Below are positions 1 through 64,000 of a DNA stretch of 64,000 bases, piece by piece; position 1 is the stretch's first letter; each line of letters opens with the position of its first letter. The stretch is from an uncultured Chloroflexia bacterium (GTDB taxonomy: Bacteria > Chloroflexota > Anaerolineae > CG2-30-64-16). The position numbers and the translations under genes are program-made. The stretch lies in the NCBI GenBank assembly GCA_963810095.1, contig CAWEMM010000012.1, positions 512,001-576,000 on the forward strand, given 5' to 3'. The notes beneath the pieces are model-generated. The model worked only from the letters and a program-made list of their open reading frames with translations, did no database searches and had not been told where the DNA came from.

Positions 1-449
1 CCCTTCTTCACGTTCAGGGTCCAGGTCTTCAAATCGTCGCTGGCCGACCACTTTTCGAGCATGTAGGGGACCGTGATGCCCTTCTCGTTCGTGTAGGTCA
101 GATAGTCGAGGACGTGGCGCCAGGGGTGCGACTGGCTGACCAGCGAGAACTGGGCGGGGTGGCTGGCGCGTTCCACCTTTGCGCGGGCGGTCACGACGCC
201 GCCGCGCACCGGGCCGGCCTTGGGGGCGGCGGTCGGCGCAACGGTAGCCGCAGGCGCGGCCGTGGCGGCGGGCGCCTGGGTGGCGGCAGCCGGCGCCGGC
301 GCAGGCGAGCCACAGGCAGCCAGAGCGGACGCGCCGGCAACGGAAGCCCCGAGCAAGGTCGCCACGCGGATGAAATCGCGTCGCGACATCTGGCCCTTAC
401 GGAGCAGGTCCTGCGCTTCGGGGATCAAGGGATGAACTTTGGACGGCAT
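1..449 (-). CDS. ABC transporter family-5 (peptide/nickel-type) substrate-binding lipoprotein, Tat signal; continues past the window edge
   Basis: Manual translation from ATG 449 (RBS AGGAGG): MPSKVHPLIPEAQDLLRKGQMSRRDFIRVATLLG...ALAACG, Pro/Ala linker, then ...PYMLEKWSASDDLKTWTLNVKKG, typical of the SBP_bac_5 N-terminus. Not in the ORF track because it is open at the edge. Confidence 0.85.
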   Translation of the reverse strand, partial: MPSKVHPLIPEAQDLLRKGQMSRRDFIRVATLLGASVAGASALAACGSPAPAPAAATQAPAATAAPAATVAPTAAPKAGPVRGGVVTARAKVERASHPAQFSLVSQSHPWRHVLDYLTYTNEKGITVPYMLEKWSASDDLKTWTLNVKK

Positions 450-642
450 GAGACTTCCCTCCTTGGAGTGTACGCTGAGAGCGGCTCACCGCGTGCGATG
501 GGCCGCCGCATGAGAGAGAATCCGAAAACCGGTAGTGACCGCGATGGAGCGTCCGAATTGCGTGCCCGCACATGCGCGGAACAGGTCGAGATGGGGAAAA
601 GACACGCTAAGCCTCGTCGCTCAAGTGTATCAGTGAGGAGCA

Positions 643-683
643 CTGACATATCAGATGATAGCAGGTTGCGCCGTCTTTGTCAA
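643..683 (-). promoter_or_regulatory. Sigma70 promoter of the SBP gene with adjacent GntR-type operator
   Basis: Minus strand TTGACA (683-678), 17 nt, TGc-TATCAT (660-655), followed directly by near-palindrome CTGACATATCAG (643-654). A related site CTGATATATTAC lies at 718-729. Confidence 0.7.
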
Positions 684-801
684 TACCCCGCACGAAGCGG
701 CTATTACCTATTGCCAACTGATATATTACCTGCTATACTTCGAACATCAGGTGACATCGGGCCAGGTACTTGGCGTTTGCCCGAAACCCAAGGAGCCAGA
801 C

Positions 802-1476
802 ATGCAACCCGTCAACGATGACGTTACCCTGCGACATCGCATCTACAAGCAGCTGCGGCGAGCCATTATCATGGGCCGCCGCGCGCCCGGCGAGCGCCTC
901 AGCGTCGAGGAGCTGTGCAGCACCTACGACAGCGGGATCAGCCCGGTTCGTGATGCGCTGCAAATGCTGGGGCAGGAGGGGCTCGTCACCATCAAACCGC
1001 GCTCGGGGTACTTCGTCACCAGCGTCACCCTTAAAGAACTGCGTGACATGCTCGAGGTGCGCGAGATCCTCGAAGTGGCCGTGGTCGAGCGAGCGGCGCT
1101 GCGCATTTCCGACGCCGAGTTGGACGGCCTCGCGAACGTGCATGCGGGTTACACGGGCGACGACGACGAGTCATACGATCGTTACACGGACGAAAACCGC
1201 CAGTTCCACTTCATCCTGGCGCAGGCTTCTGGGAATGCGGAACTGGCCGACATGCTCGGGCGGCTGCACGACCGGCTCGCCCGCTTCATGGTGCTGCGCC
1301 ACGCGGGCGGCACCCAGCACGAGACTCACGCCGCGATCATCGCCGCACTCCGCGCCCGCGACGTCGCCGCGGCCCGCCACGCCATGCTTGCCGAGGTGAC
1401 TGGATCGAGGCAGACGATCCTGGACCGCGTAATGCAAGGCGAAGGCGCCTCCTGGCAGATCACCGCTCTAAAGTAG
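802..1476 (+). CDS. GntR (FCD/FadR subfamily) transcriptional regulator
   Basis: AGGAG RBS then ATG 802; wHTH 'PGERLSVEELC...SPVRDALQMLGQEGLV'; FCD domain 'ENRQFHFILAQASGN', 'HAAIIAALRARD'. Confidence 0.92.
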   Translation: MQPVNDDVTLRHRIYKQLRRAIIMGRRAPGERLSVEELCSTYDSGISPVRDALQMLGQEGLVTIKPRSGYFVTSVTLKELRDMLEVREILEVAVVERAALRISDAELDGLANVHAGYTGDDDESYDRYTDENRQFHFILAQASGNAELADMLGRLHDRLARFMVLRHAGGTQHETHAAIIAALRARDVAAARHAMLAEVTGSRQTILDRVMQGEGASWQITALK

Positions 1477-1515
1477 ACCGTTTGCAGAACGGCACCGCAT
1501 TCCGGCAATCCTCTT

Positions 1516-1596
1516 ACACGAAGAACCAGAAAACACGAAGGTCCACGAAGACTTCTTGAAGACGCTTGGTGGGCCTTCGGTCCTTGGGTTCTTCCG
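1516..1596. repeat. REP-like imperfect palindrome (CACGAAG / CTTCGTG family)
   Basis: CACGAAG units followed by CTT-rich inverted units between convergent genes. Confidence 0.55.
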
Positions 1597-1597
1597 C

Positions 1598-2578
1598 TTA
1601 CCGAGCCTCCACGCCAAACAACTGACGCAGGAACGCCACCTGGCGCAGGCGCTGGTACGCTGCGCCCCCTTCGTGGTTGTTGAACTCGTAGATCTCGATC
1701 TCCTTCGGGCCCGCATAGGCGTTGTAGGCCGCATATACGGTCGAGGGCGGGCAGATGTCGTCCATCAGACCGACGGAGAACAGCGCGGGCGCCGGCGCGC
1801 GGCGGGCGAAGTTGACGCCGTCGAAGTACGAGAGCGTGCGGAACGCCGCCGCGACCCGGTCCCGGTGCGTCTTCAAGTACCTGGTGATCTCACTGTAGGG
1901 CATCGTGTCGATCAACTGCGTCGCGCGCCGGTAGTGGCACAGGAAAGGCACGTCGGGCATCGCCGCGGCGACAAGGTCGGGCGCGAGCCCTGCCGCGGCC
2001 AGCGTGATCCCACCGCCCTGGCTGCCCCCGGTGACCACGACCCGCGTACCGTCCACCAGCGGGTGGCTCGCCGCGGCCTCGAGCGCGCGCACCGCATCGG
2101 TAAACACCCGGCGGTAGTAATAGGTCTGCGGGTCGAGGATGCCCCGGGTCATAAAGCCGGGATAGGACGGGTCCGAGCCGTCGGGGTCGGGGGTGTCGCC
2201 CTGCTGCCATGCGCTGCCCTGCCCGCGCGTGTCCATCACGAAGTGCGCGTACCCCAGGCTGGGCCAGTCGATCCAATTGATCGGGAACCCCCGGCCGCCC
2301 CCATACCCAATGTACTGGACGATGCACGGCAAGGGCTCGGCCGCGCCCTTGGGGGCCAGGAACCAGCCTTTGATCGGCTGGCCCGCGTAGCCCGCAAAAG
2401 TCACGTCGTACACGTCGAGCGTGCGAAAGCCTGCCTCGACGGGGGCAAAGGCGGCCGCGAGGGGATGGCGCCGGGTGCTTGCGAGTGTGTCGCGCCAGAA
2501 CGCGTCGAAGTCGTCCGGTTCCTGGCGCGCAGGGTGATAGCTTTCGAGTTCTTCCAGGGGCATGTCGATGAAGGCCAC
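1598..2578 (-). CDS. Acetylxylan esterase / cephalosporin-C deacetylase (CE7)
   Basis: GTG start with AAGGAG RBS; motifs [21 protein letters not shown] nucleophile elbow, [13 protein letters not shown]. Confidence 0.93.
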
Positions 2579-2606
2579 GCTGAACTCCTTATGTAAGCTT
2601 GGCTGG

Positions 2607-2670
2607 CGACAAAGGTGCGCAGGGGGGAGAGTGCGCCCGGGCAACTTCGCACCTTTGTGCCCTTGTGGTT
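2607..2670. repeat. REP-like palindrome (CACAAAG family)
   Basis: ACAAAGGTGCG ... CGCACCTTTGT inverted repeat with tail GCCCTTGTGGTT. Confidence 0.6.
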
Positions 2671-2672
2671 GA

Positions 2673-3662
2673 TCAGTCTCCCACGTAGGACCGCAGCAGC
2701 GTCGCGCCGCGCGGGCTGGTGACCGTAAACTCTCCGAGTGCGGCCGGCAGCAGGACGAACCCGATCGCGTCGAGGGGCACGCCTCCGACCACCGCCCCAC
2801 CCCGGACGACACCCCAGATTTCGAGAGTCGAGCCGTCGCATTTGCCCTGGTAGACCGCGCCTGCGTCCAGTTCAACCCGTTCCGTGATGAAGTAGTGATT
2901 GCGACAGAGCAACCGGCGCGTCCAACCCTCGCCCTGCTCGACCAGCCGGGGCGGGGTGCCGCCGGCATCGACGGCCGCGAAGTCGATCACGTCGAGCGCC
3001 TTCTCGATGTGCAGCGGCCGGGGCTTGCCGTCGGCACCCGAGCGATTCCAGTCAAAGACCCGATACGTGGTATTCGAGTTCTGCTGAATCTCTGCGATGA
3101 TCAGCCCGCCCAGGATCGCGTGTAGCGTGCCGGCAGGGACACAGAAATGATCGCCGGCTTGCACCTTGATGCGCTGCAGATAGGGCTCGGGCTGGCCCCG
3201 CAAGAGCGCTTCATGCAGCGCTTCCCGGCTGGTGCCCGCCCGCACGCCCAGAATCAGCTCGGCGCCGGGCTGCGCCTCGAGCACGACCCACATTTCGGTC
3301 TTGCCGAGTTCGTTGCCCTCGTGCGCCAACGCATAGTCGTCGTCGGGGTGCACCTGGACCGACAACGGCTCCGCGGCGTCAAGCAGCTTGATCAGGAGCG
3401 GGAACTTGCCGCGGGCCTCGGCCCAGGCGTTCCGGGTTCCGACCAGGTCCAGCCCCAGCTCGGCCTGGACTTGTGTCAAAAGCTGCCCGGCATAGGGTCC
3501 GTTGGCAACGACCGTGGTGCCATCCTCGTGGCCCGCAATCTCCCAACTCTCCGCGACGACCCCCTCCGCCGGGAGCTTACGCCCCAGCCGGGCCAGGTTG
3601 CGCCCACCCCACAAGTATTCCTTCAAAACAGGCTCGAACAACATCGGATACAGCTTACGCAC
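2673..3662 (-). CDS. manA: Mannose-6-phosphate isomerase, type I
   Basis: [57 protein letters not shown]. Confidence 0.93.
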
Positions 3663-3810
3663 GCACCTCTCCCATCGACGCCGCGCAACAGCCGGCGACG
3701 CCTCTGTTTACCACAAAGGCAGGCAGATACAAAGTCGCGCAAGGGCTGGCTTGGGAATCGCCGAGCCACTATGCCCCCCTTGACGGAAGCACAAGCGACA
3801 GCCGGCGGCC

Positions 3811-4990
3811 CTAGCCGGCCTGGTAAGCCCGGTTCCTCCGGATCAATTCCAGGCGCGTTTGCACGCTGGCCGCGCTGCGCAGGCCGTCTTCCGGCGTATT
3901 GAGCACGTAATCGAGCAGTTGGTCGATGGTCGACGTGGCCACGTGGATACGGGTGTCGGACGAAGCGTAGTAGATATGGACCCGGCCATCAGCGCCCGCG
4001 ACCCAGCCGTTCGAGAAGAGCACGTTGGAGACGTCGCCGATCCGCTCCTCGCCCTGGGGCGCCATGAAGTAGCCTGCGGGCCGGTGCGTCACCCGCCAGG
4101 GCTCCTCGAGATCGCTCAGGTACAGGTAGAGCACGTAGCGCAGGCCCGCGGCCGTGCCGCGCACGCCGTGCGCGAGGTGCAGCCAGCCGCGGGGAGTCCG
4201 GATGGGCGCCGGACCCTCGCCGTTCTTGGACTCCTTGATCGTGTGGTATGCGCGCGGCTCGATCACGATCTCCGAGTCGACGACGGCCGGATCCATCGAA
4301 TCAGACAGACCCCAGCCGATGCCGCCGCCGCTGCCCGCCTGGATGAAGTCGTCCTGCGGCCGGGTGTAGAAGGCGTATTTGCCTGCCACGAACTCGGGAT
4401 GCAGGACGACGTTGCGCTGTTGAGGCGACTGCGTCTGCAAGTCAGGCAAGCGCTCCCATGTGCGTAGATCGCGGGTGCGCGGCAATGCCCGCCTGTGCGG
4501 TGGCCGCGCTCAGGTCGGGGTTGGTCCTGTCCTTCCGCTCGGTGCAGAAGATGCCGTAGATCCACCCGTCTTCGTGCCTGACCACTCGCATATCGTAGAC
4601 ATTGGTGTCGGGTTCGTCCACTTCGGGCATGACGAGGGGCTCATCCCAGAAGCGAAAGCCGCCGATGCCATCCGCGCTCTCGGCCACGGCAAAGAAGGAT
4701 TTGCGGTCCCACCCTTCGACGCGGCAGAGCAGGCAGATCCTGCCCTCCAACTCGATCGCGCCCGGGTTGAAAACCCCGTTGATGCCCTGCCGCTGCATGA
4801 AGAACGGGTTGCTGTGCGGGTCGAAGTCATAGCGCCAGGCCAATGGGGTATGCTGGTCCGTCAGCACGGGATAGCGATAGCGGGTGTATATGCCATTGTC
4901 ATCCCCCACCAGAGGTTCGTTTGCGCGGGCGAGCAGCGTCGCGTGTTCACGGGTCAGCCGCTCGACCCGGCTGTCGAAAGTGTCGTTCAT
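3811..4990 (-). CDS. 4-O-beta-D-mannosyl-D-glucose phosphorylase (GH130_1), one frameshift near 4480
   Basis: N-half (4442-4990): [34 protein letters not shown]-half (3811-4485): [35 protein letters not shown]. Confidence 0.9.
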
Positions 4991-5050
4991 GGCGATCTTC
5001 CTATGATGGTTGAAGCCCGCGATCCGCTCGCGGGTCTGTGACGCCGGCGC

Positions 5051-6245
5051 CTATGGCAGCCGAGCGAGCATCTCCAGGCAGGCCCGGCTGTTGTGGTAGG
5101 GACACTCCCAGGGACCGGCCTTGGGCTGGCTCAGATCGGGTGTGCCGTCGGGCCCGACGATCTTGTACCACTCGCCGTAACGCCCGTCGACGAAGTAGCC
5201 CCCGATCAACTCCCACAGGCGCAGCGCGGCGCGCTCAAAGCGCCGGTCTCCGGAAAGCTGGTACGCATTGTAGAAGCCCACCAGCCCTTCGGCCTGCGGC
5301 CACCAGTGGCGGGCAGGATCGCGGTGCTCGCCCGCCTGGTAGATCACGAAGCCCGCGTCGTCCAGGCCGGTCTCGAGCACACGCTCGGCCATTCTGACGG
5401 CCAGCGTGCGCGCCCGGGTCAGTAGATCGCTCCGGCCGGCGACCTCGGCCGCTTCAACCAGGAGCCAGCTGCCTTCGATGTCATGGCCAGGCGAAACGTG
5501 ATCCGGCAGGGGCCGCCAGTCGGGTTCGAAGAAGAGGCGCATGCGCGCCGCTTCGCCGTCGACGATGCGGGTCAGAAACAGGTCGATCAGGCGGTCATGC
5601 CGCTCCTGCAGGAGCGGGTGACTGGTCACGCGCCGCAAGGCGGTATACGCCTCCATCAGGTGCAGCAACGTATTCATCGTCTTGGCCGCGAGCGGCTCTT
5701 TGTCGCTCAGCCGCATGTCGGCAAGCGGCGCCCAATTGCGGGCGCGGCACTCGAGGTTCCCGCCGTGAACCGGGTCGTACGTGTGCCTTTCGACGAGTTC
5801 CAGCAGCTCGAGCGCCCAGTCTATGGCCGGCTGACCACCGCCGGCCCGCGGCATATTCGGCCAAGCCGTAAATGGTAAACGCCTGGGCGTACACATGCTT
5901 CCGGTCGTTGACGGGCCGGCCCCCGGCGTCGACGCCCCAATAGACCCCGCCGTGTTCTGCGTCAAGGAACGCGGCACGCAGGTAGTCGTAAGCGCGGCGG
6001 GCCATCTCCTTATACGTGGGGTCGCCGTAAGCCCGGTAGGCTGCCGCGAAGGTCCAGAGGATACGAGCGTTGAGGACGGCCGTCCGTTCGACATCATTGC
6101 GCACGGCCAGGTCATTGTCGACCCGGCCGTAGAACCCGCCGGACTCCCGGTCGACCACGTGCTCCATCCAGAACGGCAGGATGTTGCGCCGCAGCTCTGC
6201 TTCGATGCTTACGCGGAGATCATTGCTTACGCGGAGCTCACTCAT
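5051..6245 (-). CDS. AGE-family epimerase, probable cellobiose/mannobiose 2-epimerase, frameshift near 5850
   Basis: NILPFW..D..GGFYG, NARILWTF, KHVYAQAF, KTMNTLLHLMEAY, SPGHDIEGSWL, WWPQAE, GPWECPYHNSR. Confidence 0.9.
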
Positions 6246-6298
6246 ATCTGAAATCTACCCCTGGATACTCGTGTAGGGGCGCCGGCCGCCCTGCCCGA

Positions 6299-7271
6299 TC
6301 ACATCGCATTCTGCTTCACGAAGTCGATGATCTCGTCCACATAGCCGAACGCGAGCCCGGTGACCGTGTCCGCTGCGCCGTAGTAGATCGCGATGCGTCC
6401 CGTGTCGCCGTCGACCAGGGCCGCGCAAGGGAACGTGACGTTCGGCACGTCGCCCACGCACTCGTACGGCATCTGCGGCGACATCAGGTAGGGTGCGCTC
6501 CGGTAGATGACTTTCCATGGCTGGTCAAGGTCGAGCAGCGCCGCGCCGTAGCTGTAGACATAGCCGTTGCACGAGGTGAGGACGCCGTGGTAGATGAGGA
6601 GCCACCCCTCGCTCGTCTCGATGGGCGTCGGGCCAGCGCCGGTCTTGGTCGACTGCCAGCCGCCCGCCGGACCCATCACCCAGCGGTGCTTGCCCCAATA
6701 CGTCATGTCCGGGCTTTCGCTGTAGAAGATATCGCCGAAGGGCGTGTGGCCCGTGTCACTCGGCCGGCTGAGCATGGCGTAATGGCCGCCAATCTTGCCG
6801 GGGAACAGCACGCCGTTTCGGTTGTAGGGCAGGAAGGCGTTTTCGAGCTGGGTGAAGTGGACGAAATCCGTCGTATAGCCCATCCCGATCGTGGGACCGT
6901 GGTAGCCGTTGCACCACGTCAGGTAGTACCTGTCTTCGATCCGGCACACCCGCGGGTCGTACCGGTATACCCGTTGCGTGACCTCCGGATCGCCTCGAAA
7001 CTCGATCGGCTTCGGCTCGATGCGCCAGTGAATGCCGTCTTCGCTGCGGCCGGCGTGGATGTTCATCTCGCGGCGGGTGTCGTCGACCCTGAACACCCCG
7101 GCATACATGCCGTCAAACGGGACGACGGCGCTGTTGAAGATGCTGTTGGAAGTCGGGCGTGGCGTGGCGGTCGATGATCGGATTCGCCGAGTAGCGCCAC
7201 AGGGTGCTGCTCGTGCCGGCGGGGCGCTCTTCCCACGGCATTGACGGCAGGGACAAGGCATTGACCAGCAT
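6299..7271 (-). CDS. Beta-1,4-mannooligosaccharide phosphorylase (GH130_2), frameshift near 7155
   Basis: ATG 7271 gives [29 protein letters not shown], joining the ORF with [51 protein letters not shown]. Confidence 0.9.
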
Positions 7272-7304
7272 AGGGGGACGCTTCCTCTCGTGGAGTTTCG
7301 ACGG

Positions 7305-7313
7305 ATTATAGCA
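7305..7313 (-). promoter_or_regulatory. Extended -10 promoter of the mannoside operon
   Basis: Minus strand TGCTATAAT about 35 nt upstream of the GH130_2 start. Confidence 0.55.
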
Positions 7314-7822
7314 CCAGTGGAACTTCCTACGCTTGGCGGGAGTTCTTTATCGACTGACGTGGCCAACTGCCAACAGTTCGCTGCATCGGCGCCGCCAGGT
7401 CAGGAATTGGCCAACCTGATACTAATGTATGAGTACATCTGGGGCTATTGCATGTTGTGTTGAGCCCCATCATGCAGGATAATAGTACGGCAATTAAAGA
7501 GATTGTATTGAAATAAATAGTAAGAAGAGATGACGACAGGCGGCCGTGACCACGTCGGTTACGGTGTCACTGGTTCTTTGGCATGGACATCGATCCGCAC
7601 CGGCACACCAGCTGCGTGCGTGCTCGGTCCCTATCGTGTCTGCTCATGTGAGCCGGCGCGGCCAGCTACGATGGGCCACGTTAGGTGGCCCCTGCACGAG
7701 TGGCAGGAGAACCAGTGGTCGCCGCGCCCGGTATGAGTGTGTAGTGATCTAGACCAATTGAACACGCTCCCATCTGGCCCGGGCCGGCGGCCTCTCTTCG
7801 CGATCTACAGAAGGAGTGACCG

Positions 7823-8671
7823 ATGAAATACCAGCCCGGCCAGCGCAAGGCTACGATTAGCCTTATTATTCCGGCCAAGAACGAAGCAAAGAACCTTCCG
7901 CACGTCCTGCCCCTGATTCCGGGGGAAGTGGACGAGGTGATCCTGGTCGACGGCAACTCGACTGACGGCACCGTGGACGTGGCGCGCGCCCTCCGTCCAG
8001 ACGTCCGGGTTGTCCAGCAGACAGGCAAGGGCAAGGGCAACGCGCTCCGTGCAGGTTTTGCGGCTGCGCGTGGCGACATCATCGTGATGATCGATGCCGA
8101 CGGCTCGACTGACCCGCGCGAAATCCCCGTATTCATCAGCACGCTGATGGCAGGCGCAGATTTCGTCAAGGGCTCCCGTTTCATGCAGGGCGGGGGTTCG
8201 GCTGACATTACCTCGCTGCGCAAGCTGGGCAACTGGGGCCTCACGACCTTGGTGAAGCTGATGTACGGCGGCAACTTCTCGGATCTCGCTTACGGCTACG
8301 CAGCGTTTTGGCGCCACATCGTGCCCGCGCTGGAGCTTGACGGCGACGGCTTCGAGATCGAGACGATGATGAACGTGCGAGTGCTGCGTTCGGGCGCCCG
8401 GGTGGCCGAGGTGCCGAGCTTCGAGGCAGAGCGCATCCACGGTGAGAGCAATCTGAACACGTTCCGCGACGGCTGGCGCGTGCTCAAGACCATCATGCGG
8501 GAATGGGTGCGGCCTCAAAAGCTGGTTGAGCCCCAGCAGCGCCAGGTGACGCGCCTTGACGAGGAGCTGCGGCCTGCGCCCCTGCCTCAACTGAGCCAGG
8601 TGGGCCACCGGGTCGGCTTCCAGCGCGATCCTTCCCTGGCGCCCGCGTGCCGAAGCTCTGGCGGAGCCTGA
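7823..8671 (+). CDS. GT2 glycosyltransferase, DPM1-like (polyprenol-phosphate glycosyltransferase)
   Basis: AAGGAG RBS; IIPAKNEA, VDGNSTDGT, GKGNAL, IDADGS, VKGSRF, FEIETMM, EVPSFEAERIHGESNL. Confidence 0.88.
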   Translation: MKYQPGQRKATISLIIPAKNEAKNLPHVLPLIPGEVDEVILVDGNSTDGTVDVARALRPDVRVVQQTGKGKGNALRAGFAAARGDIIVMIDADGSTDPREIPVFISTLMAGADFVKGSRFMQGGGSADITSLRKLGNWGLTTLVKLMYGGNFSDLAYGYAAFWRHIVPALELDGDGFEIETMMNVRVLRSGARVAEVPSFEAERIHGESNLNTFRDGWRVLKTIMREWVRPQKLVEPQQRQVTRLDEELRPAPLPQLSQVGHRVGFQRDPSLAPACRSSGGA

Positions 8672-8680
8672 GCGGCTGCG

Positions 8681-9876
8681 ATGACCGGGCCCGGCGTACT
8701 GGCGGTGGAGGAACGAGAAGCAGCCCCTCTTGCCGCCTTCGGCGAGGGCCGTCCGAGCGCGAGCCCGGACGGCAGCGCCGGTCAGGACCGGCGCTGCCGC
8801 GGTGTCAGTTGTCGTCTGTGCCTACACGTTGGACAGGTGGGACGATCTTGTCGGCGCAGTGAATTCGCTGCGCCGGCAGTCTCGGCCCCCGGCCGAGATC
8901 ATCGTCGTCAGCGATCACAACCCCCTCCTGTTCGAACGTGCAAGCGCTGCGTGGCCCGACATCACCGTGCTGGAAAACGACGAGCGCCAGGGCCTTTCTG
9001 GCGCAAGGAATACCGGCGTACGGGCGGCCACGGGCGCGATTGTCGCCTTCCTGGACGACGACGCGGCGGCCGAGCCGGAGTGGCTCAGCCGTGTCCTCGC
9101 CGTCTACGCAGGACCCCCAGGTGCTTGGCGTCGGCGGAGCGATTCTGCCCGACTGGGACACGGAGCGGCCGGCCTGGTTCCCCGAGGAATTCGACTGGGT
9201 GGTCGGCTGCACCTACAAGGGCATGCCGCACACCAGGGCGCGCCAGCGCAATCTCATCGGCGCGAACATGTCTTTCCGCCGCATGCTCTTCGAGGCGGCG
9301 GGAGACTTCCAAACCGACATGGGACGCATCGGCACCCGGCCGCTGGGCTGCGAGGAGACCGAGCTGTGCATTCGTGGGACGCAGCGGTTGCCCGACATGT
9401 ATTATGTCTATGAGCCGCTCGCCCGGGTGCATCACCGTGTGCCAGCCAGCCGCACGACCTGGCGCTACTTCGTCTCGCGCTGCTACTCCGAGGGGCTCTC
9501 GAAGGCGCAGGTGTCGGACCGCGTCGGCCAGGACGCGGGCCTGTCTTCCGAGCGAAGCTACGCGGCGAAGACGTTGCCCGCGGGCGTTCTGCACGGGCTT
9601 GCCGATGGGCTGCGGCGCGGGAAGCCGGGCGGCTTCGGGCGTGCGGCCGCGATTGCGGCCGGCCTGGTCATCACGGGCTTGGGTTACGCCAGGGGCCGGT
9701 TGGCCCGCCGCGCGCCACAAGATCTCGGCTCGGCCGGGGAGACCGCGACGCGCACGAAGACGCGGCGGAGGCGTCTTGAGAATCCTGCAGTTGACGCCGG
9801 GTTACTACCCGGTCATCGGCGGGGTGGAACGCCACGTCCAAGCCCTCGCCGAGCACATGGCGTCCCGCGGCCATGA
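8681..9876 (+). CDS. GT2 glycosyltransferase (frameshifted)
   Basis: SVVVCAYT, GLSGARNTG, FLDDDA in the frame of 8730; GANMSFRR, GCEETELC, VHHRVP in the frame of 8938. Confidence 0.85.
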
Positions 9877-10924
9877 GGTCACGGTGGCAGCGATGCAGCC
9901 GCGGGATCAAAACCTGCCGGACGAAATAGTGGGCGGCGTGACTGTGCGGCGGTTCGCCGCGCTGGGGCTGGGCGACGCGTACCGCGTGCCCCCCGGGGTG
10001 ACCCGCCTGCTCGCCGACGCCCGGAACCATTGGGATGTGGTTCACGTTCACAATTATCACGCTGCGCTCATCCCGCTGGCAGCGTTGTCAGGTGCAAGAC
10101 CGCTCGTGGTGACGACGCACTTGAACGACACGCCGCACAGCGGCGCGGCCAGGCTGCTGCACGTCCCTTACGGATTGATCGGCGGTTGGGCCGTGCGCCA
10201 GGCGCAAGCGGTGATCTGTGTGACGCAGGCCGAGTTGGAGCGAGTGCGGCAACGCCTGGGAGTCGCGCCCGAACGAAGCATCGTGATCCCGAACGGCGTC
10301 AGCGACAGTGTGGTTTCGGCAAGGGCCGGAGCGGCAGAACGTGACGGGCACCTGCTGTTGTCCGTGAGCCGGCTCCAGCCGTACAAGCGGGTCGAGGATG
10401 CGCTGGGGATTCTCGCCGAGCTGGGCGCACCCTACCGGCTGGTGGTCGTAGGAGAGGGCCCGCACCGGGAGGCGCTCGAGGCGCGGGCCGCTGCGTTGGG
10501 CGTAGCGGACCGGGTCGACTTTGCCGGCAAGGCGCGCGACGAAGAGCTTGTCGGTTGGTACCGGCGTGCGGGCATCGTGTTGAGCTTGTCTGAGGCTGAA
10601 GCATTCGGCATGACCGTCCTCGAAGGCGTCGCTGCCGGATGCCAGGTCGTCTGCAACGACATCCCGGCCTTTCGGGACCTCGCCGCCTACTTCCCCAGCC
10701 ACGTTCGAGTGGTCAGCGGGAGGGATATGACAGCGGGCGCTGCGGCGGTGCGGGCGGCAGCTCGTGAGATACACCGGCCAGCGGCCGATGTCAGTGCGTT
10801 CACGTGGGACGCGATCACCGACCGTGTACTGGACGTATATCGCCGGGTGACCGGCGCGGTGCAGGCAATCAACGAGCAGCATCCGCTGGATGCTGATGGA
10901 CAACACTTGATGGCAGAAGGCTGA
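9776..10924 (+). CDS. GT4 glycosyltransferase
   Basis: TTG start: LRILQLTPGYYPVIGGVERHV; VIPNGV, SRLQPYKRV, EAFGMTVLEG. Confidence 0.9.
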   Translation: MRILQLTPGYYPVIGGVERHVQALAEHMASRGHEVTVAAMQPRDQNLPDEIVGGVTVRRFAALGLGDAYRVPPGVTRLLADARNHWDVVHVHNYHAALIPLAALSGARPLVVTTHLNDTPHSGAARLLHVPYGLIGGWAVRQAQAVICVTQAELERVRQRLGVAPERSIVIPNGVSDSVVSARAGAAERDGHLLLSVSRLQPYKRVEDALGILAELGAPYRLVVVGEGPHREALEARAAALGVADRVDFAGKARDEELVGWYRRAGIVLSLSEAEAFGMTVLEGVAAGCQVVCNDIPAFRDLAAYFPSHVRVVSGRDMTAGAAAVRAAAREIHRPAADVSAFTWDAITDRVLDVYRRVTGAVQAINEQHPLDADGQHLMAEG

Positions 10925-10991
10925 GCGGCGACGAGTAAGAGCCGGCGCCTGTAGGCGCCTCTCTGTCGCCGTTGGAATTGTGGTAAGTGTG

Positions 10992-13187
10992 ATGGGTGGT
11001 AAATCGACGGTGGGAACGGCGGCAGGCGACAGGCAGAAGCGCAAGGGCGAAAGCCCTTTCTTCGGGCGCCTGGACCGGCAGGCCGCCGGTGCCCAGCCAG
11101 GAGCCGGACAAGCTCCACAATCAGAAAATCGCCCGACCCGAAACGACGTTCGTTTCGGCGGAGAGGCAGCCAGGCCTGCGAACAGCGCGGCGAGCGTTGG
11201 AGCAGTCACGCGTGGCGTCGTCCACCCTTCGGTAGCCGAGGCGGACGCGGCAGCTCGGGCAAACGCAGGGAGCTGGGGCTGGCTACCCGCACTCGTGCTT
11301 GTTTCAGCATTCGGGCTCGCAAGCGTCGGCATGGCCATGCAACTCGCCAACGAACAACTTGCGGATACGCCCGGGCCCGCCGCAACCTTCCTGCTCTGGC
11401 TGGGGTTGCTCCTCATCTACACACCGGTGGCGTTTCGCATGGCCCTGCCGCAGGCGCCGCGGCGCGAGCGCATCGCACTGGCCGTCTGGCTTGGGCTGGC
11501 GCTCTATCTCGTCAAGATCTTGCGTTCGCCCGCCGGGTTCACCTTTCACGATGAATTTCCGCACTTTGCGACCGCCGACGCCATCCTGCGGACGCAGCAT
11601 CTATTTGCCCCGAACTCGCTGCAGGGCATCAGCGCGTGGTTTCCGGGGCTCGAGATGGTCACTGCTGCGCTGGCGAGCGTGGGCGGCATTTCGATTGAGG
11701 CCGCGGGCCTGGTCATCATTGGCGTTGCCCGGTTGATTGCGGCGCTGGCGGTGTACCTGCTGTTCGAGGAAATCAGCGGCTCGCCGCGCGTCGCCGGCAT
11801 CGGTTCAGTCCTCGCCATCGCCTATCCCAACTATATCTTCTGGAGCTCCCAGTACTCCTACGAGTCGCTGGCCTTGCCGCTCGCGCTGCTGGTGCTGGCC
11901 GTTGGCTTGCTTGCAGGCCGGCGGAGCGCGCCCCGGCGCGATCTTCTGCTGGTCGGTGGAATCCTGATCGCCGCAGTCATCATGACGCACCACATCACGT
12001 CGTACTTTCTCGTGGCGGCGCTGGTCGCGGTGTACATCGTCACACGCTTCGCACAGGGGCCGGTGGCGCACGTCGAACGGGTCGTCCGGCACATGCCGCG
12101 CCTGCTCCGACGTTTCTTGCCCTGGACGCTGTGGACCCGGCCGACCGAACACACGACGACTTCGCGGGAATGGCGCCCCTTGGCCCTGGCTGCGGGCGGG
12201 CTCGCTGTCCTTTGGCTGATCCCAGCGGGGGGCACCTTGATCAGGTACCTCACGCCGCACCTGGAACGGGCCGCGGCAGGTTTTGTGGGCCTCGCCACCC
12301 GCAACAGCAGCGGCCGGACGCCTTTCTCGACCAGCACCGTAACGGCGCCCGCACCGGTCTGGGAACAACTCGTCGCGTTTGGAGCCGTGCTGTTAATCCT
12401 GGCGGTGATTCCGTTCGGGCTGCTGCAGGTGTGGCGGCGGTATCGCTCGCATGGCATGGCCGTCTTTTTTGCCCTCTCCACGCTGTCCTATCCCTTCACC
12501 CTCGTGCTGAGGATGGCCGGCGGGGGCAGCGAAATTGCGAACCGTTCGTGGGATTTCCTGTTCGTGGCGATTGCGTTCGTGCTGGCCGTGGCGGTCGCCG
12601 AGCTGTGGATGGCGCGCGAGCACTTCATGCCCCGTGCGGCCGTCTTTGCCGGGTATGCGAGCATCGTGCTGATGGGTGCGCTGATCGTCGGCACGCCCGC
12701 GTGGGCGCGCTTGCCGGGCAGTTTCATGGTAGGCGGCGACACCCGCGGGCTGCAGCCCGAGAGCTACGCGGCGACCAACTGGGCGCGTGACGTATTGGGA
12801 CCCGACAACCGGTTTATCGCGGACTACAGCAACAAGCTCCTGCTCGGCTCGTTCGGCGAGCAGTACATCGTCGAAGGAATGTCGTGGGTCTACATTTCGC
12901 CCAAGCTATCGTCGGACAGCGAGCTGGCCGACCTGGTGAAACGTGGCGTCGCGTTTGTCGTCGTCGACGACCGGCTTACGACCGGCGTCCCGCGGATCGG
13001 ACATTACTTCGAGCCGGGCGAGCCCGACTCACCGTGGCGGCAGCCGCTGCCGGCGGCCAACCTGACAAAGTTTGACAAGGCATCGTGCCTGAGCCGCGTG
13101 TTTGACAGCGGCCACATCACGATTTACGAGGTCTCGGCCGCCGGGTGCATGGGCACATCGTCGGCGAGCCAGGGAGGAAACCAGTGA
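10992..13187 (+). CDS. Polytopic membrane protein, GT-C-like glycosyltransferase/ligase with C-terminal extracytoplasmic domain
   Basis: Many hydrophobic helices; acidic 'FHDEFPH' motif in an early loop; C-terminal domain 'AATNWARD..RFIAD...RGVAFVVVD...VFDSGHITIYEV'. Family assignment is inferred. Confidence 0.6.
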   Translation: MGGKSTVGTAAGDRQKRKGESPFFGRLDRQAAGAQPGAGQAPQSENRPTRNDVRFGGEAARPANSAASVGAVTRGVVHPSVAEADAAARANAGSWGWLPALVLVSAFGLASVGMAMQLANEQLADTPGPAATFLLWLGLLLIYTPVAFRMALPQAPRRERIALAVWLGLALYLVKILRSPAGFTFHDEFPHFATADAILRTQHLFAPNSLQGISAWFPGLEMVTAALASVGGISIEAAGLVIIGVARLIAALAVYLLFEEISGSPRVAGIGSVLAIAYPNYIFWSSQYSYESLALPLALLVLAVGLLAGRRSAPRRDLLLVGGILIAAVIMTHHITSYFLVAALVAVYIVTRFAQGPVAHVERVVRHMPRLLRRFLPWTLWTRPTEHTTTSREWRPLALAAGGLAVLWLIPAGGTLIRYLTPHLERAAAGFVGLATRNSSGRTPFSTSTVTAPAPVWEQLVAFGAVLLILAVIPFGLLQVWRRYRSHGMAVFFALSTLSYPFTLVLRMAGGGSEIANRSWDFLFVAIAFVLAVAVAELWMAREHFMPRAAVFAGYASIVLMGALIVGTPAWARLPGSFMVGGDTRGLQPESYAATNWARDVLGPDNRFIADYSNKLLLGSFGEQYIVEGMSWVYISPKLSSDSELADLVKRGVAFVVVDDRLTTGVPRIGHYFEPGEPDSPWRQPLPAANLTKFDKASCLSRVFDSGHITIYEVSAAGCMGTSSASQGGNQ

Positions 13188-14377
13188 TGGCTGCAACCGC
13201 GCCAACCGGCAGCGCACGCCTGAAGGTGCTGCTGGCTTCGAACATGTACGCGTACTCGGGCAACTGGGACAAGCTGGACGCGCTCGGCCGCTTTGTCGAC
13301 TTGGCGGTGATCACGCCCGAGCGCTGGGGCGTGCCCGAGCTGAACCAGATGCTGGAGGTGCCCGAGAAGGCGCCCGGAGCGCCGTGGCGCCAGTACCGTC
13401 TGCCGGCACATGTTTACGAAAAGGGCAATCCCTTTCGTTTCTTCTACAGCCCCGCCGCGCTCAGCCGGGTGATCGAGACGGAGCGGCCGGACATCGTCCA
13501 TGTCGAGCAGGAACCCGAAAGCATCAACTTGCTGCAGTTCAGCCTGCTCAAACTGCGCCGCGGCTTCCCGCTGGTATTCGTAGCCTGGGAAGACCATAAC
13601 CCGCTGCAGCTTGGCTGGGGCTTCCGCAAGGTTAACTATGCGATGGCGGACGGGGGCATTTTCGGCAACCAGGTAGCAATGGACCGGGCGGTCAAGTTCG
13701 GCTTTCACAAGAAGATGGAAGTGATCCCGCAGTACGGGTTCGAGATCACCGCCGGCTCAGACGCAGAGTCGCGGCCCGACGATGGCAGGTTTGTGGTCGG
13801 CTACGCTGGCCGGCTGGTGCCCGAGAAGGGCGTGCTGACCCTGGTGGAAGCCACCCGTTTTATGCCAAACACCGAGGTTCTCGTCGCCGGCGAGGGCCCG
13901 CTCGCCAGCCAAATCCGCCACGAGCCGCACGTGAAGATGCTCGGCTGGGTGCCGCGGACCGAGATGGCGTCGTTTTGGTCGCAGCTCGACGTGATGGTGC
14001 TTCCATCGCTGACCGACGGCAAGAAGTGGGTCGAGCAATTCGGCAGGGTGTTGGTGGAGGCGATGGCCGCCGGCGTGCCCGTGGTCGGCTCCGATGCCGG
14101 GCGCATCCCCGACACGGTCGGCGATGCCGGGCTCATCTTCCACGAGGGCGACGCGGCCGGCCTGGGCCAGGCATTGGATGCACTGCGCACGAGCCGGGCG
14201 CGGCGCATCGAACTGCGCGCCAAAGGACTGGCGCGCGTCCGCGAGCACTACAGCCACGAGGTGCTGATGGGCCGCACGGTGCGCTTTTACGAAGAAGTGC
14301 TGGCGCAGCATAAGCCCGAGGCCACGGGTGTTCCTGGTCGGGCGGTGTATCCGGAAACCCGGCAGGCTGAGAGGTAG
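13187..14377 (+). CDS. GT4 glycosyltransferase
   Basis: PDIVHVEQEP, GYAGRLVPEKG, VLPS...EQFGRVLVEAMAAGVPVVGS. Confidence 0.92.
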   Translation: MAATAPTGSARLKVLLASNMYAYSGNWDKLDALGRFVDLAVITPERWGVPELNQMLEVPEKAPGAPWRQYRLPAHVYEKGNPFRFFYSPAALSRVIETERPDIVHVEQEPESINLLQFSLLKLRRGFPLVFVAWEDHNPLQLGWGFRKVNYAMADGGIFGNQVAMDRAVKFGFHKKMEVIPQYGFEITAGSDAESRPDDGRFVVGYAGRLVPEKGVLTLVEATRFMPNTEVLVAGEGPLASQIRHEPHVKMLGWVPRTEMASFWSQLDVMVLPSLTDGKKWVEQFGRVLVEAMAAGVPVVGSDAGRIPDTVGDAGLIFHEGDAAGLGQALDALRTSRARRIELRAKGLARVREHYSHEVLMGRTVRFYEEVLAQHKPEATGVPGRAVYPETRQAER

Positions 14378-14380
14378 CGG

Positions 14381-15172
14381 GTGCGGCGAACGAACGGCGA
14401 CCTCCTGGTCGTGATCCTCCTCTCGATTCTGGCAGCTGCCACCGGTGCGATCTCGGGCGACAGCTCGAACGTGCTGCGCGCGGGCCTCAGCCTGCCGTTC
14501 GTGCTGTTCCTGCCAGGTTATGCCCTCTCGGCAGCCCTGCTGCCCGACGGCCGGGCCGGGCTGGCCGAGCGCATCGCGCTCAGCGCGGGCCTGAGCCTCG
14601 CGATCGCGATGATCGGAGGCTTGCTGCTCAATCTCCTGTCATCTGGGCTCACGGCGCAGTCCTGGCGTTTCCTGCTGCTGGGCGTGACCTTGGTGGCCGC
14701 CGGGTATGCGATCTGGCGGCGGCAGCACAGCGGGGCGCCGGGACCCGGCCCGCTCGTGACGCGGATCTCATTGCGCGAAGCCGTGCTGGTGAGCAGTGCG
14801 GCGCTCCTGATCGGTCTGACGCTTGGCCTGGGTGCGATCGGCGTCGACCCGAATGGGCGGAGCGGGGGCAGTCGGGCCGCGTTCACCCAGATGTGGGCTG
14901 TGCCCGCCCCGGCCGGCGATCAGTACGTCGTCAATGTCGGCTTGCAGAACTACGAGGCCGAGCGCACGACCTACCGGGTGACCCTCGAAGCGGGCGGCCG
15001 GCTGCTGGCCGAATGGCCGCGGATCGTGCTGGCTAACGGCGCGAGTTGGCAGGCGCAGGCGACGCTGCCCCCGAGCTTGCGCAGCCAGGTCGTCACTGCC
15101 AATGCCTATCGGGCCGACGAAACGGCTCCGTACCGCCACGTACGTCTCGCGCCCCAGGGAAGCAATCCATGA
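14381..15172 (+). CDS. DUF1616-like membrane protein
   Basis: LRAGLSLPFVLFLPGYAL..AL, ERIALSAGLSLAI, FTQMW, C-terminal Ig-like part 'VGLQNYEAERTTY', 'PYRHVRL'. Confidence 0.75.
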   Translation: MRRTNGDLLVVILLSILAAATGAISGDSSNVLRAGLSLPFVLFLPGYALSAALLPDGRAGLAERIALSAGLSLAIAMIGGLLLNLLSSGLTAQSWRFLLLGVTLVAAGYAIWRRQHSGAPGPGPLVTRISLREAVLVSSAALLIGLTLGLGAIGVDPNGRSGGSRAAFTQMWAVPAPAGDQYVVNVGLQNYEAERTTYRVTLEAGGRLLAEWPRIVLANGASWQAQATLPPSLRSQVVTANAYRADETAPYRHVRLAPQGSNP

Positions 15173-16389
15173 AACGGGCGTCGATCATCGGGGCGGGCGC
15201 CGGATTCGTGCTCATTTGCCTGACGCGGGCGTGGGCCCGGGGCCTAGCCGCGCGGGAGCTGCCGCGCCGGCAGGAGCCCCGGCTGCCCGAGCGCTGGCCG
15301 TCCGTCTCGATAATTGTGCCTGCGTGGGAAGAACGGGGGATGCTCGAAGCCTGCCTGGACCAACTCAGTCGCATCGAATACGAGAGCTATGAGGTGATCG
15401 TGGTGGCGGGGGGGTCCGACGGCACCGTCGAAGCTGCAGCCGAGCACGCCCGCGGCGACAGGCGTGTGCGCGTCATGGTCCAGCGAAGCAGGGGCGGGAA
15501 GAACGGCGCGATGAACGACGCGGCTCGCCGGGCCCGCTATGACGTGCTCGTGTTCCTCGACGCCGATGCGCTGGTCGCACAGGGGTGGCTCAAAGGCCTG
15601 ATCGCAGCGCTTGAACCGGGTTACGCGGCCAGCACAGGGAAGTACGTCCCGACCCGCCGCACGCTTGTTTCTCGGGCTGGGGAGATGAGCGAAGTGCTCG
15701 AGAAAGAGGTGCGGGGACGCGTCATCCTGCAGGGCAGCGGCAGCGTTGCGATCCGTCGGGACGTGTTCGACGCGATCGGCGGCATCCCCGAGGGCCGCTA
15801 TGCAGACGATTGGGCGTTATCGGCGCTGCTGCGCGAGAGGGGATATCAAGTAGCCTATGCCCCGGCCGCGCTCTTGTGCAGCGAGCGACCCGCAACCCTT
15901 CGCGAGTGGTGGCGGAACGAGTTGCGGTGGCGCCGGACGCATTTGCTCACGCTTTTTCATGTGGCGCGGTATGAGCTGCGCGATCCGGTGTCCGCGGCCA
16001 AAGCCCTCTATCCGTATGCCGTTGCCTGGACCGTGATTGGCCTCTCTGCGGCTGCGGGCGTGGCGCAGGTGGCGGGCTTCCAGCGAAGAATGCTGCTGGA
16101 GACGTTGTTGGCGGCGGTCGTGGGCGGGGCCGTCATTCGGGAAGTCGCCGGCGCGTTCGAGACTGCGGCCTACACCGGAGAGGCACATTGGCTGCGGGTC
16201 GGGCCGGTTATGGCGGTTCTGACGGGCCTGGGTTGGTTGGCTAATGCGATTGCGACGCTGACGACCCGCCAAACGCGGCTTCATTTCAAGGGTCCGCGGA
16301 GCGGTGCCACCGCCACGCCCGAGCCGGACGCGACACCGGCCCAGCCCTGCCTGCCCGCCGCGGTTCCGGAGGTCAAGACAACGCTATGA
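15169..16389 (+). CDS. GT2 glycosyltransferase with N- and C-terminal TM segments (processive-type)
   Basis: VSIIVPAWEE, GKNGAMN, FLDAD, ADDWALS, 'WWRNELRWRR' resembling QxxRW. Confidence 0.85.
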   Translation: MKRASIIGAGAGFVLICLTRAWARGLAARELPRRQEPRLPERWPSVSIIVPAWEERGMLEACLDQLSRIEYESYEVIVVAGGSDGTVEAAAEHARGDRRVRVMVQRSRGGKNGAMNDAARRARYDVLVFLDADALVAQGWLKGLIAALEPGYAASTGKYVPTRRTLVSRAGEMSEVLEKEVRGRVILQGSGSVAIRRDVFDAIGGIPEGRYADDWALSALLRERGYQVAYAPAALLCSERPATLREWWRNELRWRRTHLLTLFHVARYELRDPVSAAKALYPYAVAWTVIGLSAAAGVAQVAGFQRRMLLETLLAAVVGGAVIREVAGAFETAAYTGEAHWLRVGPVMAVLTGLGWLANAIATLTTRQTRLHFKGPRSGATATPEPDATPAQPCLPAAVPEVKTTL

Positions 16390-17306
16390 GCATGACCGTC
16401 GCGATCGTCAGCTACAACACGCGCGAGCACTTGCGGGCATGCCTCGAGTCCGTGGTCGCAGAGCGCCCGCCGCAGGTAGTCGTGGTCGACAATGCCTCGA
16501 CAGACGGCAGCCCCGAAATGGTACGGGCGTACTTCCCTGAGGTTGAGTTGGTGGCCGCGCCGAACGAGGGGTTCGGAGCCGGCGCCAACCTTGCGATCGA
16601 ACAGGCGCGGCTGCCCTTCGTGCTGCTGCTGAACAGCGATACCCGGCTGCACCCCGGCTGCCTTACGGAACTCACGGCCTACCTTCAGACGCATCCGGAG
16701 GCCGGTATGGTCGGCCCGCGCCTGGTCAACCCCGACGGAACGCTTCAACCCTCCATCTACCCGCTACCCAGCCCAACGGCCGAGTTGGTGCGGTGGACGT
16801 CCGTGCGCCCGATTGCCGGCCGCGTTCCACGTTTGCGCCAGAAGTATCTCATCGATTGCCCACACGACCGCGCTCTACGCGTCGGTTGGGTTGCCGGCGC
16901 GGCGCTGGCGATCCGAAAAAGCGCCTTCGAGGCCGTTGGCGGCTTCGACACATCCTTCTTTATGTACTCAGAAGAGGTCGACCTGGCGTACTCGATGGAG
17001 GAAGCCGGGTGGCAGGTGCACTTCGCGCCGGTGACCACCGTGACCCATTTCGGCGGGGCCAGCACAGAGGCCCACCGGTCCGATATGATGACGCGCTTGT
17101 TTGACTCGATGGTGCTCCTCTACCGGAAGCACTTCTCGCGGGATTGGCAGCGCAAGCTGAAGGTGATCATCACTTACGTCATGCTGCGCAACCTGCTGCG
17201 CGACCGGTGGCGGCTCTTGAGAACCCGCGGCCCGAAACAGTACGAGCAGTTGGCGCAGGACCTCGCCGCCTGGCGCCGCGTCTTGCGGACCATCTGGAGC
17301 GGATGA
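16386..17306 (+). CDS. GT2 glycosyltransferase (rhamnosyltransferase-like)
   Basis: IVSYNTR, VVDNASTDGS, NEGFGAGAN, LLNSD, GGFDTSFFMYSEEVDL, VTHFGGAS. Confidence 0.9.
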   Translation: MSMTVAIVSYNTREHLRACLESVVAERPPQVVVVDNASTDGSPEMVRAYFPEVELVAAPNEGFGAGANLAIEQARLPFVLLLNSDTRLHPGCLTELTAYLQTHPEAGMVGPRLVNPDGTLQPSIYPLPSPTAELVRWTSVRPIAGRVPRLRQKYLIDCPHDRALRVGWVAGAALAIRKSAFEAVGGFDTSFFMYSEEVDLAYSMEEAGWQVHFAPVTTVTHFGGASTEAHRSDMMTRLFDSMVLLYRKHFSRDWQRKLKVIITYVMLRNLLRDRWRLLRTRGPKQYEQLAQDLAAWRRVLRTIWSG

Positions 17307-17307
17307 G

Positions 17308-18807
17308 GTGGCAAGTTCGGTGGGCGTTTCGGTCCTGGAGCTTCTGCATCCCCTTGGATATGCGCGGACGGTGCGCGTGATCGGTAGAGGATATGAAGCG
17401 CCCGGCTTGTGCCCCGAGGGCCACGACCAGGCAGCGGGCCTTGCGGACCTCGTCCTCCTTGCACCCAGCGCCGACGAGCTTGCAGAACCGGGCTGGTTGG
17501 AAGCGGCCGTGGAAGGGGCGGCGGGGTCTCTGGAGCGAGACGGCGTGCTTTACATTTTGGCGGGCCGCAGCCGCCGCAGCCACCTACGCGCGCTGCTGGC
17601 TCGCTGCAAGCTCAAGGTTGCCTCCACCATCATGCATCACCAGGACTGGTCAGGCGCCGAAACAATGGTGCCGCTGCAGCCGGCGCCCATCGCCTATGCC
17701 TTCTCCCGCCTGATCCCAACTCATCCGCTCCGCCGGCGCCTCGCGCTGGGTCTGATCCGGCTGCCCGGCGTGCTCGCGCTCGCGGCCGCGCTGCTGCCCC
17801 GCGTCGGCCTGCTCGTCCAGCGGCCCGAAGCGCGGCCGGCAGCCGCCTGGTTCACCGGCCTACCGGGCTTGGGAGAGCCGATCAGTGGCGTCGTCGTCAA
17901 CACGAGCTGGCGCGGCGGCGACGGCGCAGTCTTGCTGCATGCGGTCGATGCATGGCCCGGGGAAGCGAGGGGCATCGCCAAGACCTGGCTCTCCGGAAAC
18001 GGCGACGACAGCGTTGGCCGGGAAGCAGAGGGCCTGGGGGATATCGGGGACCGTGCCGGTCAGTTCGGCGTGCAGGTGCCCCGACTTCTGGGACGGGGCC
18101 GGCTGGGGGGCCGGCCATTCGTAGCCGAGAGCGCGGTCGTCGGGGAGAAAGCCGCGCTTTTCCTCCGCCACGATCCGCGCAAGCTGCAGGCGCTGCTGAC
18201 TCAGCTGACCGAGTGGCTGGTCGCCTGGAACTCCGCCACCATTCAGCCGCGGGTTCTGACCGAAGATATCCTGGACGGCATCCTGCTGCAGCCGGCCGCC
18301 GAGTTGTTGTCGCAGACCGACGGCTATGAAGCCTACCGCCGGCAGCTGCAGGCCCTGGCGAGCCGCGTGGTGGGGAAAGAAGGCCCCGTCGTCGCGGCCC
18401 ACGGCGACCTTACCATGGTGAACGTGCTGGTAGATGACGCGGGACGGCTCGGCATCATCGACTGGGAGACCGGTCGCCCGGCCGAACTGCCGCTGATGGA
18501 CTTCTTTTACGCCGTGGTCGATGCGGCGGCGGCTGTGGATGACTATCGTGACCGCCCGGCGGCGTTCGCCGAGTGTTTCGCGCCTGCGGGGCGTTACCGG
18601 CCGCTGGTCGCGCCGCTGCAGCAATCGTGCGAGCAGGCGCTCGGCCTGAGCGAAGACCAGGTGGCCCTCAGCTTCCACGCCTCCTGGCTCAAGTTCGCGC
18701 TTGACGAACGCGACGAGTCGGCAAAGGCCGCGCCGGACGAGTTTCTACAGATCGTGCGCCACGCCGCCACGGGTCGCTACGAACGCGCAGGTCGCTGGCC
18801 GGCGTGA
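17308..18807 (+). CDS. Aminoglycoside-phosphotransferase-like kinase with an N-terminal degenerate methyltransferase-like region
   Basis: Brenner motif HGDLTMVNV and GIIDWE. The N-terminal 'ADLVLLAP...AAGSLERDGVLYI' resembles class I MTase strands (inference). Confidence 0.7.
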   Translation: MASSVGVSVLELLHPLGYARTVRVIGRGYEAPGLCPEGHDQAAGLADLVLLAPSADELAEPGWLEAAVEGAAGSLERDGVLYILAGRSRRSHLRALLARCKLKVASTIMHHQDWSGAETMVPLQPAPIAYAFSRLIPTHPLRRRLALGLIRLPGVLALAAALLPRVGLLVQRPEARPAAAWFTGLPGLGEPISGVVVNTSWRGGDGAVLLHAVDAWPGEARGIAKTWLSGNGDDSVGREAEGLGDIGDRAGQFGVQVPRLLGRGRLGGRPFVAESAVVGEKAALFLRHDPRKLQALLTQLTEWLVAWNSATIQPRVLTEDILDGILLQPAAELLSQTDGYEAYRRQLQALASRVVGKEGPVVAAHGDLTMVNVLVDDAGRLGIIDWETGRPAELPLMDFFYAVVDAAAAVDDYRDRPAAFAECFAPAGRYRPLVAPLQQSCEQALGLSEDQVALSFHASWLKFALDERDESAKAAPDEFLQIVRHAATGRYERAGRWPA

Positions 18808-20101
18808 CGCTGATGAGCTCACCTTGGCCCGAGCCGCCTTGCCCCTCACAGAAGCGCAAGGTCCTGATGCTGTCGCCGTTTGCGCCACGGCTCGACGCCA
18901 GCATGGGCGGCCCCCGCGTCATCGCGCAGCTGATCATGGCGCTTTCCTGCGGCGAACAACTCGGGCTCCTGTATCTACGCGGCCAGGACGAGCCGTCGCT
19001 CGACGAGCGGGTGCGGGCGGCTTGCGATGTGGCGATCGAGGTCAAGCGCGCAGACGCCAGTGCGGGGATCAGGAGATGGAGAGAGCACGCGGCCGCGGCG
19101 CTGGATCTGGCGCGCGGCATTCCAAGTTGGGTCTCCGGTTGGCATCAGCCCGCGTTTCGCGCGGACGTTGCGCTCGCTTACCTCGACCTGGCAGCCGGAA
19201 ATCGTACAGGCGGAATTCCACCTGATGGCACAGTACCTGCCCGCGCTGGGGCCAGCCCGTCCGCCAACCGTCCTCAATCAGCACGAGCCCGGCGCGGCCG
19301 CAGCGAGCGATCGCAGCCGGCTCGGCCTGATGCCGGGGCGAGTGGCGCCGTGGCTGGAGGTGCGGGCGTGGCGCAAATACGAGCAGTCACTCGCCCGGCA
19401 TGTCGACGCCATCGTCACCTTCACCGAGCGGGACCGAGAGGCGATGGAAGCCTTGCACCCGTCCGGCAAGCTCAAAGTCATCGCGCTCGGGGCATTTGTA
19501 CCACACGTCCCGGCGAATCCGCTCGGCGGCCAGCCGCCCGCTATCCTTTTCTTCGGCAACTATCTGCACGCGCCGAACTTCGACGCGGCGCTTGCACCTT
19601 GCGCATGACATCTACCCGCAGCTGCGGGCCCAGGTCCCCGACCTGTGCCTCTGGTTGCCTGGAGACGGCGCGCCCGCCGCGCTCCTGGCGCTGGCGAACG
19701 AGCAGGTCCACGTGCCCGGCCGGGTGGCGAGCCTGCAGCCCTATCTGGACGGAGCGGCCGTCGTCGTGGCGCCGATTCGTATTGGCGGCGGGATGCGGGT
19801 GAAGGTGCTCGAGGCGCTGGCTGCCGGCAAGGCGGTGGTCGCGTCGCCGCGCGCGCTGGAAGGGCTGAACCTCGTGGACGGGGAGCAGGTGCTCAGCGCC
19901 CAGAGCGACGAGGACTTCGTGCGGCGGGTGCTCTGGCTGATCGGCAACCCGGCCGAACGGTCGAGGCTGGCCGGGCGCGCGCGCCAATGGGCGGTCGAAC
20001 ATCTCAGCTGGGATCGGACGGCCGCGAAGTACTCGGCGCTCTACGATGAACTGCAGCGCGACGCGCAGACAGCTGACGTGGAACGGAAATCTCGTGGCTA
20101 A
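18804..20101 (+). CDS. GT4 glycosyltransferase (two frameshifts)
   Basis: KVLMLSPFAP (frame 18804); PEIVQAEF, LFFGNYLHAPNFDA (frame 19027); APIRIGGGMRVKVLEALAAGKAVVAS (frame 19400). Confidence 0.85.
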
Positions 20102-21132
20102 AGGCGCGAGCCCGGGAGCACGCATGGCGCGGCAGGCTGAAGCAGACGTCTGGCGCTTCCGCGACGATCCGCAGGCCCTTGCGCAGCTGCCGCTCGGCCG
20201 CTTCTCGGAAGCGGGCGTGCGCAGCCTGCTGTTGCGGCGCTTGTGCCTCAAGCTGCCCTTCCCGGCGACGGTCATCGCGGCTCTTGGTTCTTTGAAATGG
20301 GGCGGTGCCGGATCGAAAGCGGGTGGGTTCGCAGCCGAGATAGTCTACTGGCGCCGCGCCCGGGCGCTGCTCACCCCCTCGGAATGGACCGCGCTGACGC
20401 ACGGACCCGTGATCCTGATGTACCACGCTTTAGGTGGACCACGGGAGCCGGGGAGCCGTTACATCCTGCCCTCCGCGCGCTTCCGGCGGCAGGTCGCATG
20501 GCTGCGCGCACGGGGCTACCGGATCATTCCCCTTGCCGAGTTGGCCCGGGCCCGCACCGGCGCCCAAGTCCCGCCCGCGCGATTCAATCGTCCTGACCTT
20601 CGACGATGGCTACAAGGACAACGCTGCGGCGCTAACCCAGGCCGGTTTGCCGGCGACCGTGTTCGTGGTCACCGCCCAGGTCGGAGGCACGAACGCCTGG
20701 GACCGCGAGGGCCGGCTGGCGGGGCGCGCTTTGCTGGATTGGGACGAGGCCAGGCAGCTTAGGAGCGCCGGCGTGGAGATCGGGGCCCATTCCCGCACGC
20801 ACCCCTCCCTGCCCGACGTGGACGTCGAGCGGTTGGCCCACGAGGTGTGCGGCGCGCTCGCCGACCTGCAAAGGGAACTCGGACCGGGTGCTTATTCGTT
20901 TGCTTATCCACACGGGCGATTTGATGCCCGCACGCAGGAGCAGGTCGCCGCGGCGGGCTTCAGTGCTGCCTGCTGCAGCCGGGGCGGCGTCAACGATGCT
21001 GCCGTTGGGCAGTTCGAGTTGCGGCGCGTGGAAATCAAGGGCACGGATTCATTCCTCAGTTTTGTGCTGATGGTGTGGTTGGGCCGGCGCATTACGCCGG
21101 TCCAGTTGTTGAGGAGCTTGTTTCTTGGCTGA
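20094..21132 (+). CDS. Polysaccharide deacetylase (CE4, IcaB/PgaB-like), frameshift near 20575
   Basis: PVILMYH, LTFDDGY, ATVFVVT, EIGAHSRTH, FAYPHG. Confidence 0.88.
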
Positions 21133-22022
21133 ACGGGTCACTGAGCTGACCGTGGCGATTGCCACGCTTAACCGGCCCGAGGGCGTGGCACGGTGCCTCG
21201 ACGCGCTCGACGCCGGCAGCGCGCTGCCCGTCCGAGATCGTGGTGGTCGACCAGAGCGCGGGCGACGAGACCGAGCATCTGATCGGCTCGGCGCGCCACG
21301 GCGTGGTGCCGGTGCGCTACGTACGCCAGTCGCGCCGCGGCCTTTCTGCCTCGCGAAACCAGGGCCTGTCGGTTGCCTCCTGCCCAGTCGTTGCCATGAC
21401 AGACGACGATTGTGTGCCAGATCAGGGTTGGGTGGCTGCCCTGGCGGACAGTTTCGGGGCGGACGGCGTGGCGGCCGTGTCGGGTCGCGTCATGCCATAC
21501 GGGCCGGACGTGCGGGGCATGTACGCGGTTTCCTCGCGCCTCAGCACGGCCCGGGCCACCTTCGAGCGAAAGGGGCCGCCGTGGATGGCGGGCAGCGGCG
21601 GCAACTTTGCCGTGCGACGTGAAGTCTGGTCGCGGTTAGGGGGGTTTGACGAACGACTGGGCGCCGGGTCGGCGGGCCTGGCCGCCGAAGACATGGACTT
21701 TATCTACCGGATGCTGTGCGCGGGCGAGAAAATCCTGTACGACCCCAGCGCCATTGTCTATCACGAGCGGCAGGATCTGCGCCGGCGGACGGCCACTCGC
21801 TGGAGCTACGGGTACGGCATCGGCGCAGCGTGCGGCAAGTGGCTGCGCTTGAGCGATCCCTACGCCGCCCGAGTGCTGGCGGGCTGGATGGTGTGGCGGA
21901 CGCGCGGGCTGCTGACGGCCGTACGGCGTCGGGAAGCGCAGGCGATCAACGAGCATGGCCTGATGCTGCGCGGGACCTTGGCCGGCCTGGCGTATGGGCT
22001 GCGCCTAAGGGGCGTCCGCTGA
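21125..22022 (+). CDS. GT2 glycosyltransferase (frameshifted)
   Basis: TVAIATLNRP; EIVVVDQS, GLSASRNQG, MTDDDC, GGFDERLGAG...AEDMDF. Confidence 0.85.
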
Positions 22023-22736
22023 TGGCGCCGGGCTTTGTACAGCCACTCTTGCGCCGCCTTCCTCCGGAGCGCCGCGCACAGGTTCGCCGCGTGCTGCAGC
22101 CTGCCTACCTCGGCGCGCTTCGCCGCACCCGGCCGCTGAGCGAGCGATACGGATACGACCGGGGCCAGCCGGTGGACCGGTATTACATCGAGTCCTTCCT
22201 GGCATCGCACCGGTCGGATATCCGGGGTGTGGGGCTCGAGATCAAGAACGCGGGCTACCTGCGCCGGTACGATTCGGGACTGACGCGCTGTGATGTGCTG
22301 GACATCGACCCGGCCAACCCTCAAGCGACGGTGGTCGCCGACCTGGCGCGCAGCCGGTAACATCCCGGACGAGCAGTACGACTGCTTCGTCCTAACCCAG
22401 ACGCTGCAGTTTATCTACGACCTGCCAGCGGCGCTGGCCCACGCCCGGCGGATTCTGCGGCCGGGGGGCGTGCTTCTCGTCACGGTCCCTGCGGTCAGTC
22501 GGATGGACCGCGCGCTGGCCGAGGTCGATTATTGGCGCTTTACGCCCGCGGGCTGCGGGCGGCTGTTCGGCGAGGTATTTGGGGCAGACAATGTGACCGT
22601 GCAGGGATTTGGCAATGTCCTGACCGCGTCCGGCTTCCTGATGGGGCTGGCTGCGGAAGATCTGCGCCAGGATGAACTGGAACGCCACGACGAAGCTTTC
22701 CCGGTCCTGGTCGGCGTGAGGGCACAGCGGCCATGA
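22022..22736 (+). CDS. Class I SAM-dependent methyltransferase (glycan modification), frameshift near 22352
   Basis: YGYDRGQPVDRYYIE, YDCFVLTQTLQFIYD, RILRPGGVLLVTVP, DYWRFT. Confidence 0.85.
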
Positions 22737-23618
22737 TCGATAACACCTCGGTCATCATTTGCTCGCGCGAGCGCCCACGCCTGCTGCTGGATACCATCCA
22801 GTCGGTCCTGGCAGGGCAACGAGCAGCCCGCGGAGATCGTGGTCGTCGACCAGAGCCGGACCGCCAACGCAGAGCTGGCGCAGGGGTGCGGAGTGGATTG
22901 CCGCTGTCAGGTACATCCACTCGGACACGACCGGCTTGAGCCGGGCGCGCAACCTGGCCATCCGCGCCGCCCGCTATGACCGGATCGTGATCATCGACGA
23001 CGACATGTTCGTCGAGCGAACGTGGCTGGAACGCCTGGTGGCCGCGTTACTGGCCGCGGGCCCGAACGCGGTCGTGACCGGCCGTGTGCTGCCCGAGGTT
23101 GGGGCGCCGGAGGGCGGGTTCGTCCCCGCGCTGGTGACGGGCGAGCGGGGCGCACGCTACCGGGGCCGCCTCGCGCGCGACGTGCTTGCGGGGGGCACAT
23201 GGCGGCCTGCCGTCAAATCCTGGACGCAGTGGGCGGGTTTGACGAGCGCTTGGGCGCGGGCTCAGGTTTTCCCGCAGCGGACGACAACGATCTCGGGTTC
23301 CGGCTGCTGAAAAACGGCTATGAGATCGTTTACGTGCCCGAGGCGGTGGTCTACCACCGGGCCTGGCGGCCGCGGAGCGAATACCTGTCGATGCGCTGGC
23401 GCTATGGGCGGGGCAAGGGCGGGTTCTATGCAAAGCACCTGGCGAGCGATGTGGGCTATATGTCGAACCGGCTGGTGCGGGATATTGGCAGGCGGGTGAT
23501 GGGATTTCCGCGGCGTGTTCTCCGCGATGCACGCGGAGCTGCGGGTGATGTGGTGTACAGCGCCGGTGTAATGAGGGGAGTGATTCAGTGGAGTCTGGGC
23601 CTGCGAAAGACACAGTAA
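22733..23618 (+). CDS. GT2 glycosyltransferase (frameshifted)
   Basis: SVIICSRERP; GLSRARNLA, IIDDD; GGFDERLGAG..ADDNDL, YVPEAVVYH. Confidence 0.82.
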
Positions 23619-25136
23619 TTCGCAGCCATGTTTTTCGAAGCACGGCGAGCAACCTGGTCGGCCAAGCCATCATCCTTGGCACCGGCTTCTTGCTCGCGCC
23701 TTTCGTGCTGCACCGGATCGGTGCGACGGATTATGGTCTGTGGATCCTGATCAGCTCGTTGACCGGCTATGCCTCGGTACTGGAGTTTGGTATCTCGTCC
23801 GCGGTCATCAAGTATGTCGCCGAATATCGCGCCAAGGGCGAGCGTGAGGAGATGCATGCGCTGATCGGCACGGCGCTCAGCCTGTACACCGTGCTGGGCA
23901 TGTGGCGATCCTGGTCAGCGTGGGGATCGCGGCCGTGCTGCCCCACCTCATCCATGTGCCGCCCGGCCAGGAAAGCACGGCGGTCAAGCTGGTGCTGTTT
24001 GCAGGCATCGGCCTCGGCATCTCGATTCCGGCGACGATCATCGTCGGCGTGCTGCGCGGCCTGCAGCGTTTCGACCTGTTGAATGTGCTCTATGTCATTA
24101 ACACGGTGATAAACGCCCTGGTGACCATCCTGGTACTGCAGTTAGGCTGGGGGGTTGTGGGCATTGCCGCAGCCGCCATTCCGGTTACCGTCCTGACGCA
24201 GCTGCCCGGCCTTTGGCTCATCCGCCGGGCCGACCCTGAAATGCGGATCAGCTGGCGGGGGCGCGGCGCGACTTGATCCGCACCGTGACGGGATTCTCCT
24301 TCAAGCTCTTCGTCATTCAGATCGCCAAGCAGTTGCAGATGCGGACCGACGAGATCGTCATTGCCGGGGCCCTACCCATTGCCAGCATCACGCCCTATTC
24401 CTTCGGCCGCCGGCTGGGCGAGATCCCCAACCAGTTCGCAAACCAGTTCGTCCGCACTTTGATGCCGCTTGCATCGGGCCTGCACGCAGAGAGCGACTGG
24501 GGCCGGCTGCGGGGGATGTATATCGCAAGCACCCGCCTGGCGGTCGCCATTTCGGCGCCCTTGGCCGCGATTTTGACCGTTCTCGCGCCCAGCTTCTTGA
24601 CGCTGTGGATTGGACCGGAGTATGCCCGTTATTGGCCGGTCGTGCTGTTGATTTCCATGTCGAGCGTCGTCGGCATCAGCCAGTACCCGGCCGGCGCAAT
24701 GCTCCAGGGCATGGCACGGCACAACATCCTGGCCGTCACCTCGATTGCGAACGGCGCCATCAACCTTGGGCTGTCGTTGTACCTGGTGCGGCACATGGGC
24801 ATCGTCGGGGTGGCCCTCGGCACGTTCGTGCCCGCACTCCTCGAAGGTATGGTAATCATGCCCTACAGCATGCGACTGCTCAGGGTGGGTTGGGGCGACG
24901 TGCTCCGCGACGCGTTCATCCCGGCACTTGCGCCGATGCTGCCCGCGGTCGCGGTTCTCTATGCCCTGCAGGCGGCCGTACAGCCGCAGAGCTGGCTCGA
25001 ACTCGGAATCACTGCGGCGGTCGGCGGCCTGGTCTATATGATGGTGTACTTCGTTTTCCGGGCCACCACAGCCGAGCGGGAAATGGTGTGGAACATGGTG
25101 ACCCGTGCGCTGAGCTTTGCGCGTGCGCGCAGCTAG
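23588..25136 (+). CDS. Wzx/MATE-like oligosaccharide flippase (two frameshifts; start approximate)
   Basis: STASNLVGQ..GATDYGLW..EFGISSAVIKYVA; GVLRGLQRFD; RTDEIVIAGAL; 12-14 predicted TM helices across three ORF pieces. Confidence 0.85.
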
Positions 25137-25168
25137 CGACTCACGGGTCCGCGACCTCAAGGCAAAGA

Positions 25169-25220
25169 CACAAAGGCACGAAGTCCCAATCACGAACGCT
25201 TGAGACTTCGTGCCTTTGTG
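25169..25220. repeat. REP-like hairpin (CACAAAG family), perfect 17-bp inverted repeat
   Basis: CACAAAGGCACGAAGTC (25169-25185) / GACTTCGTGCCTTTGTG (25204-25220) between convergent genes. Confidence 0.75.
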
Positions 25221-25232
25221 GTTCCAGGCTCC

Positions 25233-27092
25233 TTACGGCACGGCGACCCGGCCCGTAATCGAGCCAAACTGGTTCGGCAGGTAATAGGACGAGCCGATGC
25301 CCTTGCGCCACGCATCCTTGGCCGCCTGGCTCGTCTCGATGCGCCAGTCCACGCCGTCAAACTGCCAGTTGAAGTACACTGCGGCGCGCATCCGGGTGTA
25401 GCGGCTGGGGATCTGGGTGCCGAGCGCGTCGGTCAGCCAGTTGGCCTTCGAGCCGCCCTGCTCTACCGAGCCGAACTCGCCGATCATCATCGGCTTGGCC
25501 GGCGCGATCTTGACGATTTCGTTGTAGGAGTAGTTGTACACCTGGTCGAAGGTCTGCCACCCCGACGAGCGATTCGAGCCCCAGTTGTAGCCGTCCAGGC
25601 AGGTCCAGTCCACGTACGAGTCACCCGGATACAGCGACGCGAACGAGGGGTTGGTGGTGTTCGGATAGTCGATATTCGGGCACCACACGTAGGAGGCGTT
25701 GTTGACGCCCACCTGGCGGAAGATGTCGACGATGTGGCGCCAGGCCTGCACGAACTGGCCGCGTTGGTTGCCGTTCTGGGTCTCCTGCCACGGATAGCCC
25801 CACGAACCGTTCATCTCGTGCATGATGCGCAGGAAGAAGGGGAAGCCCCAGTTCTTCGCGTCGGTGGCGAACTGGCGGATGTACGCATCGTGCGTCCCGT
25901 TGATGATCTTCCCCAACTGCCAGCGGCTGGCATCACCGCCTTCGGGCGTCCACGAGATCATAGGGATGGAGCCGTGTGAGCGGGCATTGTTGGGGCCACT
26001 GTTTGACCAATTGCGATAGTTGCCCGAGGAATCACCCCAGAAGTTGCCCCAGTGGACGATCGAGACGGCCTTGCCGGTCACATCGCGCTCCCAGGCCGCA
26101 AGCTTGCTGAGATCGGCCGGCACTCCCGACATGTTCACCCCCCAGTAGATCGCACTGCCGCTGGCGGGGGGTGGCGGTGGGGCGGTGGGGGTGGGCGCAG
26201 GCGCGCTGCCGTTGCTGACGGTGAAGGCGCTCGTCACCTTCGTCGTCCCCCCGCCAGCCAGATCGACTGCAGCGGTGATCGTGTGTGCACCATTCGCAAG
26301 CTGCCCCGTGTTGTAGGGCGAAGCGGCGGCTGCAGAGCCGCCCGCAAAGTCGTAGGGAGGGTTGCCCTCTGTCTGCGATGGCGTGCCGGAACCCGAGGTG
26401 TTGTCGAGATAGAAACGTACCTGGCTCGCCCCAGTTCCGGGAGTCAGAAAGACGTAAATGTCCCCCGAAACCGACTTGCCGTCAAGCGCGACGGGGTTGG
26501 CGCGATCAGCCGAATTGCTGAGCGACAACGCGTAAGCAGCGACAGGTGCGGGCGTGGCCGTTGGCACGACAGTTGGCGCCGGTTTTCGTACGGCGAAACT
26601 GGCCAGCGTGGTGGTGCTGTAAAGCGGCCGAGAGGTGGCGGGGTCGTGCATCTCCGCGCTCAAAATATATGCGCCTTCCTCAGCGGTCGGAGCGAGATGG
26701 AGCGACTCCTGGGTCTGGCTGCCCTCGCCCGGGTCGAGACACTGGCCGGCATACTCGTGGCGGAGCAGCACCTGGCCGTTCGGCGCACGAACGATCAGGA
26801 CAATGTCTACGTCGAGGTGCGCCGGGGTCTGGTTGACGAACTGCGAACCCACAGAAACATCTGCACCGGGCGCGGTCTCCGCGGGTGCGGCGCGCATCGA
26901 AATCGCCAGCGGCGAAACCACCGGCCCCGCCACGGCGGGCAGAAACAACCTGTGGCCTTGGGGGCCCGAGGGCGCCGCGCTCACGGCGACAGGGAGTGCG
27001 AGTAGACCTAACACAAGGGTTAAGACGCCGATTTTCGCGACGAAGTTCGCGCAGAGTCCAGTCTTCCAGCTAGACTTCGGTCTCGAGTGCAT
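25233..27092 (-). CDS. Secreted multidomain GH26 (beta-mannanase family) protein
   Basis: ATG 27092 with GAGGAG RBS; signal peptide; two Ig-like modules and Pro/Thr linkers; GH26 motifs LRIMHEMNGSW, VWCPN, YPGDSYVDW..LDGYN, KPMMIGEFG. Confidence 0.85.
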   Translation of the reverse strand: MHSRPKSSWKTGLCANFVAKIGVLTLVLGLLALPVAVSAAPSGPQGHRLFLPAVAGPVVSPLAISMRAAPAETAPGADVSVGSQFVNQTPAHLDVDIVLIVRAPNGQVLLRHEYAGQCLDPGEGSQTQESLHLAPTAEEGAYILSAEMHDPATSRPLYSTTTLASFAVRKPAPTVVPTATPAPVAAYALSLSNSADRANPVALDGKSVSGDIYVFLTPGTGASQVRFYLDNTSGSGTPSQTEGNPPYDFAGGSAAAASPYNTGQLANGAHTITAAVDLAGGGTTKVTSAFTVSNGSAPAPTPTAPPPPPASGSAIYWGVNMSGVPADLSKLAAWERDVTGKAVSIVHWGNFWGDSSGNYRNWSNSGPNNARSHGSIPMISWTPEGGDASRWQLGKIINGTHDAYIRQFATDAKNWGFPFFLRIMHEMNGSWGYPWQETQNGNQRGQFVQAWRHIVDIFRQVGVNNASYVWCPNIDYPNTTNPSFASLYPGDSYVDWTCLDGYNWGSNRSSGWQTFDQVYNYSYNEIVKIAPAKPMMIGEFGSVEQGGSKANWLTDALGTQIPSRYTRMRAAVYFNWQFDGVDWRIETSQAAKDAWRKGIGSSYYLPNQFGSITGRVAVP

Positions 27093-27660
27093 CAGTTCCT
27101 CCTCTTTGGGCTCTGTGGTGAGCCGGGGGGTGCTTTCTAATTTTGATTGGTATTCACTGGCATATTCATCAAAAATTGGAGACAACTCGCACGTGTAATA
27201 AGCAAGTGGCAGAGACAAGGCGCGTGGAACGAGGGCCGGCGAACAGGCAGTCACGCCTGGTCCTGGCTCAGCCAAGAGTGGTCCGAACGCCTAGATCAAT
27301 ACGGAGACGAGTAGCAGACTGAAGCGCGCTTCGGGTAGAGACATCCTGCGCCAATAGAAGATGAGGTTCGATCCGGTCTTCGCTTGCGGTCCAAAAGGCC
27401 GGCAAGCACCCATAGGTCATGCCGTCGCAAGGGACTGAAACGTGGGATCGCTACATGCACCGGAAGAGACGAAAGGTGAAGGTCGATACAAATTGCTTTA
27501 CTTCTACAGACTGTAGCACAACTTACTTCGGTGCGCAAATTCGCACGTACAACAAACGACGTAGATGACCTGCTCTGGAAACAGCATGACGTTATTCCCC
27601 GCCGCGTGCGCTATACTGTCCGTGTCGTAAATGCGTCGCCGTCATAGATGGGGGCCTCTC

Positions 27661-29289
27661 GTGGACGTCTTGCGCTCTTCCATCCACACAACCAGCCCGG
27701 ACTTCGCGGCCAACGCCGCTTTCCATCGTGCGCTGGCCGCCACCCTGCGCAACGATCTGGCCCTGATTCGCCAAGGCGGTGGCCCGAAATACCGGGAGCG
27801 CCACGAAGCGCAGGGCAAGCTCTATGTTCGAGAACGCATCGACCGGCTGCTGGATACGGGGTCGCCCTTCCTCGAGTTGTCGCCTCTCGCCGCCTGGCAA
27901 GTCTACCGGGACCCTGCCCCGGGTGCAGGCATCGTGACCGGGATTGGCCGGGTGCAAGGGCGCGAGGTGTTGGTGGTTGCCAACGATGCGACGGTCAAAG
28001 GCGGCTCCTACTATCCCCTCACGGTTAAGAAACACCTGCGCGGCCAGCAGATCGCCGAGCAAAACGGCCTCCCCTGCATCTACCTGGTCGATTCCGGCGG
28101 CGCCTACCTACCCATGCAGGACGAAGTGTTCCCGGACGAGAACCACTTCGGCCGCATCTTCTACAACCAGGCTCGCATGAGTGCCAAGGGCATCCCCCAG
28201 ATTGCCCTTGTCATGGGTTCGTGCACGGCGGGCGGCGCCTACGTGCCCGCGATGAGCGACGAAGCCATCATCGTGCGGGGGACGGGCACGATCTTCCTCG
28301 CCGGCCCACCCCTCGTAAAAGCGGCGACCGGAGAGGACGTCAGCGCCGAGGACCTGGGCGGTGCGGACGTCCACACGCGCCTGTCGGGCGTTGCAGACCA
28401 CTTTGCCGAGGACGACGAGGACGCGCTGGAGATTTGCCGCGGCATCGTCGAGACGTTGCCCCGCGCCCGCGGCCGGGGCGATACCTGGCTGGACGGGCTC
28501 GACCTGGCCCCGCCGGAAGAGCCGCTCTACCCGGCCGAGGAGTTGTACGGGGTGCTGCCGCGCACGTTCAGAGAGAGCTATGACGTGCGCGAGGTCATCG
28601 CCCGGCTGGTCGACGGCAGCCGGTTTCGGGAGTTCAAGGCCCGGTACGGGACGACCCTCGTGTGCGGCTTTGCGCGCATCCACGGCTACCCCGTCGGCAT
28701 CCTGGCGAACAATGGCATCCTTTTCAGCCAGAGCTCGCTAAAGGGCGCCCACTTCATCGAGCTGTGCCAGCAGCGCGGAGTTCCGCTGCTGTTCCTCCAA
28801 AACATCACCGGCTTCATGGTCGGCCAGGCATATGAGACGGCCGGCATCGCCAAAGACGGTGCGAAGCTGGTCCATGCGGTAGCCAACGCGTCCGTGCCCA
28901 AGCTGACCGTCGTCATCGGCGGGTCATTCGGCGCGGGCAACTACGGCATGGCCGGGCGGGCGTACAGCCCGCGCTTTCTGTGGATGTGGCCCAATGCCCG
29001 CATCAGCGTGATGGGGGGCGAACAGGCCGCGAACGTGCTGCTGACCATCAAGCAGGACCAGTTGGTGCGTGAGGGCAAGCCCCAGCTGACGGCGGATCAG
29101 GCGGAGGAGTTCAAGCGGCCGACGCTGGACAAGTACGAGCGGGAGGGGCACCCCTATTACTCGAGCGCCCGGTTGTGGGATGACGGCATCCTGGACCCGG
29201 CTGAAACCCGCACCGTCTTGGGACTGGCGCTGTCGGTCGTGCTCAACGCGTCGCGCGAAGAGGGCGGCTTCGGGGTCTTCCGCATGTAA
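27661..29289 (+). CDS. Carboxyltransferase (beta) subunit, 3-methylcrotonyl-CoA carboxylase-like
   Basis: [69 protein letters not shown]. Confidence 0.92.
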
Positions 29290-29300
29290 CAGTAGACGAG

Positions 29301-29352
29301 AACACAAAGACACGAAGGTCAATGTCCGTTCGTGGCTTTGTGGCTTTATGTT
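29301..29352. repeat. REP-like palindrome (CACAAAG family)
   Basis: AACACAAAGACACGAAG ... TTCGTGGCTTTGTGGCTTTATGTT. Confidence 0.7.
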
Positions 29353-29372
29353 GAATCTCTTCGAGGGGTAGC

Positions 29373-30889
29373 GTGTTCTCGAAAATCCTCATTGCAAATC
29401 GCGGCGAGATCGCCGTCCGGGTGATCCGGGCCTGCCGCGAACTGGGCATCTCGACCGTCGCGGTGTTCTCGGACGCGGACCGCCGCGCGCTGCACGTGCG
29501 CATGGCCGACGAAGCCGTTCCAATCGGCCCGGCACCCGCGCGCGAGTCGTACCTCGTTGGGGAGCGGATCCTCGACGCAGCCCGCCAGACGGGCAGCCAG
29601 GCCGTTCACCCGGGTTACGGCTTCCTTTCGGAGAACGCCGCCTTTTCGGATGCCGTGTCGGACGCGGGGCTGGTTTTCATCGGTCCATCAGGAGCGGCGG
29701 TGCGTGCGATGGGGGACAAGGCCGCGGCCCGGTCGCGGCATGGAGGCGGCGGGGGTGCCCGTGGTGCCCGGGTGGCAAGGCGCAGACGACGACCTGACCT
29801 TGGCGGCGAAGGCTGCCGAAATCGGCTACCCGGTGATGGTTAAGGCCGCGGCGGGCGGGGGCGGCAAGGGGATGCGGATCGTCGAGCGGGGCGCCGACCT
29901 GGCAGAGGCCGTGGGTGCCGCCCGGCGCGAGGCTCAGGCTGCATTCGGCGACGGCCGGCTGATTCTCGAGCGCTATGTCGCCCGCGGCACATCATGTCGA
30001 ATTCCAGGTGCTCGCCGACGATCACGGCAACGTCGTGCACCTCTTCGAGCGCGAGTGCTCAGTGCAGCGGCGGCACCAAAAGATCATCGAGGAGACGCCT
30101 TCGCCGCTGCTCGACGATGAGATCAGAGAGCGGATGGGTGCGGCTGCCGTGGCCGCAGCGGCCGCGGTGAATTACCGAAACGCCGGGACGATTGAGTTCA
30201 TCGTCGACCCCGACTCGCGTGCATTCTACTTCCTTGAAATGAACACCCGGCTGCAGGTCGAACACCCGATCACGGAGATGGTCGTCGGGCTCGACCTGGT
30301 CCAATGGCAAATCCGGGTTGCGGCGGGCGACGCCCTTCTCTTCCACCAGTCTGATTTGCGCCAGCGCGGGCATGCGATCGAGTGCCGCCTGTACGCGGAG
30401 GACCCTGCCAATCACTTCCTCCCCGCGACCGGCAAAATCCTACGTTTCATCGAGCCGAAGGGACCGGGCGTGCGGGTCGATACAGGCATCACCACGGGGG
30501 ACGAAGTTTCCCTGTACTACGATCCCCTGCTCGCCAAGCTGATCGTCCATGCCGAGGACCGCCCGGCCGCAATCCGCAAGATGCGTGGGGCCCTGGATGG
30601 TACGGTGCTGCTGGGCATCACGACCAACTGGCGTTTCCTGCAGGACGTGCTCGCACATCCGGCATTCGGCGCGGGCAGCGTACATACGGCCTGGATCGAC
30701 CGAGAATTCACCGAGTGGGAAGCGCCGCAGTGCGATTTGCCGCCGGAAGTGCTGGCAGCCGCCGCGCTCACCGAGGTGCAGTTGTTGCAGGCCGGCAGCG
30801 CAACGGTCGGGCCGTTGGGGGCAGAGACGGCGGGCGGCGATGCGTTCAGCCCCTGGCGCACGCCCAATCGTTTCCGCACGGGCGAATAG
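29373..30889 (+). CDS. Biotin carboxylase subunit (two frameshifts)
   Basis: [64 protein letters not shown]. Confidence 0.92.
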
Positions 30890-30916
30890 GGCCGGGCGGG
30901 AACAGGAGCAAAACGG

Positions 30917-31471
30917 ATGAAGTACCGCTACCAGGCGGGCGAGGGCGAGAGTGCCGTCACCTACGAAGTGCTGCTCGAGAGACACGGCGACGGGTATCGC
31001 ACGACCGTAAACGGCGAGACTTATGAGCTCGAAGTGCTCGACGCGCAGCCCGGCGCGCTTACCCTCCGCTTCCGCCGGACCGGGCAGCCGGAAGGCGACG
31101 CCGGGGACTCGCAGGACGCCATTCGGCCCCAGGTTGTCTACTGGGGCGCGGAGGGCGACGTCAAGTGGTTCTCGTCCGGGGGCTGCACCTACCGGCTCGA
31201 ACGGCCGCGGGAACGCGCCAGACAGGGCCGCCGCGGCGCATCTGGAGGTGGGGCGGCCGAGGACATCCTGACCGCGCCCATGCCCAGCCAGGTGCGCGCC
31301 GTGCAGGCAGCCGAAGGTGATGTGGTGGAGGCCGGCCAGACGCTGCTGCTACTCGAAGCCATGAAGATGGAGATCAAGCTCAGCAGCCCACGGGAGGCGA
31401 CAGTCCGCCGCGTCCTGGTGAAACAAGGCGACACGGTCGAACGCGACCAGGTGCTGGTGGAGCTCGCGTAA
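30917..31471 (+). CDS. Biotin carboxyl carrier protein (BT-like + BCCP domains)
   Basis: Own RBS (AGGAG); LTAPMP, EAMKME biotinylation motif. Confidence 0.9.
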   Translation: MKYRYQAGEGESAVTYEVLLERHGDGYRTTVNGETYELEVLDAQPGALTLRFRRTGQPEGDAGDSQDAIRPQVVYWGAEGDVKWFSSGGCTYRLERPRERARQGRRGASGGGAAEDILTAPMPSQVRAVQAAEGDVVEAGQTLLLLEAMKMEIKLSSPREATVRRVLVKQGDTVERDQVLVELA

Positions 31472-31494
31472 GGGCGGTCAGGGGAGGGAAACGT

Positions 31495-32094
31495 ATGCCG
31501 GGACGCTATTATGACGACCTCGAAGTCGGCCAGCACATCCGCCACAGCCAGGGGCGAACCGTGACCGAGGCGGACAACGTCCTCTTCTGTGCGCTGACGA
31601 TGAACACGCAGCCCCTGCACATCAACGAGGACTTCGCGGCCAAGACCGAGTTCGGCCGGCGAATCGTCAACGGCATCTTCACGCTTGGCCTGGTCGTTGG
31701 CCTCACCGTGCCCGAGTTGACCGAGGGGACCATCGTGGCGAATCTCGGATACGAGCGAGTGCTGCACCCGAACCCGGTCTTCCACGGCGATACGATTTAC
31801 GTGGAGAGCGAGGTGCTGGAAAAACGGCCGTCCAAGTCGCGGCCGAACGCGGGCGTCGTGCGCCTGAAGCACACCGGGCGCAAACAAGATGGCACGGTCG
31901 TGGTCGAGGTCGAACGCACCGTGATGTTCCTGAGAGGACCTGGGTCAGGCTTGACCACAAAGCCACAAAGACTCGAAGTAACACAAAGGAGGTTTGGTGA
32001 ATCTTCGTGTCTTCGTGCCTTTGTGGTGAGTCACCGCTCTGAGGGAGGGATAAATGCGCGCGAGGCGAGCCCTGCTGTACATGCCGGGGGATGA
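31495..32094 (+). CDS. MaoC-family (R)-specific enoyl-CoA hydratase/dehydratase; true stop probably near 31954
   Basis: GRYYDDLEVG, RTVTEADN..FCALTMNTQPLH, PVFHGDTI. The ORF tail runs through a REP element, suggesting an indel near 31930. Confidence 0.88.
   Translation: MPGRYYDDLEVGQHIRHSQGRTVTEADNVLFCALTMNTQPLHINEDFAAKTEFGRRIVNGIFTLGLVVGLTVPELTEGTIVANLGYERVLHPNPVFHGDTIYVESEVLEKRPSKSRPNAGVVRLKHTGRKQDGTVVVEVERTVMFLRGPGSGLTTKPQRLEVTQRRFGESSCLRAFVVSHRSEGGINAREASPAVHAGG
31954..32027. repeat. REP-like palindrome (CACAAAG family)
   Basis: ACCACAAAGCCACAAAGACTCGAAG ... CTTCGTGTCTTCGTGCCTTTGTGGT. Confidence 0.75.
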
Positions 32095-32929
32095 CGAGCG
32101 GAAGATCCGCAAGGCGGCGACACTCGACGTAGACTGCGTGTGCCTGGACATGGAGGACGGCGTCGCGCTCAGCCGCAAGGACGACGCGTGGAGTCTGATC
32201 CCGGCCATGCTGCGAGAATTGCACTTCGCCAGGGCCGAAAGACTCGTGCGGATCAACCCCGTGGGGTCGGGGATGGAGGCGGAGGACCTGCGGGCGGCGC
32301 TCGAGGTCCGGCCAGACGGGATCGTGATCCCGAAGGTCGAGAGCGGGGACGCAATCCGCTGGGCCAGCGCTGAGATTGCGGCCTTCGAGCGGAGAAATGG
32401 CTGGGACGGCGGCCAGATCGCCATTATCGTGCTGGTGGAAACCGCGCTCGGGATCGTCAACCTGAGGGAGATCGCATCGAGCGACCCGCGGCTGCAGGCG
32501 CTCATCTTCGGCGCAGAAGACCTGGCGGGCGACATCGGCGCGGTACGGACGCGCGAGGGGTGGGAAGTGTTCTACGCCAGGAGCGCGGTGGTCACGCATG
32601 CCGCCGCGTTCGGGCTCCAGGCGATCGACATGGTGTATATTGACTATAGGGACACCGAGGGGCTGGTGACCGAGTCAGTGGAGGCCGCCCGGCTGGGGTA
32701 CGCGGGCAAGCAGGTGATCCACCCCAACCAGGTCGGGCCGGTGCAAGGCGCGTTTACGCCCGACGCCGGCGCCATTGCTCACGCAGAGCGGATCATGAAC
32801 GCGATGGCGCAGCACCAGGAGGCGGGGAAAGGCGCGTTCAGCCTCGATGGCAAGATGATCGACATGCCGCTCGTGAAGGCGGCCGAGCGGGTGCTGGCGC
32901 GGGCACGGGCCGCGGGGAAGGTCGCGTAA
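32054..32929 (+). CDS. CitE/HpcH-family CoA-ester lyase
   Basis: RRALLYMPG, LDMEDGV, VRIN, IPKVES, VETALG, FGAEDL, GKQVIHPNQV, DGKMIDMP. Confidence 0.9.
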   Translation: MRARRALLYMPGDDERKIRKAATLDVDCVCLDMEDGVALSRKDDAWSLIPAMLRELHFARAERLVRINPVGSGMEAEDLRAALEVRPDGIVIPKVESGDAIRWASAEIAAFERRNGWDGGQIAIIVLVETALGIVNLREIASSDPRLQALIFGAEDLAGDIGAVRTREGWEVFYARSAVVTHAAAFGLQAIDMVYIDYRDTEGLVTESVEAARLGYAGKQVIHPNQVGPVQGAFTPDAGAIAHAERIMNAMAQHQEAGKGAFSLDGKMIDMPLVKAAERVLARARAAGKVA

Positions 32930-32982
32930 GCCAGAGGACAGACCTCTCAGGAACGAGGCCCACCTGACAGGCGCCCGCCCCC

Positions 32983-34959
32983 TTATCGCGCCGCCTTGAT
33001 CGCCTCCACTGCGGCCGGATCCTCCAGCGAGCTCACGTCCCCCGGGTCTTTCCCAAGATACGCGGCCCGAATCACCCGGTGCATGATCTTGGCGTTGCGC
33101 GTCCGCGGCAGCGCCGTCGTGAACAGGATCTCCCGCGGCTTGAGCGGCTTGCCCAGCTCCTCGATCACCAGGGCCATCAGTTCGCCCCGCAGCTGCTCGC
33201 TCGGCTCCCTGCCGGGCGCGAGGGTGCAGAAGCAGACCAACTCCTCGCCCTTGATTTCCTCGGGCGCACCGATGACCGCGGCCAGGGTGACCGCTGGGTG
33301 GCTGCACAGGATGGCCTCGACCTCCGCGGGCCCAACCCGCTTGCCGGCCACCTTGATCGTGTCGTCGGAGCGGCCCAGGATGTACCACTGCCCGTCCGCG
33401 TCCACCGTCGCCCAGTCGCCATGCACCCACACGCCGGGGAACCGCGCCCAGTATGCCTGGATATAGCGCTCCGGGTCGCGCCAGAAGCCGCGCGTCATCC
33501 CGATCCACGGCATACGGATCGCCAGCTCCCCCACCTCGCCCGGCCGGTCGCAGATCGAGTTGCCCTCCGCGTCCAGCACGTCGACCGCCATGCCTGTCGC
33601 GGGACCGCTGAACGCGGCCGGCTTGAGCGGCGTCAGCAGGTTGCCCTGGAGAATACCGCCCGAGATTTCAGTGCCGCCGGAGTAATTCAGGATGGGCAAC
33701 CGCCTTTCCCCGACGACCTCGAACAACCACGACCAGGACTCGGGATCCCACGGCGAGCCGGTGGAGCCGATCCAGCGCAGCGACGACACGTTATGTCTCC
33801 TGGCCGGTCCGTCGCCGTACTGGTGCAGGGTGCGAATCAAGGTCGGCGAGACACCCAGCCCCGTCACACCGTGCCGTTCGACCAGGGCCCACTGGCGGTC
33901 GACGTCGGGGTAGTCGGGCGCACCGTCGTACAGGAGAAAACTTGCACCCAGCAGAAGCGCGCCCCACACCTCCCACGGCCCCATCATCCAGCCCATGTCG
34001 GTGATCCAGTAGAGCACGTCGCCTGATTTCAAGTCGAAACCATGGCTGAGGTCCTGCGCCGCCTTGATGGGGAAGCCGCAATGCGTGTGGACCGCGCCCT
34101 TGGGCTTGCCCGTCGTGCCCGAAGTGTGAATGATCATGAGGGGATCTTCAGCAGAGGTGCGCTCGGTCGCCGCTTCAGGGGGCTGGCGGTCGACCAGCTC
34201 GTGCCACCAGTGATCACGGCCCGCCGTCATCGGCACTTCTTCGCCGTTACGCCGAAGCACGATCATGTGCCGGAGAGTGGGCACGTGGGCCGCAGCCGCG
34301 TCCGCGATGGGCTTCATCTGGTAGCACTTGGAGCGCCGGCATATGCCGTCGGCGGTGACCAGTGCGACGGCCCCCGCGTCGTTGAGCCGGGATGCAACAG
34401 CGCCCTCGCCGTAGCCTGAGAAGAGTGGAACGACGATCCCGCCGATCTTGCAGATGGCGAGCAGGCTGATCGCAATTTCGGGCACCATGGGCATGAAGAG
34501 GCCGATGGGGTCGCCCCTGCCCAGCCCAAGCTCCCGAAATGCGTTTGCCGCCCGGCAAACTTCAGCATTCAGTTCCGCATAAGTGAGATTGCGCACCGTC
34601 TGCGGAGCAGACGCCCCTTCCTCGCCTTCCCAGCGCAGTGCAACCGCATCTCCCCGCCCGGCCGCGATCCACTTGTCCAGGCAGTTGTGCACGATGTTCA
34701 TCACGCCGTCCACGCACCAAACGGGCCCCTCGATGCCGCCCGAGAAGTCCGCGGTGCGCGTGTAGGGTTCGTAGAACTCGATTCCGAGGTCGGCCATGAC
34801 CGCGTCCCAGAAACGCGAGACGTCGTCGAGGGAGCGGGGGGTCAAGGCATCAAGGGAGGGTGCTCCCGTCTTGCGCATGAAACGGGTGAGATTGGTTTGC
34901 TCGACCACGGCAGGATCGGGCCACCAGACAAAGTCGCCGGCGAACGCGGATTCAGGCAT
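32983..34959 (-). CDS. AMP-forming short-chain acyl-CoA synthetase (acetyl/acetoacetyl-CoA synthetase family)
   Basis: HTSGTTGKPKG, TDMGWMMG, YSGGTEI, GRSDDTIKVAGKR, PRTRNAKIMHR. Confidence 0.9.
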   Translation of the reverse strand: MPESAFAGDFVWWPDPAVVEQTNLTRFMRKTGAPSLDALTPRSLDDVSRFWDAVMADLGIEFYEPYTRTADFSGGIEGPVWCVDGVMNIVHNCLDKWIAAGRGDAVALRWEGEEGASAPQTVRNLTYAELNAEVCRAANAFRELGLGRGDPIGLFMPMVPEIAISLLAICKIGGIVVPLFSGYGEGAVASRLNDAGAVALVTADGICRRSKCYQMKPIADAAAAHVPTLRHMIVLRRNGEEVPMTAGRDHWWHELVDRQPPEAATERTSAEDPLMIIHTSGTTGKPKGAVHTHCGFPIKAAQDLSHGFDLKSGDVLYWITDMGWMMGPWEVWGALLLGASFLLYDGAPDYPDVDRQWALVERHGVTGLGVSPTLIRTLHQYGDGPARRHNVSSLRWIGSTGSPWDPESWSWLFEVVGERRLPILNYSGGTEISGGILQGNLLTPLKPAAFSGPATGMAVDVLDAEGNSICDRPGEVGELAIRMPWIGMTRGFWRDPERYIQAYWARFPGVWVHGDWATVDADGQWYILGRSDDTIKVAGKRVGPAEVEAILCSHPAVTLAAVIGAPEEIKGEELVCFCTLAPGREPSEQLRGELMALVIEELGKPLKPREILFTTALPRTRNAKIMHRVIRAAYLGKDPGDVSSLEDPAAVEAIKAAR

Positions 34960-35126
34960 CGTTCTCCCCTCCCGTCCCCTGTCCAAGCCCTTGCCACAAC
35001 CGGCGCGGGACTCTCCACGCTGCGCCGCACGGCGCGGTGCTCTCGTCGAGGGCTCTCCGTTTGGCATCTGCGGACGAAGTGTAGGTGATGCCGGCGCGCG
35101 GTTCTATTACCTAGCTTCCACCCGGC

Positions 35127-36368
35127 TCAATCCATGGCGATGCTGCCTCTAATCGAAGAGGCAGTAAACGGGCCGGGCTGCGCAATCAGTTCGCGGGCCG
35201 CGTCCGTCTTGCCCCACACGTCCCACAAGAGCACGCCGCGCACCCGGCCCTCCTTAAGGTAGTACACCACGCCCTTACGGAAGGGCTCCTCCCAGTCGGC
35301 CACCGTCTCCAGGCGCGCATCCAGCTCGCCCACGGCCTCGTAACCGAGGTCGAAGAGGTCCGAGTAGAAGGACGGCAGGTGTGTATACTGGACGGGCTCG
35401 CCTGCGACGATGCTGTGAGCCATGGACTTGCCGGCCGCCATTCCCATCGTGTTGGCGTTGTCCTCGTGCTCCACCCGCATCCACTTGTCGAGCGCAGGGT
35501 TGTAGAACTTCGCCACGTCGCCCGCGGCGTAGATGTCGGGCTCGGTGGTGCGGAGGGCCGCGTCGACCACGATGCCGCCGTCGACCTTGAGCCCTGCCGC
35601 CTCGGCCAGCTCGGTGGCCGGGATGATGCCGATGCCCGCGACGACTCCGTCCCCGCGCAGTTCACGGGAGGCGCCGGTCTGCTCATCCCGGACCAGCACC
35701 CTGAAGCCCGCGCCATCCCGCTCGGCGCCGACCACCGCGGCCTGGCTTACGATCCCGACCCCCTTCTGACGATAGTAATCGGTGATGAAGGCCGCAAGGT
35801 CTCGGGGGAAGACACGCTGCCCAATCAGTTCGTCCGGGAATACCATGGTCACACGCTGGCCACACATGCTAAGAGCGGCAGCGACCTCTGACCCGATGAA
35901 GCCGCCACCGATTACGACAAACTCCTCACGGGCATCCACCAGGTCGCGCAGACGCCGGTAATCCTCGAGCGTACGATAGTAGATGATGCCTGGGCCGCCG
36001 GCGGTTGAGCCAGCGTCAAAAGGCAGCCGCCTGGGAGAACCCCCGGTCGCCAGGAGCAGCCTTTCGTAGGAGTACACGGTCCCCTGGTCATCGATCGCCT
36101 GGTGCGCGGCGGGGTCGAGGGCCACGACACGCCGGCCCAGATGCATGTCGACCGATCGCTCCACGGTCCCGCGCCAAATCTTGTCGACCGGCTTCCCCTT
36201 CCACAGCGCCTTGCTGAGCGGAGGGCGGCTGTAGGGCGCATCCGGCTCGGCGCCGATCAGCCCAACAGAGCCCGACGCATCACGGCTGCGAATTCCCCGC
36301 ACCGCCGCATCGGCAGTCATGCCCCCGCCTACGATCAGGTAACGATAGTGGTTAGTCGAAGCGGCCAT
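35127..36368 (-). CDS. FAD-dependent NAD(P)H oxidoreductase (ferredoxin reductase / AIF-like)
   Basis: IVGGG, PYSRPPLSK, LLLATG, VIGGGFIGSE, IYAAGD, RVEHED, FYSDLF. Confidence 0.9.
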   Translation of the reverse strand: MAASTNHYRYLIVGGGMTADAAVRGIRSRDASGSVGLIGAEPDAPYSRPPLSKALWKGKPVDKIWRGTVERSVDMHLGRRVVALDPAAHQAIDDQGTVYSYERLLLATGGSPRRLPFDAGSTAGGPGIIYYRTLEDYRRLRDLVDAREEFVVIGGGFIGSEVAAALSMCGQRVTMVFPDELIGQRVFPRDLAAFITDYYRQKGVGIVSQAAVVGAERDGAGFRVLVRDEQTGASRELRGDGVVAGIGIIPATELAEAAGLKVDGGIVVDAALRTTEPDIYAAGDVAKFYNPALDKWMRVEHEDNANTMGMAAGKSMAHSIVAGEPVQYTHLPSFYSDLFDLGYEAVGELDARLETVADWEEPFRKGVVYYLKEGRVRGVLLWDVWGKTDAARELIAQPGPFTASSIRGSIAMD

Positions 36369-36391
36369 GTGTTGATCCTCCTGACGTGCAA

Positions 36392-36450
36392 GTAGTGGGG
36401 GCGAGCTTTAGCTCGCCCAGCGCGACGTGCGAGCTGAAGCTCGCCACTAC
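36392..36450. repeat. GTAG-type REP doublet (REPIN-like)
   Basis: GTAGTGG..GCGAGCTTTAGCTCGC ... GCGAGCTGAAGCTCGCCACTAC: two internal palindromes in inverted orientation with GTAG/CTAC ends. Confidence 0.75.
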
Positions 36451-37097
36451 AATAGAGACGCGTTTCCGAGGGGGCCCATCTGGACTTCCAGGTCGCGCTT
36501 CAGTTCGGCGTCGTGCTGGAACGCGCCAAGCAACGTGCGCGTGACCATGCGCGCGCCAGGCTTTTGCACCCCCCGGAGCATCATGCACAAGTGCACGGCT
36601 TCGACCGCCACGGCCACGCCTTTCGGGGCCAGCGCATCCGAAAGGCACTCGGCAATCTGCTGGGTCATCTGTTCCTGCAACTGCAGGCGGTGCGCAAACA
36701 TATCTACGATGCGCGGGATCTTCGACAGGCCAACCACCTGGCGGTCGGGCAAGTAGGCCACGTGCACCCGGCCAAAAAACGGCAGCAGGTGATGCTCGCA
36801 CAAGCTGTGGAACGGGATGTCTTTCACCAGCACGATCCCCGCGTACTCGGTGGGAAAGAGCGCACCGTTAATCAAGGCGTGTGAGTCCATGTCGTAACCG
36901 GACAGCAGCTCACGGTACATCCGCGCCACACGGTCGGGCGTCCGCTCGAGGCCCGGCCGCTCCACATCCTCGCCGAGCGACGCCAGAAGAGTGCGCACGC
37001 TGGCCGCCAGGGGATCGCCGGCCGGCCCATCCGCCTCCCCTTCCACGAAGATCGTATCTTCAAGCCGGCTAGCCGGCTGCAGGTCCACAGGTTTCAT
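36447..37097 (-). CDS. folE: GTP cyclohydrolase I
   Basis: GLERTPDRVARM, SLCEHHLLPFFG, VGLSKIPR, RLQLQE, HLCMMLRGV; ATG 37097 with AGGAGG RBS. Confidence 0.95.
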   Translation of the reverse strand: MKPVDLQPASRLEDTIFVEGEADGPAGDPLAASVRTLLASLGEDVERPGLERTPDRVARMYRELLSGYDMDSHALINGALFPTEYAGIVLVKDIPFHSLCEHHLLPFFGRVHVAYLPDRQVVGLSKIPRIVDMFAHRLQLQEQMTQQIAECLSDALAPKGVAVAVEAVHLCMMLRGVQKPGARMVTRTLLGAFQHDAELKRDLEVQMGPLGNASLL

Positions 37098-37364
37098 AAC
37101 CCCTCCTGGCATTTGCTTCGCTTCCGGGACGCCGCCGGCAGGTGCTCTGGACCTCGTCCCCTGGCGCTGCAGTAGCCAATTTCGTAGTTGCTGTAACAAC
37201 TACTAGTATTACAACAGCAGAGCGACCACTTATGTAAGGAGGCGTGCCAAACGGAGACGTTTGCGCCCATCCCGGCTCTGAGCGAGTACCCTTCCCGACG
37301 GAAAGCAGGTATACTGTCGAGCCTTGAATGGGGCAGAACTGAATCGACTAACGGGAGGTTGACA

Positions 37365-37877
37365 ATGGATGCTGTCTCTATGTTGCGGACGCAGATGCGC
37401 GAGGCGCACGACTTACTGGAATCCACGCTGGGCGATATCACGCCCGAGCAGTTGCATTTCGTCCCGCCCGGCCGGGCGCTGCCCATCGGTGCGGCCTACT
37501 CGCACGTGCTCTTCTCCGAGGACATCCTCGTCCAGCACACGAAGGGCGAGCCGCCGCTGTACGAGTCGGGCACGGCGACGGGCGCCAGCGAGCCGCACCC
37601 GAACTTCATGCGGGACGACTGGAGCGTCTACCCCGCATGGACGCATAGCGTCCGGTTCGATCTGCCGCAGCTCAGGGCCTATGCGCAGCGCGTGTACGCC
37701 AACACCGACGCTTGGCTGGCGGGGCTGACCGACGCGGACCTGGACAAGGCGGATGATTTCCTGCAGCAAAACGTGGGCCACCTGATCACCCGCGCCATGA
37801 TTGCCCATGCGGACAATCTGACCGGGGAGATTTCGGCGATCAAGGGCGTCCAGGGATTACAGGGCTATCCGTTCTGA
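37365..37877 (+). CDS. DinB-family protein
   Basis: GGAGG RBS; four-helix DinB pattern 'IGAAYSHVLFSED', 'AHADNLTGEISAIKGVQGLQG'. Confidence 0.8.
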   Translation: MDAVSMLRTQMREAHDLLESTLGDITPEQLHFVPPGRALPIGAAYSHVLFSEDILVQHTKGEPPLYESGTATGASEPHPNFMRDDWSVYPAWTHSVRFDLPQLRAYAQRVYANTDAWLAGLTDADLDKADDFLQQNVGHLITRAMIAHADNLTGEISAIKGVQGLQGYPF

Positions 37878-37885
37878 GGGCGTGG

Positions 37886-38572
37886 ATGATGGACGTACAG
37901 GACAAAGTTGCGATCGTGACCGGCGCGTCCGAGGGCATCGGCGAGGCAACCGCCCGGCTCCTGGCCAAGGAAGGGGCACAAGTGGCCCTCGTCGCGCGCT
38001 CGACGGAGAAGCTCGAACGGCTGGCCGCCGAGCTGCCCCGGTCGTTCGCCTACACGGCCGACCTGCGCGACATGGCCGCGGTTCGGGGCATGGTCGAGGC
38101 CGTCGCGCAGCATTACGGCCGCCTTGACATTCTGATCAATAACGCGGGCCGCGGCCTGCACGGGACGCCGGTCGAGCAGATCCCCATCGACGACTTCCGC
38201 GAGCTCTTTGAGCTCAACATCGTCGGCCCGCTCGTCGCCATGCAGACCGCCATCCCCATCATGCGGCAGCAAGGCGGCGGCGTGATCGTCAACATCAGCT
38301 CGCGACTCTCGAAGCTGCGCGTGCCCGGCGTCGCGGCATACGCGTCGACCAAGTACATGCTCAACGGGCTGACTCTCACGGCCCGCGAGGAGCTTGCCCG
38401 GGACAACATCCGCGTCTCGCTGGTGCTGCCAGGCCGCACCGCAACCCGCTTCCAGCTGAATTCGATGGGCCGGTCGGCCGATCCCCGTCCGCAGGGCGAT
38501 TCGGCCGAGAAGGTGGCCGAGGCTATCCTGGCCGCGATCCGGACTGAAGAGGCCGAGGTGACTGTATCATGA
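37886..38572 (+). CDS. Short-chain dehydrogenase/reductase
   Basis: TGASEGIG, NNAG, YASTK. Confidence 0.92.
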   Translation: MMDVQDKVAIVTGASEGIGEATARLLAKEGAQVALVARSTEKLERLAAELPRSFAYTADLRDMAAVRGMVEAVAQHYGRLDILINNAGRGLHGTPVEQIPIDDFRELFELNIVGPLVAMQTAIPIMRQQGGGVIVNISSRLSKLRVPGVAAYASTKYMLNGLTLTAREELARDNIRVSLVLPGRTATRFQLNSMGRSADPRPQGDSAEKVAEAILAAIRTEEAEVTVS

Positions 38573-39280
38573 CTGCCGGACCCGAATCTCAGGGCGAGCT
38601 GTGGTCGGAAGTGGATCGTTACCTGGTCGACCTGATCGTCCGGCCAGATGCATCACTGGAGGCCGCCCGCGACATCGAGCGCGACCGCGGGGCTGCCGTC
38701 GATCGAAGTCTCGGCCAACCAGGGCAAACTGCTGATGGTGCTGGCGTTGGCAGTGGGCGCGAAGCGTGTCCTGGAAATCGGCACGCTCGGCGGCTACAGC
38801 ACGATCTGGCTGGCGAAGGCGATGGCCGAACCGCTGCAGCGCGGCGAAGGCTGCCTTCTCACGGTCGAGATGGAGCCGAAACATGCCGCGCTCGCGCGGG
38901 AGAACATCGCGCGGGCCGGGCTGTCCGGGGTCGTCGGCGTGCGCGAAGGCCGGGCCGCCAACGTGATGGCCCAACTCGCCGCGGAAGGACTCGGGCCCTT
39001 CGACCTGATCTTCATCGACGCGGACAAACCGGGCTACGTCGAATACTTCGAGCTGGCGCTCAAGCTCTCCCGGGTCGGGACGGTGATCTTCGCGGACAAC
39101 GTCGTCCGGCGGGGCGCCGTGCTCGATCCCGACAGCAGCGACCCGTCGGTGCAGGGTGCGCGGCGGTTCAACGAACGCCTCGCCGCCGAGCCGCGCGTCG
39201 TCGCAACTGCGATACAGACCGTTGGCAGCAAGGGCCACGACGGGTTTGCGCTGGCGGTGGTGACGGCGCCCACGCGCTGA
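38569..39280 (+). CDS. O-methyltransferase (caffeoyl-CoA/catechol OMT family), frameshift near 38675
   Basis: WSEVDRYL; VSANQGKLL, LEIGTLGGYS, FDLIFIDADK, ADNVVR, GSKGHDGF. Confidence 0.9.
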
Positions 39281-39395
39281 GACCCCGAAACAAGCGGAAC
39301 ACAGCCGCCCGTACTACCCCTCGGTGCTCGCCCTGAGGCGGGCTCCGAGGCGCCCCTCCCCTCCCGATTCCGCCTTCAACTCGCACCCGGCCAAT

Positions 39396-39439
39396 TTGAC
39401 ATCCGGCCGCGTCTGACTTATATTTACACCGTAAATATA
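39396..39439 (+). promoter_or_regulatory. Promoter and TetR autoregulatory operator
   Basis: TTGACA (39396-39401), 17 nt, TATATT; perfect inverted repeat TATATTTAC-ACC-GTAAATATA (39419-39439) covers the -10. Confidence 0.8.
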
Positions 39440-39452
39440 CTACGTATAATTA

Positions 39453-40226
39453 ATGGAGAATATGACCCGGCCTAAGCGTGAAGGGGGTCGAGAGCGTTCG
39501 CAGACGGTCAGCCGAATCAAGGCGATCGCCCACTCGCAGATGGCCCAGTACGGCACAGCTGGCCTGTCTCTGCGCGGCATCGCCCGAGAGATGGGCATGA
39601 CTGCGCCTGCGATTTACAACTACTTTCCCCGCCTGGACGATCTGATCACCGCGCTGATCGTCGACGCATTCAGCGCTCTGGCCGTCTCCATGGAGACGGC
39701 GGAGGGCGAGTTGGATTCGAGCAGCCCCTACGAAAACGTGGTTGAGTTGTGTGTCGCGTACCGCGCCTGGGCCGCCGGCCACCCGTTCGAGTTTCAGCTG
39801 ATCTACGGCAATCCCATTCCCGGCTACCACGCGCCCGAAGAGATCACGATTCCGCTGGCCCGGCGCCCGTTCCTGGGTCTGTTCCGGTGGTTCCTGACCG
39901 CGTACGCCGCCGGGGAGCTCGCAATCCCTCCGGAATACTCCTCCGTGCCGGCTCCGATGGCGGAGGGAATTGCGGTCTGGCGGAACCTCTCGGGCATCGA
40001 CGTGCCAGATCCGCTGCTCGGGCTGCTGATGAGCGGCTGGAGTAGGATGCACGGCGCGGTGATGCTCGAGCTGTTCGGACACATTCAACCCCTCGTGGGC
40101 GACCCCGAGGCATTTTTCCGCTACGAGATCGGTGCGTTCGCCAGCAGGCTTGGTTTGCGCAAGCCGGAGCGCACCGAACGGCACACACAACAGCATAAAC
40201 AACCTCAGGAGCAAGATCATGTCTGA
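39453..40226 (+). CDS. TetR/AcrR regulator with WHG-type C-terminal domain
   Basis: LSLRGIAREMGMTAPAIYNYFP; WSRMHGAVMLE. Confidence 0.92.
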   Translation: MENMTRPKREGGRERSQTVSRIKAIAHSQMAQYGTAGLSLRGIAREMGMTAPAIYNYFPRLDDLITALIVDAFSALAVSMETAEGELDSSSPYENVVELCVAYRAWAAGHPFEFQLIYGNPIPGYHAPEEITIPLARRPFLGLFRWFLTAYAAGELAIPPEYSSVPAPMAEGIAVWRNLSGIDVPDPLLGLLMSGWSRMHGAVMLELFGHIQPLVGDPEAFFRYEIGAFASRLGLRKPERTERHTQQHKQPQEQDHV

Positions 40227-41178
40227 GTTGCACGTCGTGCTTGGCGCAGGTCCGGTGGGGCGGTCGGTCATCGAAGAGCTGATGCGCCGCGGCAAGCGGA
40301 TCCGGGTGGTCAGCCGATCGGGGAAGATGGCAGAGGCACCGGCGGCCGAGGGAGCGAGCGTCGAGCTCGTCGCCGGCGATTTGTACGATGTACCCACGGT
40401 GCGGCGGCTGACCGAAGGCGCCGCAGTCGTCTACCAATGCAGCCAGCCACTGTATTGGGAGTGGTCGCAAAAGTTCCCCCCCTTGCAGGCCGCGATCATC
40501 GAGGGGTTGGCCGGGTCGGCCACACGGCTCGTGGTCGTAGAGAACTGTTACATGTACGGCGACACGGACGGGAAACGACTGACCGAAGATCTTCCGTATG
40601 CGGCGCAGACCCGAAAAGGGCGGGTGCGGGCAGCCATGAGCGAAGCTGCGCTCGCCGCGCATCGCGATGGGAAGGTCGCAGTGGCCCTCGGCCGGGCGTC
40701 CGACTTCTTTGGCCCGTGGGCGCTCGATTCGGCGTTCGGCGACAGGGCCTTCTACCCCGCTCTCGCCGGCAAAGCGGCGAGCTTCGCCGGCGCGCTGGAC
40801 CTGCCGCACACGGCGACCTACGTCGCGGACTTCGGCCGCGCGCTGGTCATCCTTGGCGAGCGAGAGGAGGCCTTGGGCAGGGCCTGGCATGTGCCGAGCG
40901 ACTGCCCGGAGATCACGCAGCGCCAGTTTGCCGAGCTCATATTCAGAGAAACGGGCCACCCGACCAAGGTCAGTGCGATGGGCAAGACGATGATGGCCAT
41001 GGCGGGGCTCTTCATCCCGGGTGCCCGGGAGTCCGTAGAGATGATGTACGAATTTGATAAACCGTTTGTGGTCGATGCGAGCAGCTTCGAGCGCGCATTT
41101 GGCATGCGGCCCACGCCCATCGCTGAGGCAGTCAAGGCGACCGTGGAGTGGTATCGCACACATCCTCACAAGAAGTAA
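40219..41178 (+). CDS. NAD-dependent epimerase/dehydratase (atypical SDR)
   Basis: HVVLGAGPVG, ENCYMYG, RASDFFGP, TYVADFG, EMMYEF. Confidence 0.88.
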   Translation: MSELHVVLGAGPVGRSVIEELMRRGKRIRVVSRSGKMAEAPAAEGASVELVAGDLYDVPTVRRLTEGAAVVYQCSQPLYWEWSQKFPPLQAAIIEGLAGSATRLVVVENCYMYGDTDGKRLTEDLPYAAQTRKGRVRAAMSEAALAAHRDGKVAVALGRASDFFGPWALDSAFGDRAFYPALAGKAASFAGALDLPHTATYVADFGRALVILGEREEALGRAWHVPSDCPEITQRQFAELIFRETGHPTKVSAMGKTMMAMAGLFIPGARESVEMMYEFDKPFVVDASSFERAFGMRPTPIAEAVKATVEWYRTHPHKK

Positions 41179-41180
41179 GG

Positions 41181-41235
41181 GGGCAAGACAAGAGGGGGGC
41201 GCCTCTGCAGCCGGAGGGGGCGCCCCCTCTTGCCC
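41181..41235. terminator. GC-rich hairpin between convergent genes
   Basis: CAAGAGGGGGGCGCC ... GGCGCCCCCTCTTG. Confidence 0.6.
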
Positions 41236-41275
41236 GTCTGGCGGCGGCCGGCCTGCGACACTCGAAGCGTGGAAG

Positions 41276-42229
41276 TTACATCCGAAGAGCCTCGGCTGTG
41301 CGCCAGCCTTGTTCCCAGCGCGACGCGATCGCGGGCTCGACCAGGAAGCTGCGCTCGTCCTGCGCGCTGCCCCATTCGAGGCGCAGCTTCACCCTGGCCA
41401 ACGGGACGCCGTCTGTCACGGTCATCTCCGCCACCCGATCCAGCGGAATGTAGGTGAAGATCCAGCCGTATTCGCCGTCCGTCTTCTTCCTATGCCACAC
41501 CGACGCCCGCTTCTCCTCGATCACGACCGCCTTGCGATCGGTGAGCGCGAATAAGGTGTTGGGCGTGACCTGCTGGGGGAGGATGCCGCGGCGCTGCCAG
41601 ATGGCGGGCTGGAAAACCGCGGCATGGAGCAACTCCCCCGGCTCCAGCGAGTAGTAGCGCAACCCGTTGGCGAACTTGAACGGCAGCTTCCTGATGACGG
41701 CAGTATTGAACGCCAGGGCCTCCGCATCATCACAGCTCGAAGCGACCGGGCTCGCTTCGGAGATAAAGCGTCCGAGCGGCTCGCGCAGCGCCTGCCAGAT
41801 CACCGTGTTATATTCCAGGCGCACCTCTGCTGGCTGGCTCCCGCAGTCCGCCTTGAACTCGAGCAGGCCGTACAGCAGCAGCAGGCTGGACCGCAGATAC
41901 AGCAGCGCCCCGACGTCGATCATCGTAACCCGCGACTGCGTGTCCTCCGTTCGAGCCGCCACATGGAGCACGGCGCCCTCCAGGAAGACCAGTGCCCGCT
42001 CGGGCACATACTCCCAGTGCACCTTCTTGCGCACAAAATACTCGGGCGGGAAGACGAGCGCGCCGCGCACGGCCCGGCCGGGCGGCAGCGCCGGACGGGC
42101 CACTTGGAGGAGGCTCGGGGGCAAAGCTTCCACGCTGTCGTAAAATTCCGGCATGGGATGGCGGCGCAACCGGAGCCATTCGGACAGACCGACGCGCGGC
42201 GTAATCGGGACGGAACTGGCAGACATCAC
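41276..42229 (-). CDS. Hypothetical protein
   Basis: Long ORF that overlaps the upstream DinB stop (translational coupling); no family recognised. Confidence 0.7.
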   Translation of the reverse strand: MMSASSVPITPRVGLSEWLRLRRHPMPEFYDSVEALPPSLLQVARPALPPGRAVRGALVFPPEYFVRKKVHWEYVPERALVFLEGAVLHVAARTEDTQSRVTMIDVGALLYLRSSLLLLYGLLEFKADCGSQPAEVRLEYNTVIWQALREPLGRFISEASPVASSCDDAEALAFNTAVIRKLPFKFANGLRYYSLEPGELLHAAVFQPAIWQRRGILPQQVTPNTLFALTDRKAVVIEEKRASVWHRKKTDGEYGWIFTYIPLDRVAEMTVTDGVPLARVKLRLEWGSAQDERSFLVEPAIASRWEQGWRTAEALRM

Positions 42230-42693
42230 TCACTCCTGGCGGCGCGCGCCTCCCACAGTTGGCGCGTCAGTTGAGCGTGACCGGCATGCATGGCGGTGTG
42301 CTCCAGCGCATGCAGCAGCGCCCACCCAACCGTCACCTCGCGGCCGTCACGCGGTGAGGTGCGGGTCTCGGCCAAGTGGCCGACCGTTAGCCGCTCGAGC
42401 GCGGCCTGCGCGTAGACGAGCGAACCCTGCAGCCGCTCGAGCGCTTGCCCCCCGGTCACTCCCTTCGTGAGGAACTCGCCCGGCCGGTTGCGCTCTAGCG
42501 AATCGTCCAGCGCGATGTCGCCGATCCAAAATCGCTCGGCGCCCGCGCTGTGCACGGCCAGGACTGCCAACGAGTTGGTCCCTTCCCCGGGCGACCAGTT
42601 GACCCCTTCGTCGGGGAGCCCGTCGATGGCGCGGTTGAACTCCCCGTGCATAGTCTTGAGGAGGCTGAGGTAGTCTACAAAGAATGGCTCCAC
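42226..42693 (-). CDS. DinB-family protein
   Basis: GTG start with AAGGAG RBS; NSLAVLAVHSAGAERFW, LLHALEHTAMHAGHAQLTR. Confidence 0.88.
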   Translation of the reverse strand: MEPFFVDYLSLLKTMHGEFNRAIDGLPDEGVNWSPGEGTNSLAVLAVHSAGAERFWIGDIALDDSLERNRPGEFLTKGVTGGQALERLQGSLVYAQAALERLTVGHLAETRTSPRDGREVTVGWALLHALEHTAMHAGHAQLTRQLWEARAARSE

Positions 42694-42846
42694 GATCGTC
42701 TCCTTCGGCGCCAGCCCTCCCGGCAGTCGCGCTCCGCGCTGCAGCCTGCCATTGTACTGAGCATGCATCCGCCAGGCACTGCTTGTCAAGCCCTTGCTTT
42801 CTCGCTACACTGTGTACAACTTTCATACCACCACAACGAGGCCAGC

Positions 42847-43356
42847 ATGAACCATTTCACCGAGATTTCGCCGGTCGACATCCACCACAATCCGTTCCAG
42901 CTCGTGGGCCGGGATTGGATGCTGATTACCGCGGGGACCATCGACTCCTTCAATACGATGACGGCCAGTTGGGGCACGCTCGGGCATCTCTGGGAGCGCG
43001 ACGTTGCAATCTGCTTTGTCCGGCCCCAGCGCCACACGTACGGCTTCATGGAGCGCGGCGGCGTCTACACGCTGAGTTTCTACGAGGAAGCCTGGCGCCC
43101 GGCGCTCGACTACTGCGGCAGCCATTCCGGGCGCGAGGTCGATAAGGCCCGCGAGACCGGACTGGTCCCGTTCGAGACGCCCGGCGGCGCGGTCGCGTTC
43201 GAGCAAGCGCGTCTCGTGTTGGAGTGCAGAAAGCTGTACGCGGGGGATATCCGGGAAGACAACTTCCTCGACCCCGCGTTGGTGGACGAGGTCTACGGCC
43301 GTCGCGACTTCCACCGGTTCTACGTGGGTCAAATCACCCGGGTGCTGACCAGGTAA
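42847..43356 (+). CDS. Flavin reductase family protein
   Basis: WMLITAG..FNTMTASWG, FVRPQRHT, CGSHSGREVDK, LECRKLY, HRFYVG. Confidence 0.9.
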   Translation: MNHFTEISPVDIHHNPFQLVGRDWMLITAGTIDSFNTMTASWGTLGHLWERDVAICFVRPQRHTYGFMERGGVYTLSFYEEAWRPALDYCGSHSGREVDKARETGLVPFETPGGAVAFEQARLVLECRKLYAGDIREDNFLDPALVDEVYGRRDFHRFYVGQITRVLTR

Positions 43357-43391
43357 ACAACGCGACTGCCCGGGGGAACTGACGCGGGGGG

Positions 43392-44285
43392 GTGCGGATG
43401 CACGTACGCGAGATCGAGGCGAAGACCTTGCTCTCTGCCTGCGCGAAGCCCGATCCATGGTTCGGGATCAAGTACACGATGAACCTGTATCGGGGCTGCG
43501 GGCATCACTGCATCTACTGCGACAGCCGCAGCGAGTGCTACCAGATCGCGGACTTCGACGGCGAGGTGCTGGTCAAAGCGAACGCGCTGGAGTTGCTGAA
43601 GAAGGAACTGCCGCGAAAGCGCGTGAAAGGCTACGTCAGCACTGGATCGATGAACGATCCGTACCAGCCGCTCGAACGGGTGCGCGGCTTGACGCGCGGC
43701 GCGCTCGAGATCGTCGCGGCCCATCGCTTTCCCGTCCATATTATCACCAAGGGCGACCTCGTCGTGCGCGATGTCGACCTGTTGTGTGCGATCCGCGACG
43801 CAACGGGGCCACGCGGCGCGGTCGTCAGTTTTACCATTACGACGCCCGACGACGACCTCTCGCGAAGACTGGAGCCGGGCGCGCCGGCGTCGTCGGCCCG
43901 GTTTGCCGCCTTGGCAGCACTTGCCGCGCGCGGCCTTTGGGCCGGCGTCACCCTGATGCCCGTGCTGCCCTTGATCGAGGATGACGAGGAGAGCGTGCGG
44001 CGGCTCGTGGAGCGTGCCGCAGGGTGTGGAGCGAAGTATGTGATTCCGGCCTGGGGGCTGACGTTGCGGAACCGACAGCGCACGTACTATTACCAGCAAC
44101 TGGACCGGCTGTTTCCAGGGCTACGGGAAAAGTATGAGCGTGCATACCGGGAGCGGTACTCGGCCGGCTCGCCGAACGCGCGCCGGCTCGAAAGAGTTTT
44201 CGACGGGCTGGCCTCGGGCCATCGTCTCGAACGATGCGTACCTCCGTACCAACCCCCTGAGGCGGAGCAACTCGCCCTGTTCTGA
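43392..44285 (+). CDS. Radical SAM protein (spore photoproduct lyase-like)
   Basis: MNLYRGCGHHCIYCD (CxxxCxxC), GSMNDPYQPLE, LEPGAP. Confidence 0.88.
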   Translation: MRMHVREIEAKTLLSACAKPDPWFGIKYTMNLYRGCGHHCIYCDSRSECYQIADFDGEVLVKANALELLKKELPRKRVKGYVSTGSMNDPYQPLERVRGLTRGALEIVAAHRFPVHIITKGDLVVRDVDLLCAIRDATGPRGAVVSFTITTPDDDLSRRLEPGAPASSARFAALAALAARGLWAGVTLMPVLPLIEDDEESVRRLVERAAGCGAKYVIPAWGLTLRNRQRTYYYQQLDRLFPGLREKYERAYRERYSAGSPNARRLERVFDGLASGHRLERCVPPYQPPEAEQLALF

Positions 44286-45296
44286 CCCGCCAGCGCGGGC
44301 CTGAAGTCCGGTCGGGTTCAGGTCGCCCGAGCGTGCCGATCGCGCTCGCCGGCTCCGCCGCGCCGACCGCTGGTATTCGTCGAAGGCCACGGCCCCCAGG
44401 AGAATCAGCCCGCGCACGACGAACTGTGCGTAGATGCCCCAGCCGGCAAGCTGCATCCCATTGCCCAAGATCGCCAGCACGAACACGCCGGCCACGAGCG
44501 CAGGCACGTTGCCCTCGCCGCCCATGAAGCTAACCCCGCCCAGGATCGCGGCCGTCAGTGCCGTGAACTCCGTCCCCGGCCCGAAGGACGAGTGCGTCGT
44601 GTTTGCCTTGGAGACCATCACCATCGTTGCCACGGCGGTGAGGAAACCGCAGACCGTGTACGTGGAAATCTTGAGGAACTTGGTGTTCATCCCCGCAAGT
44701 CGCGACGCTTCTTCGTTGCCGCCCAGTCCGACGATCCGCAGCCCATAGACCGTTTGGTAGTATACAAGGCTCGCAACGACAACCACCGCGAGTGCCAGGA
44801 TTACGTCCAGCGGGACGCCAAGCACCTGGCCCTTCGTGATCACGAGAAACTGCTCAGGGTAGTTGCGGTACGTCTTGGATTGGCTGAGCATGTACGAGAT
44901 GCCCTGGAAGATGACAGCAGTGCCAAGCGTCGCAATAAGTGGGAAGATCTTCAGCCGAGTCACGATCAGGCCATTGACCAAGCCCAGAATCGTGCCCAGA
45001 ATCAGCCCGAGCAGGACCGCAGCCCACGGCGGCACGCCGTATACCGTCATCGCCATCGCGGTGACCACGCCGACAAGCGACATTTGGTAGCCGACCGACA
45101 AGTCCACGCCGCCGCCGATCATGACGAACGACAGCGCAACCGCCACGATTACGAAGTAGGTATTCTGCGTGACGATGTTGGTGAGGTTCCGGACCGTCAG
45201 GAAGTAGGGGCTGGAGAACGAAAACAGGGCCACCAGCGCGAACAGCACGAGCATGATGGCGTATTTTTGGAGGCCGCTGATTCTCGAATTCGACAT
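44121..45296 (-). CDS. Sugar (CUT2/RbsC-type) ABC permease; true 3' end probably near 44320
   Basis: GGVDLSVG, PLIATLG, GGNEEASRLAG, EFTALTAAILGGVSFMGGEG. Confidence 0.88.
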   Translation of the reverse strand: MSNSRISGLQKYAIMLVLFALVALFSFSSPYFLTVRNLTNIVTQNTYFVIVAVALSFVMIGGGVDLSVGYQMSLVGVVTAMAMTVYGVPPWAAVLLGLILGTILGLVNGLIVTRLKIFPLIATLGTAVIFQGISYMLSQSKTYRNYPEQFLVITKGQVLGVPLDVILALAVVVVASLVYYQTVYGLRIVGLGGNEEASRLAGMNTKFLKISTYTVCGFLTAVATMVMVSKANTTHSSFGPGTEFTALTAAILGGVSFMGGEGNVPALVAGVFVLAILGNGMQLAGWGIYAQFVVRGLILLGAVAFDEYQRSARRSRRARSARSGDLNPTGLQARAGGSEQGELLRLRGLVRRYASFETMARGQPVENSFEPARVRRAGRVPLPVCTLILFP

Positions 45297-45309
45297 ATTT
45301 CGGCGCGCC

Positions 45310-46100
45310 TTATCCAAATGACCGGTACTGGACTTCGGGTGCAGGGGTCCCGTTCTGGTCCTTGCCCTTGACGATCATCGTCACGACGTCGTCAAGGGTT
45401 ACCTTGCTCACGTCCATCACGTCCTGACGCTGGCCGCCTTTGAGGACGAAGACCCGATCGGCGATAGCGAGAACATCCGGGATCCGCTGCGTGATGAGCA
45501 GGACCGACAAACCGCGGTTTCGCAGGTCACGGATGAGCCCAAGCAGCTTGTTGGCCTCAGTAACTCCTAGGGCTGCAGTGGGCTCATCCATGATGAGGAT
45601 CTTGGAATCAAAGGCAATCGCGCGGGCGCATGCCACCATCTGTCGCTGACCGCCCGACATTCGCGCTGACGCTCATCCTGGGCGACTTAATGTCCACGCG
45701 GCAGTTCTTTGATCAGTTCCTCGGCCCGCCTGTACAGAGTCCGCTTGTCCAGAAACATCCCCAGCGGCCCGCGTGTACACTCTCGACCGATGAAGATGTT
45801 CCGGGCGACGTCAAGGTTGTTGAAGAGGGCGAGATCCTGGTAGATCATCGCGATCCCCATCCGGGCCGCATCCTGTGGGTTACGGATGTGCGCGACTTGC
45901 CCATCGATCAGAATGCTCCCCTCGTCGGGCAGGTGCGCGCCGGAGAGAACCTTCATCAGGGTCGACTTGCCGGCGCCGTTGTCGCCGACAAGCCCCATGA
46001 TTTCCCCCCGGCGCAGCTCCAGGTTCACATCCGCCAGCGCGCGCACGCCGCCGAAGCTTTTGCAGATGCTGCGCATCTCAACGACGTAGTCTGATTGCAT
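45310..46100 (-). CDS. Sugar ABC ATP-binding protein (single domain), frameshift near 45690
   Basis: [24 protein letters not shown]; [17 protein letters not shown]. Confidence 0.9.
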
Positions 46101-46148
46101 TGTGCCATCCAAGTGCGGCGCTCGATCCAAGTAGCTGTGGGCGCCCGC

Positions 46149-47369
46149 TCAGGGCGTTCCGCTGACGACGCCAGAGTTGGCGACCGGCTTCACATCCAGT
46201 TTGCCGTCTACCGCAGTCGCCAGAGCAAGCGGGTCCCAAGTGACCTCCGAAAAGGGCTCGCCGCTCAGGATCTTTTTGGCAATCGCAACGGTGGAGCCCG
46301 GCAGATCGCCGCCGCCGAAGGCCACCGCGCCCCTAAACGCGCCCTTGCCCTGGGCCGCCTCCATAATCGCGTCGCCTTCTGGCCCGAACATCCCGACGCC
46401 GAAGACTGCAACCTTGCTCAGGTCCTTGATTGCGCTGGCAGAACCCTTGGCAACCTCGTCCACGATCGCCTTCGAGGCGCCATTTCCGCCGTCAGACGCG
46501 TAGGCGACCACAAGTTTGACGTTCGGGTTGGTCGTGAGGACATTCTGCATCGCTGTCTGGCCCGCCTGAAACATCTCAGCGCTGGGGGTCTGCACGATCT
46601 TGACTGCCGGGCTATACACCGGGTTGGCGACCCGGTCTGCGTCGCCTTTGCCAGCGAGATAGTTCCCCTTCGCATCGGAGATCGCGACGCCCATTTTGTC
46701 GATCAGTTCGCCGGCCGAGTTTTTCAAGTAAGGTTCGCTGATCATCAACAGGCCGTTGGAGCGTTCGACCGCCTCGGGATTGAGCGACGAGAGAAAGACG
46801 ACGGTCTCGATCGAGCCGGGCGCGGCATCGGGATAGGTTTGCTCGACCCATCGCTTCGCCATCAGCGCAGCATACTCGCCTGCCAGGAACTGGTCCATCT
46901 TCATGACGGCGTCGCGGCCCGACTGCCCCGGCTCACCTCCGGCAACCATCACTTTGACCCCCGCCTTGCGAGCGGCCTCAAGCTTCGGCAGCAGGCTGCT
47001 GGCTTCAGCCGCCATGGCGAAGAGCAACTTGGGTTTCATGGCCGTGAAGTTCTCGACCTGGGTCGCCTGAGTGTTCGGGTTACCGTCCGCACTAGCTGTC
47101 TGGACGTCGTACTCGTTGCCGAACTCCTTGACGAACGCGTCGCGGAGCGCCAGCATCAGAGGGTTATCCATGGCAGGCAGCGCCACCGCAAGGAGCGGCT
47201 TACCCGTGTTCTCGGGCGGCACAGTTGCCGCCGGCGCCTCTTTCGCGGGTGCGGTTGTCGCCGCTGGTTGGGCCGGCGCGGGTGCTGCGGGCGGAGCCCC
47301 TGTGCACCCGGCAAGTAGGATCAGAATGCCGAGCAGCGCGAGGGTGAGCGTGAGGGACAGACGGTTCAT
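46149..47369 (-). CDS. Sugar-type ABC substrate-binding lipoprotein
   Basis: Lipobox LAGC, Pro/Ala linker, Peripla_BP pattern (PAMDNP, TQATQVENF, QTAMQNVLTTNPNV). Confidence 0.85.
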   Translation of the reverse strand: MNRLSLTLTLALLGILILLAGCTGAPPAAPAPAQPAATTAPAKEAPAATVPPENTGKPLLAVALPAMDNPLMLALRDAFVKEFGNEYDVQTASADGNPNTQATQVENFTAMKPKLLFAMAAEASSLLPKLEAARKAGVKVMVAGGEPGQSGRDAVMKMDQFLAGEYAALMAKRWVEQTYPDAAPGSIETVVFLSSLNPEAVERSNGLLMISEPYLKNSAGELIDKMGVAISDAKGNYLAGKGDADRVANPVYSPAVKIVQTPSAEMFQAGQTAMQNVLTTNPNVKLVVAYASDGGNGASKAIVDEVAKGSASAIKDLSKVAVFGVGMFGPEGDAIMEAAQGKGAFRGAVAFGGGDLPGSTVAIAKKILSGEPFSEVTWDPLALATAVDGKLDVKPVANSGVVSGTP

Positions 47370-47457
47370 CGTTCTTCTCCTTCCGATTGGTAGCCATCAT
47401 CGGCATAACCGGCATCATACCAGGGAGAATGTTCGAGCTGGCAGAACTGCCGCACTT

Positions 47458-47528
47458 GTCTTGTTGGACGAAATCTTGTCTTATGATATGATACGACGCA
47501 TCATAGCACGGGTCACCGCGCTTGTCAA
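47458..47528 (-). promoter_or_regulatory. Promoter with tandem 17-bp operator boxes
   Basis: TTGACA (47528-47523), 17 nt, TGc-TATGAT (47505-47500); boxes GTATCATATCATAAGAC (47494-47478) and ATTTCGTCCAACAAGAC (47474-47458). Confidence 0.8.
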
Positions 47529-47625
47529 TAGTTTCACGAAGGCTCGTGGCGCCGGCGAAGCATCGGAGGGCAAGGGCGCGAAACAAACAGGCGTAAACTA
47601 GGTCGTAGATCAAACGTGTAGTACG

Positions 47626-47642
47626 ATATCACATAGTGAAAC
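47626..47642. promoter_or_regulatory. 17-bp operator box upstream of iclR (probable autoregulation)
   Basis: ATATCAC-ATA-GTGAAAC. Confidence 0.65.
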
Positions 47643-47694
47643 GATTTCCGGCCGGACAGCCTTCGGGCCCAGCAGTTGAGCAAGGAATGCCAGC

Positions 47695-48468
47695 GTGAAC
47701 AGAGATCCGAACGAATACAACGTGCGTGCGATCGAGCGCGCCCTCCAGATCCTGGAGTGCTTTGACGACGAGCATCCTGCGCGGGGCGTTTCGGAAATTG
47801 CCGAAGCGGTTGGCCTCCACAAGGCAACCACCCACCGCCTGATCACGACGCTGGCCAATCACGGCTATCTCGAGCGCCTCCCCGGCGAGCAGCATTACCG
47901 CCTCGGCATGCAATTGGCGACGCTGGGCTTGTCGATCCTGCGCGGCATGGATCTGCGCCGGGAGGCCGTGCCCTACATCGCGAACGTCGTGGCGCGCTGC
48001 GAGGAGACGTGCGACATGAGCGTGCTCGACCGGGGCGAGGCGTTGATCGTCGAGGTGATCCGCAGCCGGCACGTTCTCGCCATGGCGACGAGCGTCGGGC
48101 AGCGGCTCCCCCTGCACGCGACCGCCGGCGGCAAGGTGTTCCTCGCGTTTGCCCCCGAAGAGGAACGGGAGGCGCTGCTGGGGCGGCCGCTCAAGCGCTA
48201 CACGCCGAAGACGATCACGGACCCCGAGGTACTGCGCGAGGAAGCGGCGCGCTTCCTCGCGCAAGGGTATGCGTTTGACGACGAGGAATTCGAGGTGGGC
48301 GTGCGTGCGATCGCCGCACCCGTGCGGAATGCGCTCGACCAGGTCACGGCTGCGGTGAGTATGCCCGGACCGGTCACGCGCATCACGCCGGATCGCATCG
48401 CGGAAATCGGGCAGGCGATGATGGAGACGGCCAATGCGATCTCGCAGCGCCTGGGCTGGCGTGCCTAA
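47695..48468 (+). CDS. IclR-family transcriptional regulator
   Basis: VRAIERALQILE, GLHKATTHRL, GQRLPLHATAGGK, GYAFDDEEFEVGVRAIAAPV. Confidence 0.95.
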   Translation: MNRDPNEYNVRAIERALQILECFDDEHPARGVSEIAEAVGLHKATTHRLITTLANHGYLERLPGEQHYRLGMQLATLGLSILRGMDLRREAVPYIANVVARCEETCDMSVLDRGEALIVEVIRSRHVLAMATSVGQRLPLHATAGGKVFLAFAPEEEREALLGRPLKRYTPKTITDPEVLREEAARFLAQGYAFDDEEFEVGVRAIAAPVRNALDQVTAAVSMPGPVTRITPDRIAEIGQAMMETANAISQRLGWRA

Positions 48469-48491
48469 CCGTCTATCCTGCCAAGCAACAC

Positions 48492-48526
48492 AGACGCCCG
48501 ACAGCACTTGCCGGGCGTCTACTTTT
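48492..48526. terminator. Intrinsic terminator between iclR and the convergent operon
   Basis: AGACGCCCG ... CGGGCGTCT followed by ACTTTTT. Confidence 0.7.
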
Positions 48527-48903
48527 TATCCAGCCGCGGCGGTCGGGATGTTGTGCTCTGACTGCATGACGCCTTCACGGAACTCCTGCACGTCCACCGA
48601 AAGCGAGAGGTAGCCCGTCGCGTACCGTTCGCCCAGCGTCTCTTTGAGCGCGCCGAAGACCCGGGCGGCGATCTCCTGCTGCACTTCGTGCGGCCGGCCC
48701 GCCTTGATCCACAGGGTGACATGGGCGAAAGCGTAGTCCGGGTTGCCGTCGCCCACGCGATACTCCGTCAGGCGAACCGCCCGGCTCTTGATAGCATTCT
48801 GCTTGATTGCGCCGGTTGCGGCCAGCTCCGCGTGCAGCCGGCCCAGCAGGGCCTGCACGTCGAAGACCAGGTTATCGGTATATTCCAGGGTCAGTTGTGG
48901 CAT
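48526..48903 (-). CDS. 5-carboxymethyl-2-hydroxymuconate isomerase (CHMI, tautomerase superfamily)
   Basis: MPQLTLEYTDNL (catalytic Pro-1), IKSRA, FAHVTLWIKAGR. Confidence 0.88.
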   Translation of the reverse strand: MPQLTLEYTDNLVFDVQALLGRLHAELAATGAIKQNAIKSRAVRLTEYRVGDGNPDYAFAHVTLWIKAGRPHEVQQEIAARVFGALKETLGERYATGYLSLSVDVQEFREGVMQSEHNIPTAAAG

Positions 48904-48941
48904 GATGCACCTCTTCGAGGTGAATGACCTCGTCTGGCCGC

Positions 48942-49898
48942 CTATTCTACCCGCGGGGTCCCGTGCTCGTGAAACGACGCGATCGTCTGCAAGCCCCAGG
49001 CCTGGCCCTTCTTGCGCTCGGCCTCGCTCCAGACCACTGCCGGCCAATCGGGCGCAAGGATCAGGCGGGCGCCTGCGTTCGCAACCTCGAAGCGATTCCC
49101 GCCCGGCTCATACAGGTATAGAAAGAAGGTCTGCTGGATGGCGTGCTTGTGCGGCCCGGTCTCGATGTGGACGCCGTGCTCCAGGCAGATGTCCGCCGCT
49201 CGCAGCACCTCTTCGCGGCTGTCCACCGCATACGTCACATGATGAAGCCTGCCGTGCGCGCCGTAACGGTCTTCGGCAATGGCCACGTCATACGACTTGT
49301 TGCATACCGTCAGCCACGCGCCCTTCTCAGATCCGTCGTCGAAGATGATCTGCTCGGTCAGCCGGCAGCCGAGCGCGTCCTGCATGAAGGCACGATTCGC
49401 GGCGACGTCTGCCGCCAGCAAGTTGATGTGGTCGATCCGGCGGACGTTCGCCCCCCGCCCCGGGAAACGCGAGGCCTGGTTCTTCAGCGCGGGGCGCAGC
49501 TCGGCCGGCGCCTGGTACCACTCGGTCTCGTAGTAGATCTGGAGGTGGTGGCCGTCGGGGTCACGGAACTCGTAGGCCGGACCGTGCCCCAGTTCGCCGT
49601 CGGTCCAGCCGGCGCCGAGGCCCGTGCGCTCGACCGCCGCGACGCGGCGCTCGAGGGCAGCCTGGCTCGTCGCGCGGAACGCGTAGTGCCCCAGCCCGGG
49701 CTGTTTGGCGGCGGTGAGCTTAAGCGTGTGATGCTCGTAATCGTCCCACCCGCGCAGGTAGACCGAATCGCCCTGGCGGCCGCTCTCGACCATGCCCATA
49801 ATGTCTTTGAAGAAATGCAGGCTCTCGTCGGGCAGGGGCGTCAGCATCTCGACGTGCGCCAGGTGTGCGAGATCATATATGGGTTCAGCACCGGCCAT
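48942..49898 (-). CDS. VOC-fold extradiol ring-cleavage dioxygenase (catechol 2,3-dioxygenase-like)
   Basis: HLAHVEM, VYLRGWDD, RRIDHINL, GRLHHV, GPHKHAI..FFLYLYEPGGNRFE. Confidence 0.92.
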   Translation of the reverse strand: MAGAEPIYDLAHLAHVEMLTPLPDESLHFFKDIMGMVESGRQGDSVYLRGWDDYEHHTLKLTAAKQPGLGHYAFRATSQAALERRVAAVERTGLGAGWTDGELGHGPAYEFRDPDGHHLQIYYETEWYQAPAELRPALKNQASRFPGRGANVRRIDHINLLAADVAANRAFMQDALGCRLTEQIIFDDGSEKGAWLTVCNKSYDVAIAEDRYGAHGRLHHVTYAVDSREEVLRAADICLEHGVHIETGPHKHAIQQTFFLYLYEPGGNRFEVANAGARLILAPDWPAVVWSEAERKKGQAWGLQTIASFHEHGTPRVE

Positions 49899-49899
49899 C

Positions 49900-50541
49900 T
49901 TATCCTCCCCGGTTGCTCTCGACCACTGCCCGCAGACCGTGAACGTCGTAGGTCTGCGCACCGTCGAGCAAGCGTCCCCGCAGCGCATCTTCGCGCGCAC
50001 TGCGGGCGGCAGCGGCTTCGAGCACTTCCGTCGTGCGGGCGGCGGGAACACACACCGCCCCGTCCGCATCCAAAACGAGCAGGTCGCCTGGCGAAATGCG
50101 CATCCCGCCCACGGTCACCGGCACGTCCAGCCCGCCCACGATGTCCTTCGTTGCACCTTTGACCCGCACGTAGCGCGCCCAAATGGGCAGGCCGACGCGC
50201 GCCAGTTCGTCGTAGTCGCGAATGGCTGCGTCGACCAGCACGCCGGCCGCATGCCGCACGCGCACCTGGATCGCGAGCAGCTCGCCCATGAGCGCCACGG
50301 GCCGCGGCTCAGGCATGGTCAGCACCACGATGTCGCCGGGCTCGATCCGCTCGATTGCCGCGTGGACCATCAGGTTGTCGTCCTGGCCGCACGCGACCGT
50401 CCGTGCCGGCCCGGCAACCGAGCTCTGCGGCACGACCTGGATCAGAGGGACGTCGATGAGCCCTTCCCGGCCGCCGGCTTCATACACCGTCGCGACGCCG
50501 AGCGCCGCGAACCGGCTGCACATCTCTTTATCTACAGGCAT
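49900..50541 (-). CDS. galC: 4-carboxy-4-hydroxy-2-oxoadipate / HMG aldolase (RraA family)
   Basis: LGVATVYEA, AGPARTV..GQDDNLMVH, MGELLA, DAAIRD, PGDLLVLDADG. Confidence 0.85.
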   Translation of the reverse strand: MPVDKEMCSRFAALGVATVYEAGGREGLIDVPLIQVVPQSSVAGPARTVACGQDDNLMVHAAIERIEPGDIVVLTMPEPRPVALMGELLAIQVRVRHAAGVLVDAAIRDYDELARVGLPIWARYVRVKGATKDIVGGLDVPVTVGGMRISPGDLLVLDADGAVCVPAARTTEVLEAAAARSAREDALRGRLLDGAQTYDVHGLRAVVESNRGG

Positions 50542-51248
50542 GTCACCACCCAAGGCAGCGTCCGCTGCAGCGCTTCGGCGTAGCGAACCTCCTCGCGGCC
50601 GGCAATGCGTCGGGCATGGTTGCCGCGGCGTGCGGCCAGGTCCGTATAGTAGCTCTGCAAGTATGCCTGCGCCTTCATCGCGGCCATCGCCTCGACCTTG
50701 CGACTGAAGACAGGCGTGATGTCGAGAAACGTATTGGGCGTGAAGCCACACAGCTCGGGTTGGTGCGGCTCAAAATAGTAGAGGTCCGGGGGTGTAATCC
50801 GGTCGAAGGCGCTGGCCACGCCCGCGCCCGCAGCCAACAGCCGCGCTTTCTGCACCGCCTCACACGCGACGGGATGGTCGGGATTGAACGGGTCGACGGG
50901 GGTGTGCGTGAGCACGATCGTTGGCCGCCACTGCCGGAACAGCGCCACCAGCGCGTCGAGTGCCCCCCCATCCACGACGAGGGGGTAGTCGCCCAGGTCC
51001 AGGCAGCGGAACGACGCACCGACCGCGGCCGCGGCCGCCTCCGCTTCCGCGTGGCGGATCTGCTTGACGTTTTCGACCGTCTGGCCGGGCCGCTTCCACA
51101 GCTCGCCCGATTCGCCCCGCTCGCCGTACGAAAGCGCGACGACCTCGGCCAGCCCGCCTTGCGCCACGGTCACGGCTATTGCGCCCGCGGCCCGCCAGAC
51201 AAAATCCGCGGCGTGCGCGCCGATGACCAGCAAACGTTGTTCCGCCAA
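50532..51248 (-). CDS. galB: 4-oxalomesaconate hydratase (PIG-L family)
   Basis: GAHAADFVWR, LSYGERGES.LW, DPFNPDHP, FEPHQPE..GF.P, K.EAM..M.AQ.YL. Confidence 0.9.
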   Translation of the reverse strand: MAEQRLLVIGAHAADFVWRAAGAIAVTVAQGGLAEVVALSYGERGESGELWKRPGQTVENVKQIRHAEAEAAAAAVGASFRCLDLGDYPLVVDGGALDALVALFRQWRPTIVLTHTPVDPFNPDHPVACEAVQKARLLAAGAGVASAFDRITPPDLYYFEPHQPELCGFTPNTFLDITPVFSRKVEAMAAMKAQAYLQSYYTDLAARRGNHARRIAGREEVRYAEALQRTLPWVVTCL

Positions 51249-51269
51249 GGCGTCCTCCTCGCAGGGCGA

Positions 51270-51320
51270 AAAAACCAGGTTTCTGCGCCAGCTTCGCTAG
51301 CGTGGAGAAACCTGGTTTCT
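51270..51320. repeat. AGAAACC(A/T)GGTTTCT REP-like doublet
   Basis: AAAAACCAGGTTTCT (51270-51284) and AGAAACCTGGTTTCT (51306-51320), each self-palindromic. Confidence 0.7.
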
Positions 51321-51323
51321 GGA

Positions 51324-52245
51324 CTATTGTGCGACCGTCTTCCGGCAGCCATCCAGGAAGTCCAGCACCCGGGCGACATTCTCGGGCGTCTCGAAGGCCG
51401 GGTCCGCGTGGCCCGCGCCTTCGAGCAGTTCCAGGGTGACCGGGACGCCCGGCGGCTTCGAGTTTGGCGGCCAGGTTGACGGACTGCTGAACCGGGACGA
51501 TGGCATCCTGCGTGCCGTGCTGGAGGAGGAAGGGCGGCAGTCCGGCCCGCACATAGCTCTCGGGGTTCGCCCGCGCCACCAGCTCGGGGGCCTCGGTGAT
51601 GGTGTGGCCCAGCAGCAGCGATTCGGGCGAGTGCGGCTCGTCGTGTCGCAGGCCGGGCGGCGGCAGCAGGCCGCTTTCGGCAAGCTGCGCGTCCATCTTG
51701 AGGAAATCGGTCGGGCCGAACCAGGCCACTACCGCCTGCACGGCTGAGCTTTCCCCGCCGTGGCCCAGGTTCGCGTCCTCCAGCTCGGCCACTCCGCCGG
51801 AAACGCCGGCCATGGTCGCCTGCCACCCGCCCGCCGAGCCGCCCCACGCGGCGATCCAACGCGGGTCCAGACCGTACTCGGCCGCGTGCCCGCGGAGCCA
51901 GCGGATCGCGGCTTTCAGATCCTGGATCAGCGCGGGGAATTTTGCCTCGCCGCTCAGCCGGTAGTTGACCGCGGCCACGGCATACCCCCGCTTCAGGCCC
52001 TCGAGCATGGGCAACACCTGCACGTCGCCCTTGTCGCAGCCCATGAAGGCGCCGCCGTGGATCGACAGGACTACGGGGAATGGACCCGGCCCCTGGTCGG
52101 GCAGGTACAGGTCCAACCGCTGTGCGGTTGACAGGGGCGCGTACTGCAGGTCGATGAACTTCCGCTTGATGTAGCGGGTATCGGCGGGGGGCGGTGGCTC
52201 TGGCACCGCGTAATGTTCGCCTCGGTCCTGGCTGTTTGGGATCAT
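51324..52245 (-). CDS. Alpha/beta-hydrolase, HSL/family-IV esterase, frameshift near 51455
   Basis: LDLYLP, IHGGAF, VNYRLS, WGGSAGG, LLQHGTQDAIVP, EGAGH. Confidence 0.9.
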
Positions 52246-52294
52246 ATGGCTGCCTGTCTGCTGTCACGGGCGCTGTGGACGCAATATCAGGATC

Positions 52295-53299
52295 TCACGC
52301 CGAGACCCTCGCGACGGTCTCCTTGGCCTTCCGGTTCTTCTGGTAGGTATCGAAGCCGACCGCGGCCAGAAGGACAACACCTTTCACGACGTTCTGTGAG
52401 AAATCAGGGAAACTGGCAAGCTGCATGGCGTTGTTGAGCACGCCGATGATGAGCACGCCCGTTATGAGGCCGAAGATCGACCCTTCACCCCCGATGAAGC
52501 TGACACCGCCCAGCAGCGCAGCCGTCAGGCAGTCGAACTCAATGCCGGCACCCGTCGAGACCTGGCCGGCAAAAACCCGCGACAGCAGCAGGATCGAGGT
52601 GATGGCGGATGCGAAGCCGCAAATCGCAAACAGCATCAGCTTCATGCGGTTGGTGTTCACGCCCGCAAGGCGGGCCGCTTCGGCGTTGCCGCCCAGCGCA
52701 AAGGTAAACCGCCCGAAGTACGTCTTCACGAGCACGAAGTTGGCGATCAAAGCCACGATAATCATGACCACAATGGGCACCGGGATCGGACCCAGGTAGC
52801 CCTGGCCGAAGAACCGGAAGACATTCGGGAAGCCCATGATGTTTCTGGAGTTGGCGATGATGTACCCGACGCCCTTGTAAATCGACGCGGTGCCCAGCGT
52901 CACGATCAACGGGTGAACTTTCAGCTTAATCGAGAGCAGCCCATTCACCGCGCCCAGTGCCGTCCCCAACACCAGAATCAGCGGGATGGCGACGCCAAGC
53001 GGAACTTTGGCGTAGGCGAGCATGATGGACAAGACGATGTTGGTGAGAATGATCTGCGACCCGATGGAGAGGTCAATGGCCCCGCCGACCATCACGAACA
53101 TCAGACCCACCGCGCTGATCGCGACGAAGGAGACCTGCCGGACCAGGATGACGAGGTTATAGGGTGTCAGGAAATTGGGCGAGATGATGGAGAAGAGGAT
53201 CACGAGGCCCAGCAGGATCATCTGTGGGGCGAATTTTTGCAGGCGCGTGCCGATGCCAACGCCCGTTCTGGAAACAGGTACGCTCTGGCTATTCATCAT
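52295..53299 (-). CDS. Sugar (RbsC-type) ABC permease
   Basis: GAIDLSIG, PLIVTLG, ALGGNAEAARLAG, AALLGGVSFIGGEG. Confidence 0.92.
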   Translation of the reverse strand: MMNSQSVPVSRTGVGIGTRLQKFAPQMILLGLVILFSIISPNFLTPYNLVILVRQVSFVAISAVGLMFVMVGGAIDLSIGSQIILTNIVLSIMLAYAKVPLGVAIPLILVLGTALGAVNGLLSIKLKVHPLIVTLGTASIYKGVGYIIANSRNIMGFPNVFRFFGQGYLGPIPVPIVVMIIVALIANFVLVKTYFGRFTFALGGNAEAARLAGVNTNRMKLMLFAICGFASAITSILLLSRVFAGQVSTGAGIEFDCLTAALLGGVSFIGGEGSIFGLITGVLIIGVLNNAMQLASFPDFSQNVVKGVVLLAAVGFDTYQKNRKAKETVARVSA

Positions 53300-53306
53300 G
53301 CGGCTC

Positions 53307-54795
53307 CTAATGTACGCCCGACGCGAGGTCGAGAATATGATCCTGGCTGAACTCCGCCCGGGTTACCTCGCCGGCCAGCCGGCCTTCACACAGCACGATG
53401 ATCCTGTCTGACATGCCGAGCAACTCCTCCATGTCGGACGAAATCATCAGGATCGCGATCCCGCTGTTGGCTAACTCGCACATGAGGTTGTAGATTTCCT
53501 GCTTAGCGCCGACGTCGATGCCGCGGGTGGGCTCGTCAAAGATCAGTATGCTGGAGTCGGCGGCGAGGGCCTTGGCCAGAACCACCTTCTGCTGGTTCCC
53601 GCCGCTCAGGTTGATCACCCGCTGCAACAGGCTTGGCGTCTTGATGTTGATCCGCTGTCTGTACTTCTCGGCGATCTCGTTCTCGGCCCGCGTATCGACG
53701 ACGCCGCGCTTGGAGAGCCTGCGGACGATCGGAAAGCTGATGTTCCACCCCACGCCCATTTCGAGGAAGAGCCCTTGCCCCTTGCGGTCTTCAGTCAGCA
53801 GCCCGATGCCATTCTGCATGGCATCTTGGGGCGACCGGAGCCGTACCGGCTTGCCGCCGACGAGTATTTCGCCGCTCTCGGCCGGCACCGCGCCGAACAG
53901 CAGCATGGCCAGCTCGGTCCTTCCTGCGCCGACCAGGCCCGAGATTCCCAAGATCTCGCCCTTGCGGACCGAGAAAGAGATATCACGGTCGCCGTTGCCC
54001 GTGAGGCTGCGCACCTCGAGCGCCACCTCGCCCGGCGCGGCTGCCCGCTGCGGGTAAGTCTCCTTCAGTTCGCGGCCCACCATCAGGCCGATCAGTTCCT
54101 TGCGATTGGTGTCCTGCGTCAGCCTGGTCGCCACGTACCTTCCGTCGCGCAAGACGGACACCCGATCGGAGATCCGGAAGACTTCCTCAAGCCGGTGCGA
54201 AATGTAGATCACAGTCACCCCGTCCTGCTTGAGGCGCCGTGATGATTTCAAACATGTGCTCCACTTCCGAAACCGAAAGCGGTGCGCTCGGCTCGTCCAT
54301 GATCAGGATCCTGACGTTCTTGGACACGGCCTTGGCGATTTCGACGATCTGCTGTTTCGCCGGCGGCAGATCCCGAACGAGGGCATCCGGATCGATATCG
54401 ACGTTGAAGAGCTTGAATAGCTCGCGTGTTTTGCTCTTCATGGTCGCGTAATCGACCAGCGCGGATTTGCTCACCCGGTCGCCCAGAAAAATGTTCTCGG
54501 CAACCGACATGGTGGGCACGAGGTTAAATTCCTGGTAGATGACCTCGATCCCCAGGCTCCTGGAGAGGTGCGGGGTCATGTTCGGGCATTCGTGCCCGTT
54601 CACGGTGATGAGCCCGCCGTCGAGACCAATCGCGCCCGCAACGGCCTTGATGAGCGTGGACTTGCCCGCGCCGTTTTCGCCCAGCAACGCGTGGACTTCG
54701 CCCGCCACGAAGCCAAGCGAGACGCGATCGAGGGCTAACACGCCGGGGTACTTCTTGGTGATATCTTTGAGAGAGAGAACGACATCGGCATTCAT
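53307..54795 (-). CDS. Sugar ABC ATP-binding protein (RbsA-type, two domains), frameshift near 54240
   Basis: [15 protein letters not shown]; [22 protein letters not shown]. Confidence 0.92.
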
Positions 54796-54822
54796 GTGCG
54801 CAGCAGCCTCGGTGGTGGCCTT

Positions 54823-54894
54823 CAACACAAAGACACAAAGGCATCACTTGAAGCAGGTAGGCTTCAGTGCTTGTGCCCTTGTGTCTTTGGGTTG
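54823..54894. repeat. REP-like palindrome (CACAAAG family)
   Basis: CAACACAAAGACACAAAGGCA ... TGCCCTTGTGTCTTTGGGTTG. Confidence 0.72.
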
Positions 54895-54902
54895 CAAACA
54901 GC

Positions 54903-55960
54903 CTACTTGACTTCGCAGAAGATCGGCTCCAACACGTCGTTGGTGATCTTCGGGTATTCGACGCCCTGCATGACCTTCTTCAGCAGATCGTAGGTCACCT
55001 GGTCAAGGTTCGTGCCGCCGATGGCGACGAGGCCCTTGTACGGGTCCTTGCAGCTCTTGACGGTCTCGATCATGGTCGGATCCATGTCGCCCGCAAAGAC
55101 GGCGTACTTCGAGATGTCGACGTTCGGCAAGGCCTTGATGGTCTGGGCAACGCCCTGCGCATGCGCGCTGGACGACGCCAGGATGACCTTGACGTTCGGA
55201 TGCGCGGTCAGGATGTTCTCGGCCGTGCTGGCTCCGATTTGCATGCCCTCAGTCGAGATATCGACGAACTGCACCATGTTGGCCTTGGGGCAGCTTTTCG
55301 GCGATGGTGCGCATGCCCTGGGCCCGCAGCTTCATCTGCAGGTCGCCCGACTCGTTGCCGATAATGGCCACGTCGACACTTTTCTCCTTGGCGTCGGGGA
55401 ACGTCTTGGTGATGAAGTCGCATGCCATCTGGGCCATCTTGGTGCCGTCTTCGAGTTGGTCGGTGTGCATGATCGCGTCAAAGGGCTTCAGTTCCCCAGG
55501 CGGGACGCCGATGACCTTAATGCCCTTCTTTTGGGCTTCTTCGACGGCGGGCAGCACGTTCTCGATGGAGCCCGGAGCCATGACGATCATCGCCTTAATG
55601 CCCATCGAGATGCAGTTCTCGATCTGGGCATACTGTTGGGTTGCCCCGCCGTCGTCGGCGCCGAAGACGGACACTTCAACGCCGTCGGCCGCCGCCTTGG
55701 CCTTGACCGAATTGGCCAGGTTGTTGAGGAAGGTGTTGGACAGCGCAGGAATCAGGTAGCAGGCCTTCTGCCCCTTGATGTCGGCGCTGGGGCCGGCGGC
55801 TGCAGCAGGCGCTTGGGTGGGTTCGGGGGCCTTGGTGGGCTCGGCCACGGGGGCCTGGGTGGGCGCCGCGGCGGGAGCCGCGGTCGGAGCGGGTGCAGCA
55901 CAACCCGCGAGGAGCGCAAGTGTGAGGACGACCAGTACGACCGTGTACAGTGGTCTTCAT
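54903..55960 (-). CDS. Sugar-type ABC substrate-binding lipoprotein (frameshifted)
   Basis: ATG 55960 with AAGGAG RBS, lipobox-like LLAGC, Pro/Ala linker, PALSNTF, QYAQIEN, AENILTAHPNV. Confidence 0.85.
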
Positions 55961-55987
55961 GGTGAACTCCTTCTCCTGTGGTGCAAT

Positions 55988-56056
55988 GCGTGATCGGGCG
56001 AAACAGCGTATTGCGTGCTAAGACGGCACGTTAGCATGGCCGCGGTTGATTGTCAA
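55988..56056 (-). promoter_or_regulatory. Promoter of the ABC-esterase-galB-galC-dioxygenase operon with tandem boxes
   Basis: TTGACA (56056-56051), 17 nt, TGc-TAACGT (56033-56028); boxes at 56008-56024 (GTATTGCGTGCTAAGAC) and 55988-56004 (weaker). Confidence 0.72.
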
Positions 56057-56118
56057 TCGCAAGAAGTCTTGCCGGCAGACCCGGACGACAGCCGGGATCG
56101 CCGCCTGCGTTAGAGCAT

Positions 56119-56346
56119 TTATCCGCCGGACAGGTAAGGGAAGAAGCAGAAGCCGTGCTCCCGCTGGCACACAGTCCTCCAGGCTCGTGCTGCACGCCGT
56201 CGATCGTGAGGAGGCCGATCAATTCGGCATCCAGGCCGAGCAACAGGGCGACGTCGGCCGCCGAGACCGGGTGGCCCGGCTGCAACTGTGTTGCCGCGTG
56301 GCTGGCGGGGAGCCAGGCCGCCGAAGAGTTCGACCTCGATCGTCAT
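56119..56346 (-). CDS. MoaD/ThiS-family ubiquitin-like sulfur carrier (two compensating frameshifts)
   Basis: MTIEVELFGGL at the start, LLTIDGVQ in the shifted frame, C-terminal FPYLSGG-stop. Confidence 0.72.
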   Translation of the reverse strand: MTIEVELFGGLAPRQPRGNTVAAGPPGLGGRRRPVARPGCRIDRPPHDRRRAARAWRTVCQREHGFCFFPYLSGG

Positions 56347-56486
56347 GCCCGGCGTGCTTCTCCCGACGTCAAGAGTGGTACAAGGCCCGGATAGGGCCAC
56401 GGCCCTGACAACAGCTCTCCTGGCACGGCGGAGCGCCGGTCTCGGCGCCGGCGCTCCGCCACCACCAAGGAGAAAAGGACACACTT

Positions 56487-57451
56487 TCAAGGCGGATAGG
56501 CGACGGTATAGAGGTGTTTCCCACCGTTCAGGGGGCCCTTCAGCAGGGCTTCAATCTCGGCCGGGTCGCGCATGGTCATCTTTTCCGCGGGCGGCAGGCA
56601 GCCGGCCGGGAAACGGGTCATGATGTCGCCGATGAATTTGACCAGCAGTCGAGCAGCACTTCCAGGCCGGGGTACGCCTTGTTGGCGTCGGCGAGCGTCG
56701 GCCGGCCGATGACGCCCTCAGGGTACACCGCGACCTCGATCCCGCTGCCGCCGATGTGCTCGTGCCCCTTGATCGGCGCGTGCATGATCTCGCCGCCCTT
56801 GTCGATGTAGCCGGCGGGCAGGAAGCCTTCGCCCTTGGTGTCGACCGCGTTCTCCATCGTCATGAACTCGGGGAACAGGGCCAGCGAATAGGACGCTTCG
56901 ACCTCGCACGCGTGTTGGAACGGGGTCTCGAACGGCCCGCCGTGCGTCTTGTCCTTCAGATAATCGTGGATCACTGTGGGCCAGTGGACCGAAAACAGCA
57001 TGGCCGGCACCTGGTACTTCTTCGCCAATTGGTGCAGCGCGAGCGGGATGACCTCTTCCTGGCCGTGACCGTTCAGAAAGATCTGCTTGCGGAAGCCGGC
57101 ATTCCAGAAGCCCGCGATGACCGCACGCAGGTTGGCGAGGAAGGGGTCCTCGGGAATGACGACGGTGCCGGGCATGCCCAGGTGGTTGTACGGGTGCGAG
57201 CCGTACCAGATCGGCTCGGCCACCGTGCAGCCGGTCTTCTGCGCGACCATCTCGGCCATCCGCGTGACGAGGAAGGTGTCCTCGCCGAACGGCTGCGCGT
57301 CGCCGTGACACTCGGTGCTGCCGACCGGAATGATGATCAGGTCGTTCGTTTGCAGCCGCTCGCGCAACTGCTTGACGTTCATGGTCTGGTAGTAGATGCC
57401 GTCGGGCCGTTCCATGTGACCGCCCGCGGGCGGCAGCTGCCAGTTCCCCAT
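56487..57451 (-). CDS. iolN: Creatininase-family ring-opening hydrolase, 3-dehydro-scyllo-inosose hydrolase-like; frameshift near 56648
   Basis: MERPDGIYYQTM..Q.RERL..DLIIIPVGSTE.HG..GEDTFLVTRMAE, GFWNAGFRKQI.LNGHGQE, GGPFETPF.HA.EVE, EVAVYPEGV.G: recognisably similar to Thermotoga IolN as I recall it. Confidence 0.8.
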
Positions 57452-57490
57452 GCGCTCACTCCTCTCAGTCAGCCAGGCGTTGCACCAGCC

Positions 57491-57572
57491 AGACACAAAG
57501 ACCCACTAAGCACGGGGGATAGGTTCGAAGCTGTCCCTGGTGACGCCTTGTGCCTGTGCCTGGTCCTGTGTT
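57491..57572. repeat. Degenerate REP-like palindrome (CACAAAG family)
   Basis: AGACACAAAGACCCACTAAG ... CCTTGTGCCTGTGCC..CTGTGTT. Confidence 0.5.
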
Positions 57573-57580
57573 AGACCGGC

Positions 57581-58496
57581 CTAGATCTGCGGGATGTGCA
57601 GGTCGCTGGCGAACGCCTTGGACTGGGTCAGGTTCGGATAGTAGCAGTTCAGCATCTCGACGATGATTGCGGCCTGGGCGGCCATCTTCTTGCCCTCGGC
57701 GGCCGACGTCATCTCGCCGTGCCCGCTGACGACCGAGTTGCCGGTCTTGCAGTGCAGCGGCGCAGCCACCCGGACGATTTCGGGCGCTTCGTAGGTGCGG
57801 ATGAAGCCGCCGGAGCCGGGCGGGTTGTCCGTGTGGATATCGAGCGGGACCTTGACGGCCGCGCGCAGGGCGGCATGCATGGGGATTTGCAGGTCGCGCA
57901 CCGGGTTGATGCTGTCCGCGCCCAGGCTCTCCAACAGCTTGAAGGAGGCCGGGTTGCAGTGGCCGAGGTGCGCCGAGGTCTTGAAGGTAATGTCGGCGGG
58001 CAGCGCGCCGTCCTTGCGCATCTGGCCCACGACCCACAACATGCCCTCATCATAGATCAGGAAGCCGCGCACGCCGCAATCGTAGCCGCGCTTGATATCC
58101 TCGATCGCCCGCAGGAGCTGTTCCATGCCGCGCAACCGGTAGCTGATGCGGACGCCCTGCTGCGAGAGCACCGGTCGCGCCCGTGTCGTACGTGGCGCGA
58201 GGGCCGACCGACATGAGGAGTTCCGCACCGTACGCGTTGCACAGCTTGCAGTACTCGTGGAGTTCCTGCCGGGTGTGGCGGAACATGCCGTAGGTCTCGG
58301 TCACGCGGTTGATCGTGATGCCCAGTTTCAAGGACGTCTCCAGCAGGGCCTCAACCGCCTCGGACGAGTTGACCGTCGGCACTTCGATGCGGAAGGCAGC
58401 ACCGTCGGGGAAGCGCAGGGCCGAGCTCGGCATGTCGTAGCAATCGCCGGACGGCAAGCCCAGCTTCTTCATGTACTCGCGGGTTTCTTCAAACAT
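57581..58496 (-). CDS. U32-peptidase-like TIM-barrel protein, frameshift near 58178
   Basis: RFPDGAAFRIEVP, VGPRATYD, GVRGFLIYDEG, LESLGADSINP.RDL, VPLDIH; no recognisable U32 four-Cys cluster. Confidence 0.65.
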
Positions 58497-58539
58497 GGTT
58501 TTGCTCCTGGTGATGCGCCACCGTTCGGTGGCAATGGTG

Positions 58540-58902
58540 CTATTTGCAGTGGGCCGGCAGTGGGGGGCAGTAAGCCCACACGATGCGCAACGGCTCGTCG
58601 CCGATGTTCTCGACGCGATGCTTCTTGCCAAGAGGCGAGTAAAAGGCCGTCTCGGGGCCGATTTCCCACTCACCCTCGCCGTCGATCACGATCTTTGCGC
58701 GGCCACTGATGAGGAACAGGACTTCCTCCGATTCCTCGTGCATGTGGTCCGGAATCATGCTGCCGACCTCGGTGATGTTCATCCCCATCGAGACGTTCTG
58801 GACCCCCCCGAACTTGGGGGCGAGCAACAGCTTGGAGACGCGCGGTGGGATGCGGTGCTCCCCCTCCACATCGGCGGCTCTGACGAATGGTGGTTTTTCC
58901 AC
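58540..58902 (-). CDS. Cupin-domain protein
   Basis: PDHMHEESEEVLFLISG, KHRVENIG. Confidence 0.88.
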   Translation of the reverse strand: MEKPPFVRAADVEGEHRIPPRVSKLLLAPKFGGVQNVSMGMNITEVGSMIPDHMHEESEEVLFLISGRAKIVIDGEGEWEIGPETAFYSPLGKKHRVENIGDEPLRIVWAYCPPLPAHCK

Positions 58903-58943
58903 GGTATCCCCTCTCCTATGTGACTGATCTTGGAAACCCTTTT

Positions 58944-60087
58944 CTAAACGGCTGCGTCTTTTACAGCCCCGTCCCGGCCGTGCTCACGCCCAGGAGGGCG
59001 TGCTACGCCCACGAGGTTCGCCACCGCGGCCAGGTCTGCCTGCACCTTGGGCGGGAGCAATACGCCATCGCGCTCGACGCGCTGCGTGCTCTCATATTCT
59101 TTCTCGCCCGCGGTGTAGATCGCGCGCTTCGCTCGGGGCGCGGCGGGAGGCGCGCAGCTCGCGGGTGATGCCGCCGGCAATGCGCTTGAAGACCGGCAGC
59201 GGGACGAAGTGCTCGATGTCGATCGCCATGAAGAAATGGCCGATGCGCAGGAACTGGGGCTTGCCCTCGGCGTCGAAGTCGACGAGACCCGAGAGATAAG
59301 TGCCGTCTTGAAACGCCGCTGAGAAGATCTCGACAATGGTCGCCAGGCCGTAGCCCTTGTAGCCGGCCATCAGCTCGCCCATGCCGCCCAGCGGCAGCAG
59401 CGCGGCAGTCTCGGCCGCAAGATCGGCAATGAGCGTCTCGCTGTTGGTTGCGGGCGTGCCGTCCTGCTGGATGACCCAGCCCTCGGGGATCGGCTTGCCG
59501 GCCCGCGCCAGGACCTCGATGCGGCCGCGCGGGGTGATGGAGGTCGCGGCATCGTACAAAAAGGGAAACGGCTCGTCGGTCGGTGCGGCCACGGCGATGG
59601 GGTTCGTGCCCAGCATCGGCTGCACGCCGAAGGTGGGCGCAATCGAGGGATGTGCGTTCGTGAAGCTGAGCCCGACCATGCCGGCCCTGACCGCCATGAG
59701 GGTGTAGTAACCCGCAACGCCGTAGTGGCTGGAGTTGCGCACTGCGACCGCGCCCAGCCCGAACTTCCGCGCCTTCTCGATTGCCAACTGCATCGCATGG
59801 TGACCCAGCACCATACCCATGCCGTTGTTGCCGTCAATGACGGCGGTCGTCTCGGTGTCTTTCACAATGTCGGGGCAACTGGCGGGGAGCTGGAGACCTT
59901 GCTGGATGCGGTCGTAGTACATCTTGAGGTGCGCGACGCCGTGCGACTTAACACCCCAGAGGTCGGCCGTTATGAGGACATCGGCGGTAATCTTCGCATC
60001 TTCCGGGGGCAGCCCCATCCCCTCCAAGCAATCGACCATGAAGGCGGTCAGGACAGGCACGGGAATCTGGATGGTCTCGTTGGACAT
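58944..60087 (-). CDS. Ldh2-family (malate/L-lactate/sulfolactate-type) oxidoreductase, frameshift near 59140
   Basis: ADLWGVKSHG, DGNNGMG, VRNSSHYG, LGTNPIA, DAATS, LLPLGG..GYKGYGL, IYTAGEKE. Confidence 0.9.
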
Positions 60088-60111
60088 CGTTGGCCTCGTC
60101 GGGTCACTGAG

Positions 60112-60183
60112 GTTTTATCTAATGAGACAGTGTCTTGTATAACAATACATGTACACCATATCACAGAGTATCTGGGTTGTCAA
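60112..60183 (-). promoter_or_regulatory. Promoter of the ldh2 operon with tandem boxes
   Basis: TTGACA (60183-60178), 17 nt, TGa-TATGGT (60160-60155); boxes GTATTGTTATACAAGAC (60148-60132) and GTCTCATTAGATAAAAC (60128-60112). Confidence 0.82.
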
Positions 60184-60268
60184 TCACCAATTTTAGGGGT
60201 TTCGTGGGGCCGGGACCGGTCGATGCACTCCTGCCCGCTCCTTCCTGCCCCCGTGTTGACGTTTGCCA

Positions 60269-60329
60269 TTGACAAACGCGCGGCGGAGTGATATGCTGAT
60301 TTATGAGACGACACTTCACCTAGTGATAC
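60269..60329 (+). promoter_or_regulatory. Promoter of the tannase gene with tandem boxes
   Basis: TTGACA (60269-60274), 17 nt, TGa-TATGCT (60292-60297); boxes at 60293-60309 (ATGCTGATTTATGAGAC) and 60313-60329 (ACTTCACCTAGTGATAC). Confidence 0.75.
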
Positions 60330-60649
60330 AGTGGCGTCACCCGATGACGTTGCAGCGCGCACCGCCCTGGGCCGCTTTCGCCCGTACCATCGGCCCTATG
60401 AATCCTTCTCTGCCCGGCGGCTGAACACCGGCCACTTTCCTCGCCTGGGTTCTCAAGAGGTTGGCATGCACAAAAGCGCCACCGCCCGGCCCGCAGGTCC
60501 CCTCGACGCTCTCTCGCGCGCTCCCTCGATCGAGTTACCGACCTACTCTGTCTTGGGCGTTTCCACGTCTCCCTGACATCGAGCTTGCGGGCGACAACTG
60601 TCCTAATCAATGACGACCCGGACCAAATCGCTTCAAAGGAGAACGGATT

Positions 60650-62512
60650 ATGAAGTCGAGCAAAGTCGTGACCCTCGTCCTGTCCATCGTGTTGCTGCTC
60701 ACGCTGCTGCCCAGCATGGTCGGGGCGCAAGGGGCGGACCCCCTGGCCCTACCGGCTGCGCCTGCGGGAACGCTGGCCGTGACCGTTGACGGCACCCCCC
60801 TGACCCTGACGTACTATCGGGTGATCTACGTGGCGAACCCCGTCCCCGTGAAGAACCCCCAAGGCGGAGCCGTCACGTACGATTACGAGACGATGAACAT
60901 CTACATCCCGTCGAACGCCACCGCCGATTCGCCCGTCATCCTGCAGATTAGCAACAGCGGTTGGATGCCCAGCAAAGTGCCGGCCGTGATCGCGAACGGT
61001 GCGAGCTACGCCAGCGCCGCCAACCAGACCGGCGCGGCGTTCAAGGCCGGGTATGTGATCGCGGCCGCCGGCACCCGCAGCCGCAGCTTGCAAGACATGG
61101 ACGGCGCATATGTCGGGCATGCGCCCGCCGTGGTCGTGGACACCAAGGCGGCGATCCGCTACCTCCGACACAACGATCCCGCCATGCTCGGCACCACCGA
61201 GCGCCTCTTCATCACCGGGACGAGCGGCGGCGGCGGCCTCTCCGTGGCCATCTCGGCCAGCGGCAACAGCCCGGCCTACTTCCCCTACCTGAACGCGATC
61301 GGGGCGGCCGGCGTCGGCTATGACGCAGCGAGCGGCAAATACGCCTCCACACTCCGCGACGACGTGTTCGGGACCGTGGCCTACTGCCCGATCACGGACC
61401 TGAACAACGCGGACGCGGCCTATGAGTGGACCTACAACAACACCCGGAAGGAGCTCGGCATCTATTCCGAAGATCAGATGGCGGCCTCCGAGTGGCTGAT
61501 GGACGATTACGTCCCCTACTTCAACAAGCTGGGCTTGCGGGATCAGAACCGTAAGCGGCTGGTGGCCGATAATCTGGACGAGGCCATCACGAAGATCGTC
61601 GAGAAGGAGATTGAGGAAGCGTACGTCGAAGTGGGTCCGACCCAGATGGCCGCCGACATCAATGCCCTGGCCTACAAGGACAACAGCTGGTACTCGGTCG
61701 ACGCGAACGGCAAGGCGACCCTGGACTATGACAAGTACCTGTACTTCGTCGTCCAGAACAAGGCCCTCAAGACGCCGCCGGCGTTCGACAACTACAAGTC
61801 GGTGCTGCAGGGCCAGATGAACGAGTCGAACCTGGCCGGCACCTCGACGCAGGAATACAGCCCCTTCTCCGAGTGGGCGTGGGAGCATAACGGCGCGGCC
61901 GGCGATGGCGTGGGCTCGGACGACGTGGGTCTGCCCTGGGACGCCTACGTCCAAACGGACGCGGGCAAGGCGGTGGTGCAGCAGATGGACATGGTCGACC
62001 CCATGCCGTACGTGCTCAATGCCAAGAACGGCGACAGTGCGCCGTACTGGTATTACCGGCATGGCATGATCGACCGCGACACGTCCTTTGCAGTCGAAGT
62101 CGGTCTCTACTACGCGATCCTGACCTCGCGCAGCGTCCAAAACGTGAATTTCGAGCTGGCGTGGCTCAAGCCGCATTCGGGCAACTACGACGTGCCGGAG
62201 GCCTACGAATGGGTGGCCGAAGCTGTCGAGAATGCGAACACCTTCGACGCGGTCGACGCACTGATCGGCGATACGGTGACCGAGGGCTTCAGCCTCCCCA
62301 CCGGACCCGGCATCACTTACACCAGCAGCAATCCGAGCGTCTTCAACGTCGTGGACGGCCAGGCCAGCGTGAACCGGCCCAACAAAAAAGATGCCACCGT
62401 GGTGTTGGCAGTCCGTGTCGTTAGCGACGGCGTCGCCGGCAACGGCTACAACTACGGCCGGGTCGACGTGACCCGCACCTTCACGTTCGTCGTGCCGGCC
62501 GCGGGCAAGTAG
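60650..62512 (+). CDS. Secreted subtype-B tannase (tannin acyl hydrolase) with C-terminal Ig-like domain
   Basis: Signal peptide; YVANP, MNIYIP, AGTRSR, VVDTKAAIRYLR, GTSGGG, YCPITDLNNADAAYEW, YRHGMIDRDTS, NFELAWLKPHSGNYD, all matching lactobacillus-type tannase motifs. Confidence 0.85.
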   Translation: MKSSKVVTLVLSIVLLLTLLPSMVGAQGADPLALPAAPAGTLAVTVDGTPLTLTYYRVIYVANPVPVKNPQGGAVTYDYETMNIYIPSNATADSPVILQISNSGWMPSKVPAVIANGASYASAANQTGAAFKAGYVIAAAGTRSRSLQDMDGAYVGHAPAVVVDTKAAIRYLRHNDPAMLGTTERLFITGTSGGGGLSVAISASGNSPAYFPYLNAIGAAGVGYDAASGKYASTLRDDVFGTVAYCPITDLNNADAAYEWTYNNTRKELGIYSEDQMAASEWLMDDYVPYFNKLGLRDQNRKRLVADNLDEAITKIVEKEIEEAYVEVGPTQMAADINALAYKDNSWYSVDANGKATLDYDKYLYFVVQNKALKTPPAFDNYKSVLQGQMNESNLAGTSTQEYSPFSEWAWEHNGAAGDGVGSDDVGLPWDAYVQTDAGKAVVQQMDMVDPMPYVLNAKNGDSAPYWYYRHGMIDRDTSFAVEVGLYYAILTSRSVQNVNFELAWLKPHSGNYDVPEAYEWVAEAVENANTFDAVDALIGDTVTEGFSLPTGPGITYTSSNPSVFNVVDGQASVNRPNKKDATVVLAVRVVSDGVAGNGYNYGRVDVTRTFTFVVPAAGK

Positions 62513-62543
62513 CAAGCCGGCCCTGATTTTCCAGACACGGGAT

Positions 62544-62578
62544 GCAGCCTTCGGGCGGTCCGTCGGCCCGAGGGCTGC
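62544..62578 (+). terminator. Hairpin downstream of the tannase gene
   Basis: GCAGCCTTCGGGC ... GCCCGAGGGCTGC; no U-tract. Confidence 0.55.
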
Positions 62579-62595
62579 GCCTCGCTCCATGCTTA

Positions 62596-62682
62596 GAATC
62601 TATCCGAACATGCTCTGCCGCTGTCCGACGGAGCCAGACGGGCACGGTCAGAGACCGGCCCGGCCAATTCTCGGCTAGATAC
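62596..62682. mobile_element. Candidate 87-bp MITE
   Basis: Imperfect TIRs GAATCTATCCGA / TCGGCTAGATAC (10 of 12 match) flanked on both sides by TTA. Confidence 0.45.
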
Positions 62683-62701
62683 TTACGCTAAAACCTGCCA
62701 C

Positions 62702-62773
62702 TTGACACGGGATGCACAATGTGATAATGTGCCTCCGTATCACATAACAAAACTTTGTCTCATATAATAAGAC
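62702..62773 (+). promoter_or_regulatory. Promoter of the nitroreductase operon with tandem boxes
   Basis: TTGACA (62702-62707), 17 nt, TGa-TAATGT (62725-62730); boxes GTATCACATAACAAAAC (62737-62753) and GTCTCATATAATAAGAC (62757-62773). Confidence 0.82.
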
Positions 62774-62835
62774 AAGCGACCTCGACGGGCATGCCACGCT
62801 CGCCCCGTTCTGCGATCTCAACAAGGAGGTAAGGG

Positions 62836-63519
62836 ATGCCAGAAACGTATTCGCTTGAGGACGCCGCCATGAAGGTCATTCTGGACCGCCGCAGCGTCCG
62901 CGAGTTCACCTCAGAGCCTGTATCAGACGAGGACCTGGACAAGATCCTGGAGGCCGGGCGACAGGCTCCGTCGGGCGAGAACGCGCAGCCGTGGCGGTTC
63001 ATCGTGGTGAAGAGCGAAGCGACCCGCAAGGCCCTGGCGGCGTTGTCGGGCGGCGGCAGCGGCCGGCGGTTCACGGCCGAGTTCGTTACCAAGCAAATGC
63101 AGGAACGTTTCGCCAACCTGCAGGACGAGGCGAAGAAGCGTGCCGCCTTCGAAAAGCTCACTTCGGGCCAAGTCTCCGCCTTTGTCGGCGACGCCCCGGT
63201 CATCCTGGTCGTCGTGGGCAAGAAGGACGTCTGGGACCTGCCCTACGACACCTCTGCCGCCATCGAAAACATGCTGTTGATGATCACCGCGCTCGGCTTG
63301 GGCGCCTGCTGGGTGATCGCCCCCTGTATCGACATCCGCGACGAATTGCAGATCAAGGAGATGCTCGCGATCCCGGAGGGCTTCAAGGCCATTAGCCTGA
63401 TTTCGGTGGGCCATCCCTCTCGCCCGCATCGTCCGCGGCCCCGCCTCCCCATCACACAGATCGTTTACGCCGAAGCCTGGGGCGCGCCCTACTACAAACC
63501 GGCGGAGGAAAAAGCATGA
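62836..63519 (+). CDS. Nitroreductase-family flavoprotein
   Basis: AAGGAGG RBS; RRSVREF, APSGENAQPWRFIVV, DTSAAIENMLL..LGLGACW. Confidence 0.93.
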   Translation: MPETYSLEDAAMKVILDRRSVREFTSEPVSDEDLDKILEAGRQAPSGENAQPWRFIVVKSEATRKALAALSGGGSGRRFTAEFVTKQMQERFANLQDEAKKRAAFEKLTSGQVSAFVGDAPVILVVVGKKDVWDLPYDTSAAIENMLLMITALGLGACWVIAPCIDIRDELQIKEMLAIPEGFKAISLISVGHPSRPHRPRPRLPITQIVYAEAWGAPYYKPAEEKA

Positions 63520-63992
63520 CCGGCCCAAGCATTTCCCTCGCTTATGCCAACAGCCTCATTTTCGAGCTGGAGAAAGCCTTCTACGACGAGCGCGGCAAGG
63601 GCGCGCGCTTCCGCACGACGACCGTCGGCCGGCAGTATTTCGAGGAGCGCTGCCAGCACTGCCTCCAGTCGGACGACGTCGCCGAGATCACGCACGACAT
63701 CGAAGCGGTGCTCGCCGAGGACGGGCTGGTCGAAGCGGTCGCTCTCAAGCAGGAAGAGCGGCTGCTGCGGCTCCATGTCGCGGGTTGCGTGCACCGGCCG
63801 GTCGAGGAACACATGCTGGCGTGCGGCGTCCAGCCGTTCACGTGCATGCCGGGCAATCTCCTCGTGCTCGCACTTGAGGCGAAGCTCAACCGGCCGGTCG
63901 AACTTGCCGAGATCAAGCTGGACGAAGGCGGCCCTGCAGGGGGCTGCGATCTCCTGCTTGTCCTGTTCGAGAAGCGCCCGGTCTTGGGGTAG
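63516..63992 (+). CDS. Hypothetical Cys-containing protein (possibly V4R-like)
   Basis: Coupled to the nitroreductase by an ATGA overlap; GCVH, TCMP and a C-terminal C spaced like V4R ligands (weak). Confidence 0.65.
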   Translation: MTGPSISLAYANSLIFELEKAFYDERGKGARFRTTTVGRQYFEERCQHCLQSDDVAEITHDIEAVLAEDGLVEAVALKQEERLLRLHVAGCVHRPVEEHMLACGVQPFTCMPGNLLVLALEAKLNRPVELAEIKLDEGGPAGGCDLLLVLFEKRPVLG

Positions 63993-64000
63993 GAGGCGCG

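Follow-up and report, generated by a model that had tools for sequence, protein, structure and literature searches.

A VOC-fold extradiol dioxygenase and a CHMI-type tautomerase linked to galB and galC in a Chloroflexota operon point to a probable gallate pathway with a nonorthologous upper half

Gallate is a monomer of hydrolysable tannins and an end point of syringyl-lignin demethylation. Its cleavage yields 4-oxalomesaconate (OMA) directly, whereas protocatechuate 4,5-cleavage needs LigC and LigI. The characterised gallate dioxygenases GalA and DesB have a LigB fold, LigAB accepts both protocatechuate and gallate, and, to our knowledge, aerobic gallate cleavage is currently ascribed to LigB-fold enzymes only. 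In Pseudomonas putida KT2440, the gal pathway (GalA, GalD, GalB, GalC) is accompanied by the LysR-type regulator GalR, an MFS transporter and a porin. Sphingobium sp. SYK-6 breaks down syringate, and protocatechuate by 4,5-cleavage, with LigAB/DesB/DesZ, LigC, LigI and LigU, together with the amidohydrolase LigJ as hydratase and a LigK-type aldolase. Pseudomonas sp. NGC7 degrades 3-O-methylgallate by a linear pathway (MgaAB, MgaC, MgaD, GalD, GalB, GalC) described in PMC12314914, which also sets out the scheme of CHMA, OMA, KCH and CHA, the essentiality of GalD, and alpha/beta-hydrolase CHMOD esterases.

Here we analysed 64,000 nt of DNA (the window) from an uncultured Chloroflexia bacterium (Chloroflexota; Anaerolineae; CG2-30-64-16), corresponding to positions 512,001 to 576,000 of the forward strand of contig CAWEMM010000012.1 (GCA_963810095.1). 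The minus strand at 48526-51248 carries four intact, tightly packed genes, and profile and structure-database matches bore out the order given in the original prediction, namely galB, galC, a VOC (type I) extradiol dioxygenase and CHMI. From the ORF coordinates and sequence, galB and galC overlap by 10 nt, galC and the dioxygenase gene are separated by 1 nt, and the 38-nt gap between the dioxygenase gene and CHMI contains a GAAGAGG site. The genome assembly (6.13 Mb in 16 contigs; completeness 88.5%), which we also searched for missing pathway genes, has one copy of each of the four. The arrangement is not due to chance, since further phyla show these genes linked as well. A literature search found no paper describing it, and we know of no earlier link of the VOC dioxygenase or CHMI families to the gallate pathway.

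The galB-type gene (50532..51248, minus strand) encodes a 238-residue protein of the PIG-L/LmbE fold, with a TTG start preceded by a GAGGAGG site. The protein matched PF02585 (PIG-L, 69.3 bits) but no NCBIfam GalB model, and its residues 6-235 aligned with the P. putida 4-oxalomesaconate hydratase 5cgz (E 7.4e-60), a full-length similarity in which the AHxADF, GERGES and DPxNxDH stretches are kept. It is thus a predicted 4-oxalomesaconate/KCH hydratase. The galC/ligK-type gene (49900..50541, minus strand) encodes a 213-residue class II aldolase (RraA-like), the putative CHA aldolase/oxaloacetate decarboxylase, which matched PF03737 (115 bits) and aligned with 3noj (E 1.3e-36), including at the Arg-Asp pair. 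Its score of 174.5 bits against the CHA aldolase model NF006731 falls slightly short of the cut-off of 179, which counts against a gallate pathway, and that against TIGR02798 was 163.9 versus a cut-off of 304.5. Judged by these alignments, both proteins are clearly homologous to P. putida enzymes of solved structure. The operon would share its lower half, PIG-L and RraA-like, and its end products with the KT2440 pathway, and with SYK-6 the OMA, KCH and CHA intermediates and a LigK-type aldolase, although its hydratase is GalB-type rather than LigJ.

The dioxygenase gene (48942..49898, minus strand) encodes a 318-residue protein that matched PF00903 in two stretches (72.9 bits). Its AF2 model (pLDDT 92.5) shows a fold of two VOC (beta-alpha-beta-beta-beta) domains in tandem, with a Foldseek TM score of 0.93 to 3lm4/7q2a, and not the LigB-fold catalytic domain of GalA and DesB. 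This fold and the 2-His-1-carboxylate triad are shared with AphC (7q2a/3lm4), XylE (1mpy), LapB (3hpv) and HPCD (1q0c and others), to which it is only 23-38% identical; AphC (7q2a), at just 38% identity, is the nearest characterised enzyme. The metal triad H157/H220/E271 aligns with H153, H214 and E265 of XylE and does not vary across the 201 sequences of the family. Equivalents of XylE H246 and Y255 are present, and H252 and Y261 are also invariant. In contrast to these relatives, the second-sphere catalytic His is replaced: Tyr203 occupies the position of XylE His199 and HPCD His200. Every one of the 201 members has Tyr here, as does PDB 9wgj; 3lm4, 7q2a, 3hpv, 1mpy and 31 of 49 more distant representatives have His. 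K201, H250, R278, R295 and K297 co-occur with Tyr203 and are replaced in His-type relatives, and these extra conserved basic residues suggest an anionic substrate. The best solved match, PDB 9WGJ (E 7.7e-115), is named "catechol 1,2-dioxygenase"; it shares the NKSYD motif and the Tyr at the His position and belongs to the same subfamily. This entry is unpublished, and no paper on it was found.

The curated NCBIfam equivalog model for catechol 2,3-dioxygenase, TIGR03211, was matched with 343.9 bits, above its cut-off of 320.2, and this counts against gallate as the substrate. Were the annotation right, the enzyme would be a 2,3-dioxygenase of catechol, an alkylcatechol or homoprotocatechuate, an identity with which HpaD as second-best model also agrees; CHMI, whose family provides the isomerase of the homoprotocatechuate pathway, would be a remnant of that pathway, and the proximity of galB and galC would have no functional meaning. 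This we regard as highly improbable. The HpaD model gave 188 bits (cut-off 321), and the exchange of the catalytic His for Tyr, together with the extra conserved basic residues, led us to reject an ordinary catechol 2,3-dioxygenase. The operon genes are translationally coupled, the galB/galC linkage extends across phyla in differing gene orders, and window scans found no semialdehyde dehydrogenase or hydrolase, decarboxylase, HpaH or HpaI in the operon. Indeed, whereas type I relatives belong to semialdehyde pathways, the neighbours here are galB, galC and CHMI, and the 62 window ORFs include no meta-pathway 2-hydroxymuconate semialdehyde dehydrogenase or hydrolase, 4-OT/4-OD, hydratase or aldolase.

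The last gene of the operon (48526..48903, minus strand) encodes a 125-residue CHMI-family protein of the tautomerase superfamily that starts MPQL and matched PF02962 with 91.4 bits (cut-off 26.5). It aligned with 4jcu (E 6.4e-16) and 1otg (E 1.1e-11) and keeps Pro-1 and both Arg of the 1otg alignment. It scored 59.9 against the HpcD equivalog NF011605 (cut-off 215), window profile scans found no hpa/hpc genes or other homoprotocatechuate pathway context near it, and a genome search found no second CHMI. In all 10 Anaerolineae-type loci that have downstream sequence, CHMI comes after the dioxygenase, and so it does in all six ortholog-bearing genomes out of 301 sampled. CHMI and 4-OT act on 2-hydroxymuconates, and the chemistry expected from HpcD/HpaF (1otg, 4jcu), conversion of a 2-hydroxy-2,4-dienoate to a 2-oxo-3-enoate, would apply here to a substrate with a 4-carboxyl in place of the 5-carboxymethyl group. 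In the nomenclature now in use, CHMI would more probably convert the dienol CHMA directly to the GalB substrate KCH than serve only as an OMA keto-enol tautomerase.

As the original prediction had claimed, the window lacks a LigAB/GalA-type dioxygenase, a PrpF-like GalD/LigU and LigI: Pfam scans of its 62 ORFs (7 plus 55) returned no LigB, LigA, PrpF or Amidohydro_2 match. The check extends to the rest of the genome for galA, ligAB, galD and LigI-like genes, none of which was found, and for LigC through one candidate. Specifically, PF04303 (PrpF) had no match in the genome. The single match to PF02900 (LigB) is a YgiD 4,5-DOPA extradiol dioxygenase equivalog (NF007914, 280.4 bits, cut-off 233), which rules it out as GalA or LigAB. 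Genome searches found no LigI-like, DUF6282 or DUF1932 homolog; as LigC is a member of a broad dehydrogenase family, the search for it covered DUF1932, the candidate dehydrogenase of related loci. None of the five Amidohydro_2 genes elsewhere in the genome resembles the LigI-like lactonase of related loci. Because the genome is 88.5% complete and contains frameshifted ORFs, these absences are not proof. Among five further genomes with the same cluster, PrpF was found in none and a LigB-family match (a 268-aa frame) in one. The operon thus differs from SYK-6 in that LigAB/DesB/DesZ, LigI and LigU were not seen, nor, for LigC, an operon dehydrogenase or DUF1932.

We next compared 80 loci carrying close relatives of the VOC dioxygenase, scoring genes within 7 kb as linked. 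In 45 of the 80, galB and/or galC lie within this distance, in several phyla and at least four gene orders; the 35 relatives with neither, mostly from one Bradyrhizobium subclade, count against a gallate pathway. The order in Acidobacteria and Enterovirga is VOC-galB-galC-PrpF. The one PrpF of these that was scanned comes from L063 and scores as an equivalog of OMA tautomerase (NF033377, 527 bits, cut-off 440), and a LigM equivalog lies near the same cluster (NF047885, 761 bits, cut-off 580). By gene context, the dioxygenase fills the GalA slot in some genomes, beside a true OMA tautomerase and LigM. Outside the Chloroflexota, the nearest relatives are at L071 and L077, where LigM-like, MTHFR and FTHFS genes are added, so that related loci recall SYK-6 in carrying LigM, MetF-like and FTHFS-like genes; both lack CHMI and PrpF, and a tautomerase may therefore be dispensable, a further point against the proposed pathway. 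A tannase-family gene (PF07519, E 2.7e-115) occurs at L002, and its presence in only 1 of the 80 loci also counts against a gallate pathway, as does the finding that just one locus besides this operon, L014, has an esterase adjoining galB.

Other neighbours would suit protocatechuate over gallate as the substrate of the family: a DUF1932 NAD-binding protein (15/80 loci), a LigI-like lactonase (12/80) and a 4,5-dihydroxyphthalate-decarboxylase-like gene (25/80). The dioxygenase could then be a VOC-fold protocatechuate 4,5-dioxygenase, with the LigC and LigI steps carried out by unrecognised enzymes elsewhere. The first two of these genes, or DUF6282 (2/80), adjoin galB/galC in related loci, LigM also produces protocatechuate from vanillate, and the dual specificity of LigAB would allow for such a substrate. 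We nevertheless consider this quite unlikely for the operon studied here, which has no dehydrogenase, in a genome with no homolog of DUF1932, the LigI-like lactonase or DUF6282; its Amidohydro_2 genes all lie outside the operon, and two of them resemble sugar lactonases. At L068, PobA-, PcaL- and PcaB-like genes stand beside the cluster, and protocatechuate therefore has its own route, an ortho-pathway, there.

Pyrogallol would be cleaved to 2-hydroxymuconate, which CHMI would ketonise in the manner of 4-OT and the GalB and GalC homologs would hydrate and then split into pyruvate and malonate semialdehyde. This chemistry parallels the gallate route, makes a dehydrogenase unnecessary and draws on the known action of CHMI and 4-OT on 2-hydroxymuconates, and the name given to 9wgj would fit a cut between two hydroxylated carbons. 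It is, however, very unlikely in our view, given that GalB and GalC are close to enzymes of 4-carboxylated intermediates, that the basic residues suggest an anion, and that true OMA tautomerase and LigM genes are neighbours in other phyla.

We think it probable, though far from secure, that the operon serves the catabolism of gallate or a close 5-substituted protocatechuate by a known lower pathway preceded by two nonorthologous enzymes. Among gallate, 3-O-methylgallate, other 5-substituted protocatechuates, protocatechuate and pyrogallol, gallate is the best reading of the sequence data. In the proposed scheme, gallate would pass through 4-carboxy-2-hydroxymuconate, a keto-ene and CHA to pyruvate and oxaloacetate. 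The Fe(II)/Mn(II) VOC dioxygenase would bind the 3,4-diol and cleave the C4-C5 bond. Because C5 carries an oxygen substituent, the product would be the diacid CHMA (4-carboxy-2-hydroxymuconate), which is 4-oxalomesaconate in its enol form, so that, as in KT2440, neither dehydrogenase nor lactonase would be needed. The CHMI-type tautomerase, with Pro-1 as base, would ketonise the dienol to the 2-oxo-3-ene KCH (2-keto-4-carboxy-3-hexenedioate), replacing the PrpF-fold GalD/LigU of other systems; the GalB-type hydratase would then convert KCH to CHA, which GalC would split into pyruvate and oxaloacetate. The original prediction of a VOC-fold gallate dioxygenase and a CHMI acting as oxalomesaconate tautomerase is supported, all of its sequence-based checks having turned out favourably: the absences, Tyr203, the galB/galC linkage and the adjacency of CHMI make gallate dioxygenase the best reading of the VOC protein's activity; the role proposed for CHMI shifts to CHMA-to-KCH conversion.

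More tentatively, and with slightly less than an even chance, the Tyr203-type VOC enzymes may represent a separate origin of gallate (trihydroxybenzoate) cleavage through the His-to-Tyr swap, which at the acid-base position would adapt the extradiol machinery to cutting between two oxygenated carbons; with a Chloroflexota CHMI that bypasses OMA and GalD, this would make up a complete, undescribed upper half. Tyr203-type relatives occur in Chloroflexota, in Bradyrhizobium and other Alphaproteobacteria, and in Acidobacteria, in the genomes of at least 592 species, all labelled "catechol 2,3-dioxygenase". Databases thus probably give the wrong label to a large family of enzymes. If the gallate assignment is true, this very widespread and highly conserved family has been misannotated, surveys of galA, desB and ligAB would give too low an estimate of how far bacteria of soil and sediment can degrade tannin and lignin, and mechanistic enzymology would have an equivalent from nature of the HPCD His200 variants on which so much work has been done. 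The OMA/CHMA isomerisation step would also be known in a second fold, an aid to engineering pathways that lead to pyruvate and oxaloacetate or to PDC-type products.

Upstream of galB, still on the minus strand, lie the genes of a CUT2 (sugar-type) ABC transporter and an esterase. The substrate-binding protein (54903..55848, PF13407 Peripla_BP_4) is split by an apparent frameshift into two ORFs, 54903-55277 and 55249-55848, as is the ATPase (53307..54828), whose two ABC domains (PF00005) fall in both pieces; the permease (PF02653) spans 52295..53299. Orthologs of the binding protein (52-59% identity) adjoin clusters L002, L006 and L012, and those of the permease (70% identical) adjoin L006, L012 and L014, making four related clusters with transporter orthologs in all. 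The BD-FAE/carbohydrate-esterase-like alpha/beta hydrolase (51324..52245; PF20434, 211 bits) has an apparent +1 frameshift at a GGG run near 51448 that conceals a C-terminus ending ...GAGHADPAF...VAQ*. Among proteins of solved structure it best matches carbohydrate and acetyl-xylan esterases. Transporter and esterase together would probably deliver gallate from galloyl esters.

Alternatively, the dioxygenase could cleave 3-O-methylgallate, with the hydrolase as a CHMOD-to-CHMA methyl-esterase (an MgaC/DesC analogue) and CHMI as an analogue of MgaD/GalD. The hydrolase lies directly upstream here and at L014, which has two esterase paralogs at the same place; LigM-type demethylases in four loci provide a methoxylated-aromatic context; and at L012 a SnoaL_4 gene (PF13577, the Pfam family of MgaD) directly follows CHMI. 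According to PMC12314914, NGC7 and N. aromaticivorans use two unrelated alpha/beta-fold hydrolases for this esterase step, encoded beside their ring-cleavage genes, and in NGC7 an extra small isomerase is present as well, MgaAB being LigAB-like and MgaD SnoaL-like in contrast to the VOC and CHMI folds here; by this comparison, the fold that serves each of the two steps varies from lineage to lineage. We nonetheless judge 3-O-methylgallate an unlikely substrate. A genome search covering LigM/DesA-type demethylases found none that would supply it from syringate, and the solved relatives of the esterase act on carbohydrates and acetyl-xylan. The gene is grouped with the sugar-type transporter, upstream of the operator palindromes, and is present in only 2 of about 12 Anaerolineae-type clusters.

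On the gallate reading, control also differs from KT2440, with an IclR-type regulator and ABC transporter in place of GalR and the MFS transporter. The IclR-family gene (47695..48468, plus strand; PF01614, PF09339) is convergent with the operon, scored 185.6 bits against the PcaR/PcaU subfamily model, below its cut-off, and has counterparts adjoining clusters L002, L014 and L073. Two palindromes, GAAACC-N-GGTTT(C/T), at 51271-51283 and 51307-51319 (span 51271..51319), lie in the gap that separates the esterase stop codon from the start of galB and are the only two copies in the window (4 strand-hits versus 0.14 expected). They are probably the operator of the IclR protein, its likely role being that of a repressor. 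Just past the CHMI stop, a GC-rich inverted repeat read from the sequence (48493..48519, minus strand) is a possible terminator; it was missed by the terminator scan because it has no T-run.

The original prediction placed galB, galC, a VOC-family dioxygenase and a CHMI gene in this order, and we indeed find four intact minus-strand genes so arranged at 48526-51248. The source genome comprises 6.13 Mb in 16 contigs and is 88.5% complete; the window has a G+C content of ~65%, and the closest relatives of its genes come from Anaerolineae/Anaerolineales MAGs. The galB-like gene (50532-51248, minus strand) encodes a PIG-L-fold protein that matches Pseudomonas putida 4-oxalomesaconate hydratase (PDB 5cgz) over almost its full length, with an E value of 7.4e-60. 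The galC-like gene (49900-50541, minus strand) encodes an RraA-like protein that matches the HMG/CHA aldolase 3noj (E 1.3e-36) and scores 174.5 bits on the equivalog model NF006731, against a cut-off of 179. The third gene (48942-49898, minus strand) encodes a two-domain VOC dioxygenase above the cut-off of TIGR03211, "catechol 2,3-dioxygenase", and the fourth (48526-48903, minus strand) a CHMI-family protein with an N-terminal Met-Pro. The genes overlap or are separated by 1-38 nt, all four products align end to end with homologs, and each gene is single-copy in the genome by tblastn. A GC-rich hairpin, read from the sequence, lies directly after CHMI, the last gene; a promoter/terminator scan gave no usable signal for the operon.

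The dioxygenase has 7,970 relatives at E ≤ 1e-30, the top 120 of which share 72-91% identity and come from different phyla, and at least 592 genome stretches in a species-representative collection encode a relative. In the alignment with XylE (1mpy), along which residues were counted, the metal ligands H157, H220 and E271 correspond to XylE H153, H214 and E265, and H252 and Y261 correspond to H246 and Y255. The position of XylE His199 (HPCD His200), which we take to be the acid-base catalyst, is occupied by Tyr203. Tyrosine is found here in all 201 aligned sequences (the query, 80 related loci and 120 database proteins) and in the best PDB match, 9wgj; structures 3lm4, 7q2a (AphC with 4-ethylcatechol), 3hpv and 1mpy have histidine. 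Of the representatives of 50%-identity clusters, 49 were near full length; 10 of these carry Tyr, 31 His and 8 another residue or a gap, and Tyr co-occurs with K201, H250, R278, R295 and K297. The Tyr-type sequences form one clade in a quick maximum-likelihood tree (SH-aLRT 99); locus L051, with a VOC fragment shorter than 290 aa, was left out. An AF2 model (pLDDT 92.5) superimposes on AphC with a TM score of 0.93 at 38% identity, the Foldseek structure set extending to April 2026 and lacking 9WGJ. That entry, named "catechol 1,2-dioxygenase", belongs to the Tyr203 subfamily, and our literature search found no paper on it.

Loss of the catalytic histidine and the added basic residues argue against a plain catechol enzyme, and both features would suit a substrate that is anionic and more oxygenated. 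When given an alternative substrate, an HPCD His200 variant can shift to cleavage of the intradiol type. Taken literally, the annotation would make the enzyme a catechol or homoprotocatechuate 2,3-dioxygenase; this is contradicted by Tyr at the catalytic His position, by an HpaD score of 188 bits versus 321 and by the genomic context. Homoprotocatechuate specifically was rejected on scores and context. A Bacillus ligniniphilus C23O acts on 3-alkylcatechols, and the accessible portion of that report (PMC8671467) establishes no link to the Tyr203 subfamily. Gallate dioxygenases are placed solely in the LigB superfamily in the accessible portion of AromaDeg (PMC4250580). In a literature search that covered few subscription journals, neither a gallate dioxygenase of VOC fold nor a CHMI-type tautomerase of 4-oxalomesaconate (OMA) or 4-carboxy-2-hydroxymuconate (CHMA) was described.

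The window had also been said to hold no LigAB/GalA-type or PrpF-like gene, and Pfam analysis of 62 window ORFs agrees, with no match to LigB, LigA or PrpF; Amidohydro_2 is likewise absent from these ORFs. A check for galA or galD elsewhere in the genome left the prediction standing: conditional, as is every genome-wide absence here, on 88.5% completeness, PrpF had no match, and the sole LigB-family gene encodes a 280-aa equivalog of the YgiD 4,5-DOPA dioxygenase. With proteins from related loci as tblastn queries, the 88.5%-complete genome yielded no OMA tautomerase, LigM, PF07519-type tannase, DUF1932 protein, LigI-like lactonase, DUF6282 protein or reductive-dehalogenase-like protein. A family-model search for DUF1932 was also negative in this genome, and the same search matched none of the control genomes either. 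Five Amidohydro_2 genes lie outside the window; two resemble L-fucono-1,5-lactonases, while NCBIfam models gave no match for the other three.

Protocatechuate cleavage gives a semialdehyde, which requires LigC and LigI, and the operon contains neither a dehydrogenase nor a lactonase. Because gallate carries a C5 hydroxyl, its C4-C5 cleavage yields the diacid CHMA/OMA directly. The simplest complete route suggested by the gene set would run from gallate through CHMA, 2-keto-4-carboxy-3-hexenedioate (KCH) and CHA to pyruvate and oxaloacetate. The VOC enzyme would cleave gallate to CHMA, CHMI would convert CHMA to KCH, GalB would convert KCH to CHA, and GalC would split CHA into pyruvate and oxaloacetate. 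CHMI and 4-OT ketonise 2-hydroxy-2,4-dienoates to 2-oxo-3-enoates via Pro-1, and the operon CHMI keeps Pro-1 and two arginines aligned with Escherichia coli CHMI. In the accessible portion of PMC12314914, the 3-O-methylgallate cleavage product CHMOD passes through CHMA (formed by the α/β-hydrolase MgaC or DesC), OMA (by MgaD, putative), KCH (by GalD/LigU) and CHA (by GalB/LigJ) before GalC/LigK yields pyruvate and oxaloacetate; in that organism galD deletion abolished growth on syringate. Ketonisation of CHMA by Pro-1 would lead to KCH in a single step and take the place of MgaD as well as GalD. The whole reading draws on sequence and genomic context. Pyrogallol is chemically possible as a substrate too, but GalB/GalC and the basic residues suit it less well than gallate.

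Among 301 genomes of the same class, which may overlap in part with those of the comparison loci L002-L081, a dioxygenase ortholog (≥ 76% identity) occurs in 6, the source genome included, and in all 6 CHMI starts no more than ~120 nt downstream. All 9 of the other genomes sampled from the source genome's family lack the ortholog, which makes the operon accessory, with a patchy distribution. CHMI also occurs in 6 other genomes of this sample, and none of the CHMI loci scanned among these lies in a homoprotocatechuate pathway. Another Anaerolineae genus has a CHMI gene in all five sampled genomes. At the two loci examined there, G174:C131 and G141:C120 (L086 and L087), CHMI adjoins a UbiA prenyltransferase and no aromatic catabolic gene, with sequence on both sides at only one scanned locus of the UbiA-linked genus; in genome G273 its neighbors are unrelated genes. 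The UbiA-adjacent copies imply at least two unexplained roles for the CHMI family in the class.

Among the best 80 related loci, taken with 7 kb per side where sequence allows, galB is found at 41, galC at 40 and at least one of the two at 45, and the clusters take four forms. Type A, the Anaerolineae type, is galB-galC-VOC-CHMI, with CHMI in 10/10 loci that have downstream sequence (L051 stops within the dioxygenase gene). The cluster often has on its 5' side an ABC transporter of the aromatic-acid type (Peripla_BP_6) together with a reductive-dehalogenase-like Fe-S protein (5 loci), or else a DUF1932 protein (3 loci). Type B, from Bradyrhizobium-like Alphaproteobacteria (~25 loci), has a LigI-like lactonase, then galB-galC-4,5-dihydroxyphthalate-decarboxylase-like-VOC. 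Type C (Acidobacteria, Enterovirga; 4 loci) is VOC-galB-galC-PrpF-DUF1932; the one PrpF scanned, at L063, reaches 527 bits on the OMA-tautomerase equivalog model (cut-off 440), and a LigM equivalent (761 bits versus 580) lies near that cluster. Type D (L071, L077) is DUF1932-DUF6282-galB-(galC)-VOC-LigM-like-MTHFR, with FTHFS in L071; LigM-like genes occur at L058, L071 and L077. The 35 loci with neither galB nor galC nearby mostly belong to a Bradyrhizobium subclade nested in type-B sequences in a quick maximum-likelihood tree. Five further type-A genomes gave PrpF in none and a LigB-family match (a 268-aa frame) in one, and one of five type-C/D genomes had a LigB-family match.

At 15 of the 80 loci, in several phyla, the dioxygenase or galB has an NAD_binding_2 plus DUF1932 protein as a neighbor (among them L063:10615-11550, L065, L057/L058, L004, L008, L068, L071, L077, L007 and L076); its best solved relatives, 4ezb and 3qsg, are structural-genomics proteins with no assigned function. 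Formally, the pathway in which this NAD-binding protein occurs requires no redox reaction. At L052:6293-6976 and 24 other alphaproteobacterial loci, the gene between galC and the dioxygenase has no Pfam or NCBIfam match and resembles 4,5-dihydroxyphthalate decarboxylase (9jp7, E 4.6e-16), suggesting that decarboxylation provides the input of the Bradyrhizobium version. Protocatechuate 4,5-cleavage fits these other lineages, with their DUF1932, lactonase and decarboxylase-like neighbors, but nothing in the source genome matches it. PobA-, PcaL- and PcaB-like genes at L068 indicate a separate ortho route for protocatechuate there. The DUF6282 proteins between the DUF1932 gene and galB (L071:3980-4903, L077:1528-2442), for which sequence searches up to E = 1 gave no solved relative, could be an unrecognised pathway hydrolase.

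The type-A Fe-S protein (380-470 aa) lies immediately 5' of galB (L002:4509-5654, L003:4099-5496, L006, L012:4193-5413, L051), and the L002 copy scores 167.8 on TIGR02486, a reductive-dehalogenase subfamily (cut-off 160.35). Its presence hints that the pathway takes in halogenated hydroxybenzoates: 4,5-cleavage of 5-halo-protocatechuates would likewise yield the diacid. A SnoaL_4 (PF13577) protein directly 3' of CHMI (L012:8271-8936) shares its Pfam family with MgaD, which is the putative CHMA tautomerase in Pseudomonas sp. NGC7; an ORF of equal length lies at L006:8277-8942. Additional neighbors are suggestive of plant polyphenols: at L002, a tannase-family gene and a sugar-type substrate-binding protein (SBP) orthologous to the one upstream of the operon, three BD-FAE esterases at L014, and a GMC oxidoreductase and C-glycoside deglycosidase beta subunit after the cluster (L004:8344-10370). 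Bergenin is a C-glycoside of a gallate derivative, and such C-glycosides could be a substrate source in L004.

In the window, the operon is preceded on the same strand by a BD-FAE/carbohydrate-esterase-like hydrolase and a CUT2 (sugar-type) ABC transporter. Orthologs of the transporter SBP (52-59% identical; L002, L006, L012) and permease (70%; L006, L012, L014) lie next to related clusters. From position and family, we infer that the esterase and transporter serve galloyl-ester hydrolysis and uptake. The esterase could instead be a CHMOD methyl-esterase, with 3-O-methylgallate as the substrate, for which the α/β-hydrolase MgaC/DesC, in the accessible portion of PMC12314914, is a real precedent. 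Three points weaken this reading: the genome lacks a LigM/DesA gene, the hydrolase has its affinities with carbohydrate esterases, and it adjoins only 2 of ~12 type-A clusters. Galloyl-ester hydrolysis remains our preferred role for it.

An IclR gene (47695-48468) is convergent with the operon, and the palindrome GAAACC-N-GGTTTY occurs twice in the 74-nt gap preceding galB, with no further copies in the 64-kb window (0.14 expected by chance); position and family suggest that IclR may control the operon through these palindromes. The esterase frame breaks in a GGG run near 51448 (window 51440-51455). Besides the C-terminal part of the esterase, two ABC ATPases and an SBP (45310-46130; 53307-54828; 54903-55848) are each split into two overlapping ORFs. 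These splits look more like assembly artifacts, from homopolymer errors in long reads, than like pseudogenes; such errors may also lower the completeness estimate. Beyond the IclR gene lies a second CUT2-type ABC transporter (46149-47369, 45310-46130, 44121-45317), whose SBP is only 27% identical to the first.

Three other gene groups in the window fit a plant-polymer-degrading lifestyle: a mannan and acetyl-xylan utilisation group (1598-7366 and 25233-27275; AXE1, two GH130, an N-acylglucosamine 2-epimerase-family (PF07221) protein and GH26), a long glycosyltransferase/exopolysaccharide cluster (7823-25136), and an acyl-CoA carboxylase, MaoC hydratase and HpcH/HpaI-type lyase group (27631-32929). 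At 60650-63519, a 620-aa protein with a partial BD-FAE domain is followed by a nitroreductase. The latter is 76% identical to one by the L014 cluster (L014:12573-13247), so synteny with that locus reaches past the operon.
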